From Squalus acanthias (lineage: Eukaryota): a stretch of DNA of 64,000 nucleotides. The stretch lies in contig CM059432.1 in the NCBI GenBank assembly GCA_030390025.1, positions 45,758,001-45,822,000 of the forward strand, given 5' to 3'. Shown one piece after another: positions 1 through 64,000 of the stretch; within the stretch, counting starts at the first letter, position 1; each line of letters begins with the position of its first letter. The notes under the pieces are model-generated. The model ran no database searches. It saw nothing but the letters and a program-made list of their open reading frames with translations, and was not told the origin of the DNA. Position numbers and translations under genes: made by a program.

Positions 1-1198
1 CCTTCCCGACCATACTCTTGCACATCTTTACTCACACCAACTTGCCTTGCACTTCCACCCATTCCTCTCTATCTACATTATCACTTCCCCATCTCACTAG
101 CCACCCCTCACACTCACCCTCATCCTACTGCAAGCATACCAACTAAGAACACACAAGGGTAGGCACTTGGGTGGTTTATCCGATGGTCATGTGAAGTTTC
201 TGGTAATGTGCGGTCAAATATTGAAATCTTTATTTTGAACACTTTGCATTCTTCGACAGTTTTGTGTGCACCTTTGGAAGTGGCTTAGTGAGTTGCAATG
301 AATGGTGAGACATAACATCTCCCCCCCCCCCCACAATGGTGATGAGTGTGAAAGGAATGGCTTGGACATTGCAGGGATGCTTTATGGTGCTGGTGTGGGG
401 TGGTGCCAACCTGCTGCATCATGTGGCAGCCAGGGTGTACAGTGTTAAGTGAAGCAAATCTGGAAATGGTGAGCCCATCACTGGCATCCCGGGCAGCAAT
501 GTGGTCGGGTGCTGATGCCCTGTGTCCTGTGCAGCTTCTGTTGATTGCGGAGGAAGTTGGCGATGTTGGTGTGCCTGGTGATGTTGGTGTTGGGGCTGAT
601 TGTGTTGGGATTCTGAGGACCAACGTGAGATTTTTTCCAAGGGCACCGATGTTGCTGGAATAGATGGCAGCTGAAGTTGAGATGACAGAAGCAATCTGTC
701 AAAGGTGGGAGAGCTTGCTCCAAGGAGGTGACAGTGGATAGAGAGTTTACTCCAAACACTTGCAAACTGCATACAGCTCAAATGTTTCTTCCAAGTCCTG
801 AAGGCTCAAGCTTCTGACATTGGAAAGTGAACAGCTGTGAAATGGTAGCTTTCATACCACTTTTGCAGCTGTCACCTATTCACAGCAATGGGAAGACATA
901 GAGAACCCGACCTACTTACCTGATGTGATCTCCGAATGAAGTGAACCCTGTTAAAATGTGGTAAAATAGAAAAAGGCTGACAAAATAGTAGTAAACAAGC
1001 ACTTAACAAACAGTTAAGTATCTTAAATCCTCCCCCGCCGCTTGGTGTCGGGTCTGTTCTGAAATCGCAGACCCGACACTCTGGAAACTTACATGGAGGT
1101 GGGTTCGCAGCGGGTTCCCAACCCGCTGTCAATCACTTCGATTTTGATATCGGACCCGCCTCCAAACCCGCACTCTGAGCGCCGGAAAAATTCTGCCC
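1..1198 (-). mobile_element. Degenerate PIF/Harbinger-type element, right part (left end outside window)
   Basis: Minus-strand peptide APDHIAARDASDGLTISRFA resembles the transposase C-terminus at 45675-45896 (APPAVHIATRDALIIARFS). It ends in TIR-like AAAATTCTGCCC. Confidence 0.55.
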
Positions 1199-1904
1199 TT
1201 TAACTCTGTTTCTCTCTCCACAGATGCTGCCTGATCTGCTGAGCGTTTCCAGCATCTTCTGTTTTTATTTCAGTACTGTGCTTCCTTGGTGCTAGTGTAA
1301 GTATGAAGCCCCAGATTGGCAACAGCGCTACTATTCCGAAACCAAAGCAAACTACTCGATGATCATTAAGGTCACTTTTTTATTGCTGATTTACAAACCT
1401 GAGGTTTTTGTGTATATTTCAGGTTCTATTTTTAGTGTTAAGAATCGGGGGAATTGGAAACCCAGAAATCCAGGTAAATTCAGAGAAAATCTGCTTTTAT
1501 TTGGAACATTTGAATGGAGTTGATGGCTCTATCGAAGCAATCCAAAAGAGTTCCAGCAATGGCCCAGATAATTACCCATCAAGCAGACAATACTACCACA
1601 TGCGCCACATTTGAAGGAGAGAATTACAATGAGGTAGTGCAAAAGATTCAGAGGAGGTAACAGATTTTTAATTTATTGTATAATTTTAAAAAACGTTCAA
1701 GGACAGACAGAACTGTGGGCAAGGCACAGATGACATCTTTTAGGCAGAGTTTTTATTTCCTTTCACGTTTTATGTACTTTCGATGCATACACAGTATACG
1801 CTTTTCTCCATCTTTAAAACTTTAAATGGGAATGTGCAGGCAGGAAGGAAATCATAAAAGAATCGGATTGTTTTCTCCACGTTGAAGTTTAAAGACATTT
1901 TGTA

Positions 1905-3490
1905 GTGCTAAAAGAAAGTCAGATATACCAAGCAAGAAGGTAACGTGCCCAATTTTGGGGCACCTTTCTGACAGATGTCAAGGAGAGGGTGTAGAAGAGA
2001 TTCACTAAGATCATACCAGTGATAAGAGGGCTTAGTTATGAGGAATTGGGACTCTTTCCATTACAGCAAAGAAGTTTAAAAGGAAATCTGATAGAGGGGA
2101 TCAAAATTATAAGGGAACATGTTAAGGTAAATCAGAGAAAAATATTTCCGTGGATCTGTGAGTCAGTAACTAGAAGGCATACATTTCAGATAATCACCAA
2201 AAGAATGAAGGATGTGGTCAAGAGATATATATGCAGATAGATATATATGCAGAGGGTTGTTAGGATATGGAAAGCTCTACCAGAATCAGTTGTGGAAGTA
2301 GAAGAAAGTTCACTAGACTGATTCCTGGGATGAGGGGATTGTCCTATGAGGAGTGATTGAGTAGACTAGGCCTCTATTCTCTAGAATTTAGAAGAATGAG
2401 AGGTGATCTCATTGAACTATATAAAATTCTTAAGGGGCTTAACAGGTAGGTGCTGGGAGAATGTTTCACCTGGCTGGGGAGTCCAGAACTAGGAGTCACT
2501 GTCTCAGAACAAGGGGTCGGCCATGTAAGGACTGAGAAATGTAAGAATGCATCATCGCTGTAAAGTAACTTGGCTAAACTCAAAGTTGACCAAATTTAAT
2601 GGACTGGCATACCTTTAGAGACTGAGGGCTGTGTTACTGGCCAAATTCCGTAAAACTCACAGATAAGGAAGTGGGCCTTGAGAGTTCTGTAAAACAAACC
2701 TTCGAGCCATTGTTAACAGGAAATTCTTCAGACAATGGCATAACCGGCCTTGAGGCCCACTGACTAACAGATAAGGAGAGGAAAGAAAAACAACTACTGG
2801 CCATTGTTAATGTGGTCTGGGACACCTACGCATTGGGCGGTCTGCTAAGTTTTGGGGAATAAAAAGTGCAGGCGAAAGAAACTCAGGGCTGCTGCAGTGA
2901 GTCGGGTGACTTGATCGATCGCACAGAGAAGAAAACCTACGAGTCACCGCCGAACTGATCACTCGCTGGTGTTAGTACGTATGTATGCTTGTAATCGCCG
3001 TTGATTTTAAGTAAAGAATAGTTACCCTGAAATCTTTGTCTCGAGTTGTCTGAACTCTAAGTACTTTTAGACTGGAGTAAAAATGTACACGTCTTACAGA
3101 TGAAGAGAAATTTCTTCACTCAAAGGGTTGGGAATCTTTGGAATTCTCTACCCTAGAGAGCTGTGGATGCTCAGTCAGAGTATGTTCAAGACAGAGATAG
3201 ACAGAATTTTGGACTTTAAGGGATTTGTACGGGAAAGTGGAGTTGAGGTAGAAAATCAGCCATGATCTTACTGAATGGCAAAGCAGGTTCAAAGGGCTAA
3301 ATGGCCTACTCCTGCTCCTATTTCTTAAGTTCTAATCTATAGTAGCTTTTAAAAGAACTTGATAAACATTGGAAAAAGAACATTTTAAAAGGGAATGGAC
3401 AAGGGCAGTGGAATGTGACTTAGCAGACAGCTCTTTCAGATTATCAGAACAGACACAAGGGGTAGAATGGCCTCCTTCTTACTGTAAAAT
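1905..3490 (+). mobile_element. Nested degenerate CR1 LINE 3' fragments
   Basis: RT C-terminal remnants (IRGLSYEELGLFPL; GLYSLEFRRMRGDLIE-like DNA) and the CR1 3'UTR motif ATGGCCTACTCCTGCTCCTAT. Confidence 0.8.
2540..3098 (+). mobile_element. Solo LTR inserted in a CR1 fragment
   Basis: 559 bp bounded by inverted TGTAAGA...TCTTACA. The CR1 sequence GGACTGAGA|GATGAAGAGAAATTTC resumes across it. AATAAA at ~2858. TSD imperfect. Confidence 0.75.
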
Positions 3491-3495
3491 ACTTA

Positions 3496-4170
3496 GGCCC
3501 CGATACTTACAGGGAGACAAGGAGGGTGTGGGAAAGCGCGGGGAAATCCCAGCAAAACCAGGGACGTGAAGGTCCTGATGAATTTAATGGCAGACCCTCA
3601 TTATAATTTTTCCTTTCGTTTCCCGACCAGATTAACAGGCTGGCCAGTTGCCAGGCAGGAAAACCAGCAACAGGAGGCTGCAGCTGGGAGCTCTAATGGA
3701 CAGTCTCCAGCAATCGGGACAGGGAAGGGAGTGAGAGATTGGGGCGTGGGGTGGGGGAAGAGAGCCATCGCGGGAGGGAGGGAGCAAGAGATCGGGGCTT
3801 GAGGGGAGGGGTGAAAAGAGGTCATCGCAGAAGGGAGAGAGAACAGGTCTGAAGGGGGCGTGAGGTGGGGGGGGACGGCAATCGTGGCAGGGTGAAGGCC
3901 GAAGGCTTCCTTGAGGGGCCGGGGGGAGCAGTCCTGCTCCTCTTGGCCAACAAAGAGCCCTGGGAAACCCGTGCAGCATCTGTTAAATTTAAATCAGGCT
4001 CCCAATTGCATATTAACTATTTTAATGAAATGAAGTGTCCCACCTCTCCACGGTGAACACTCGTACGCCATGAAACTATACGCGGCGGGTTGGGGACGCA
4101 TTCACCGCTTTTTACATTTTTAACACCCCAGCCCTCTCCTGCCCATCATGGTGGGGTTAATGTCGAGGTC
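3496..4170. mobile_element. Old non-autonomous Harbinger-like MITE
   Basis: GC-rich insert splitting a CR1 tail, with ends GGCCCCGATACT / AATGTCGAGGTC resembling the other TIRs here. TSD not clean. Confidence 0.5.
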
Positions 4171-4769
4171 CAGGATTCTATGAAATCATCATACAAATAC
4201 AAACACTTATTGTTGTAGTACTAATGATTTCATTGAAAGGATTTGCCCCAGGTGGTTTCTGAAAGGAAATAGAAGTGAAATCCTATTAATTTTACTTCAA
4301 TTTTTTTTAAGAATCACCAGAACCTATCTTATGATCACAAGCCAATTACAAAGCACGAGTTTTAGTTACTTGTTATTCATTGATCAATTTTTATGTTAGC
4401 CACAGTTACATCACCTGCCTTGTACATTCCCAGTAGACATAATTCACACATGATAGATCAGTCCCCGAGAAATGTGGAAAGTCAGTTTGTTTCCCTTTTT
4501 GTGGGTGTGCCTTGCTCTACAGAACACATACAGAATCATGTTGGCACACACTGCAATCAGTTTAACCGTAGAAGTTTACAGCATTAGGGGCAGCCATTAG
4601 GTGCATCGTGCATGTGCAAACTCTTTCCTAAAGCAATCCAGATCAAATCCTGCTGCCCTGCTCTCTCCCCATAAACCTGTATCTTCCTCCGCTTCAAATA
4701 TTTATCTACTCTAGATACTGGATTTGTTGCACTATTTCTCTCACATTCACTTACATCTCTCCCCATCAA

Positions 4770-5212
4770 CAAAAACAGTTTGCATTTATATAGCGCCTTT
4801 ATCGTAATAAAACGTCCCAATGTGCTTCATAGGAGCAGTATCAGACAAAGTTTGACACGGACACACATAAGGAGTTATTAGGTCATGTGAGGTAAGTTTT
4901 AAGGAGCATCTTAAAGGAGGAGAGAGAGGTAGAGAGGTTTAGGGAGGAATTTCCAGGTTTAGGGAGGGACCTAGACAGCTAAAGGCATGGCCGCTAATGG
5001 TGGGGTAAAACAAATTGGGGAGGCACAAGAGGTCAGAATTGGAGGAACACAGAGTTCTCGTACAGTTGTAGGGCTGGATGAGGTTACAGAAATAGGGAAC
5101 TGAACACAAGGGTGAGAATTTTAAATTTGCAGCGTTGCTGGACTGGGGGCCAATGTAGGTCAGCGAGCTCAGGGGTGATTGGTGAATGTGAGTTAGTGCG
5201 AGTTAGGATATC
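4770..5212 (-). mobile_element. L2-type LINE 3' fragment
   Basis: Begins with the reverse complement of the GGCGCTATATAAATGCAA tail shared with the SINEs, followed by degenerate L2-like 3' sequence. Confidence 0.65.
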
Positions 5213-5710
5213 AGCAAATCATAGGACATTTATATTACAGAACCAATTCTGGAATCTTGTGAAGCTGCTAGCACTGTGGCAAACTATGAATTTGCTCCAT
5301 TACCTCCATACAGTGGATTCAGACAACCAGGCACAACACTGGAACAACAGCACATGCAACCTGAAACATCTAACAGCAAACCTTGCTCAAAGTAAAAATC
5401 CTATTACTGGCCTAACAGCTCAGGCCACTGTTGAGCTTATGCTTTCAGATAGGCCATTTAATGGCACTTTGCCTCCAGAGGCAGGGAGCAAAACCTCCTC
5501 TCCAGGCAACGTTCTGGGCCTCCAGATGCACATACATCATGTTGTCTGTATTACACACTATTCCTCATACCTATCCCTCATACTGGTTAACTTGTAATTA
5601 TACTTTGTAGTCATGAATCTCATACTAATGGAAGACCAAATGATAGACTTGCATTTATATGGCACCTTATCACCTGTCTAAACAAAATCTCAAAGCACTT
5701 TACACATATT

Positions 5711-6472
5711 GGCCCAGATATTAAACAGTGAGTGTTCACGCGGGGGTAAGGCTTCCCCGCGATATCTCACTCCGCGCCTACCTTTTTCCTCCGGGCCCAC
5801 ACGAACTTTAGTTTCAAGGCCAGTCCCACATGCAGCTGTGCAGTGCTTCTGTGACCCAGAGACGCAATTAGTTCGTGCGAGCTCTGGAATCACGTGATTC
5901 AGTTAGAGCCAATGGCAGCACACCATCTTTCATTCATAGTTTTAACAGCAAGGGCTGTCAAAGCTATGAATCCTACACACCCCCAAAAGAACAGCTAAAC
6001 CTCAATTAAATTAAAAAAAAAAGCCATCACATTAATAAAATAAGTATAGTTAAATAAATTAACCACTTTAAACAAAAAATTAAATTTTTGAAAAAATTTA
6101 AAATCTTTTTAAAAGTTATAAAAGTAAACTTACCTTTCTTTAAAGTCTCTAAAAAAGATAAACCTGTTGAAAAAAATTTAAAATACTTAATTAACTACTT
6201 ACCTTGTTAAAAGAGGGTCTTACGCCTCCTTTCTTTATGTGTAAAATCTTCCATGCTTACCTGCGCGTTCATAGCTGCAAAAATAACTAAGTGCACTGCG
6301 TGCGCGCAGCCTGTAGCGCGCACGCGGTTCACTTAGGAACCGCCCCCTTTTGAATTCACGAAGTGCCAGTTTCCCGCGCATGCGCAGTGCATGCAGGAAA
6401 CTGGCAATTGGAGACCTAAAACGCGAGAGTACACAGTGCGTACTCTCGCGTATTAGGTCTAATTTTCGGGCC
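5711..6472. mobile_element. Non-autonomous Harbinger-type MITE, 760-bp family copy 1
   Basis: Imperfect 12-bp TIRs GGCCCAGATATT / AATTTTCGGGCC; 3-bp TSD ATT; four related copies in the window. Confidence 0.88.
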
Positions 6473-6694
6473 ATTAGTTTTGCAGTCACTGTTGTTGGGT
6501 AGGCAAATGTGGCAGCCACTTTGCACATGACAGGATTCCACAAACAATAATGGGATGAATGATTTATGTTAGTCAAGGAGGAATGTTGGCTAGGACACTG
6601 GACACGCAGCCTGCTCTTATAGTACTATGGATCTTTAATGTCCACCTGAACAGGCAGATGGTGACTCAGTTTTAACATCTCATGCAAACATAAG

Positions 6695-7422
6695 GGCCCA
6701 GAAATTAAACACTGAGCGTTCCTGCGGGGGTAAGGCTTCCCCGCGATATCTCACTGCGCGCCTACCTTTTCCCTCCTGGCCCACACGAACTTTAGTTTCA
6801 AGGCTGCAGCTGTGCAGTGCTTGCGTGACTCACAGATGCAGTTAGTTCGTGCGAGCTCTGGGATCACGTGATTCAGTTAGAGCCAATGGCAGCACACCAT
6901 CTTTCATTCATAGTTTTGACAGGAGAACTGTCAAAGCTATGAATACAACTTACCCCCAAAAGAACAGCTAAACCTCAATTAAATTTAAAAAAAACCATCA
7001 CATTAATAAAATAAGTATAGTTAAATAAATTAACCACTTTAAAGAAAAATTTAAATTTTTGAAAAAATTTAAAATCTTTTTAAAAGTTATAAAAATAAAC
7101 TTACCTTTCTTTAAAGTCTCCATAAAAGATAAACCTGTTGAAAAAAATTTAAAATACTTAATTAACTACTTACCTTGTTAAAAGAGGGTCTTACGCCTCC
7201 TTTCTTTATGTGTAAAATCTTCCATGCTTACCTGCGCGTTCAAAGCACTAAGTGCACTGCGTGCGCGCAGCCTGTAGCGCGCACGCGGTTCACTTAGGAA
7301 CCGCCCCCTTTTGAGTTCACGAAGTGCCGGTTTCCCGCGCATGCGCAAAACCGGCAATTGCAGACCTAAAACGCGAGAGTACACAGTGCGTACTCTCGCG
7401 TATTAGGTCTAATTTTCGGGCC
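6695..7422. mobile_element. 760-bp MITE family copy 2
   Basis: TIRs GGCCCAGAAATT / AATTTTCGGGCC; TSD AAG. Confidence 0.88.
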
Positions 7423-8081
7423 AAGAAGTCAGCATTTCTGACCATAAAGCATTCCCTTAGTGTTGCATTGCAGTATCAGTTTAGATGATGTGCTTGTGCT
7501 AAGCCAAGCTGATACTTTTCACTGGGAAATCATTATCACCCCCCTTAAAATTAAACCTTTTAGCTTTCCCAATGGCTCTGTGAATTTACTAAGCATGCAG
7601 CTGAGCCACACTGACCAGGAAGTCAATGCCTCAAGGAAACTACTGAAGGAAGGGACAACACTGGTGAAAAATGCCTTAAAATGAATCATTTGACTCACAT
7701 AAATTTAATCAGGATTTTAACAAGTGCTTACAGGTATGGGCGGCACCAACTTTGAACAATAGAAATAATTCAACAAAAGGACAGCTGTCCTGGTAATAAT
7801 ATTAGAAAGATCCTGTTCTAAGTAAATTCTACCTGCCCAGAGGCAACTGAAGTTAATTTTCACAACAGGTATTGCCCCTCCTCCACAAAAAGATATTAAT
7901 TGGAACATATCAATTATATTCTTCCTAATATGAACTGAAGTCAAAATGCCAGGTGTGAGGCAATCATAACCACACACTTGTATTTCAGGATCTGAAAATT
8001 CTGATTTTATACAGAACCATGTCAGCAATGTACAAGAACAAAGACTGGCTGCTTTTTAAAATATGCAGCTACTAAACATTC

Positions 8082-8335
8082 TCAGCTTGGCTCAATTGGT
8101 AGCACTCTTGTTTCCAAGTACGAAGGTTGTACGTTCAACCCCACTACAGACTTGAGCGCACAATCTCGGCTGATGCTTCAATGCATCATTGTTGGAATGC
8201 TACACTGTTGGAGGTGCCATCTTTCCGATGAGATATTTAACCAAACTCAGGTGACGTAAAAAAAATAATCCCATAGCAATATCGTGAGCAGGGACTTGTA
8301 TCCTGAGCAACATTCCTCTCAACCAGCAACGCCAT
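8082..8335 (+). mobile_element. Degenerate tRNA-derived SINE fragment
   Basis: A box TGGCTCAATTGG, B-box-like CGTTCAACCCC, and body similar to 13331-13790. Confidence 0.7.
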
Positions 8336-9239
8336 TTGCTGGGTGGAAATTAGAAGCCATATTTGAAAATATATGTGACTCTACTTCAACTTGTGCTTTG
8401 TGACAACCTGAGGATGCGAGAAGGTCCTATATGGAAGCAGTTGTTCCTTTAACTTTGGTTGAGCTGAGAAAAGTGAATGGAAAACATTTTCTAAAACTTC
8501 TACATAGCTTACACAACCCCCACCCAGAAAAATGATGCATCCAATTATAAGTGCTGCTCCATTTTAACATTTACACAAGTACACTTTAGCACACTTTTTC
8601 CCCAGAAGTCTGGATCTTTCATTTTCTTTTCTTTTGGGGGGGGGGGGGTGGTGGCGGGGGAGGATAGAGATGTGAAGAGAAGTAACTTTATGCTGGACAA
8701 GTTTTTTTGATACAGTGCTTGTCCTTGCTACTAGATGATGAGTTTGATCCCTATGTCTACTTGCACAAATGTCTGATCGCTCACAACCAAAAATATAGAC
8801 ATTTTCATGGTGTTTCTTTTTAATAAATTAAATTAAAGGCCTTCACGGCAATCATAATTTAGCAAACCTACCTGTCTTAAATATCAGGTTATCGAAGTGG
8901 GATTATAGGGCATTTCAGAAGACGGGTGAAAAGACATAGTTAGATGTATCTTTCAAATCAACATTACAGCTGTTGGTACCTCCGAAGATACACAATATAC
9001 AACCAGTTAATACCAGCTAAAACCTGTTCTGGTGACAGCAGAGAGAAATTCCAGAGTGCTTAAAGACTGCAGTATACACCCATCATGATGAGGTATCTCC
9101 ATCTAAAGTGTAGGAAAATGTATTCAGAGAATGATTTGAGTAATTACTAATGTAGCAATTCTACCACTAATGTGGCTTAAAGACAACAGCAATACTATTG
9201 GGAGATGAATTAATCTTTGTTACCTGAACATCTACAAGC

Positions 9240-10262
9240 TTACATTGGGCAGAGCATGAAAGTGAACAGACAGATTCCTGCCTCCAGCTCCGACTCATTC
9301 CACATGGCTTCCACTTCAAATTTCACACTTTTTCTTTCAGATCCACCCATGATCACCAATACTTCTGATATTCAATGCTCCTCTAATGTCTGCACTTGCC
9401 ACTTCAAGCAATCCACCCACTTTTCTATGTGCCACTATATACATGTCCGAGACCTCTCTCTTCAGCAGCACTGATTTTATTTCAGGTCTGTCCTGGCCTT
9501 CAGTTTGTCTCATCTTTTGTCTCATCCAGCATTTTAACAAACCTGCTTTTCTTCCTTTCAGATAACAAGGACCACAAGCTTCAACAATTCTTGGACACCA
9601 ACCTACCTCCTGATCACTCTTCCTCTTCACTTTCTTCCAAATCCATTACTCCTCCCAATCTCACCATTGGATTTTCACAGACCCTTCGTCTGACTTTTCC
9701 TTCTCTGACCCAGAACAATCTGTCCATAACATCTATGCTCCCACCTCAATGAATATTGAGCTTGACAATGATGTTGAGTTCTTCCTCCACCACCTCCGTA
9801 CCTAATTTTTTTGCCGAGCAAGCTTCTCCCTGCATATTGGACCTTTTCTTTTGACTTCAGTCTCCACTTTGAACCCCTGCACCGGCCTCCTACCCTCTCT
9901 TAATCTTTACATTGAGAACTGCCAATGTGATATCAGTCATGTCAATTTCTCCATTCCCCCTCATTCACTCTGATTTATCTCCCTCCAGACTTGCAGTGCT
10001 CTGTTCTCTCAGGTATAATCTCAACATCATCATCAAACCTACTGACAAAGGGGTTGCTGTTGCTGTATGGTAGAAATACCTCTACCTTGAGGCTGAATGC
10101 CAATTCTGACAAAGTCCCCTATCTCCTCCTGGACCATGATCCTACTACTGAACACCAAGCCATCATTTCTCAGACTGACCTCATTTCCTCTGGAGATCTT
10201 CCGCCCTACGATCACCATTTCCCCAACCTCTTAGTTTCCCACCTCCACACAGCCCGCTTTCA
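9240..10262 (+). mobile_element. Degenerate Penelope-like element, N-terminal RT region
   Basis: Fragmentary translation GLLPSLNLYIENC and NIIIKPTDKGVAVAVW (the PLE KPADKG motif), with frameshifts. Confidence 0.7.
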
Positions 10263-11736
10263 AGTAAAACAACGTAGGGGTGACCAAAATGTTGGCTAAA
10301 GGTGCGGGTTTTAAAGAGGATCTTAAATGAGGAAGTAAAGTGGAGCGGTTTAGGGAAGGAATTTCAGAGCATAAAGCCTAGGCAGGTGAATGCATGACTG
10401 TCAATGGTGGGTCTATGTGTTGAAGAGGATATGGGGTTGAAAGGTCAGCACGGGGTTAAATAGGATGCCAAGATTGCGAACAATCTGGTTCAGCTTGAAA
10501 CAGTGGCAAAGGAAGGAGAGGGAGTTGGTGGCAAGGGCAGAAGATATTACGCTTCTTCCTACTGTTTTGCTTCATAATGCTTTGGTTTTCCCAATGCCCG
10601 GTACGAATGGTGCCTAGGAGGAAGAGGAGGTTAAATTGTTCAAATCTGAAGATATTCCCGCCGGCCGATATATTATCTTCACTGATTTTGCAGTCGACTG
10701 AGACTCCCACTGCAGGCCCAATGATGTCATCTCCGCAAAACAGCATTTTGACTTTGGAATTCGAGAGGCCCACACGAGGTCAACCCCGACAGCGAAAACA
10801 TGGCAGGACTCACACAGTGGCCAGAAAAGATCAAGATAAGCTTTTTAAAAATTACTTTTCTGTGGAATCCTTGCGGACCACGAGACGCAGAAGTGCTCCT
10901 CTGAGCGCCACAAGTTTTCCTTAGGCCATCCCAGCCCGGCCTTGCCTCTCCCTCCCAGCACTGACATGCTTAAGAGTTTTATGCAGTAACAGTATACTAC
11001 CCTGGAAGCATCCTCAAATGCCAAATTTGTAGATACAGGGAACTTACAGAAATAAAGGTAATCATACAGTTCCAGTCACACAATACAAGTGACTTATTGA
11101 CATATTTGCTTACTGTTTTAATAAATACTTTTTAGATGGTCTACACTCAAGGAGGAGCTATTAAGTACAATATTTTGAGGTGTTCATTTCCAATTAATTG
11201 TATAACATCTTCAAGTTTGAGGGTTCAAAGGCACCTTTTGTAAGGCAGGCTTCCAAGATTTGCATTTCGAGGGAAACTAAAGGTTCTTCAGATGAGAAAA
11301 CAAAAAGGAGATTCCCACTGGATTGATTTAACACCTTCAGCTAGCGATCTGTATCTGTTCACATAATAACCTCAATCTCCATAGGAGAATAAAACTCCAT
11401 CCTTGGTTGCTGGATTTTCAATCATTCCTGAGGTACAACTTGAATTATTGCACTGCGCAATATATTCATAGCAGTGACAACGTTCATTAAGCATTTCAGC
11501 CCTGACATGTTACAAATCAACATCACATTGACCCAACACAATTTAACAGTTGCATATATTCCTGCTGTGGATTGCGTCAATTTGTACTGATGGAGGCAGA
11601 GTTTACCCATATTGCTTAGCAAGGATGAAAATGTTCTATAATTTAGTGATTAAATTGCAGTCTCATTCTGAGTATGGGTGACCTCGTCTTCCATTAGCAT
11701 GAAATTGATGCTGGCCTTGGCTGTTAATGACACTTA

Positions 11737-12458
11737 GGGGGAAAAATTGAGTTGCGCCTCCTCTGGAGCGCTAACTTCGCCGGGGCACTACTTTTAGCAC
11801 CCCGAAAAAATTAGCGCCTCCGCGGCTGAAATTCACCGGTAGCACCCCAAGAGGGAAGCGGGGTGCTACTGGAAGTGCCCCGCCTCCCTCTTGGGGCGCT
11901 GCGAGTGAATATCGCGGCGCTACGTGCTGCAGCGCCACGCTCTGCAGCACGTCGCACCTCGGTATTGCAGGCTTTTCTTCCCTTCTTAAAGTGGAGGGGC
12001 CTAGCGCAGCGCGACCCGGGGCCCAGCTGGGCTACCAGGGATCGGAGTGCCGGCAAAAGGACCCGGCACTCAAGAGAAGTGCCGGGCTTACAGAGCGCAG
12101 CCGGCACTCCGCGGGGGGGCTGCAGAGGAGGCCAGGGACGGCAACGGGGGCAGGTGCTGGCAGGTGGCCAGCAACAAAAATGGCCGCTTGGCACCTCCCC
12201 TTTAATTTGCGCCGCCCCGGCCGCAGGTAAGCCCCCCTGACCCCGTCGGACATAGCGTAAGTCAGGGGGCGCTACCAAAGATCGTGACCGGGCGCGAGCG
12301 GGCGCTGCGCACGGCGATGACATCCTCGCTGGCGGCGCTAACGGTTACCGCCGCCGCTAACCTCCCGCTGAATTTCGCGGGAGGCATTGGCAGCGCCGCG
12401 CCCAGGCGCTAGTTGCTTTACGCTAACGGGAGGTGCAAAGCAACCGAATTTTTAGGCC
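11737..12458. mobile_element. GC-rich Harbinger-type MITE
   Basis: TIRs GGGGGAAAAATT / AATTTTTAGGCC; TSD TTA; subterminal repeated (G)CGCTAAC motifs; ends related to 44445-45337 and 52134-55868. Confidence 0.82.
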
Positions 12459-13330
12459 TTACTTTTTAACTTGGCATAACTTGAATAAATACACAAACTT
12501 AAATTTATGTGCAACATTATCTAGAAAAGTCTGCTTTTTAAATTCTCTATGGAGCTCAAAGTTATTTCAGGAACAGCGTGATACAGTCTGACAACTGTCC
12601 AAGATTTAGAAGGATGTCTTTTAATGCTCAATGTACCTCCACTATCTTATGCAGGTAATAATATCAGCAGAACTTAATTATTTTTGTATAAACACCAATT
12701 TCCCTACCTCGAGTTGTCCCTCTAGACTGTCCCACTGAAATGCCTCGTGTAACCCAGCGAAGGTCCATATTAAATACAAACAGGTTGCTACTTCAGATTG
12801 TCCAAAGAGCCATGGAAACTTAGAAACCACGCTGCCAGTTGGAATTAATAAAATATACTTTTTGCTCTTTAAAGTGAAGTCTGAAAAAATGCCAGTTAAC
12901 TCTTACTGGAGGTGCATCATACCAACTGCTCATTGTATCCATCTTTACATAAAGAAAATCCTAAGCCCAAAATACTTATCACAATAACCTTAGACCCAAC
13001 TTCAAATCAGTCGACTCTACACACTCTGAATGTAGACACACATGCTCTACGCTACAGATGTAGCAAACTATTGAATGAAATAAAGATAGATCCTCAATAG
13101 TTAGCTAGGAGTGACTGGAAATTAGTAATATTCAGAGTTTCGGATGATATGTTCACATGGATGAGACATGGCATCTTACACAAATCACAATCTTGAAATT
13201 ATTAAGAGATATATTCGCTGATTACCTATTCATATTGCAGTGGTGTATGCATGACAACACACACACTGAAGGATTAAGAGCGTGGGCAAATTCACTTCAT
13301 ATTTCAAATAAAATTGCTATTGAATTCTGT

Positions 13331-13792
13331 CAGCTGTGGCTCAGTTGGTAGCACCCTCACCTCTGAGTCAGAAGGTTGTGGGTTCAAGTCCCGCTCCAAA
13401 GACTTGAGCACATAAATCTAGGCTGACAGTCCAGTGCAGTACTGAGGGAGCGCTGCACTGTTAGAGGTGCTGTCTTTCAGATGAGATGTTAAACCAAGGC
13501 CCCGTCTGCTCTCTCAGGTGGACATAAAAGATCCCACGGCACTATTTCGAAGAAGAGCAGGGGAGTTATCCCTGGTGTCCTGGCCACTATTTATCCCTCA
13601 ATCAACATCACTAAAACAGATTATCTGGTCATTATCCCATTGCTGTTTGTGGGAGCTTGCTGTGCGCAAATTGCCGCCTTTCCTACATTACAACAGTGAC
13701 TATACTTCAAAAGTACTTCATTGGCTGGAAAGTGCTTTGGGGCGTGCGGTGGTTGTGAAAAGCGCTATATAAATGCAAGTCTTTCTTTTCTT
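13331..13792 (+). mobile_element. Full-length tRNA-derived SINE with L2-like tail (DeuSINE-type by inference)
   Basis: Pol III A box TGGCTCAGTTGG and B box GGTTCAAGTCC, conserved core TGGGAGCTTGCTGTGCGCAAATTG, and tail GCGCTATATAAATGCAAGTCTTTC. Several copies in the window. Confidence 0.88.
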
Positions 13793-14036
13793 TTTGAATT
13801 GCTGATTCACAGTTGTACAAGATCCTCCTTTTCTAAACTTAAGAATTCTTGCAATTCTTTAAATAGCCAACTCGACACAGAGACAAAAAAGTACTCATAA
13901 TAGGTCTACACAAGTACTCTCAAATTGCGAGTAATTTGCTGTGAAGCAGGTGCAGTGTATAATGAAACTGGGATATATATAAACATGCAGCATCTTCTGC
14001 CCTCTCCCATGCACGATCAATGCCATAAAACCATAC

Positions 14037-14230
14037 CCTTCCCCCATTGGAGAGTCGAACTGTAGGCACTTGACCGCCACTGTCATTCTCCAGTCGCTGT
14101 GCTGCGCTCTGAACACCACGCCATAGCCTCCTCGGCTGATGTAATGCAGGTCCACTAGCTTCTGGTAAGGAACCACGTCCAAGATGGATGAGATAGTCGA
14201 GAAACTGCTCCCCCGCGAATACTCCATCAT
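14037..14230 (-). CDS. RIPK2: Receptor-interacting serine/threonine kinase 2-like, coding exon 1 (kinase subdomains I-II)
   Basis: Translation MMEYSRGSSFSTISSILDVVPYQKLVDLHYISRGGYGVVFRAQHSDWRMTVAVKCLQFDSPMGE resembles the RIPK2 N-terminus ([37 protein letters not shown]). It ends in a phase-2 donor GG|GTATGG at 14037/14036, where RIPK2 exon 1 ends. Exon 2 was not recognised in 1-14036. Confidence 0.88.
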
Positions 14231-14620
14231 TTTAGAAACGCACACAGATCTGTTTCTCCCTCACTTCAGTCCGTGCCTCCAGCGTTTGCTCATCGCTTGA
14301 GGACGGGTCAGTTCCATGGGACAAAACACATTTTCACAAGCTAACGCCCCTCCAACATAACACAGCGGACGAGTTTGCACGGCCCTTGGAGTCTTGAGGA
14401 CACTTTCGTCTTCGTTTTAGGTCGAATGTTATCGCCACTGTTGTGAAAGGAAATTCACCAGCGAAGGAGCTACGCGTCTTTGACCACTTTGTTACAGGAA
14501 TTCCCCAAACTCAAGACTCTTCCGCCTTTCAGGATCAGTCACGACGTAGCCTTCAGCGTACCAGAAACCACGCCTTTTACGGGAAACCAAACAATATCTG
14601 GCTTGTGGCGCTTTCACGCA
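14231..14620 (-). promoter_or_regulatory. Probable RIPK2 5'UTR/proximal promoter with kappaB-like sites
   Basis: Locally CpG-richer, non-repetitive sequence directly upstream of the ATG. It contains GGAATTCCCC (14497-14506), GGAAATTCACC (14449-14459) and an IRF-like GACGAAAGTG (minus strand, ~14401-14410). Confidence 0.5.
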
Positions 14621-15090
14621 ATATTTCTGAAAAACTGATTTTTTTTAAAAATTTGGTCTATGTAGCTTTCATGCTGTTTAAATATACCTGGCTAAGAGTT
14701 ACCACAGTAATGTCAAAACTTGTTCCCCTCTCCCTTATAAGTTACTGAGCGCACTGTAGTTTTCTATTTGAATCCGAACAACTAAAAATTTATGTAAAAG
14801 AATCGAAGGTGATGTATGTCATCTATGAAGTTGGTGCTACCTCAGCTGAAATATTCCACTTAAAGTGATTGTCAGGCGAGGTTCCAGCACTTTGCAATTG
14901 CTGCCAAGCCACTGTTTCCTGAGAAAGTAATCCTAAATCATCAGAAGGCAAATTTCAATGACAGGAGTGTATTAAACCAGAGTAGGATAGTCTATCCACT
15001 GTAGATGTCACACCTGGCGAAGGAAGGTTGGAAACAAGCCAACTCACCAGACAGACTCAGGTATGAGTCATCTGAATTCCGCAGTCTTGT

Positions 15091-15635
15091 AATAACAACA
15101 GAAATTGCTGGAAACACTCAGCATCTAAAAGGTTAGGGAGGAGAGAGGCCTCTTACATTGTTCCAACGAAGCTCGAGGAACAGCACCTCATCTTTCTATT
15201 AGGCACTTTACAGCCTTCCGGACTTAACATCGAGTTCAACAATTTCAGACTATAAATTGGCCCCTGCAATTTCTTTTTTTTTCTCTTGTTTCCTCACATG
15301 GTAGCTGTTAATGTTGCTGCCATCATCATCCACACATCATCTAGAGCCATCTTTTGTTTCTTAACATTTCCCATTACCTTTTGCCTTGCACCATCATCCC
15401 TTTTGTCATTCAATCTCCATCCTATCACAGACCTTCCCTTTGTTCTTTCCTCCCCTCCTCCCTGCCCCTGCTTAAAAATCTCTCCTCTCTAACCTTTTCC
15501 AGTTCTGACGAAGGGTTCGACCTGAAACGTTGACTCTGTTTCTCCTCTCCTCGATGCTGCCTGACCTGCTGAGTGTTTCCAACACTTTCTGTTGTTATTT
15601 CAGATTTCTAGCATTCACAGTATTTTGCTATTATA
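15091..15635 (+). mobile_element. Penelope 3' fragment (GIY-YIG C-terminus plus pseudo-LTR) with a short inverted 5' piece
   Basis: Encodes KLEEQHLIFLLGTLQPSGLNIEFNNFR and a hammerhead-like CTGACGAAGGGTTCGACCTGAAACG. Degenerate 13-bp flanking duplication TCCGCAGTCTTGT / TCCACAGTACTGT. Confidence 0.75.
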
Positions 15636-16571
15636 TCCACAGTACTGTTGATGATCGATCAGCCAGTTTGGAATGAAAGCTGTGTCAATGGGGACTGGAA
15701 TTCTTCCCAATCAGCTTCAGATAATCTTGCAAACCTTACAAGGTAAAGTGGTCATATCTGGGCAAGCAGTGGGAAGCTTATTATTGGTCTGTGCTTGTTC
15801 GGGATACCTTGTAGCAGCTTTTACCACCACTGATACAGTGGCAGTAATTATTTGGGGTGGGACTGGATGGGAATGAATATGGAGCTAGAGGGAGTGGTCT
15901 CTAAATCTGTAGTTGATACTAAATTAGGAGACACAGTAAATAATTCTGAGGACCAAAGGAAGCTACAAAGGCATATTGATAAGATAGTGGAATTGGCGGA
16001 AAAGTGTCAGTTAACGTGAGATTTCTTTTATTCGTTCATGGGATGTGGGCATCGCTGGAAAGGCCAGCATTTGTTGCCCATCGATGGCACATTTTGATTT
16101 TTTAAAAGTAGATACGTAATGGTGAATCTATATAAAACCTTGGTAAGAACTTAGTTGGAGTACTGTGCAGTTTTGGGCTCCAGAATATAGGAAGGATGTT
16201 GAGGCAATAGAGAGGATATATTGCAGATTCATTTTTTTGCACAGAGGGTTGTGAAGCTATAGAACGCACTGTTGGAGTTAATGATTGAAGTAGAGACCAT
16301 ACCAACACTTAAGAATTGTTGAGATAAGTGGTTGAAGGAAAGGAAAATAATGGGATATGGGAACAAGGCAGGCACATGGGATTAGGGTTATTGCTCATGT
16401 GGAGAATAAACAACAACACAGGCTGTTTGGGAAAGGTCATCAATCAGAAATGTTAACTCTACCTTCCTCTTTCCACACTTGCTGCCTGACCTGCTGAGTG
16501 TTTCCAGCATTTTCTGTTTTTATTTCCGATTTCTAGTATCTGCAGTATTTTGCTTTCAGCCTGTTCAAGTG

Positions 16572-17015
16572 TCAGCTGTGGCTCAGTTGGTAGCATCTTG
16601 CCTGAGTCAGAAGGTTGTGGGTTCTAGCCCCACTCCAGGGATTTCAGCACAAAAATCTCGGCTGACACTCCACTACAGTGCTGAGGCTCCGGAGCGCTGC
16701 ACTGTCGAGGTGCCTTCTTTTGGATGAGACGTTAAACCAGGTGGACGCAAAAGATTCAATGGCACTATTTCGAAGAAGAGCAGGGGAGTTATCCCCGGTG
16801 TCCTGGCCAAAATTTATCCCTCAATCAACATAACAAAAACAGATTATCTGGTCATTATTACATTGATGTTTGTGGGAGCTTGCTGTGTGCAAATTGGCTG
16901 CTGCGTTTCCCACATTTCAAAAGTGACTACACTTCAACAAGTACTTCATTGGCTGGAAAGCGCTTTGAGACATCCAGTGGTCATGAAAGGCACTACATAA
17001 ATGCAAGTCTTTCTT
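16572..17015 (+). mobile_element. tRNA-derived SINE copy
   Basis: Colinear with 13331-13792 (A/B boxes, core, tail). Confidence 0.85.
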
Positions 17016-17182
17016 TGTTTGTATGTTGTAATTTCTGTGTAATTCTATGAAAGGAGCGAAGGGCTAGCTACTCGTCCTTGACCCTATTTAAATGTGATGT
17101 GGAGATGCCGGTGTTGGACTGGGGTGGACAAATGTGAGAAGTCGCACAACACCAGGTTATAGTCCAACAGCTTTATTTGAAA

Positions 17183-17219
17183 TCACAAGCTTTCGGAGCG
17201 CTGCTCCTTCATCAGGTGA
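17183..17219 (-). ncRNA. Minimal hammerhead ribozyme, other Penelope arm
   Basis: Reverse complement reads UCAC-CUGAUGA-AGGAGCAGCGCUCC-GAAA-GCUU-GUGA. Confidence 0.78.
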
Positions 17220-17539
17220 AGTGAAGAGATGCATATAGGCACAGCATATATAGTCAGAGAACACTGCCAGATGATTACAGTTAATGTTTCCAACTGCCCT
17301 TTATCACACCTCGGCAGAGAGATAATCACGGCAATCAAAGGTGTGGATGGTGTCCAAACAGGTCAGTCAGGAAAACATTACATCAAAGACAATGTGGCAG
17401 ATGCTGGGGTCTGTATGGAAAACAAAAACTTTTTTTGCAGGAAATCACAGCAGGTCCGGCCGCATCTGTGTAGAGAGAACAAGCCAACGACGACTCGAGT
17501 CTGGATGACTCTACGTCAGGTGCGATTACATGTAGCGTG

Positions 17540-18580
17540 ACATGAACCCAAGATCCCGGTTGAGGCCGTCCTCATGGGTGCAGAACTTGGCTATCAGTTT
17601 CTGCTCGACGATTTTTCATTGTCGTGTGTCTCGAAGGCCGCCTTGGAGAACGCTTACCCGAAGATCGGAGGCTGAATGTCCTTGACTGCTGAAGTGTTCC
17701 CCGACTGGGAGGGAACACTCCTGCCTGGCGATTGTTGCGCGGTGTCCGTTCATACGTTGTCGCAGTGTCTGCATGGTCTCGCCGATGTACCATGCTCCGG
17801 GCCATCCTTTCCTGCAACGTATGAGGTAGACAACGTTGGCCGAGTCACATGAGTATGTACCATGTACCTGGTGGGTGGTGTCCTCACATGTGATGATGGT
17901 ATCTGTGTTGATAATCTGGCATGTCTTGCAGAGGTTGCCGTGGCAGGGTGGTGTGGTGTGGTGGTCGCTGTTCTCCTGAAAGCTGGGTAATTTGCTGCGA
18001 ACGATGGTCTGAGGTTAGGCGGCTGTTTGAAGGCAAGTAGTGGGGGCATGGGGATGGCCTTAGCGAGGTGTTCGTCGTCATCGATGACATGTTGAAGGCT
18101 GCGAAGAACATGGTGTAGTTTCTCCGCTCTGGTGAAGTACTGGACGACATAGGGTACTCTGTTGGTTGTGTCCCGTGTTTGTCTTCTGAGGAGGTCTATG
18201 CGATTTTTCGCTGTGGCCCGTCGGAACTGTCGATCGACGAGTCGAGCGTCATATCCCGTTCGTACGAGGGAGTCTTTCAGTATCTGTAGGTGTCCATCGC
18301 GTTCCTCCTCGTCTGAGCAGCTCCTGTGTATTCGCAGGGCTTGTCCATAGGGGATGGCTTCTTTAACGTGGTTAGGGTGGAATCTGGAGAAGTGGAGCAT
18401 CTTGAGGTTGTCCGTGGCCTTGCGGTAGAGTGAAGTGCTGAGGTGTCCGTCTTTGATGGAGATTCGTGTGTCCAAGAATGAAACCGATTCTGAGGAGTAG
18501 TCCATGGTGAGTTTGATGGTGGGATGGAACTTGTTGATGTTATTGTGTAGTCTTTTCAGTGATTCTTCACCGTGGGTCCA
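17540..18580 (-). pseudogene. Penelope RT thumb plus GIY-YIG endonuclease, 5'-truncated and frameshifted
   Basis: ORF 17750-18610 matches the PLE RT C-terminus, starting just after the catalytic DD motif. The frame is lost at FKQPPNL by a 4-bp deletion relative to the other arm. Confidence 0.88.
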
Positions 18581-19075
18581 TAACCTCAAACAGACCATTG
18601 TTCGCAGCAAATTACCCAGCTTTCAGGAGAACAGTGACCACGACACCACACAACCCTGCCACGGCAACCTCTGCAAGACATGCCAGATTATCAACACAGA
18701 TACCATCATCACACGTGAGGACACCACCCACCAGGTACATGGTACATACTCATGTGACTCGGCCAACGTTGTCTACCTCATACATTGCAGGAAAGGATGC
18801 CCCGGAGCATGGTACATCGGCGAGACCATGCAGACACTGCGACAACGTATGAACGGACACCGCGCAACAATCGCCAGGCAGGAGTGTTCCGTCCCAGTTG
18901 GGGAACACTTCAGCAGTCAAGGACATTCAGCCTCCGATCTTCGGGTAAGCATTCTCCAAGGCGGCCTTCGAGACACGACAATGCAAAATCGTCGAGCAGA
19001 AACTGATAGCCAAGTTCCGCACCCATGAGGACGGCCTCAACTGGGATCTTGGGTTCATGTCACGCTACATGTAAC
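18581..19075 (+). pseudogene. Penelope GIY-YIG endonuclease domain, inverted duplicate
   Basis: PC..CKTC...SCDSANVVYLIHCRKGCPGAWYIGETMQTLRQRMNGH; frameshift near the C-terminus. Confidence 0.88.
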
Positions 19076-19343
19076 CCCACCTGACGTAGAGTCATCCAGA
19101 CTCGAGTCGTCGTTGGCTTGTTCTCTCTACACAGATGCGGCCGGACCTGCTGTGATTTCCAGCAAAAAAAGTTTTTTGTTTTCCATACAGACTCCAGCAT
19201 CTGCCACATTTGACCCCTTGTGACCCCACCTCATTGTCTTTGATGTAATGTCTTCCTGACTGACCTGTTTGGACACCATCCACACCTTTGATTGCCGTGA
19301 TTATCTCTCTGCCGAGGTGTGATAAAGGGCAGTTGGAAACAAT

Positions 19344-20109
19344 GGCCCAGAAATTGGAGTTCGATGGTTGCCGCGGGGGTAAGGATCCCCCGCGATATCG
19401 CACTCCGCGCCTACCTTTATGGTTTTGGCCCACATGAACTTCTGGTCCTGGGCCTCTCCCTGGTGCCGGCGCGCAGTGTGTGCGTGTCCCAGAGGCGCAG
19501 TTAGTTTGATGCGACCTCTGGGATCACGTGTGCCAGTTAGAGCCAATGGCAGCACACCATCTTGCATTCATAGTTTTGACAGCAAGTGCTGTCAAAACTA
19601 TGAATACAACAAGCCCCCAAAAGAACAGCTAAACCTCAATTAATTTTTTTTAAAAAGCCATCACATTAATAAAATAACTATAGTTAAATAAATTAACCAC
19701 TTTAAACAAAAATTTAAATTTTTGAAAAAATTTTAATTCTTTTTAAAAGTTATAAAAATAAACTTACCTTTCTTTAAATTCTCTAAAAAAGATAAACCTG
19801 TTGAAAAAAATTTAAAATAATACTTAATTAACTACTTACCTTGTTAAAAGGGGGTCTTACGCCTGCTTTCTTTATGTGTAAAATCTTAAACACTTACCTG
19901 CGAGTTCAAACCTGAAAAAAAAACTAAGTGCGCTGCGTGCGCACAACCTGTAGCGTGCACGCGGTTCACTTAGGAACCGCCCCCTTTGCAATACCCGAAG
20001 TGCCGGTTTCCCGCGCATGCGCAGTACATGCAGAAAACTGGCACTTCGGGACCTAATACGCAAGAGTACACAGTGCGTACTCTCCCGCATTAGGTCTAAT
20101 TTTCGGGCC
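19344..20109. mobile_element. 760-bp MITE family copy 3, inserted in the Penelope pseudo-LTR
   Basis: Same TIRs; flanks AAT/ATT. The empty site GAAAC-ATT-AACTG is visible in the other Penelope arm (~17277-17290, minus strand). Confidence 0.9.
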
Positions 20110-20175
20110 ATTAACTGTAATCATCTGGCAGTGTTCTCTGACTATATATGCTGTGCCTATATGCATCTCTTCACT

Positions 20176-20212
20176 TCACCTGACGAAGGAGCAGCGCTCC
20201 GAAAGCTTGTGA
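20176..20212 (+). ncRNA. Minimal type I hammerhead ribozyme in the Penelope pseudo-LTR
   Basis: UCAC-CUGACGA-A-GGAGC-AGC-GCUCC-GAAA-GC-UU-GUGA: catalytic core, stem II, palindromic stem III and stem I UCAC/GUGA. Confidence 0.78.
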
Positions 20213-20640
20213 TTTCAAATAAAGCTGTTGGACTATAACCTATTTAAATGTGGCAGAGTGTGTTTCTGGTTGGCCTTAAAGGAAGCTGTCGGTTTTCTGG
20301 GAGGAGAATGCAGGTGCAAGTTTTTTTTGTGGTGGTTTTGAGACAATAGTCTTTAAGAACACATTTTTCTCTGTTTACTAGTCCAAACCCACCTCAAAAT
20401 GGGTGGTAATGTAGAGAAGAAGCCAGACCAAAAATTCGGCTGTAGAACATTTGTCAACATAAATCCTACATCAGAACTGGAAGGAATTACAGATGAACAG
20501 CATTTGAAAAGAAACAGAAACAACGAAAGGGAGAGGGGAAAAATCTCTTGATATTATTTCAGACATCTAAACGCCTCCTGTTTTACTTTTTATCATTTCA
20601 CAGGTTATTCTACTTCCTCTGTTGTATGAGAGAAAGCATG

Positions 20641-21425
20641 GGGGGTGATTTTGCCAATGGGGACCTGATGGAGGCGGGACTGCTGCTTGCCGGGTTTTAG
20701 TCCCGCCTCCATTGACGTCCAGCCAACCCACGCTACTTTCCCTTGATTGACCTTGTTAAGCCCGCCCAGCGGGCTTAGCCGGCCAATTAAGGGAAAGCCG
20801 GTGACAGAGAGCGTCAACGTATGACGTTTCATCTGTCAAAATTTTTTAACAGATTAATTGCCATCGTTTGACAGCTTTGAGAAGCTGTCAAACACTGACA
20901 TTCTCTGTTGTTTGGTGAGTCCTTGTATTCAAGACTCACCAAACCTATTTCCTGAGCAGAAATCAGATGGCTGTTGCATCGGAGAATGCAGCAGCCATTC
21001 TGTCATCTCTGCCGTGGAGATGCCGGAGCCTCCGGATGCCCAACGATTGAAGCCTGCAGGAAGAAACAAAAGTAAATAAACTTTTTCTAAGACTTTTCAC
21101 TCACCTCACATATTTACCTCTCCACACTTGCACCCATCACTCACCTCCACAGCGCACTTTTCGAACCCTCTGACCCCCGCAGACCCACTGCTCGCCTCGC
21201 TGACCCTGGCGGGGTTTTCTGATGTCGGGAAGCCCGCACTTGTGTGGCTGTAATCCCCTTCCTGCCTCGAGGAGACAGGTCCCAGCGCGAGTCGGGGACC
21301 CGCCTCCTGGGAAGATGGCACGGAGGCGGGTTGGGGGCGGGTTCAGTACCCACTCCAGATTCTGCCATTTTCCCAGTAGTCCCGCCTCTATACCCGCCTC
21401 CCCAGGGCTGGCAAAATCGTCCCCC
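20641..21425. mobile_element. Harbinger-type MITE, second family, with multiple internal hairpins
   Basis: TIRs GGGGGTGATTTTGCC / GGCAAAATCGTCCCCC; TSD ATG. Confidence 0.85.
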
Positions 21426-21884
21426 ATGTGTATGTTTTTGTGTGTGTGTTTTTGACTCCTTTCTCTTCTGTTCCTTTTTAAATGCTACTCATGTAAAGTT
21501 TTACAGTTCTGTTGAAGGGTTGCACCTGAAATATTAACTTGCCTGTTCTCTCCACAGATGTTACCTGACCTACTGAGTGCTTCCAGCATTTCCTGTTTAT
21601 GTTCCAAAATATTAATAGTTTCTTGACAGTAGGGCAGTGTAGCATCTTCTGAAAGAACCATCCCTCATCATCTTCAGACAGGAGCTGACATCTGCACAAC
21701 TAAAGTATTGGCATTTGGAGAGGCATGAAAATAGATGTCACTTCAGGAGTGATGATTAATCTCGTGGTGTTGACATTTCTGCCAGTTGCTGATAGTAATG
21801 GATGTGTGACACTTTATGCAGAAGCTACACTGAGGCTCAATACAGCGGGTTTCACCAACATATATATTGAGTGCAGGGAAGGGT

Positions 21885-23150
21885 TACATAGAATTATATA
21901 GGATATACAACACAGAAACAGGCCATTCAGCCCAACCAGTCCATGCCGGCGCTTATGCTCCACTCGAGCCTCCTCCCGTCTTTCCTCATCTAACTCTGTC
22001 AGCATAACCCTCTATTCCCTTCTCCCTCAAATGCTTATCTAGCCTCCCCTTAAATGCATCTATACTATTTGCCTCAACTACTCCCTGTGGTAGCGAGGTC
22101 CACATTCTCACCACTCTCTGGGTAAAGAAGTTTCTTCTGAATTCTCAATTTGATTTCTTGATGACTATCTTATATTAATGGCCTCTAGTTATGCTCTTCC
22201 CCACAAGTGGAAACACTCTCTCTGTATCTACTCCATCAAAACCTTTCATAATTTTAAAGACCTCAATTAGGTCACCCCTCAGCCTTTTTTCAAGTGAAAC
22301 GAGATCCAGCCTGTTCATCCTTTCCTCATAGGTATACCCTCGCATTTCTGGTATCATCCTTGTAAATCTTCTCTGCACCCTCTCCAGTGCCTCTATATCC
22401 TTTTTATAATATGGTGACCAGAATTGTACACAGTACTCCAAGTGTGGTATAACCAAGGTTCAATACAAGTTTAGCATAACTTCCCTACTTTTCAATTCTA
22501 TCCCTCTGGAAATAAACCCTCGTGACTGGTTTGCTTTTTTTTAACCTTGTTAACCTGTGTCGCTACTTTTAGTGATTTGTGTATTTGTACTCCGAGATCC
22601 CTTTGCTCCTCTACCCCACCCAGACTTGCACCCTCCAAGTAATAAGTGATCTCCCGATTCTTCCTACCAAAATGTAATACCTCACATTTATCTGTGTTGA
22701 ATTTAATTTGCCAATTTTATTTCCATTCTGCAAGTTTATTAATGTCCTCCTGTAATTTGTTGCCATCCTCCTCAGTATTGACTATTTCCCCCCCCCCCCA
22801 ATTTGGTGTCATCCGCAAATTTAGAAATTGTGTTTTTGATCCCAAAGTCTAAATCGTTAATATAAATTGTGACCAACAGTGGTCCCAGCACTGATCCTTG
22901 TGGAACACCACTACCCACCTTCTGCCACTGTGAATAGCTACCATTTACCCCTACTCTCTGCTTTCTGTCTTGAAGCCAGCTAACTATCCATTCTGCTAAT
23001 TGTCCCCTGACTCCACATTCTCTGACCTTATTCATTAATCTATTATGTGGTACCTTATCGAAGGCCTTTTGGAAAATCTAGATAAATTACATCTACTTCA
23101 TTACCCTTGTCTATTCTCTCTGTTACCTCTTCAAAAAATTCAATGAGATC
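21885..23150 (-). mobile_element. 5'-truncated CR1 LINE
   Basis: ORF fragments [35 protein letters not shown]1 3'UTR. Confidence 0.92.
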
Positions 23151-24857
23151 ACTTCTTAACCTTTGCTGTTCTGATGAGGTCATTAAATTTAATTTGGTAC
23201 TGGAGAGGAAACCTGGGTGCGACCAATGAGGCATTGGATGCCGTTGCAATCTCCCTCCACACAGCTTTGGATTCCTGTCATAGAGTTCTTTTGCCCCAGC
23301 CCCATGTAGCCAATCCGTCCGTCTTTCAATCTCACCCAGCAAAATATTGATCTTAGAGTCGCTGAAGTTGAAAGCTCCCCACTATGTCTGTTGCTCCCAG
23401 TTGTGTTTCTTCCTCCAGTACTGCCATTAATTCTTTAAGTAGCAGCAGGTTTTATATTCTGCTGATGCAACAGGACTCCAACACTCCCAAACTGGTTTTC
23501 CATTCCTCCCACCCTTCCAGTGTGCTAACTATTCAGGGTGCATTTCTAGATTAACATCGTCCTCCCCAAATACTTTCACTCCCTCTCAGTGTAACTGAAG
23601 TTTCAGCTGAAGTTACATCGCCTGCACACAACTGAATATTAAGCTGAGATGACCCTGCAATTTCTGGTGGGGTTTATGCTTCTACAAAATGATAGGTGGA
23701 AGTCCTGCCCCACAGTACTTCTGCTGGTTCAACAACTCCCCAGGAAATTAAGGCTATTGTCTGGCCAGCTATCGAAGATGCTAGCCCTGAAAATGCGCTG
23801 TCCAGCAAACCTGACAGTTATGCCACGATCAGACCAGCCAGGGACCACTGCCGCTCACCCAACCAAGGTTCACGGGGTCATCGGGAAGTCCCTTCATGAG
23901 GCAAATGCCCGTGCCATAAAGAGTGCATTTTAGGCACCTGCCATGGTGAAGAGGCCAGAAAATTGGCACACACTCTGGGGGGAAAAAAGAAAATGTCCCC
24001 TTTGGCCCACTTTGTAAAGGGGTCATATTAACAAGTATTTTTAAAATGCATACCATTTTGCTTCAGGAGTCCAGGCCTAGACCCCGAACCTCAAGTGGTG
24101 ATCACATATATCACTGAAGGGTCTGGTACACCTCTTTTAACTTTGTGTAATGGCTGTCAAGTATCTGCTGGGCCTCTGAGAGGCAGAGCACACAGGAACT
24201 CACAAGCCTGAACGATCCCCAACCAGCCCCCTCTGTATCAGTGGTATTTTTTTGGCATGGGAAGAAGCTACAGGGTGAAGGGAAAGGTTTAGAATCATAG
24301 AAAAATTACAACACAGAAGGAGGCCATTCGGCCCATCGTGTTTGTGCCGGTCGGATCCCAGTCTAATCCCACCTTCCAACACTAGGTCCGTAGCCCTGTG
24401 GGTTATGGCTCTTCAAGTGCACATCCAAGTACTTTTTAAATGTGATGAGGGTTTCTGCCTCTACCACCCTTTCGGGCAGTGAGTTCCAGACCCCCGCCAC
24501 CCTCTGGGTGAATTTAATTTCCCTCATCTCCCCTCTAATCCTGCTAACAACTGCTTTAAATCTATGCCCCTTGGTTCTTGACCCCTCTGCTAAGGGAAAT
24601 AGGCCCTTCCTATCCACTCTATCTAGGCCCCTCATAATTTTATACATCTCAATTAAATCTCCCCTCAGCCTCCTCTGTTCCAAGGAAAACAACCCCAGCC
24701 TATCCAATCTTTCCTCATAGCTAAAGTTTTCCAGTCTTGGCAACACCCTCATAAATCTCCAGTGCAATCACATCATTCCTGTAATGTGGTGACCAGAACT
24801 GCATGCAGTACTCAAGCTGTGGCCTAACCAGTGTTGTATACAGTTCTAGCATAACTT

Positions 24858-25968
24858 AATATACTAGCATGGATTGAGAATTGGTTAACGGACAGAAAAC
24901 AAAGAGTAGGGATAAACAGGTCTTTTTTTTTTAGGACGGCAGGCTGTGACTAGTGGGGTACCACAAGGATCGGTGCTTGGGCCCCAGCTATTCACAATCT
25001 ATATCAATGAGGGGACTAAATGTAACATTTCCAAATTTGCTGATGATACAAAGCTAGGTGGCAGTGTCAGTTGTGAAGAGGATGTGAAGAAGCTTCAAGG
25101 GGATCTCGACAGGCTCAGTGAGTGGGCGAGAACATGGCAGATGGAATATAATGTGGATAAATGTGAAGTTATCCACTTTGGTAGAAAAAACAAAAAGGCA
25201 GAATATTTCCTAAATGGTGAAAGATTGGGGAATGCAGATGCTCAAAGGGACCTGGGTGTCACTGAAAGTGAATGTGCAGGTGCAGCAAGCCATTAGGACG
25301 GCAAATGGTATGCTGGCCTTCATTACAAGAGGATTTGAGTACAGGAGTAAAGAAGTCTTACTCCAATTATATAGGGCCTTGGTGAGACCACATCTGGAGT
25401 ACTGTGTACAATTTTGGTCTCCTTACCTAATGAAGGATATACTTGCCATAGAGGGAGTGCAACAAAGGTTCACGAGATTGATTCCTGGGATGGCGGGACT
25501 GTCGTATGAGAAGAGATTGAGTAAACTAGGCCTGTATTCTCTTGAATTCAGAAGAATGAGAGGGGATCTCATTGAAGCATGCAAAATTATTACAGGGCTT
25601 GATAGGGTGGATGTTGGGAGAATGTTTCCCTTAGCTGGGAAGTCTAGAACCAGGAGCCACAGCCTCAGGATAAAGGGTAGGCCATTCAGAACTGAGATGA
25701 GAAGAAATTTCTTCACACAGAGGGTGGTGAATCTTTGGAATTCTCTACCCCAGAGGGCTGTGGAGGCTCAGTCATTGGGTATATTCAAAACAGAAATCGA
25801 TAGATTTGTGACTAGTAAAGGCATCAAGGGATATGGCGATACGGCCAGTAAATGGAGTTGAGGCAGAAGATCAGCCATGATCTCACTGAATGGCGGAGCA
25901 GGCTTGAAGGGCCGAATGGCCTACTCCTGTTCCTACTCCTGTTCCTATTTCTTATGTTCTTATTTTCT
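24858..25968 (+). mobile_element. 5'-truncated CR1 inserted in the host CR1
   Basis: ORFs 24946-25296 and 25214-25861 (RT C-terminal half); TTCTTATG tail; 6-bp TSD TAACTT. Confidence 0.92.
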
Positions 25969-26506
25969 TAACTTCCCTGCTCTTATATTCTATTCCTCGG
26001 CTAATAAAGGAAAGCATTCTGTATGCCTTTTTACTACTTTATCGACCTGTCCTGCTACCTTTAAGGATCTGTGGGCATATACTCCAAGGTCCCTCTGTTC
26101 CTCCACACCTCTCACTATCCTCCTATTAATTGTGTATTCCCTCGCCTTTTTGCCCCTCCCCAAATGCATCATCTCTCAATTTTCTGGATTGAATTCCATT
26201 TGCCACTTTTCTGCCCAACTGACCAGTTCATTGATATCTTCCTGCTGTCTAAAGCTTTTCTCCTCACTGTCAACCACACGGCCATTTTTTGTATCATCTG
26301 CAAATTTCTTTATCATGCCCGCTACATTTAAGTCTAAATCATTAATACATACTACAAAAAGGGACTGAGTACTGAACCCTGTGGAACCCCACTGGAAATA
26401 GCCTTCCAGTTGCAAAAGCTCCCCATAAAAATTACCCTTTGCTTACTGCCACTGATCAATTTTGGATCCAATTTGTCACTCTCTCTTGGATCCCATGGGC
26501 TTTTAC

Positions 26507-29112
26507 ATAGAAACATAGAAGATAGGAGCAGGAGTAGGCCATTTGGCCCCTTGAGCCTGCTCCGCCATTTAATGAGATCATCCAAATTCAGTACCCTGTC
26601 CCTGCCTTTTCCCCATATCCCTTGATCCCATTAGCCTTAAGAAATATATCTAACTCCTTCTTGAATATATTTAATGAATTGGCCTCAACTGCCTTCTGTG
26701 GTAGAGAATTCCACAGGTTCACCACTCTCTGGGTGAAGAAATTCCTCCTCATCTCAGTCCTAAATGGCTTACCCCTTATCCTTAGACTGTGACCCCTGGT
26801 TCTGGACTCCCCACCATCGGGAACATCCTTCCTGCATCTAGTCTGTCTAGTCCTGTTAGAATTTTATAAGTTTCAATGAGATCCCCTCTCATTCTTCTAA
26901 ATTCTAGTGAATATAAGCCTAATCGACCCAATCTCTCTTCATACGTCATTCCAGCCATCCCAGGTATCAGTCTGGTGAATCTTCGCTGCACTCCCTCCAA
27001 GGCAAGAACATCCTTCCTCAGATAAGGCGACCAAAACTGCACACAATACTCAAGGTGTGGTCTCACCAAGGCCCTGTACAACTGCAGCAAGACATCCTTG
27101 CTCCTGTACTCGAATCCTCTCGCTATGAAGGCCAACATAGCATTTTTATTCTTAACCGCCTGCTGCACCTGCATGCTTACCTTCAGTGACTGGTGCACAA
27201 CGACACCCAGGTCTCGTTGCACTTCCCCTTCTCCCAATTTATTGCCGTTCAGATAATAATCTGCCTTCCTGTTTTTGCCACCAAAGTGGCTAACCTCGCA
27301 TTTATCCACATTATACTGCATCTGCCATGCATCTGCCCAATCACCCAGCCTGTCCAAATCATACTTAAGTTTCTCTGCATCCTCCTCACAGCACACACGC
27401 CCACCCAGCTTTGTGTCATCTGCAAACTTGGAGATATTACATCTAGTTCCCTCTTCTAGATCATTAATATATATTGTGAATAGCTGGGGTCCTAGCACCG
27501 ATCCCTGCGGTACCCCACTAGTCACTGCCTGCCACTCTGAAAAAGACCCATTTATTCCAACTCTTTGCTTCCTGTCTGCCAACCAGTTCTCTATCCAAGT
27601 CAGTACCTTACCCCCAATCCCATGTGCTTTAACTTTGCATGCTAATCTCTTATGCGGGACCTTATCAAAAGCCTTCTGGAAGTCCAAATACAACACATCC
27701 ACTGGTTCTCCCTTATCTATTCTACCAGTTACATCCTCAAAAAATTCCAGTAGATTAGTCAAGCATGATTTACCTTTTGTAAATCCATGTTGACTTTATC
27801 CGATTCTGTCACTGTTTTCCAAGTGCTCTGCTATTACATCTTTTATAATGGACTCTAGCATTTTCCCCACTACCGATGTCAGGCTTACCGATCTATAATT
27901 CCCCGTTTTCTCTCTACCACCTTTTTTAAATAGTGGGGTTACATTAGCTACCCTCTAATCCATGGGAACTGTGCCAGAGTCTATAGAATTTTGGAAGATG
28001 ACCAACAATGCATCTACTATTTCTAGAGCCACTTCCTTAAGTACCCTAGGATGTAGATTATCAGGCCCTGGGGATTTATCGGCCTTCAATCCCTTCAATT
28101 TCCCTAACACCATTTCCTTACAAATACTGATTTCATTCAGTTCCTCCCTCTCATTACACCCTATGTTCCCCGACATATCTGGGAGGTTATTTGTGTCCTC
28201 CTTTGTAAAGACAGAACCAAAGTATGTATTTAATTGGTCTGCCATTTCTTTGTTCCCCATTATAAATTCCCCTGATTCTGACTGCAAGGGACCTACGCTT
28301 GACTTCACCAATCTTTTTCTCTTCACATATCTATAGAAGCTTTTACAGTCAGTTTTTATGTTCCCTGCACGCTTACTCTCATACTCTATTTCCCCCTCTT
28401 AATTAATCCTTTTGTCCTCCTTTGCTGAATCCTAAACTGCTTCCAATCCTCAGGTTTTATGCTTTTTCTGGCCAATTTATATGTCCTCTCCTTGGATCTT
28501 ATGCTATCCCTAATTTCCCTTGTTAGCCACGGTTGCACCACCTTTTTTGTTTTATTTTTATGCCAGACAGGGATGAACAAATTCTGTAGTTCATCCATGC
28601 GATCTTTAAATGCTTACCATTGCCTGTCCACCGTCAACCCTTTAAGTAACCTTCCCCAATCCATCCTAGCCAACTCGCGCCTCATACCATCATAGTTTCC
28701 TTTATTTAAATTCAGGACCGCAGTCTCTGAGTCAACTACTTCACTCTCCAACTTAATGAAGAATTCTATCATATTATGATCGCTCCTCCCCAAGGGGCCT
28801 CGCACAATAAGATTGCTAATTAATCCTTTCTCATTACATAATACCCAGTCTAAGATGGCCTGATCTCTAATTGGTTCCTCGACATATTGGTCCAGGAAAC
28901 CATCCCGTATACACTCTAGGAATTCCTCCTCCACAGTATTGTTACTAATTTGGTTAGCCCAATCTATATGTAGATTAAAGTCACCCATGATAACTGCTGT
29001 GCCCTTATTGCACGCGTCTCTAATTTCCCATTTAATGCCATCCCCAACCTCAGCATTAATGTTTGGGGGTCTGTATACAACTCCCACTTATGTTTTCTGC
29101 CCCTCGGTATTT
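26507..29112 (-). mobile_element. 5'-truncated CR1 (same subfamily as 35353-39595) inserted in the host CR1
   Basis: APE and RT fragments nearly identical to ORF 35453-38314 but with stops; (TTTCTATG)n tail; 7-bp TSD CTTTTAC. Confidence 0.93.
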
Positions 29113-31579
29113 CTTTTACTTTTTTGATCAACCTGCCATGTGCGACCTCGTCAAAAGCCTTGCTAAAATCCATGTAGACTACATCAAATGCACTGCCCTC
29201 ATTGACCCTCCTTGTTACCTCCTCAAAGAATTCAATCAAGTTAGTCAGACACGACCTTCCCTTAACAAAACCATGCTGACTGTCCTTGATTATTCTGTGT
29301 CTTTTTAAATGAAGGTTTATACTGCCCCTCGGAATTGATTCCAGTAATTTGTCCACCACCGAGGTTAAACTAACTGGCCTGTAATTTCTTGGTTTATCCC
29401 TTCCTCCCTTTTTAAACAATGGTACAGCGTTAGCAGTTCTCCAATCCTCTGGCACCACTCCTGTAGCCAAGGAGGATTGGAAAATGATGGTCAGAACCTC
29501 TGCAATTTCTTCCCTTGCTTCTTTTAATAGCTTCGGATATATTTCATCCAGGCCTGGCAATTTATCTACTTTCAAGGATGCTAAATCCCTTAATGTTTCC
29601 TCTCTTACTATGTTTATCCCGTCCAATATTTCACTATCTTCCTCCTTAACTTCAACGTCAGCATCATCCCCCTCTTTTGTGAATACAGCTGCAAAGTATT
29701 TATTAAGTACCTTACCCACAACCTCCGCCTCCACACATAGATCACCATTTTGGTCCCTGATAGGCCCTACTCTTTCCTAAGTTATCCTCTTGCTCTTGAT
29801 GTAATTATAAAAGATCTTTGGGTTTTCTTTGATTCTACTTGCCAGTATTTTTTCATGCCCTCTGTTTGCTTTCCGAATTTCCTTCTTAATTTCACCCCTA
29901 CACTTTCTATACTCTTCTAGGCTTTCTGCAGTATTGAGCTCACGATATCTGGTATAGGCTTCCCTTTTTGGCCTTATCTTACCCTGTATGCACCTTGTCA
30001 TCCAGGGGGCTCTAAATTTGACAGTTCTACCCTTTTTCTTTGTGGGAACATGTTTACCCTGAACTCCATGTATCTCCCTCTTGAATGCCTCCCACTGCTC
30101 TGACACTGATTTACCTTCAAGTAACTATTTCCAGTCCACCTTTGCTAAATCATTTCTCAACCTAGTAAAATTGGCCTTCCCCCAATTTAGAACCCTTACT
30201 CCTGTTTTTAAGGCTCTAAGGTAGAGCCACCTTCAGTTATTGGAACACACCTTGAATCTTCCAATTGAATTGGGTCCGATCTCCGAGGCTCAACACACAG
30301 CTACAGGCCCGAGAAGCCTGCAGCTTCCCTTTATTTCTGTTCCCTTGCCGCTAAGCCCTGCCTGGAAGCAGGTTTGCACTGGTGCTGCCTCTGGGCCATT
30401 GAGTTGGCCCAAAACAGGAAATCTTGGCTCAATAAGAGCAGCAGATTCCGGGTGCACTATTCCGATGCAGTGCTGGTTATGATGTTTTTGGTATACCCTT
30501 CATCAGAAGGGCTGAAGAGAACATACCCAAAATGTCATAGCCTGTGTGAGACTGCTGACTGACCTGCTGTATATTTCCAGCATTTTCTGTTTTTGTTAAA
30601 GAAACTGATTATATCAATAGTGTAATCTCACTGTCCTTGAGTAGGTAAAGTTTATGGAAGGCCAAAGGTCACAACATTTGCTTGATTAACTAGAAATTAG
30701 ATCACTAGCAATAAAAATGTCATGTTTCCTTTATTTCAAATACAGTTCGGTTTTATACCTCAAATACTGTTTTTACCGGTTCTTCTTCCTGGTCTGAGGT
30801 TATCAGAGGTCAAGGTCAGCATATTTTTAACCTGCATCTATTGTCCTATGAACGATGAAATAAATCACATGGTAGCGATAGGTAAAGGAGCTGTGGATGA
30901 CTTCTTTATTTGCTATGTTAGAGTTGCCAAAGACTCAGAATGGCTGAGAATGTTAATGAAATAAAAGGAAAGCCTTAAAGTAAAGTAACGAGTGCAAGCC
31001 ACTAACATGGAGCTTGCAAATACAATGGATCCAGCTGCATTAATAGACTTTCAAAATCAGTTGAGCCCTCATTTCCTGTGTCAAATATTGACTGAACAAT
31101 TTAGAAAAATAGAGATTAATTATATGCATATGAGTGAAACAAAGCTGTTCATTTGTCGAGAATCAATTATAATTCTCTGGAAGAAAACATGATTTAATTC
31201 AACATCAGAGCTGCTGCTGAGAAGCTGCGACAACCAATCGGAGGAATTAAAAACAAATTCAAAACCTTTATTAAAAATATAAACAGCATACCCTTAATCA
31301 GTTGACAACAATGAACAAGGACGTATTAATTTGTCGAAATCTTGAACCGTGTGTCAAAGCAGTCCCTTGGGTGTGCTGAAACCAATGATAATACTTTAAT
31401 TACCTAATTACTCATTTGGGTTCTGAGATATGTTAATTGTTTTTGATTGAGATGTTAGGAAAGGCTCATTGAAATGTACCCAGGAGTTTAATAGGGAAAT
31501 TAATATTTTAGGAAACCTGCAGGTTCAACTTGTTTTCTTGTGATTGCTCCTTTTATCACTAGTTTTACTCGGACAGAAA

Positions 31580-31985
31580 GAAGAGAACTTGCATTTATAT
31601 AGCACCTTCCACAACCTCAGGACGTCCCAAAGTACTTTACAGCCAATGAAGTTCTTTTGAAGTGTGGTCACTGTTGTAGGAAATGCAGCAGCCAATTTGC
31701 GCACAGCAAGGTCTCACAAACAGCTTTGAGATAACGACCAGATCATCTGTTTTAGTGATATTGGTTGAGGGTTAAATGTTGGCCAGGACACCAGAGAGAA
31801 CTCTTGGCTCTTCGTCGACTAGTGTCATGGGATCTTTTACATCCACCTGAGATGGGCACCTCTTTCGGATGAGACGTTAAACCAAGTGTCAGCCTGGATT
31901 ATATGCTCAAATCTCTGGCATAGCGCTTGAACCCACAACGTTCTGACTCAGAGGCAAGAGTGATGCCACTAAGACAAGGCCGACA
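31580..31985 (-). mobile_element. tRNA-derived SINE copy, internally rearranged
   Basis: Reverse complement of the SINE tail, core and tRNA head. Confidence 0.8.
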
Positions 31986-32239
31986 CTTACAACATAGATA
32001 TCTTTGCTCGGCCCCCTCTTCCCCCCTACGTTTAACCTTTGGCAGTGGTAATATTTATATCTCTTGTTGGAGAAATCCCTCCTGATTTTCCACACTGCCC
32101 AGATTCTAGTCTTGGGAAATAGAGATAAATTAAACCAGAACACTCTGCTAGAAATTCCTTGGAGTTGCTCCCGCTCCAAACCTGTAACTTTGCCGGAAGT
32201 GCGCCGGAAACCCCGTTTACGTGCGTGAAAAGGGTTTCG

Positions 32240-33135
32240 AATCATAGAATGATAGAAACTTACAGCACAGAAGGAGGCCTGTCATACCTGTGCTGGCCCT
32301 TTGAAGGAGCAGTTGTGCTTAGTCCCACATCCCCGCTTTTTGTCTATAACCCTGTAAGTTTCTCATCCTCAAGTACCTGTCCAACTCCCTTTTTAAAGTT
32401 ATTTATGGAATCAGCTTCCACCACCTTTTCAGGTCGAGTGTTCCAGATCCCTTCAACTCTCTGAGTGAAAAACATTCTCCTCATCTCCCTTCTAGATCTT
32501 TTGCCAATGATTTTGAATCTATGACCTCGAGTATAATTCTGAAGAATCTTGGCAACGTGGTTCCGTATCCTGGTTTTAGAATCCAACTTCCATGTGTAGT
32601 GACCTTTTTTTAAAAAGGGGGTAGCAGCATTTCCACTTTGTGCCATCTTCCAGCTGAGCAAGCAAAACTTTGTATTTTCTTAAACTAGCTAATAATTGAC
32701 CCAAATAACAACAGAAAACGCTGGAAAAACTCAGCAGGCCAGGCAACATCCGTGGAGAGAGAAACAGAGTTAACGTTTCAGGTCGAAACCTTCGTCGGAA
32801 CTGAGAACAGAGCAGGAAATTTCCTGCTCTGTTCTCAGTTCCGACGAAGGGTTTCGACCTGAAACGTTAACTCTGTTTCTCTCTCCACGGATGCTGCCTG
32901 GCCTGCTGAGTTTTTCCAGCGTTTTCTGTTGTTATTTCGGATTTCCAGCATCCGCAGTATTTTGCTATCGTAATAATTGGCCCAGTCGCTCGAGGGAAGA
33001 GTTTTTCTCCATCTACTCTATCAAAACCTCTCATCATCCTGAAAACATCTATTAGGTCACTAATTAACCTTCTATGTTACAAGGAGAACAGTCCTAATTT
33101 TTTCAACCTCTCCTCATAACTGAAGTCTCTCATCC
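32240..33135 (-). mobile_element. Old CR1 3' fragment interrupted by inserts
   Basis: TRGHRFKIIGKRSRREMRRMFFTQRV; resumes at ~32985. Confidence 0.7.
32704..32970. mobile_element. Penelope pseudo-LTR fold-back (spacerless palindrome)
   Basis: Near-perfect inverted repeat 32703-32937 centred on GCAGGAAA|TTTCCTGC, with 14-bp TSD TAATAATTG(A/G)CCCA. Hammerhead-like CCGACGAAGGGTTTCGACCTGAAACG in the arms. Confidence 0.85.
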
Positions 33136-34514
33136 TGAAGTCCCAACTCCTGGCGAAGTTGCATCAACGGAGTGGGAGGAGCCCCAAGGAACCAATCAAC
33201 TGAAGCAGCAGCCATGGATTTAAATTATATATAAATACAAGTTCTTCCTTTGAATTTGTATCGCACATTATTAAAATAAAATGCATTTTTTCAAGTAAAG
33301 CTTTGTCAGTAAGTTACTTAAATATAATTGGTTACTCTTTCCTGTGGGTACAACAAAGACTCTGATAATGTCATGTGCCATGCATGCCACTGTGTGGTGA
33401 AAGAATGAACTATGAGTAAGGACTTCACAGTGGAATTTGTACTGCTGCCTTCTGTTTAGCAGTACTGTTTAGCTGCTCTAGTTGACTGTGATTATCTCAA
33501 ATATAAAGCTACTGATGTAAATTCTTAAATTCTATCAAGATACTTGAAATTGGCATTTTACAACATACTTGTGATCTCCGATCCTTTTGGAAACATTTTA
33601 CTCATTCCTCTGGGGTATTATAAAATAAGATAGATGGAATGATCAGCAGAAATACAATGGGAAACTGATGCACTAGCAGGTGCCTGACGTGCTGAAGTGC
33701 ATTGGACACTGCCTCCCCGTATTATGGGATGCTGAGGCCTGATGCGCTGGGCATGTCCAGTGTGGCCATGCAGAAAATAAAGCATTGGGAGACTGTGCAC
33801 AATATCCTTGGCGACATTATCTAAGGCCCCAGAAGTTATTTAATTAGGGAGCATACCTATTGAGTGTTTGAAAGGGTATTTCATGGGAAGCCCTTGGGGG
33901 TGTGGTGGGGGGGGGGGGGATTGTTTCTCCTGGATGGCCCTTTCCTTATATGGCTACCCTTCCTAGTTGTCACTTTTTTTTTTAGTCCTCAATGGCCAAA
34001 TCTAGCAAGGATAGCTAAGTCCACAGTATCTAAAAAAAAACAAAAGGCAGCGTATTTGGGTAGTCCTTCCATGACTGTTGGCAGGCACCATTCCAGCCCT
34101 GGTTCCCGTGGTGCTCCCAGCACATCATGCACTAGGTGTCGGGAGCACCATTGCAGTACATGGATTAGCCAATCTTGTGTTATCATGCAAGATCGGCCCA
34201 TTTTCAGCACAGGCATGGACGGCACCTGATTCACTGCTGACCCTGCGTAACTGAAGCAGGCCTGTATTATCGACTCTGAAGTCAACCCATTGAAATATGT
34301 TGTTGATTCCATACTATCATATTCAACAGGAAGAACCATTATTTTTGCCTGTACTGTTTTAGTCTCTGGCTAAGTAATTTTTTCTTAGCATTTTACTGAA
34401 AATGTTGACTCCTTCCACAGTTACAGTTCCACCAACGCAGGGCAACCCTTGATACCTTGTCCTTATATTCAGACTTGAATCTTGGATTGAATTTTAGCAG
34501 GCTATTCCATAAAC

Positions 34515-35145
34515 ATCCAAAATTCTGCTACCCAAATCCTATCCCACGCCAAGTCCCACTCACCCATCATCCCTGTCCCACCACAAACTCCATTCCCTCG
34601 TCCTCAATTCCATCCCCTCTCTAGCCACTGTCTCAAGCTGAACCAGGCTGTTCGTAATCTATTTGACCCTGGGCTGAGCTTCCAACCCATATCTTCTCTA
34701 TCACAAAGACCACCTACTTTCACCTATGTAACATCGCCCGTCTCTGCCCTTGCCTCAGCTTATCTGCTGCTGAAGCCCTTAAACATGCTTTTACATATTA
34801 CATAGAATTTACAGCACAGAAACAAGCTATTCATCCCATCAGGTCTATGCTGGTGTTTATGCTCCACCTGAACCTCCTCCTACCTGACTTCATCTCATCC
34901 TATCAACGCATCATGTTACCTCCAGAGTTGACTATTCCAATGCTCTCCTAGCTGGCTACCCAGAAGTCTGCATTCTTCCAACTCTAACCTATTGTGCATC
35001 CCCCCTCCATTCACCCCAGAAATTGGTGGCTACGCCTTCAGCTGCCCAGAGCCTGTGCCCTGGAATTTCCTCCTTCAATCTCTTGACCTCTTTCTCCTCC
35101 TTAAAACCCACCTCTTTAATCAAGCTTTTGGTCACCCCTCCTAAT
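34515..35145 (+). mobile_element. L2-type LINE 3' fragments (continues at 40153-40260)
   Basis: GGTCACCCCTCCTAAT|ATCTCCTTATTTGGCTCGG joins across the MITE and ends with a GCACTATATAAA tail. Confidence 0.7.
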
Positions 35146-35452
35146 GGCCCAGAAATTAGGCTCCCTGGCTTCCCGCGGGTGCAAGGATCCCGCGCGCACC
35201 TACCTACCGTGCCTGCCATTGATCTGGGGCCACGGGGACTTCAGCTCCTGGGCCTCCTGCAGCTGCCAGCGCGCAGTGCTTGTGTATCCCAGGGGCGTAG
35301 TTAGTGCGATGCGTCCCCTGGGATCACGTGGGCCATGGACAGCCAATGGCAGCATAGAAACATAGAAACATAGCAGATAGGAGCAGGAGTAGGCCATTCG
35401 GCCCCTCTAGCCTTCTCCGCCATTCAATGCGATCATGGCTGATCATCCAAAA

Positions 35453-38314
35453 TCAGAACCCTGTTCCTGCTTTCTCCCCATATCCCTTGATCCCTTTAGC
35501 CTTAAGAAATATATCCAACTCCTTCTTGAATATATTTAATGAATTGGCCTCTACTGCCTTCTGTGGTAGAGAATTCCACAGATTCACCACTCTCTGGGTG
35601 AATAAATTCCTCCTAATTTCTGTCCTAAATGGCTTACCCCTTATCCTTAGACAGTGACCCCTGGTTCTGGACTCCCCCGCCATCGGGAACATCCTTCCCG
35701 CATCTAGTCTGTCCAGTCCTTTCAGAATTTTATAAGTTTCAATGAGATCCCCTCTCATTCTTCTAAACTCCAGCGAGTATAAGCCCAATCGACCCAATCT
35801 CTCCTCATACGTCATTCCTGCCATCCCAGGTATCAGCCTGGTGAATCTTCGCTGAACTCCTTCCATGGCAAGAACATCCTTCCTCAGATAAGGCGACCAA
35901 AACTGCACACAATACTCAAGATGTGGTCTCACCAAGGCCCTGTACAACTGCAGCAAGACATCCTTGTTCCTGTACTCAAACCCTCTCGCTACGCAGGCCA
36001 ACATACCATTTGCCTTCTTAACCGCCTGCTGCACCTGCATGCTTACCTTCAGCGACTGGTGCACAAGGACACCCAGGTCTCGTTGCACTTCCCCTTCTCC
36101 CAATCTATTGCCATTCAGATAATAATCTGCCTTCCTGTTTTTGACACCAAAGTGGATACCCTCGCATTTATCCACGTTATATTGCATCTGCCATGCTTCT
36201 GCCCAATCACCCAACCTGTCCAAATCATCTTGGAGTTTCTTGGCATCCTCCTCACAGCACACACGCCCACCCAGCTTTGTGTCGTCTGCAAACTTGGAGA
36301 TATTACATCTAGTTCCCTTGTCTAGATCATTAATATATATTGTGAATAGCTGGGGTGCAAGGACCGATCCCTGCGGTACCCCACTAGTCACTGCCTGCCA
36401 CTCGGAAAAAGACCCGTTTATTCCAACTCTTTGCTTTCTGTCTGCCAACCAGTTCTCTATCCAAGTCAATACCTTGCCCCCAATCCCATGTGCCTTAATT
36501 TTACACGCTAACCTCTTATGCGGGACCTTATCAAAAGCCTTTTGAAAGTCCAAATACACCACATCCACTGGTTCTCCCTTATCTATTTTACCAGTTACAT
36601 CCTCAAAAAATTCCAGTAGATTAGTCAAGCACGATTTACCTTTTGTAAATCCATGTTGACTTTGTCCGATGCTGTCACTGTTTTCCAAGTGCTCTGCTAT
36701 TACATCTTTTATGATGGACTCTAGCATTTTCCCCACTACCGATGTCAGGCTTACCGGTCTGTAATTCCCCGTTTTCTCTCTACCACCTTTTTTGAATAGT
36801 GGGGTAACATTAGCTACCCTCCAATCCATGGGTACAGTTCCAGATTCCATCGAATGTTGGAAGATGATCAGCAATGCATCTACTATTTCTAGGGCCACTT
36901 CCTTAAGTACCCTAGGATGTAGATTATCAGGCCCTGGGGATTTATCAGCCTTCAATCCCGCCAATTTCCCTAACACCATTTCCCTACAAATACTGATTTC
37001 ATTCAGTTCCTCCCTTTCATCAGACCCTATGTTCCCCGACATCTCTGGGAGGTTATTTGTGTCCTCCTTTGTGAAGACAGAACCAAAATATGTATTGAAT
37101 TGGTCTGCCATTTCTTTGTTCCCCATTATAAGTTCCCCTGATTCTGACTGCAAGGGACCTACGCTTGACTTCACCAATCTTTTTCTCTTCACATATCTAT
37201 AAAAGCTTTTACAGTCAGTTTTTATGTTCCCTGAAAGCTTCCTCTCATATTCTATTTTCCCCTTCTTAATTACTCCCTTTGTCCTCCTTTGTTGAATCCT
37301 AAACTGCTCCCAATCCTTAGGTTTACTGCTTTTTCTGGCCAATTTATATGTCCTCTCCTTGGATCTTATGCTATCCCTAATTTCCCTTGTTAGCCACGGT
37401 GAAGTCACCTTTTTTGTTTTATTCTTATGCCAAACTGGGATGAACAAATTCTGTAGTTCATCCATGCAGTCTTTGAATGTTTGCCATTGCCTATCCACCA
37501 TCAACCCTTTGAGTGACATTCCCCAATCAATCCTACCCAACTCGCACCTCATACCATCGTAGTTTCCTTTATTTAAATTCAGGACCCTAGTCTCTGAGTC
37601 AACTACTTCACTCTCCATCTTAATGAAGAATTCTGTCATATTATGATCGCTCCGACCCAAGGGGCCTCGCACAACAAGATTGCTAATGAATCCTTTCTCA
37701 TTACATAATACCCAGTCTAAGATGACCTGATCTCCGGTTGGTTCCTCGACATATTGGTCCAGGAAACCATCCCGTATACACTCCAGGAATTCCTCCTCCA
37801 CAGTATTGTTACTAATTTGGTTAGCCCAATCTATATGTAGATTAAAGTCACCCATGATGACTGCTGTGCCCTTATTGCACGCTTCTTTAATTTCCCTTTT
37901 AATGCCATCCCCAACCTCCGCATTACTGTTTGGAGGTCTATATACCACTCCCACTAACGTTTTCTGCCCCTTGGTATTTTTCAGTTCTACCCATACAGAT
38001 TCCACATCATCAGAGCTAATATCCTTCCTTACAATTGTGTTAATCCCCTCTTTAACCAGCAATGCTACGCCACCTCCCTTTCCTTTTTGCCTATCTTTCC
38101 TGAATATTGAATACCCCTGGATGTTGAGTTCCCAGCCTTGGCCACCCTGGAGCCATGTTTTCGTAATCCCAATCAAATCATATTCGTTTACCTCTATTTG
38201 CGCAGCTAATTCATCCACCTTATTCCGAATGCTCCTTGCATTAAGACACAAAGCCTTCAGGCTTGTTTTTTTAACGCTCTTAGACCTATTAGAATTATTA
38301 TTTACTGTGGCCAT
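35453..38314 (-). CDS. CR1 ORF2: AP-like endonuclease plus reverse transcriptase (953 aa, open)
   Basis: APE motifs NARS, GDFN, SDHN; RT motifs NYRPVSL, DFQKAFD, PQGSVL, FADD. Confidence 0.96.
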   Translation of the reverse strand: MATVNNNSNRSKSVKKTSLKALCLNARSIRNKVDELAAQIEVNEYDLIGITKTWLQGGQGWELNIQGYSIFRKDRQKGKGGGVALLVKEGINTIVRKDISSDDVESVWVELKNTKGQKTLVGVVYRPPNSNAEVGDGIKREIKEACNKGTAVIMGDFNLHIDWANQISNNTVEEEFLECIRDGFLDQYVEEPTGDQVILDWVLCNEKGFISNLVVRGPLGRSDHNMTEFFIKMESEVVDSETRVLNLNKGNYDGMRCELGRIDWGMSLKGLMVDRQWQTFKDCMDELQNLFIPVWHKNKTKKVTSPWLTREIRDSIRSKERTYKLARKSSKPKDWEQFRIQQRRTKGVIKKGKIEYERKLSGNIKTDCKSFYRYVKRKRLVKSSVGPLQSESGELIMGNKEMADQFNTYFGSVFTKEDTNNLPEMSGNIGSDEREELNEISICREMVLGKLAGLKADKSPGPDNLHPRVLKEVALEIVDALLIIFQHSMESGTVPMDWRVANVTPLFKKGGREKTGNYRPVSLTSVVGKMLESIIKDVIAEHLENSDSIGQSQHGFTKGKSCLTNLLEFFEDVTGKIDKGEPVDVVYLDFQKAFDKVPHKRLACKIKAHGIGGKVLTWIENWLADRKQRVGINGSFSEWQAVTSGVPQGSVLAPQLFTIYINDLDKGTRCNISKFADDTKLGGRVCCEEDAKKLQDDLDRLGDWAEAWQMQYNVDKCEGIHFGVKNRKADYYLNGNRLGEGEVQRDLGVLVHQSLKVSMQVQQAVKKANGMLACVARGFEYRNKDVLLQLYRALVRPHLEYCVQFWSPYLRKDVLAMEGVQRRFTRLIPGMAGMTYEERLGRLGLYSLEFRRMRGDLIETYKILKGLDRLDAGRMFPMAGESRTRGHCLRIRGKPFRTEIRRNLFTQRVVNLWNSLPQKAVEANSLNIFKKELDIFLKAKGIKGYGEKAGTGF

Positions 38315-38441
38315 GTTTGATTTAAACCGTTGATTTCTCTAACTGCCACTTTTGTTTTTCTCCTTCCTATCTTTTGCTTTTATCCTTTTTACCCTTTCCT
38401 CTGTCTCCCTGCTCAGGTTCCCAACCCCCTGTCATTTTAGT

Positions 38442-39386
38442 TTAAACCCTCCCCCAGAGCACTAGCAAACACTCCCCCAGGACATCGGTCCCAGCCCTGC
38501 CCAGGTGCAAACCGTCCAGTTTGTACTGGTCCCACCTCCCCCAGAACCTGTTCCAATGTCCCAGGAATTTGAATCCCTCCCCCTTGCACCATTCCTCTAG
38601 CCACGTATTCATCTGAAATATCCTTCTATTTCTACTCTGACTAGCACGTGGCACTGGTAGCAATCCGGAGATTACTACCTTTGAGGTCCTATTTTTTAAT
38701 TTACCTCCTAACTCCCTATATTCAGCTTTTAGAACCTCATCCCCTTTTTTACCTATATCGTTGGTACCTATATGCACCACGACAACTGGCTGTTCACCCT
38801 CCCCTTCCAAAATGTTCCGCAGCTGCTCTGAGACATCCTTGACCCTTGCACCAGGGAGGCAACACACCATGCTGGAGTCTCGTTTGCAGCCACAGAAACG
38901 CCTATCTATTCCCCTTACAATAGAATCCCCTATCACTATAGCTCTACCCCTCTTTTTCCTCCCGTCCTGTGCAGCAGAGCCACCCCTGGTGCCAGGAAGT
39001 TGGCTGCTGCTGCCTTCCTCTGATAAGCCATCTCCCCCAACAGTATTCAAAGTGGTATATCTGTTTGAGAGGGGGATGTCCACAGGGGACTCCTGCACTA
39101 CCTGCCTGCGCCTACTACTCTGTCTGTTGGTCACCCATTCCCTTTCTGCCTGTGCATCCTTTGCCTGCGGTGTGACCAACTGCTCAAACGTGATATCCAC
39201 GACGTCCTCAGCATCGTGAATGGTCCAGTATGTATCCAATCGCAGCTCCAGCACCGTAATGTGGTCTGCCAGTAGCTGTTGCTGGATACACTTCCTGCAC
39301 ACATGGTTGTCAGTGGCACAGGAAGTGTCCCTGAGCTCCCACATAGCGCAGGAGGAGCATACCACGGGGCCGAGCTCTCCTGCCAT
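38442..39386 (-). CDS. CR1 ORF1: CxxC zinc finger/coiled coil plus SGNH esterase-like domain
   Basis: CSSC...CRKC, then IVIGDSIVRG, CLPGA, HIGTNDI, DGLHL. Probable 1-nt frameshift in the last ~12 codons. Confidence 0.92.
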   Translation of the reverse strand: MAGELGPVVCSSCAMWELRDTSCATDNHVCRKCIQQQLLADHITVLELRLDTYWTIHDAEDVVDITFEQLVTPQAKDAQAEREWVTNRQSSRRRQVVQESPVDIPLSNRYTTLNTVGGDGLSEEGSSSQLPGTRGGSAAQDGRKKRGRAIVIGDSIVRGIDRRFCGCKRDSSMVCCLPGARVKDVSEQLRNILEGEGEQPVVVVHIGTNDIGKKGDEVLKAEYRELGGKLKNRTSKVVISGLLPVPRASQSRNRRIFQMNTWLEEWCKGEGFKFLGHWNRFWGRWDQYKLDGLHLGRAGTDVLGECLLVLWGRV

Positions 39387-41579
39387 GACTTACCCTTTAA
39401 TTAATTCAAATTAAATTAAATCAAATCAATCTCACCAATTACACTACAGTTAAATGATATACTTAAGGGCCCTGGTTTACCAACAGTCCCCGCTAAACCA
39501 CAGAGAGCTTAGAAACTATAAACCACAGAGTTTAAGTTTAAAAAGAGAGAAATACTCACCAACCAATCACTTACCTGCTTTCTGGACCACCTTCACAGAC
39601 CATCTTTCATTCATAGATTTGACAGGAAGACCTGTCAAATCTATGAATTGAAATCGGCTTCAAAACAACACCTAAACTTCAAATACATTTTTTTTAAAAC
39701 CATCACATTTTTAAAATAACTATAAGTTAAATAAATTAACTACTTTAAACAAAAATTTAAATTTTTGAAAAAATTAAAATACTTTTTAACATTGCTAACA
39801 ATAAACTTACCTTTCTTTAAGGTATCTAAAAAAGATAAACCTGTTGAAAATTTTTTTAAATTGTAATTAATTAACCACTTACCTTGTTAAAAACGGGTCT
39901 TGCGCCTCCTTTTTAAAAGCGCAGCTTCTTCAATACTTACCTTCCTGGAGAAACCTGAAAAAAAACCTAAGTTCACTGCGTGCGTGCAGCCTCTCCCGTG
40001 CACGCGGTTCACCTCTGAACCCCTCCCTTCACGAGACCGGAAGTTCCGGTTTCCCGCGCATGCGCAGTGCATGCAGGAAATCGGCACTTCAGGAGGCCTT
40101 ACGGGTGAGTGCACAATGCGTACTCACCCGGCAAGTACCGAATTTTTGGCCCAATATCTCCTTATTTGGCTCGGTGTCTTTTTTTTATTATTCTTCCATG
40201 AAGCACTTTGAAACATTTTTCTACATTAAAAGCACTATATAAAGTTAGGTTGTTCTTGTTGTAGTGTAGTCAGGAGTTAGTGTGGCAGGTTAACATTATT
40301 AATATAACTTGTAAATGAGTGTTTACCATTTTGTTCTTTAGTGAGGAACTACTGCGAAGGGCACAACAATAATAAACTTAAAATTGCCCCGAGAACATTC
40401 ACTAATATAAAATTATATTTTATTCCCCCCCCCACAATTTTGTGAGTTATTTTTCTTTGAAATTTTTCAGGACTCTGTACGTCAGCCGCTGAACAGATGA
40501 GTACACAAGCTGTTCCTGTGTCTCTGTTAATTCTGTTCCGTCATTGGCCATTTGGGGCTGCAGAAATGTGACACAGATTAACTGGTCCTCCAATTTCCCA
40601 TCTCTCCCTGTGAGGAATTGTCTCCCTTCTACACAATGTTATTCCAGATGGTCTGGCTGAGATTGGCTACTTGCCATAGCGGGAGGGGTGAAGAAATTAC
40701 AGCCGTAAACGTCATCCAGCTCTTTTTGACACAGAATTTTAATGCTCTGACACCATGCCACTAAAATTCTTTTTGTCACTTACCAGCTTTACAGCATGAG
40801 TCTTTCTACATGACCACTGATGTGCCAACAGAAATATCAAAATTTACACTCACAACAGGTAAACTACTTCACGTGCAATCACATGTGATCATTACAGAAA
40901 GAAACTTCACTAATAGCTTCAGGCAGATGGGAAAAGTGACAATTATCTTTAATGGCATGGTAACGTAGGAAGGCTGCAGCATGTAATAGCCTGGAGATAG
41001 TCATCTGAAGCGATGATTCAAGCTGTGAATGCTCGCAGCAGGCCCTGGGCCGTTTACTGGCAACTGCCTGACAGCTTTCAGCGAAACAGCATAAGCTCAG
41101 CAATGGCACTGATGCTGATCTGGCAAAATCAAATGCAACTCAAGCTGGTTTTCTATTAGTCTGAATGTCAGTCAAAGTTCAATGAGACTCAGCAGGCTTC
41201 AGTCAGTTACTTTATTTAAGAAGGTGAATCTGGGACTCGCTGGCTCGCTGTGGCAGCTTGGGATGCGTGAGATAGGCATTTTACATGGACGGTCTGAAGA
41301 AGATTTGACCTTTAAATTCCTCAAGCATGTTCAGGCTAAATATCAGCTCAATCTGAATATCAATTTAGACACTAATTAAAGACTCATATCATACACAGAG
41401 GACAGTGCATCATCAGCAGCAGCAAATTTATAAGTGAAAGAAACCTTACAATTTACTAAAAGCAGTATGATAAACAATTTTGTCTTATTTATGTAATGAT
41501 ATGCATGCTGAAGTCTCTGTGACATTGATCACAACAGCCTGAGCCATTTGTTTCCTTGATGCTACTGGGCCACAGTACA

Positions 41580-41997
41580 TGAAAACAACAATAACAACTT
41601 GTACCTTCATGGTACCTTTTAATAGAACAAAACTCCCAAAGGTGCTTTGCAAAGGAAGAGAGCATTTAAAGATAAAGATGAGAATTTTGAAATCAATACA
41701 ATGGAACAGTGAAAGCCAGCAAGGGCTGGTGTGCTGAGTGATTAGGATTTAATACAGGGTAGGATTCAGGTGGCAACGTTGTGGATGAGCTGGACGTTGT
41801 GTGGGGTAGAATTGGGGAGACAAAGCAAGGAGGCTATTAGAGAACTTAGGATTGGAGGTGATAAACCATGACTGAGTATTTCAGCAGCACTTGGGGTGAG
41901 GTACGGATGGAGTTGCCTGATGTTGCAGAGGTGGAAATGGACAGTCTTGGCAATAGACCAGATGTGAAGTTTGAAGCTGAGGTCAAACAGGACACAT
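41580..41997 (-). mobile_element. Old L2-type LINE fragment
   Basis: Degenerate similarity to 4770-5212. Confidence 0.5.
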
Positions 41998-41999
41998 TA

Positions 42000-44242
42000 G
42001 CCTAGAAATTCGTGACCGCTACAAAAGCTGCCGGTGCCACCGCGGCTGGGTGATAACGGCCGCTAAAAATGGTGGCATTGACAGGACCGAAAAATTGGCG
42101 CTGGGATCTAATTAACATTAGCCCAGTGCTTAACTCATAGTGCAACGCCGTCCTGGTGGTGTTAGTCCTGGCAGCAGGCCCCAGTGTAGCGTGGCCAAAG
42201 CATAGTTGCAGCTCGAACATCCTCTCTGAAAGCGAGACTGTGAATTCAGAAAGAATTGTCAGTTTCTTAAAGGGGCAATGCCTTCTGAGATGAAAAAAAA
42301 ATGCAGTTTTTAGCCCTTACAGCTCAACTGCCTTCTGAAAAAAAATTAACACTAAAAAGAATTCCCAAATGGGAGTCTTCAGCTCTTAAAGCTGAATTCC
42401 CTTCCAGACCTAAAAAAATGGGAAAAGTGCTTCAGCGCTAACACAAATGGCTCAGCAAACCAGGAAAAGGGCACCCAGGGTCTCGCATGCAGCACTCTAG
42501 CTTTGTGCAGGGGGTCAACACTGCAAGAGAGGTCCTCTACCCACAGAGGCCAGGAGGCTCATGAAAGAATGCTGTGGGACCACATTACTGAGGCCATCGC
42601 TGCCAGCAGTGTTGCCCCCATGACCTGGCTCCAGTGCCCAAAGAAGCTTCATGACCTCAGACTACTGGTCAAGGTCAGTGAATGCATCTTCAAAAGCTGT
42701 CTCCTACCAACTGCACCACTAGCCTCACAAACTTCTCAATGCACGACTCCCCCACCCAATCACTCACCTACCAACAATCTGTACCAATCACGAGGCACAG
42801 CTCACATATATCACAATATCCTAGCTTCACCTCACCACCTTGGAGGAGACGATGCTGGATATTCTTGCAGGGGTATGGCTGAACCCTTTGCCAGCGGCGG
42901 GGCTAAAAGCATACAAGATGCTGGTATCCTCAAACATTATCCTCTTTCTCGCATGCACCTCTTGCTTTCCTGCCCGCCCCTCACCACAACTCCACCCTTG
43001 TGCCTTCCTCATTTCACACACTCAAGAAATGCAGCCTGCCCAGCCAGTGATTGACCAAGACGAGGGAGAGAAGAGTGAAGTAGAAGAAGAAGAAGAAGAA
43101 ACGCCGTCACTCGATTTCACACTCCCAGCCACCAGCTCCTCAAGGTCGATTAGCAAGGCCATTTGCAGTGTTCCCCATTGAAAGTCAGCAGCCTTCCACC
43201 AGCCATGCTGCAGCCACTGGGGTAGCACAGCATGACATCAGTAGGATAGGCAAAGGCACACACAAGACAGTCACTAAGAGAATGCATAAGGGTGTTGAGT
43301 TGATTTATTGATGTCATATTGGATGGATAGATGTACAACATTGGATTGGAAAGTTTGCTTTGTGGTAACTTGTATTTCAGCATTGTGGCCAAGAGGATGA
43401 TGTGATGGTCAGTAACAGAGAGAACTTAAGGTGTGGGACAAATGTTGAAAGGGGAGTTGGGGTTGTGATCACTGGTACCACGGGCGGATGATTCCATCCC
43501 GGATATCCTGGCCAGAATGGGACTATCGGGGTTGCATCCTTCCTTCTGCTTCCTCCTCTTCTGCTCCTTCCTCTTCTGCGTCTTCCTCTTCTGTATCTTC
43601 CTCTTCCCTCTGTGAGCAGTTGCTGTAAAACTGAAATAAAAGTATAAAATGTTGTAAATACTCAGCAGGTCAGGCAACATCTCGACCTGAGACGTAAACT
43701 CTGTTTCTCTCTCCACAGATGCTGCCTAACCTGTTGAGTATTTCCAGCATTTTCTTTCTTCGCAGAGGCCTTCCTTTACCATCCAAGGCCTTGTAAGCAT
43801 CCAGCAGCACTTCCTGCATACTTAAAAACTTTTAATATGTATTGCAGCAAGCCATTACTTCAATAAAATAAAAAAGATCCAGTCCAAAAGCTTAAATGCA
43901 AACTTATCTGAAAGATGTGTGTGTCCCTTTAAGAGGTGCTGGCAGCGTCTCTGTCAGTCTACTGAACAGTGGATATTCATGGCAAGCTTTGGACCCAGCG
44001 CTGAACTCGACGCTAAGGTTGAAGTCTGCTGAGGTGATGTTAAGTCAGCGTTGCTTGTCAACTGATGTCACCCTCTCTTCATTTATGTTTCCAGGGCCAG
44101 TGCTGCTATTGGCAGCACTAAGGCCCTCACCAAAATGGCGGCCACCGAGTCCCGCACCAGAGAAGGGCGCTAGAGTGGCAGCCACCATTTTTTGACCGGA
44201 TCATGGCGGTAACTCGTAGTGGTAAGTGGCCAATTTCTAGCC
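42000..44242. mobile_element. Harbinger element A, internally deleted
   Basis: TIRs GCCTAGAAATT / AATTTCTAGCC. Myb-like remnant from ATG 42447 (MAQQTRKRAPR...W..C.KKLHDL..LVK|GT). Transposase reduced to its acidic tail (~43470-43610). Penelope pseudo-LTR piece at ~43625-43760. Confidence 0.8.
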
Positions 44243-44444
44243 TCGTGTCCTCGAGTCTGCCCCTGCACAGGTGCAGGTGGAACAGTCTTTGGCGGGGCCC
44301 TCACAGGCTCCAAAATCCAGAGGATGTCGGCCAGGAGCATCTCAGCAGTCAGTGCTGGGATCTGAGCAGCCTGCCTCTACCTCTGCTGAAGCCACAGGGG
44401 TTGCACCACGTAGAAGTGCTTGGAAAAGTAACAGTAAAGATTTG

Positions 44445-45337
44445 GGGGTAAAAATTCAGTTGGTTGCACCTCCCGTTAGCGCCTTAAGAGGGCGCTAATG
44501 GGGCGCAAAGCCGCTAACGCCCGGGCGCAGCGATGTTTGCGCCGCTCGAGAACTTAACTAGAGATTGTGCGGCGGCGCTAAAACTTACCGCTGCGACCAC
44601 CTGCGCGCGCAGATTGTGACGTCATTCCATGGTGCAACGCCCTTGTGGCGCCCCGGAGCGGAAATTGAGTGGCGCCCCCTGCCTTACCGCCTGGCGCATC
44701 CAACGACCAGAAGACTGGAACGCTATCAATCGCTGTGGGGCTGGGGGGGGCGCTATTTAAAGGGGGCCTCTTCCTGTCTTTTATTGTTGGTGGCATTTTT
44801 GACCTACGCATTCTGAGAGAGAGAGGGAGAGACTTCTGGAGAGATTCAACGTTGTGTGAAGGAGTTTTGGGTACTGAGCAGCACTTTGCAGGTTCATTTT
44901 GATTTGCCATTCCTTGTATCGATTTAGCAGAGACTGTGGGAGCTGCACTCTGAGCTCTTTGCCTGGTACTCTCCATTGTTCTTTCCAGCACATTTGATGT
45001 GCAAGTCTCTCCAGGCCGAGATTCAAGGCTGCAATGAACAGGATGTGGATGGAAAGCAAGATTAACCATCCCCTTTAAGAACTGGCTCGTGCCATTGTGT
45101 GTGTGTTCCATTGCTGACTGACATTACATGAGCTTCGCCAGCGCTCTGAGTTAACGCCTCACTCCTTGGCCTTTGCGCCTTAAGACAGGTGTGCAGCGCC
45201 TGCTTTAGCACTCCACTCACCTCCCGGGGCGGTAAAAGTGAAGTTTCCAGTCAGTGCCGATAATTAGCGCCAGGCGCTAATATTTGCGTCCAGACGATAT
45301 TTGCGCCCCAAATGGGGCGCGACCTAATTTCTACCCC
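44445..45337. mobile_element. GC-rich Harbinger MITE nested in element B
   Basis: TIRs GGGGTAAAAATT / AATTTCTACCCC; TSD TTG. Confidence 0.88.
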
Positions 45338-46159
45338 TTGTAGTTGCATAAGGGTATGTACATGGGTGTGTTACACATTGTTAGAATAGTAAGATTCGGT
45401 TTTATATGTGAGCCACATAAATATTATTTTGCACCACTTTCCCGTCTTGCCCATTCTTGGTTGCTGGTTGGCAAGTGGCCTTTTCAGTTGTGGGATGATG
45501 AATGGGAAGACCTGAATTGACGACGACCAATGGGAGGATGTAAAATGGATGCTTGGTTGTTTGCAGGACTGCTTTGTGTTTGTGGCATTGGTGGGGTGGA
45601 GGCGGTGGGGGGGTGGGGGGAGGGTGCAAAAATGGCGTTTGCATGTGGTTGTTAGATGGGTGCACTGATGGAACCTAACTGAACCTCGCAATAATAAGGG
45701 CATCCCGGGTAGCAATGTGCACCGCTGGTGGTGCACTGCTCACATCACCATCCGTCTCCTCTAACCCCTCCTCCTCATCTTCCTCCTCCTCCTCGGAATC
45801 ATTCAAGAAAGCTCTGTGCTCTTCACCCTGTTGCTCCTGCAGGTCCAAACCTCGCTGCTTTGCAATGTTGTGCAGAGCGCAACACACCACGACCATTCTG
45901 GAGACCCTGGCTGGTGAGTACTAAAGGGTGCCTCCAGATCTGTCAAGGCACCTGAAGCGCATCTTCAGCATGCCAATGGCTTGTTCAATGACACATCTGG
46001 TGGTCATATGGCATTCATTGTATCGCTCCTGTGCCTCATTCCTCGGATTTCTGAGAGGTGTCGTCAGCCACGTTTAAGTGGGTATCCCTTGTCTCTGAGC
46101 AGCCACCCAGTAACTCTACTTCAAGGTGTGAAGAAATCAGGGAGGATGGACTGCCACAG

Positions 46160-47277
46160 TGTGAAGGAATAAGCCATATAACCTATTCAGAAAAATACAC
46201 CATTCTATGAAAGAATTCTGGCCTTATTAAAACATGACAAACTGGGTCTGGAAATCTAGAAACCTAACTGAAAAAGCTGTGATAGCATTCTGGCTATAGA
46301 GATAAGATAGTTGTTGACAGTGAATCAATAACCTTATTGAAACAGAAGGTTAAAGGCTCCCGACAGTCTGAATCTTTGGGAACAAATAATGGTTCACCCT
46401 GTACAAGGTGTTCTAATTTACACTTCGTAAAGAAGCACAAACATCTGCCTTCGTAAAAATGACATCAAGTACAAAACGCACCTGCTGTTACACCGTTTTT
46501 TATGGTAAACTTAGAACACCTAGAGGAGAGACATGATTCTGTAATGCTACCAGCTGAGGTGACTAAGAATTGCAGAAGTCAGCAGAAAAATGACTAGAGA
46601 TAATTAGCTTACATCAGCAGAAAACCTTAAAGGAAATACCACTGGAAAAGGGTATAAATATTGAACTTTCAAATGGGATAGTAGACTCGCTGTAAAGGGG
46701 CAAAGCGATTCTCAGGCATCAGAGGCGGCTCTGTAAGTCTCCAACTCTTTGTACCTTGGGGATCAAAGGTACTGTATTTGATTTTGGTGGATATCCTGTA
46801 CAAAACTAAGAACTGTAAAAGATTTGAGAGTAAGGATCTCTGATAATAAGATTGTAAAGCTTTCTCTTTTTGGAACTGTTAATGTTGCGATTGACTCACC
46901 AACTGTAAACTACATGTTGGTTCTTTAATAAATCTATATATTTTTAGAATTGTCTCACATAAGACTTCTGTATCAAACTCGCAAACTCAATTTCTGTACA
47001 CTCTGGTGAGGAGTTGCAGAATTCTGGGGGAGTTTTCCAGACCCTCATAATATCCGGAACGTTACAGTCTAGCTAAACTTATTAAAAGTGCTATCTGGAG
47101 GACGATAACATTTTCAGGTTGTTCCTTTCCTTTAGGAAGAGATAGTCCGGACCTTTAGATTCAATTAAGCGTCTTTAGGATTCGGCTACCTCAAACTTTA
47201 GTTGAAAGTGAATGTCTGAGGAATACGCCTGATCTGGGGTAGCCCTAAAGGGGCTAGGGCTAGTAATTATCCCTTCA
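46160..47277 (+). mobile_element. Solo LTR (1118 bp) inserted in the transposase
   Basis: TGTGAAGG...CCTTCA ends; 4-bp TSD ACAG; TATAAATA at ~46654; AATAAA at ~46927. Confidence 0.88.
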
Positions 47278-47894
47278 ACAGGACGAAGGCATCGTGGCAA
47301 CTGCCCGGGAATCTTACGCACACCTGCATAAAGATCTTTTTGTGGTTGCACACCAGCTGCACATTGATGGAGTGGAAGCACTTGCGGTTGACGAACACTC
47401 CTGGGTGTTCTATGGGTGCTTGAATTGCCACATGCGTGCAGTCGATGATGCCCTGCACCTGTGGGAAGCCAGCCAGAGTCACAAACCCGAGCGCCCACTC
47501 ATTCTGATTGGCGTCATTGCAGGCAAAGTTGACATAATTGCTGGTCCTGGCAAAGAAGCCATCAGTCACCTATCTTATGCAATTGTGTGCCACCAACTGG
47601 GAGATCCTGCAAATGTCTCCAGATGAGCCCTGGAAGAATGCAAAGGCAAAAAAGTTGAGGGCGGTGGTGACTTTTGACTGTTACCGGTAAAGAATGGCCT
47701 CCAGGTCCAGCTGGCAGCAGGTCTTTTTCCAGAAGGCTGCAAATGTCTGCCACCACCTGATGCGACACCCTGAGCCTCCTGAGACACTGGTGTTCTGACA
47801 GGTCTGACAGACCCAGTGTGCGGGGTATGGCCTCCAGCGAGCTGCACCTCTCTGCTGATCCATTCTGTCCTGTGGAGCTACAGGTCTGTGAGCA

Positions 47895-48105
47895 GCAGAC
47901 TGCTGCTGGTGCTGGTCCTGCTGCTCCTACTGCTGCTGGTGCTCCTGCTTCTGCTGTTGGTGCTGGTCCTGCTGCTCCTACTGCTGCTGGTGCTGGTTCT
48001 GCTGCTCCTACTGCTGCTGGTGCTGCTGGTGCTCCTGCTTCTGCTGCTGGTGCAGGTCCTGTTACTGCTGGTGCAGGTCCCGCTGCTCCTGCTGCTGCTG
48101 CTGGT
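47895..48105. repeat. CTG/CAG-derived minisatellite in the transposase N-terminus
   Basis: Repeats of GCTGCTGGTGCTGGTCCTGCTGCTCCTACT-like units; reads Q/H/E-rich on the minus strand. Confidence 0.85.
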
Positions 48106-50942
48106 CATCTTGAACCTCATCTGAGGTCCAAAGTAACACAGCGTACATGGCACCCCTGCTGATCTGATAGATCAGAGCTCCAAAGTGCAGATCAGACATC
48201 CAAACCTCCAAAGTGTAGATGACATCTCCAAATTGTGTAAAGTAACCTCTCAGCACAAGTACTGTGAACAAACCCTTTCCCACAAGCAGGTAACAAGGCA
48301 GCCGTGTGTACTGAGTACTTATTGGCATATTTCCCTGTCATGGTTTCAGCCCCCTCAATTGCCACTGTCTCCTCCCCTTGCTTAGTTCCAGGAAGCCCGG
48401 GAAATCCATGGAGCCAAAGTTAAACTGCAAAACCCACGTAAATATCGCTCTAATTGAGCAATTAACATATTGAAATTAACAACACGCCTCTCTCTCTCTC
48501 TCGGGGGTTGCACACACGCAGCCTCACACGCTGGAGTGAAATGCAGAATTCAGTGGGTTGGAGCCGGCTTCCCGACATGCTCGCATTTTTCCTGGATTTC
48601 ACCCCGCAGCCGCACTCAAACCCATGCGCTCACCCGCATTTAAATCACCCCCACGTTTAAAGGTGATTTCAGGTTTACATACATTTCTTTATTGTATGAA
48701 ATAAGTAATTAAAATCTGTACAGCAATGATCAGAGATGTTCGTAATCAAGCCACTGTTGATATGCCAGAAGCCAGCAGGGAGCAGTCATGATTTGCAAGT
48801 GTAAGTATAGCAACTAAGGCTTGATATTTCTGGGTTTTGTACTCTGACAGTGGCCATTTCCAGGGTGCAGTACATTATAACAATTGAAGCAGTCCTGTTG
48901 TGCTCGGTCTGTGCACCCATAGTATTTCCTCCTGTTTTATGGCCAGCACGTCATTGAACCTCAGGAAGGCATTGGGATGAAAATAATATGCACGTCCCGG
49001 CGATGCCACCCTAACCTGCACTTCTGCTGGTTACAGGCCAGGTGCCTCTTGTCCGCACTTAAACCGTGCTCTGTGGGCCAGGGAAGTCGTCATTTTAATC
49101 GCTGACACTGAGGCTTCCACTATTGGAATTAACGTGGTGGATTTTGAACAGTACTGGAGTTGAAACTTTCTAAAGGATTCGCGGTGCTGGTCATTACTGC
49201 AAGCTTTTAGGCCCAAAAATCTGCAGGGTCGTTTATGTTGTAGTAATGCCGATGGGGCAGGGCTTGAACTCACCGGGGAAGTATGTCGCTGACCCCACTG
49301 GAGGTCATGGGGTGGAATTTGTACTGCAATGTTCCAAGGATAACCTCATCACACTGCTTGTTGACTTTCAATAGTTTACCAACTATGACTCCCCCCCCAC
49401 CCACCCTGCACCCCCACCACACCTACCCAGGTCCCTATCCTGCTCTGTAACCTTTAGTCATAACCCTTGCATTGTATACACATTCCTAGAGTTTACCAGA
49501 CCAAATTACATAAACTGCCTTTACTACATTGAAGGACATCTGCCACACATGAGCCCATTCCCCAACATATCTAAATCAATCTATAACCTATATATTAGAT
49601 CTAAGTTCACATCATCCGTGCACACTTTTATCTCATCTGCAACCTTGCATTCATCCAAATCATTTATAAAACTGGTAACAGCAATGGTTCGAACACAAAT
49701 GCCTACCAGTCTCCACTGGGAATCTGGGCCCATGCAAATCTACTCCCATTTATGATGAGTCTCTGTCTATGAGATTGCAACCTGAAGCCTATCCAGCATA
49801 ATCTCTGACCCCATATGGTGAAATCTTACCCTTTACAGAAAGCTATCTGGAAATCAAGTTGTACAGCATCTACTGGACTGCCATCATCCAGTAATTTGGT
49901 TACTTCCTCGCAGAAGTAAGTGCCTGATCACATTGTAATGTTAGATGCTTATTTGGAAGCATAGTTTGTCATGCTTTCAGTGGCACCGCAGGGTGATCAT
50001 TAGCTAGTGTGCCCTGATGGTCTGTACTCATGAGTTGTCATCATCATCATCTCTGCAGGCCCTGACACACCTGCCTGGCAATGACCAATGGGAGCTGTCT
50101 TCACAGGATCATGAGAAAGTCACATGCAAAGCAGTGCCATCTGCTGCAAGGGCACATCTAGCTGCCATGCAGCATAGGCCTGGCATATTCAGTGCCAGTA
50201 ACGGTTAACTGCGGCCTGAAACTTAGACCTACTTCCTTTCAGGCATGTTGCAATGCTAGCTTATGGGGTTGATGTTCTGAAGTGGAACAGAGAGCAACCC
50301 TCCTTACCACCAGCTGTGCACCACCACCACCACCATTTTAAGCTTGTATGCTGGACCACTCCATCATTTACCTGCAGACTCACAGCTGCACCTTTATTTT
50401 CCATTCTATTCATTTTTCCTTTCCGCTTCAGCCTTGATAAAGGCTACTGGTGAATTGAGATGCTTTTTGAGCCTTTCCACCCGATTGTGACACTGCCCTT
50501 TAATTGTCCCAATTCCTTTAAATTCTACCTGCATACAATTTTCCAATTCCTCCATGAGTGTTTTCCCTGCAATAATCCAAATCTGTATTTGGAGATAGGC
50601 ATGATTCTGATATTGAGCTGGCCTGGTAAAATTGGGGATGAATAGCACTATTCCACTCATGTTAGAACAAAACCCATTTCTAACCATTCAGGTGTAAATT
50701 GCGCCCACCCAATTGGCTCGTATCAGCTCCCTCAAATATACTCCCTGAACATTCACAGGCCACCTGGAAATAGTTGGTGCCCTTTCCACTAGGGGAGCAT
50801 CTAGGATGCCCACCATATAACCCAAGCTGGAAAGTGCAGTGTAAGTGACCTAACTGGAGGTGGTGCGGAGGTTGTTGGCTCCCCGCTCCAGGAAAGATGT
50901 TCCAGGTCCCACCGGCGGCTCTCCAGGTTGTATCTACATGTG

Positions 50943-51427
50943 AGAAGTTGCACAACACCAGGTTATAGTCCAACAGCTTTATTTGAAATCACAAGCTTTC
51001 AGAGCGCTGCTCCTTCGTCAGGTGAAGTGAAGAGATACATATCGGCACAGCACATATAGTCAGAGAACACTGCCAGATGATTACAGTTAATCTTTCTAAC
51101 TGCCCTTTATCACACCTCAGCAGAGAGATAATCACGGCAACCTGTTTGGTAATCCTGACTGACCTCTTTGGACACCATCCACACCTTTGATTGCCGTGAT
51201 TATCTCTCTGCTGAGGTGTGATAAAGGGCAGTTAGAAAGATTAACTGTAATCATCTGGCAGTGTTCTCTGACTATATATGCTGTGCCGATATGTATCTCT
51301 TCACTTCACCTGACGAAGGAGCAGCACTCCGAAAGCTTGTGATTTCAAATAAAGCTGTTGGACTATAACCTGGTGTTGTGCGAATTCTCACATTTGTCCA
51401 CCCCAGTCCAACACCGGCATCTCCACA
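50943..51427. mobile_element. Penelope pseudo-LTR fold-back (same family as 17097-20238)
   Basis: Inverted arms ~50937-51139 and ~51191-51393; 15-bp TSD TTGTATCTACATGTG; hammerheads at 51306-51342 (+) and 50989-51025 (-). Confidence 0.9.
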
Positions 51428-51877
51428 TTGTATCTACATGTGCCATTGAGTCAATTGGTACACCTGATCCCACCAGCGCTGACCATACATTGGGTCCTAC
51501 TGAAGACCCAGGATGTGGGAACACTGACGTTCAAGGTCTCTCGCCTCCCCTGGCCTTGCCTTCCCTTATGTTGATGCCCATGGTGGCAGTGGGCAGAAGC
51601 TCTGCCCCCTGTAATCCACCCCAGAGCCTTTGGTGGAATGGCTGCAGATTTTCAGGACTATTGGCTCCGCACCCAACCATTATATTCAAATATTCATCTC
51701 TCTGTCCTCCTTCCACATACCTGTGTTCTAGTACAGATAAATCCAGCCCATGGACAGTTCCAAAGCCTCAGTTAACCAAACTAGAGTTGAAGATTGAGGG
51801 ATGAAATTCTCTCCCTTCCAAGCATTCAAACTCAGCTTGTAAATGGTGTAGAAAATGTCACGATCAAGACTGGCCAG

Positions 51878-52040
51878 GGATCAATTTTAACTGTTCACAC
51901 TGGGCAGCAGCAGTTGACCCCAATTTTACACCCCCCCGATTTGAAGTCAATGGAAAGGAAAATCGGGCGGGGTGTAAAAACGGGTGGTCGACTCCCCCGC
52001 CACCTGTTTCCCGCCCAACGGAAAAGGTTAAAATCGACCC
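51878..52040. mobile_element. Short Harbinger-type MITE
   Basis: TIRs GGATCAATTTTAAC / GTTAAAATCGACCC; TSD CAG. Confidence 0.75.
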
Positions 52041-52471
52041 CAGTTTCAATTCATCTTGCTGACAGTCCAACACTCCAGCACTCAAAGATGCCCTATTTCT
52101 ATTATTCTTGACAGAACATTTGTAAGCTGTTAGGGGAGTGAATTCGGTATCGCCCCGTTTGGGGCGCTAAATTTTGAAATTGTGAAAAATTTGCGCCAGG
52201 CTCTAATGAGTCTGTGGTTTCCCTAAATTGACTTTTAGTGCTCCTGGAAAGAGCTGGAGCGCTAAATCAAGTGCGAATGATCTAAGCAGGATGCTACAGG
52301 GGCACTACCAGCTGAGCGATAATAAATTTCAGGTGCAATGCAATCGGGAATGATCCTTCACACTGGCTCCTTCCAGCTCTTAAAGGGGAGGTTGCATCAT
52401 TGTGCAGATCCTCATTATCAGCAGTGCTGGCTGTGAAGGCGACCTGCAAGGAACTCAATCCCCTGATCGTG

Positions 52472-54080
52472 ATGGCTGATCCCACTCCCAGGGAGCGAGC
52501 TCATCATTTCACGGACGAGGCATTGGAGGCTGGAGTGGAGCGAAGGAGGGCAATGCTGTTCCCGGACACTGGAAGGAGGCCATTGACCCAGGTCTTCAGG
52601 GCAATGTGGAGGGAAGAGGCCCAGGAGGTCTTGGCCAGTAGTGTGGTCGTACGCAGCCTGACACAGTGCCAGAAGAAATTCAACAACCTCACTCGGGTGG
52701 TCAAGGTGAGTACATGCTTCAACAGGTCCTACATACCATCATCGGAACCTCAGTCTGTACACACTGCACAAACCACCACACGCCCACCACTCACCCACCA
52801 AGCATCTGCACCTACTCAAACTTACATCCACATCTCACGCCTTGCCTACAATCACAGCTATTCAACTACGGCAGGCATATCTCCCAAACACATATCTGGA
52901 CTCTAACTCACACACATTAATTTCTCTTGCAGGCCAAGATGGCTCACAATAGGAGGGAGCAGCAGAGAACAGACGGGGTAATGCGCAGCTCCAGCAGCTC
53001 TCAGACCTGGAGGAGCGAGTGCTGCGATTCATTCGGCAGCAGGTGGTGGGCACGTGGCCATCGGCAACGTCGACCCTCTTGGGGGCAACAACGGTATGTT
53101 CATCTCCTCTCCTTCTCTCATCCTACTTCCCCTTCACACCACAAGCCTTTCCCACTTTCCAGCACCTGATACTGTCTGCATCCCTTGCTCACTTCCTGCC
53201 CATCTGCTGTCACCTTAAAGCAAGTCTTGTGCCTTTATGCTTTCAGAGAATCAGCAACCAGATGACCAGCCTGGCCCTGATCCTCCCACTGAGAGTGAGG
53301 AAGGAGAAGAGGAGGAGGAGCAAAGCACCGCGTCACTGCATCTCTCACCCACAGGCACCACCTCAGATACTGGCACTACGCGATCTTTAGAGGCAAGTTT
53401 AGTAGAGGGGTCTGCCCAGGGTGATACACCGGGGACATAAGGGCTGCAGCAAGACCAGGGGGAAAGGGTAGCTTGGGAGCCAGCTCCTCGGAAGGCGAGT
53501 TCGTGCGCGAGTTCTGCTGCGCAGGACTCAGATGAGGACCTCGATGTAGAGGCATTCACAAGAAGGGTGATGGCCATGCACACCGAGATGATAGGTGCAA
53601 TGGCAAGGGTGCCCAAGAGCCTGTCGGCAATGGTAAGGAGCATGGAGGAGTCCACCTCCAACATTGCACACAGCTCTGCGCACACCATGGAGCCCATCAC
53701 TTCCAGTCTGCAAAGGATGGTGGACTCCCTGAGAGACCGTGCGGATCCAGACCTCATGCCGCATTTCATGGCAATGAGGCAGCATCCATTGCAGCACAGG
53801 CAGAAGCTACGCAACGTCTTAGTGCTGTAATGCAGCCAATGGTTGGTGCCACCCAGTCTCAGACTGCTCTCATGCAGTCTCAGCTTGATGCCACAAAAGC
53901 TCTGATTGCTGCCAGTATCGCTGGGCGTCCTGCAAGGCCATCTGTAGTTTCTGGGACCGACACTCAGCAGCCTTCCACCAGCCCTGCTGCAGCCACTGGG
54001 GAGACACTACGTAGGAGCACTAGATTAGCAAAAGGCACTGTAAAGAAGGCAAGTAGGGTTTGCACAAGGGTGATTAGTTA
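52472..54080 (+). pseudogene. Myb/SANT-like DNA-binding protein of element C; exons 52472-52705, 52933-53093, 53247-~54080
   Basis: MADPTPRERAHHFTDEALE...W......RSLTQCQKKFNNL; canonical AAG|GTGAGT, TTGCAG|, G|GTATGT, TTTCAG|; frameshifts and stops present. Confidence 0.88.
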
Positions 54081-54239
54081 ATATTGTTGTTGTATATATG
54101 TGCTTACTGATTGTGTATACATTTATTATTGGAATGTTGCAGAAATGGTGCTGTGTCTCATTTCAGCTTTGGGGTGTGGTATGGAATGAGAAATTGATGG
54201 AATGATGGGGACTGGATGAGCAACCGGGAAGTGGCCTCG

Positions 54240-55388
54240 AATTAATTGGAACCACAGTCTGATGAGGCGGTCACAGACTGCCCTTCCACAAGGCTGATGA
54301 AGTGGCTGGATCCTCCGTCGCTGCTGTTCGTGCTCCTGTTCCTCCTCCTCATCCTCCTCCCCCTCCCCCTCTTCCTCCTCCTGAGGTGGTGCGGCTATGC
54401 CTGGTGGCAATGGCTCCATCCTCATGATGGCCAAGTTATGCAGCATGCAGCAGACGACAACAAAAAGGGACACCCGCTCATCCGAGTACTGGAGAGCTCC
54501 TCCCGAGCGGTCAAGGCAGCGGAACCATTGCTTGAGCATGCCGATGGTCTGCTCAATGATGTTCCTGTTGGCAGCATGTCTCTCATTGTATGAGTGTTGG
54601 GCACGAGTGCTGGGGTTGCGGATGGGAGTCATGAGCCAGGTGGAGAGCGGATAGCCCTTGTCTCCCAGCAGCCATCCGCTAGCTTGATGTAGTGGCTGGA
54701 AGAGTGCTGGCACACCGGTCTGGCGGAGGATGAAGGCATCGTGGCTGCTGCCAGGATAGCGGCCATTGACGGTGAGGATGCGCCGTGTGTGGTCGCAGAC
54801 CAACTGCACATTAAGTGAGTGGTAGCCTTTGCGGTTACGGAATACCTCAGGATTGTTATGAGGTGCCCGCCAAGCGACATGTGCAGTCAATGGTGCCCTG
54901 CACCATGGGGAAGCTCGCTATCCTGGCAAAGCCACGTGCACGCTCACGCTGCTTCTCTCTGGTCATGGGGAAGGAAATGTAGTCCCTTCTCCTTCTGTAG
55001 AGAGAATCTGTGACCTCGCGAATGCAGCAATGGACGGCGAACTGCGATATGTTAGATATGTCTCCTGTTGCACACTGGAAGGATTCGCTGGCGTAGAAAT
55101 TGAGGGCGGCGGTTTCCTTGGCTGCCACTGAATGCCGTGGTGGTCCTGATGTGAGGCTCGAGGTCTGGCTGCAGGAAGAGGCAGAGCTCTGTGACCACCT
55201 CCTTGGTGAAGCAGAGCCTTCTAAGTGAGATTGATGTAGGAGAAATGCTGCCGGAATACCCTAGGAGGGTAAGGCCTCCAGTTGAGAGCCTGGTTGGCTC
55301 TCCTCCCTCTGGCCACATTTTGCAATCTTTCTCTTTGCCTCCGATGGTGATGCTGGAGGGCGAGGTCCAATGCCAGTACAGCCCCCAT
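54240..55388 (-). pseudogene. HARBI1-type transposase of element C
   Basis: [56 protein letters not shown]; frameshifted. Confidence 0.93.
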
Positions 55389-56253
55389 TAAATAATAGAA
55401 ATCTTGCACTATCAAATGTAACCCAAATGAAAGTGATAAATTTTTCTCAGCCAGAATACTCCATCAAGTTGAGAACGCTCAAATCGCTCAAAACGCTTGT
55501 TTGCTTCTGTCAAACTGACAAGGCAGCATTCTTTGCCGACAAAAAAAACCGGAAGTTGATGCCTTTAAATAGCGCTCCTCCAGCGCTCATCTGACTGCAT
55601 TCGGCCTCCTCTACCTGTCGTTGCTAACGGCAGGCGCTCAGGCAGGGGGCGACAGTGAATTTCAGAGCTGGGGCGCTGCGCACCCGGATGACATCACGAT
55701 CTCCGGGTGCAGGAGATTGTGGTGCTGGTGGTTACCGCCGCCACAAACCTCCACTTCAATTTCGCAGGTGTCGGTACTATCGCCGCGTCCGGTCGCAAAG
55801 CCGGTAGTGCCCCGTTAGCGCCCCCAGAGGCTCTAACGGGAGGCACTAAGGTGCCCAATTTCTCCCCCTAGATGTTAAATTACAATTTAATTTATTTTTT
55901 CTATTTTCAATTCACCTCCCTTCCCATTTTTCAACTTCTCTGTAGTGTACATCAGTCCCTGGTCCATAAGTTACAGTTAATGGGGGCTAAATTGGATAAG
56001 GCCCAAAAATGGGCGAGGGGATCGCGATGCGCAATCTGCCCGCACCCATTGAAAGTAGTGCAGGCAGCACGCGAAATTCATGCTGCCTGCTCATTAACAT
56101 GATTGGTTCAGCGCTCAACAGGGGGCTCAATATCGTGGGAAGTCTGCTCTCTATTTAAAGGTTGCCTGCAGAGTGAAAGGCTGTCTGCATTTCTTAAAGG
56201 GGAGGTACTTTGTGAGAGACGTACCTCATTCTGACTGGAGCTGGAAGTTAGCA

Positions 56254-58105
56254 ATGTCTCAACAGGGCAGAGAAAGGGCACCTCGGTTCTCTGATGCAGC
56301 AGGGGGTCTACAGAAGGAGACAGGTGCTCTATCCGCAGGGGGGCAGGCGGCAGTGGGAGGAGATCATTGAAGTGGTCAGTGCCTCTAGTCTTTTCCCCAG
56401 GACATGGATCTAGCGCAAAAAGAAGTTTAATGACCTCACACGAGTGGTCAAGGTGAGTGAATGCATCTTCAAATGCCATATCCCACCAACTGCACCACTA
56501 ACCTCACACACTGCTCAATGCATCATTCACCTACCAACAATCTCTAGCAATCACAACTCATACCTCACAATCATAGCTTCACTTCACCCTCACACACTTA
56601 CCACTGCTGCAAGCCTCACATCCACAACTCACACCTTACACAAAATGCCAGCTATTCAACCATGACAGGGACATCACCCAAACACATTGCACCATACTCA
56701 CTGACAAACTTCCCTTTCTCTTGCAGGCCAAGGTGGCTCACAACCGGTGCGAGCAGGAGCAAATAGGCGAGAGGCAAGGACGGCTGCAGAACCCGACCCA
56801 GCTGGAGGAGACAGTTCTGGAGATAATTGAAGGGGCCGTCACTATGGCCATGGTGAGCGGCAACATTGAAAACATTGATGGTGACAGTATGCTCATACTA
56901 ATCCTTCTTCTTACATCCCACTGCCCGCTCATCCCACAATCTCTTCTCACTTACAAGCTGCTGATGGTGTAAGCATGCACATCTGACTTTCACCCCCTCC
57001 CCTCACCACAACCCGACCTTCCTTTCAGATACCCAAGAACTGCCACCAGCCCAGCCTGTGGAGGAAGAAGTAGAGGAGGAGAGTGATGGAGAAAAAGAGA
57101 CAGCATCACTCGATCTAACACTCCCAGGCACCAGCTCAGTAAATGGCACTGCGCAAACTTTAGAGGGCAGTATAAAGGCGAGATCTGCATGTGGTGAGTC
57201 ACGGGGCACGAGTGGGCTACAGCCAGGCCAGGGAGAAAGGGTAGCACAGGTGCCAGCTCCCCAGAGGGTGAGGTCTCACATGAATTCTGCTGCACAGGAC
57301 TCAGATGAGGACGTCGATGGAGCGCGCCTTCAGAAGAAGGCTGATGGGCATGCACACAGAAATGCTTGGTGCAATGGCAGGCTTTCCAGAGAGCTTCTTG
57401 TCAGTGTCAAGGTGCATGGAGGAGTCTGGCTCCAATATTGCACAGGGCTTTGAGTGGAGCTTGGAGCCCATGATTTCCAGGATGGAAGTGATGGGCAACA
57501 CCATTAGGGCACTTGTGGACCCAACCATGATGCTGGGTGTGATGGGCGATGTCTCAGCTTCCATTGCAGCACAAGTGGAAGCAACCTACCATCTGAGTGC
57601 TGCAGTGGAAGATGAGACTGCTCTCATGCAGGCTCAGCTTCCTGCCACGCAAGCTCAGACTGCTGCCATCGTGGCTGGGTTTATGAGTGTGGAAAGGGGC
57701 TTGCAGGATCTCACAGCAGTCCAGCAATCTGTCCTCCAACAGATGGTTAGGAATGCTTAGGCGCCGCACCGAGGGAGTGGCAGTGGTTCCGTGGAGCAAG
57801 AACCTACTATTCTCTCTCAGGATGACAGCATTCGTACTTCCACCACTACCACTGCGCCAGTGCCATTGCAGTTGCCCGTCAGCGAGCCAGCCCAGACTGC
57901 TGCCGACCATGCTGCGTTGATGCAGTCTACAGCCGGGCCCTCTAGGCCCAAAGCTGTTCGAGGCCATCTGCAGTGACCCCCATGGAAAGTCAGCAGCCTT
58001 CCACTAGCTATGCTGCAGCCACTGGGGTAGCACTTCGTAGGAGCACTAGAATAAGCAAAGGAACACGAAAGACAGACACTAAGGGAATGCATAAGGGTGT
58101 TTAGT
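56254..58105 (+). pseudogene. Myb/SANT-like gene of element D; exons 56254-56452, 56727-56886, 57029-~58105
   Basis: MSQQGRERAPRFSDAA...KKFNDLTRVVK|AKVAHNR; same intron positions as element C. Confidence 0.86.
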
Positions 58106-58273
58106 TGACTTTGTAATGTAATATTGGAATTAATCATTTATAAATTATGTTTAGAATGTTTGTTTTGTGGTGGCTTTCAACTCAGTATTGCGCCCAAGAG
58201 AACGCTGTGATGTTCCATGAGAGAGGGATGGTAATGTGGGGAAGTGTTGAGCAACGGGGATCTGGGGATTTAT

Positions 58274-59369
58274 TCAAGGAAATCGGAGTCTAATGTTGCA
58301 CTCACGGACAGCCCGTCTGGAACGGGGATTTGCAGGCTGCCTCCTCCCTTCCTCCTCCTCCTCCTCTTCCTCTTCTTCCTCCTCTTCCTCTTCCTCCTCC
58401 ACCTCCTTCTCCTGAGGCAGTCGCGGAACCCGTAGTGGCAAGGGCTGCGGCCTCATCATGGCCAAGTTATGGATGATGCAGCAGACCACCACAAATTGGG
58501 ATACCCATTCCAGTGAGTATTGAAGAGCTCCTCCTGAGCGGTCAAGGCAGCGGAACCGTCTGCAATGGTCTGCTCGATAAGGTTCCTTGTGGCAGCATGG
58601 CTCTCATTATATGATTGCTGGCACGAGTGGTGGGGTTGCGGAGGGGAGTCATCAACCAGGTGCAGAGCGGATAGCCCTTGTCTCCGAGCAGCCATCCTCG
58701 GGTTCAACATGGTGGCTGGAAGATTGCTGGCACAGCGGACTGGCACAGGATGAAGGCATCCTGACTACTGCCAGGATACCGGGCATTCACCATCATGATG
58801 TACTGGGCGTGGTCGCACACCAACTGCACATTAAATGAGTGGTAGCCTTTGTGGTTATGGCACATCTCAGCATTGATATCCAGCACCCGCAAAGCCACGT
58901 GTGTGCAGTCGATGGCACCCTGCACCATGGGGAAGCCCGATATCCTGGTGAAGCCACATTCACAGTCCTCCTGCTTCTCTCTGATCAGAGAGAAGACAAG
59001 GAAGTCCCTTCTCCTAGAGTACAGAGCCTCTACGGCCTCCCGGATGCAGTGATGGACGGTGAACTGTGAGATGTTTGCTATGACGCCTGTTCCAGTCTGA
59101 AAGGATCCGCTGGCAAAAAAAATTTAAGGCCACGGTCACCTTGAGGGCCACGAGCAGAGCCGTTGTCTCCCTGCTCTGAGGCTGCAGGTCTGGTTGCAAG
59201 AGGTGACAGAGTTCTGTGACCATCTCCTTGCTGAAGCGGAACTGCTAAATAAACTGCTCCTGGCTTAGGTGCAGATAGTAGAAGTGCTCCCTGAAGCTTG
59301 TCTTTGCTGCCTCTGCTCCATCTTGCTGCCATGCTGCAGCACGAGGGGGACTGCAACTAGAGACCCCAT
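58274..59369 (-). pseudogene. HARBI1-type transposase of element D
   Basis: GAIDCTHV, HKGYHSFNVQLVCD, PGSSQDAFIL, CCIIHN and an acidic tail; frameshifted. Confidence 0.92.
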
Positions 59370-59660
59370 GACTGGGAGCAAGTAGTGTAGTCAGAAGCCT
59401 TCCAATTGCAGCCAACGCATTTCAACGTCCAGCAGCACTCCCTGTACACTTTAACAATGTTATAAATTTCTTCCAGCAAGCCGGTTTATTGATAAACTCT
59501 GCAAGAGCCAGTACAAGAGAAATAATCAAATTACCTGCAAATTGGAAGTATCCCTTTAAATAGCGCTGGTGGGGGGGTTCCTCATGCGTGCGTATTTATG
59601 AGAGGATGTCGATTGGAACGACGACGTCCAAAATGGCAGGTCGTGCGTCAAATCAGCATT

Positions 59661-62600
59661 ACATAAGAACATAAGAAATAGGAGCAGGAGTAGGCCAATC
59701 GGCCCCTCGAGCCTGCTCCGCCATTCAATAAGATCATGGCTGATCTGATCCTAACCTCAAATCTAAAGAACACAAGAAGTAGGAGCAGGACCTGGCCACT
59801 CAGCCCCTGGGCCCGCTCCGCCACCCACAGGGCCTTGACCGATCCGAACTCAGCCTCATGTCCAATTTCCTGCCCGCTCCCCGTAACCCCTAATTCCCTT
59901 TACCTCTAGGAAACTATCTATTTCTGTTTTAAATTTATTTAATGATGTAGCTTCCACAGCTTCCTGGGGCAGCAAATTCCACAAACCCACTACCCTCTGA
60001 GTGAAGAAGTTTCTCCTCATCTCAGTTTTGAAAGAGCAGCCCCTTATTCTAAGATTATGCCCCCTAGTTCTAGTTTCACCCATCCTTGGGAACATCCTTA
60101 CCGCATCCACCCGATCAAGCCCCTTCACAATCTTATATGTTTCAATAAGATCGCCTCTCATTCTTCTGAACTCCAATGAGAAGAGTCCCAATCTACTCAA
60201 CCTCTCCTCATATGTCCACCCCCTTATCCCCGGGATTAACCGAGTGAACCTTCTTTGTACTGCCTCGAGAGCAAGTATGTCTTTTCTTAAGTATGGACAC
60301 CAAAACTGTACGCAGTATTCCAGATGCGGTCTCACCAATACCTTATATAACTGCAGCAATACCTCCCTGTTTTTATAATCTATCCCCCTAGCAATAAAAG
60401 CCAACATTCCGTTGGCCTTCTTGATCACCTGCTGCACCTGCATACTAACTTTTTGATTTTCTTGCACTAGGACCCCCAGATCCCTTTGTACTGCAGTACT
60501 TTCCAGTTTCTCGCCATTAAGATAATCACTTGCTCTCTGATTTTTCCTGCCAAAGTGCATAACCTCACATTTTCCAATATTGTATTACATCTGCCAAATC
60601 TCCGCCCACTCACCCAGCTTGTCTATATCCCCTTGTAGGTTTTTTTGTCCTCCTCACTTTCTACTTTCCCTCCCATCTTTGTATCATCTGCAAACTTTGA
60701 TATGTTACACTCGGTCCCCTCCTCCAAATCGTTAATATAGATTGTAAAGAGTTGGGGACCCAGCACCGACCCCTGCGGAACACCACTGGCTACTGGTTGC
60801 CAGTCCGAGAATGAACCATTTATCCCAACTCTCTGCTTCCTGTTAGATAACCAATCCTCCACCCATGCCAGAATATTACCCCCAATCCAGTGATTTTTTT
60901 ATCTTGAGCAATAATCTTTTATGTGGCACCTTGTCGAATGCCTTCTGGAAGTCTAAATACACTACGTCCACTGGTTCCCCTTTATCCACCCTGTACGTTA
61001 TGTCCTCAAAGAACTCAAGCAAATTTGTCAGACATGACTTCCCCTTCATAAAGCCATGCTGACTTTGTCCTATTAAATTATGTTTATCTAAATGTTCCGT
61101 TACTGTCTCCTTAATAATAGACTCCAAAATTTTACCCACCACAGATGTTAGGCTAACTGGTCTATAATTTCCAGCCTTCTGCCTACTACCCTTTTTAAAT
61201 AAGGGTGTTACATTAGCAGTTTTCCAATCTGCCGGGACCTTTGCTGAGTCCACGGAATTTTGGAAAATTATTACCAAAGCATCCACAATCCCTACTGCCA
61301 CTTCCCTCAAGACCCTAGGATGTAAGCCATCAGGTCCAGGGGATTTATTCGCCTTGAGTCCCATTATTTTACTGAGTACCAATTCCTTAGTGATTTTAAT
61401 CATATTTAGCTCCTCCCCCCCTAGAGCCCCCTGTTTGTCCAGTGTTGGGATATTCTTAGTGTCCTCTACCATATTTGTTCAGCATTTTTGCCATCTCCAT
61501 GTTTCCCACCATTGATTTCCCGGTCTCATCCTCTAAGGGACCTACGTTTGCCTTAGCCGCCCTTTTTCTTTTTATATAACTATAGAAACTCTTGCTATCT
61601 GTTTTTATATTTTTTGCTAATTTATTTTCATAATCTATCTTCCCTTTCTTAATCAATCCTTTAGTTACTTTTTGCTGTCTTTTGAAGACTTCCCAATCTT
61701 CTATCCTCCCACTAAGTTTGGCTACCTTATATGTCCTTGTTTTTAGTCGGATACTATCCTTAATTTCTTTACTTAGCCACGGATGGCTGTCATTTCTTTT
61801 ACACCCTTTTTTCCTCAGTGGAATATATTTCTTTTGAAAGTTGTAAAATAACTCCTTAAATGAACACCACTGCTCATGTACCGTCTTACCCTTTAATCTA
61901 TTTTCCCAGTCCACTTTAATCAATTCTGCTCTCATACCATCATAGTCTCCTTTATTCAAGCTCAGTACGCTTGTTTGAGAACCAACCTTCTCACCCTCTA
62001 ATTGATATGGAATTCAACCATGTTATGGTCACTCATTCCAAGGGGATCCTTAACTAGGACATTATTAATTAATCCTGACTCATTACACAGGACCAGGTCC
62101 AAGGTTGCTTGCCCCCTTGTAGGATCAGTTACATACTGCTCAAGAAATCCATCCCTAATACATTCAATAAACTCTTCCTCAAGGCTGCCCTGCCCAATTT
62201 GATTTGTCCAGTTAATATGATAGTTAAAATCCCCCATAATTATAGCCGTTCCCTTATTACATGCCCCAACTATTTCCTGATTAATACTTCTTCCAGCAGA
62301 GTTGCAACTATTAGGAGGCCTATATACTACTCCCACTAGTGTTTTTTTCCCCTTATTATTCCTTATCTCCACCCAAACTGTTTCATTATCCTGATCCTTT
62401 GACCCAATATCATTTCTCTGTATTACAGTGATTCCTTCCTTTATTAACATAGGCACCCCACTTCCCCTTTCTTCCTGCCTGTCCTTCCTGATTGTTAAAT
62501 ACCCTGGCATATTTAGTTCCCAGTCGTTGTCACCCTGCAGCCATGTTTCTGTAATGGCCACAAGATCATACCCATACGTAGTTATTTGTGCCGTTAACTC

Positions 62601-62787
62601 GTCCATTTTGTTACGAATGCTACGTGCATTCAGATAAAGAACTTTCAAATATGTTTTGTGACACTTAGTTCCTGCTTTTTCCTTTTTTAACACTTTACCT
62701 TTTACTCCATACCTTCTGTCCCTTCCTGACACGCTTTCCTCTGTCTCCCTGCTCAGGTGCCCAACCCCCTGCCACTTCAGTTTAAAC
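59661..62787 (-). mobile_element. CR1 LINE, ORF2 region only, frameshifted
   Basis: APE (ITETWL, GDFN, SDHN) and RT fragments; truncated at the ORF1/ORF2 junction; (TTCTTATG)n tail. Confidence 0.94.
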
Positions 62788-64000
62788 GCTGACAGACATC
62801 ACGATCTGCCTACTCTGAATACTGCCGGCACACGCACGCCCTGCTCATGCTATCACCCACACCAAGATGGCGAACAGCGCGCGCTGCGCCAGACATGGGT
62901 GAAAACGAGATGGTCGCCATTTTTTTCCTGAAACTGACCTTAACTGCCAGCGCTAAGGTGCTGAATTTCGCGGCCTAGGTCTTTATCTGTTGTTTTCTCC
63001 TGTGTTTTCTGCTAGTTTCTGCAGTTTTTACAGATATACAACTGATAATCCTGCGAAAATTTGTTGAACCTTTGCCAAAATCTGAATGACTGCAGAGCTG
63101 GCCTCAAGGTACATGAGAAACGCCTTACGATGTTGCATAAAAATTACATAAGATCAAGAAGATGACAGGACACAAGGGAAACATAGATAAAGAAGATTGA
63201 AACTTTTTCATAATGAATTGGTCAGAGTTCCAATACGTTCAGCCATATCCAGATGAATAACTAAAAGCTGTTTGTTTAAAGGAATATCCATAACATCTCC
63301 ATCTATGGCTAGAACAGCATATTTGAGGGAACCTAGCATCTACTGATGCCACAACAATGCATTTAATCAGACGAGCCTGCCCTGACCTCCCTGAGCTGTT
63401 TGTTGGTTTGAATATATGTCAAAATTAAATGTTGGTGAAGGAAAAGTAAGAGATGATTGAATAGCAATTATGTATTTGCATTGAGAATGTTTTTGTTAAA
63501 TTAGGACATCCAGTAAAGACTAAAACCTCAGCTTTCAGTTATCAAGCCAATCATCATCTCAGCACATCTACATTTCCAAGCTCATTTCTGCAGCAGTGTT
63601 GCTCTGCAGCAAATTTAAAAGATTAACAGAGATGATGTGCCAGGAGATGAATTACGTTGATCAGAGCAGATTTGAACGAAGGTATCAGTGGCTTTTTTTT
63701 TAAGAAGAATGATTTTTAGAGACAAGATGCTTGTTTTCTGTGATGACCACTTGATTTATACAGAGCTACTGTAGTAGCAGTGGGATAACATTCCTTTTTA
63801 ACTTCATTTTGCTGATCAATATCAATTAAAATAACTTAAAGATTGATAGACTATTTTAGAATCAAATAAAAGCACATCAGCAAAAATAATGCAAATAAAT
63901 AGATTACTTGGCATTGAGACAACTTAGCAACTATAGCTGTCGCATTGGAATCAACCAAGAGAACTGTACAGACCCTGGACTTGGTTGATATTTGATCTCA

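Follow-up and report, generated by a model that had tools for sequence, protein, structure and literature searches.

The 785-bp element at 20641-21425 of the window (the whole 64-kb stretch of DNA analyzed here) is a Harbinger-type MITE whose central dyad and splice signals are real, family-wide, and beyond chance, and which has the same architecture as a 760-bp MITE family in outline only. We hold with about even confidence that these signals are an inherited promoter and intron-containing transposase leader, kept under constraint in amplifying master copies. The element has TIRs and is flanked by ATG at both ends, and its borders comprise the following features:

20638 to 20640, plus strand: left target-site duplication, ATG, from one copy, with no empty site seen
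20641 to 20656, plus strand: left TIR, 90% complementary to the right TIR
20668 to 20712, unstranded: GC-box hairpin and left subterminal repeat, from the inverted-repeat listing
21409 to 21425, plus strand: right TIR, the right border of the MITE
21426 to 21428, plus strand: right target-site duplication, ATG, matching the left one

The duplication could possibly be a 2-bp AT instead, the element then being one base longer. The first 11 nt of the left TIR are identical to the right TIR of a long Harbinger ending near 48652. The TIRs, the short and noncoding sequence (0 of the 65 window ORFs of at least 120 amino acids overlap 20641-21425), and the many dispersed copies place the element among the PIF/Harbinger (PHIS) MITEs, and its link to a two-gene element with Myb-like and DDE genes is an indirect chain that runs from its right end to a deleted Harbinger at 1-1199, then to the element at 45346-48630, and then to DDE_Tnp_4 ORFs. 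As far as the available parts of the sources describe them, the Tourist-like mPing and the zebrafish Harbinger3N_DR resemble it in their TIRs, lack of a long ORF, high copy number, and, if ATG is its true duplication, a duplication length of 3 bp (PMC2836001, PMC4482050, PMC9921582), and PIF/Harbinger MITEs likewise have ends related to two-gene Myb-like and DDE elements. In contrast, ATG (or C|AT|G) fits no PHIS subgroup consensus quoted in the accessible text of PMC4482050, namely, TWA (PIF/Harbinger), CWG (NuwaI), ANT (Pangu), A|AT|T (ISL2EU), and also CTNAG.

The family is very abundant, with 20,776, 46,314, 732, and 542 contigs in all four public runs compared (4 of 21 listed), which come from three organisms. 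Most of these contigs are 80 to 95% alike, and depth drops at both MITE ends in the four runs; contig depth gives no copy number and does not rank the parts of the MITE. In the window, the only other match to the MITE is a distant one at 1014-1195, and an exact-pattern scan for full MITE copies found none in viral contigs and none in metagenome contigs. A piece from run X1 ending at 20644 was considered as an empty site and dropped, its right flank being repeat-masked. The CpG observed/expected ratio is 0.64 in this MITE, about 1.0 in the 760-bp family, and 0.44 in the window, which is vertebrate-like and repeat-rich and contains LINE ORFs, presumably of CR1 type, and several Harbinger-type elements.

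The original prediction described a CCAAT word, a TGACAG dyad, further hairpins, and three minus-strand donors in this element, and all of them were found at the positions given. Together with the features identified here, the interior of the MITE contains the following:

20736 to 20797, unstranded: hairpin with CCAAT (20783) overlapped by ATTAAGGG (20786), an inverted repeat
20798 to 21008, unstranded: cluster of six TGACA/TGTCA words, the densest 211 nt of the window
20804 to 20908, unstranded: outer stem, an inverted repeat of 20804-20820 with 20892-20908, enclosing both dyads
20827 to 20858, unstranded: second dyad, CTGTCAAA..TTTGACAG, tail-to-tail, degenerate in the window copy and complete with the family majority letters
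20867 to 20892, unstranded: dyad TTTGACAG-N10-CTGTCAAA, from a pattern search and shuffles
20910 to 20944, unstranded: hairpin GTTTGGTGAGTC / GACTCACCAAAC, an inverted repeat
20967 to 20998, unstranded: hairpin ATGGCTGTTGCAT / ATGCAGCAGCCAT, an inverted repeat
21054 to 21083, minus strand: acceptor-like site, 17 of 20 pyrimidines plus CAG, by consensus score
21099 to 21147, minus strand: three donor-like sites within 49 nt on a short repeated unit, by motif scan
21237 to 21425, plus strand: GC-rich right end, which shares homology with that of the deleted Harbinger at 1-1199 (z=15.3; nhmmer E=1.4e-10)

The pattern TTTGACAG-N4-14-CTGTCAAA has four matches in the window, in three 760-bp copies and in this MITE, and none in 100 whole-window shuffles. 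In dinucleotide shuffles of the MITE, the TGACAG..CTGTCA dyad appears in 1 of 1,000, five perfect 8-bp hairpins in none of 1,000, and a donor triplet within 60 nt in 1 of 1,000; the dyad, the hairpins, and the triplet thus exceed what shuffled sequence yields, which had been raised as a point that could count against the module. The cluster of TGACA/TGTCA words is matched in 1 of 2,000 shuffles for that word and in 50 of 2,000 for any word, and the family letters add two more such words (20848 and 20861). An unrelated stretch at 21624 contains five TGACA words, the same number as the deleted Harbinger.

The motifs are present at the level of the family. In the 40 of 182 difference rows seen (37 of the 40 lying inside the MITE), from four runs, the majority letters keep or improve them, which within those rows answers the concern that the combination might be absent from the family. 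In the same rows, the octamer arms of the dyad at 20867-20892 are free of family differences, and the positions that change (20877 and 20880) lie between the arms. The second dyad is completed by letters that make up most of the depth (20848 A>G, 96 to 99.6%, in 4 of 4 runs; 20842 T>A, 69 to 97%; 20855 T>G, 94 to 99.6%), the outer stem regains pairs with the family letters at 20811 and 20817, and those at 21377 and 21389 restore the pairing of the left with the right subterminal repeat. The family letter A at 20915 breaks one pair of the hairpin at 20910-20944, for which a partner change may stand among the unseen rows; a loose end in run X13 shows a two-sided change in the same hairpin. Altogether, 23 base pairs were tested with the family letters, with 13 restored, 8 broken, and 2 left unpaired, compensating partner changes possibly standing among the difference rows outside the 40. 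Because the majority letters add a dyad and a perfect donor and restore more pairs than they break, the window copy reads as a decayed version of a better-formed master. In the joints shown (15 of 114, mostly from run X13), 14 skip 32 to 137 nt between the central hairpins (20808-20982), and some joint variants carry TGACGTCA after 20808; these joints could be real deletion variants or hairpin artefacts.

The minus-strand donors are GAG|GTGAGT, GAG|GTAAAT, and GAG|GTGAGT, with 9-mers starting at 21147, 21120, and 21107, and the family letter at 21113 (T>C, 90 to 99.6% of depth) turns the middle one into GAG|GTAAGT. The acceptor-like site, which the original prediction had overlooked, has a CAG that ends at 21054, 51 to 91 nt below the donors, and the family changes at 21071 and 21076 preserve pyrimidines in its tract. 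The minus strand of the MITE therefore presents a GT donor, a pyrimidine tract, and a YAG in order, with predicted introns of 91, 64, or 51 nt. On scores that are simple consensus counts rather than the output of a trained model, a strong donor followed by an acceptor appears in 2 of 1,000 shuffles and in 1 of 81 real tiles, the one being this MITE. No spliced joint across these sites was found among the 15 of 114 joint rows, mostly from one deep run, and unspliced pieces cross the acceptor and the donors (21 in run X16 and 31 in run X17, both presumed to be RNA runs, a label that is a guess, with contigs that carry no strand information). None of the listed runs that contain the family is registered as RNA, which says nothing either way about expression. 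The G-T versus A-C asymmetry of the MITE (19 versus 11) picks no strand. A separate candidate, TTTGACAG itself as a splice acceptor, was dropped, since it occurs in both orientations and falls below the pyrimidine cutoff and since the acceptor of the deleted Harbinger lies at 655.

For comparison with the 760-bp family, one nearby copy is listed here:

19344 to 20109, unstranded: 760-bp MITE copy used as a comparator, with its dyad at 19575-19596 and donors at 19900, 19842, and 19770 (minus strand)

Neither a pairwise z-test nor a profile search in both directions found homology between the two families, in line with the original statement that they do not align by eye, and the 760-bp family has a 3-bp duplication of ATT, as demonstrated by a paralogous empty site. 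The claim of a same architecture held for the order and strand of the motifs and for the position of the dyad, which is 226 versus 231 nt away from the left end and 533 versus 513 nt away from the right end. It did not hold for the spacing of the donors (13 and 27 nt in this MITE versus 72 and 58 nt in the 760-bp family) or for the CCAAT-to-dyad distance (84 versus 32 nt). A 9-bp stem is common to both families, with about 0.008 expected for the pair, and is the only stem shared among ten families tested; the two families contain 18 and 16 stem octamers, with many unrelated hairpins. The number of three donors in both is probably incidental, because the donors of the 760-bp family sit in cassettes and those of this MITE on one repeated unit. 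In the 760-bp family (19762-19925, minus strand), these cassettes have an acceptor-microexon-donor form, with the acceptor at 19912 followed by the donor at 19900 and the acceptors at 19798 and 19783 before the donor at 19770. Its AG|GTAAGT at 19842 immediately follows a stretch of pyrimidines and in this resembles a recursive splice site.

Among the four 760-bp copies, 3 of the 43 columns that make up the donors and the arms of the dyad are variable, versus 78 of 308 nearby (p=0.0035). This signal stems from the most distant copy (20% diverged), for which 1 of 43 motif columns varies versus 63 of 315 (p=0.0014), with 1 of 27 nonpalindromic donor columns changed. In the two close pairs, the constraint is not significant (p=0.29 and 0.12). 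The motifs in this comparison were picked after inspection, and the four copies are related. Two-sided changes flank the fixed core of the dyad (2 of 18 pairs) and are also seen in other stems (6 of 59 predicted pairs). The idea of a shared functional module thus keeps its dyad, the sharing of which is beyond chance, and its donors and stems, which are constrained in the 760-bp copies, and finds no support for its CCAAT. Motifs that we take to be NRF1-like and E-box-like lie at 20013-20024 and 19524-19531 of the 760-bp family. The copy at 19344-20109 is inserted in a GIY-YIG/RT repeat (compare 17255-17315), which we assume to be Penelope-like, and a diverged copy at 35145-40151 is split by a LINE (961-amino-acid ORF, 35453-38338) just after its CCAATGGCAGC motif.

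The origin of these parts is approached through two Harbinger relatives in the window:

1 to 1199, minus strand: internally deleted Harbinger used as a comparator, with donors at 1095 and 922, TGACAG..CTGTCAAA at 683-703, and an acceptor at 655
55507 to 55520, minus strand: TGTCA..TTTGACAG in the transposase leader of the two-gene Harbinger at 52133-55869, about 45 nt below TATTTAAAGG

The deleted Harbinger, with which the MITE shares its right end, is related to the transposase element at 45346-48630 (E=8e-14 over 45346-45742 and 8e-10 over 48019-48630). Its acceptor at 655 precedes a decayed transposase start, its TGACAG..CTGTCAAA hairpin lies 30 to 50 nt above that acceptor, and its donor at 922 is about 280 nt away from its end, versus 281 nt for the outer donor of the MITE. 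The layout is intact in the long element ending near 59665, which has TATTTAAAGG, a donor at 59537, and an acceptor at 59372, with the transposase ATG directly after. On its minus strand, the element at 52133-55869 encodes a DDE_Tnp_4 transposase (E=1.8e-34), its plus strand has an exon of Myb/SANT-like type (E=0.001, a match below the Pfam cutoff), and its two genes point inwards; no donor was found in its transposase leader. TTTGACAG occurs 13 times in the window versus 3.5 expected, a count that includes both dyad arms and four copies of one family, and 12 of the 13 lie inside Harbinger-type elements of four families; this octamer reaches four families in none of 300 shuffles, and some octamer does so in 288 of 300. 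Strong donors in Harbinger ends (6,717 nt) number 10 versus 4.5 expected (p=0.017), and 4 of the 10 Harbinger families tested have none. The dyad and donor triplet are absent from the small elements at 11737-12460, 44446-45338, and 51801-52043. The hairpin at 20967-20998 is weakly like positions 658-701 in the deleted Harbinger, with a score of 32 that one of 3,196 unrelated tiles exceeds, and is at most a weak candidate for the transposase start.

The reading that we favor would connect these observations as follows. The MITE would consist of the two ends of a two-gene PHIS parent whose Myb-like and transposase genes pointed inwards, and its right half would be the promoter and noncoding leader of the transposase gene. 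The minus-strand donors and acceptor would then be the intron signals of that leader, and the TGACA(G) words would derive from the same region. The 760-bp family would have a similar layout because this plan was already present in its own parent or in a distant MITE ancestor of both families. Master copies that retained donors and dyads may have been the ones to amplify, most plausibly because a transcribed, protein-bound interior aids mobilization or escape from silencing. No parent of this MITE is present in the 64-kb window, and a profile search aligned 20641-21236 with nothing in it; because the middle of the MITE aligns with no parent, the descent of its donors and dyads is putative. The original prediction left the choice between convergence and deep conservation open, and convergence is less likely than inheritance because the same octamer is found in the transposase leaders of both the deleted Harbinger and the two-gene Harbinger.

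It seems to us improbable that host TALE proteins (Meis/Prep/TGIF) bind TGACAG and that unrelated MITEs acquired by convergence, or retained, a TALE-binding module for opening or regulating the element. The CCAAT word, which was proposed as part of such a module, is not supported as one: CCAAT appears in 867 of 1,000 dinucleotide shuffles of the MITE, its spacing is not kept, and it overlaps ATTAAGGG, which resembles the TTAAAGG core that precedes Harbinger genes, with an exact TTAAAGG in a loose end from run X17. The DECA decamer has the pattern TGANTGACAG, and neither MITE contains an exact match, the best having one mismatch and lying far from CCAAT. In the DECA-CCAAT composite, as the accessible text describes it, the spacing is 11 bp (10.64898/2026.02.16.706105), a geometry that is absent here, where the CCAAT-to-dyad distances are 84 and 32 nt. 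Monomeric Prep/Meis recognizes HEXA, TGACAG, according to the part of PMC6023610 that was available, and the window copy has five such words in both orientations, with a sixth from the family letters. The attribution to a TALE site therefore stands as a HEXA match and fails for DECA, for the 11-bp spacing, and for a fixed dyad spacer, the spacers being 5, 6, 6, 7, and 10 nt. In TGACAG, CCAAT, and GC boxes, the MITE resembles the TALE HEXA and DECA-CCAAT elements (PMC6023610; 10.64898/2026.02.16.706105), again as far as these are described in the available text. The core of the dyad remains fixed while its flanks and loops change, and the occurrence of one core with different TIRs may suit a host protein better than a family-specific Myb. 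However, the two-sided flank changes speak for symmetry itself, and TALE binding leaves the donors and the acceptor unexplained.

Equally, we give little credence to a neutral origin, in which the hairpins arose by template switching in excision or gap repair, the donors are fossil or duplicated, and the shared 9-mer, like its position, is a coincidence noticed post hoc. Template-switch repair of quasi-palindromes is a familiar process, and several observations suit it: unrelated hairpins abound in both families, two-sided changes occur outside the dyad as well, the joints cluster between hairpins, the donors lie on a repeated unit, and the window copy has drifted. A palindromic interior is also known from the Xenopus tropicalis Harbinger-N12A_XT, a vertebrate Harbinger MITE with transcription factor motifs, some copies of which sit in open chromatin; it differs in its length of 342 bp and in its NRF, GATA, and SNAIL motifs, and no splice signals or cross-family dyad are described for it in the accessible part of PMC12676858. 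However, the shared stem is expected only about 0.008 times, the dyads lie within 5 nt of equal left-end distance, and template switching would neither fix a core nor protect donors across 20% divergence. If the neutral origin holds, the element would be a MITE of the common type that retains a fossil leader.

We consider it very improbable that a spliced, structured noncoding RNA from the right-end promoter, or a plus-strand RNA with U1-like 5' motifs, acts in transposition or host splicing, since the complete donor-acceptor set at 51 to 91 nt, the strong folding of the MITE (z=-10.8), the acceptor-microexon-donor cassettes of the 760-bp family and the deleted Harbinger, and the family pieces in both presumed RNA runs are set against the finding of no spliced joint among the 15 joint rows and of unspliced pieces across the sites, against the absence of a match at the gathering score among 10 weak Rfam 15 matches over 19300-21500, and against predicted introns of which two of three are very short for vertebrates.

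Beyond the inherited leader, an extension that we regard as unlikely is that shark Harbinger MITEs are selected to keep a TTTGACAG dyad about 230 nt inside one end and inward donors, that this module outlasts all other similarity in sequence, and that a shared protein, from a host TALE family or from a transposon, together with U1/splicing-coupled transcription would license their amplification. The success of cut-and-paste MITEs would then depend on element transcription and spliceosome recognition. It is not yet understood what lets certain deletion derivatives multiply into highly abundant MITEs; internal sequence tunes mPing mobility, and in the available part of that study, these effects are not sequence specific, with no shared promoting region found between mPing and mPong (PMC9921582). 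Here, two nonalignable vertebrate families present the same short candidate determinants of MITE abundance. A complete set of splice signals and a dyad shared between nonalignable families distinguish this MITE from PIF/Harbinger MITEs as described in the accessible parts of the sources, and fish Harbingers are expressed, with nothing on leader introns in the available text of PMC9179366. We found no prior description of a dyad-plus-donor module in the literature within reach, which did not include Repbase and most subscription papers. An abundant element with a CpG-rich promoter, strong donors, and TALE-like sites would readily supply raw material from which new first exons and enhancers could arise in shark genomes.

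Ten Harbinger-type copies in the window (1-1199, 5711-7422, 19344-21425, 35145-40151, and 41999-59665) are oriented alike, with donors or transposase on the minus strand; besides this MITE and the deleted element, they comprise four copies of the 760-bp family and four long elements. The MITEs at 11737-12460 and 44446-45338, the orientation of which is not firm, have TTAAAG(G) cores and one donor each, and no TTTGACAG dyad. The first coding exon of a RIPK2-like kinase lies at 13895-14260 on the minus strand (E=1e-11 to PDB RIPK2), and the MITE is about 6.4 kb upstream of it, with its putative leader pointing the same way.
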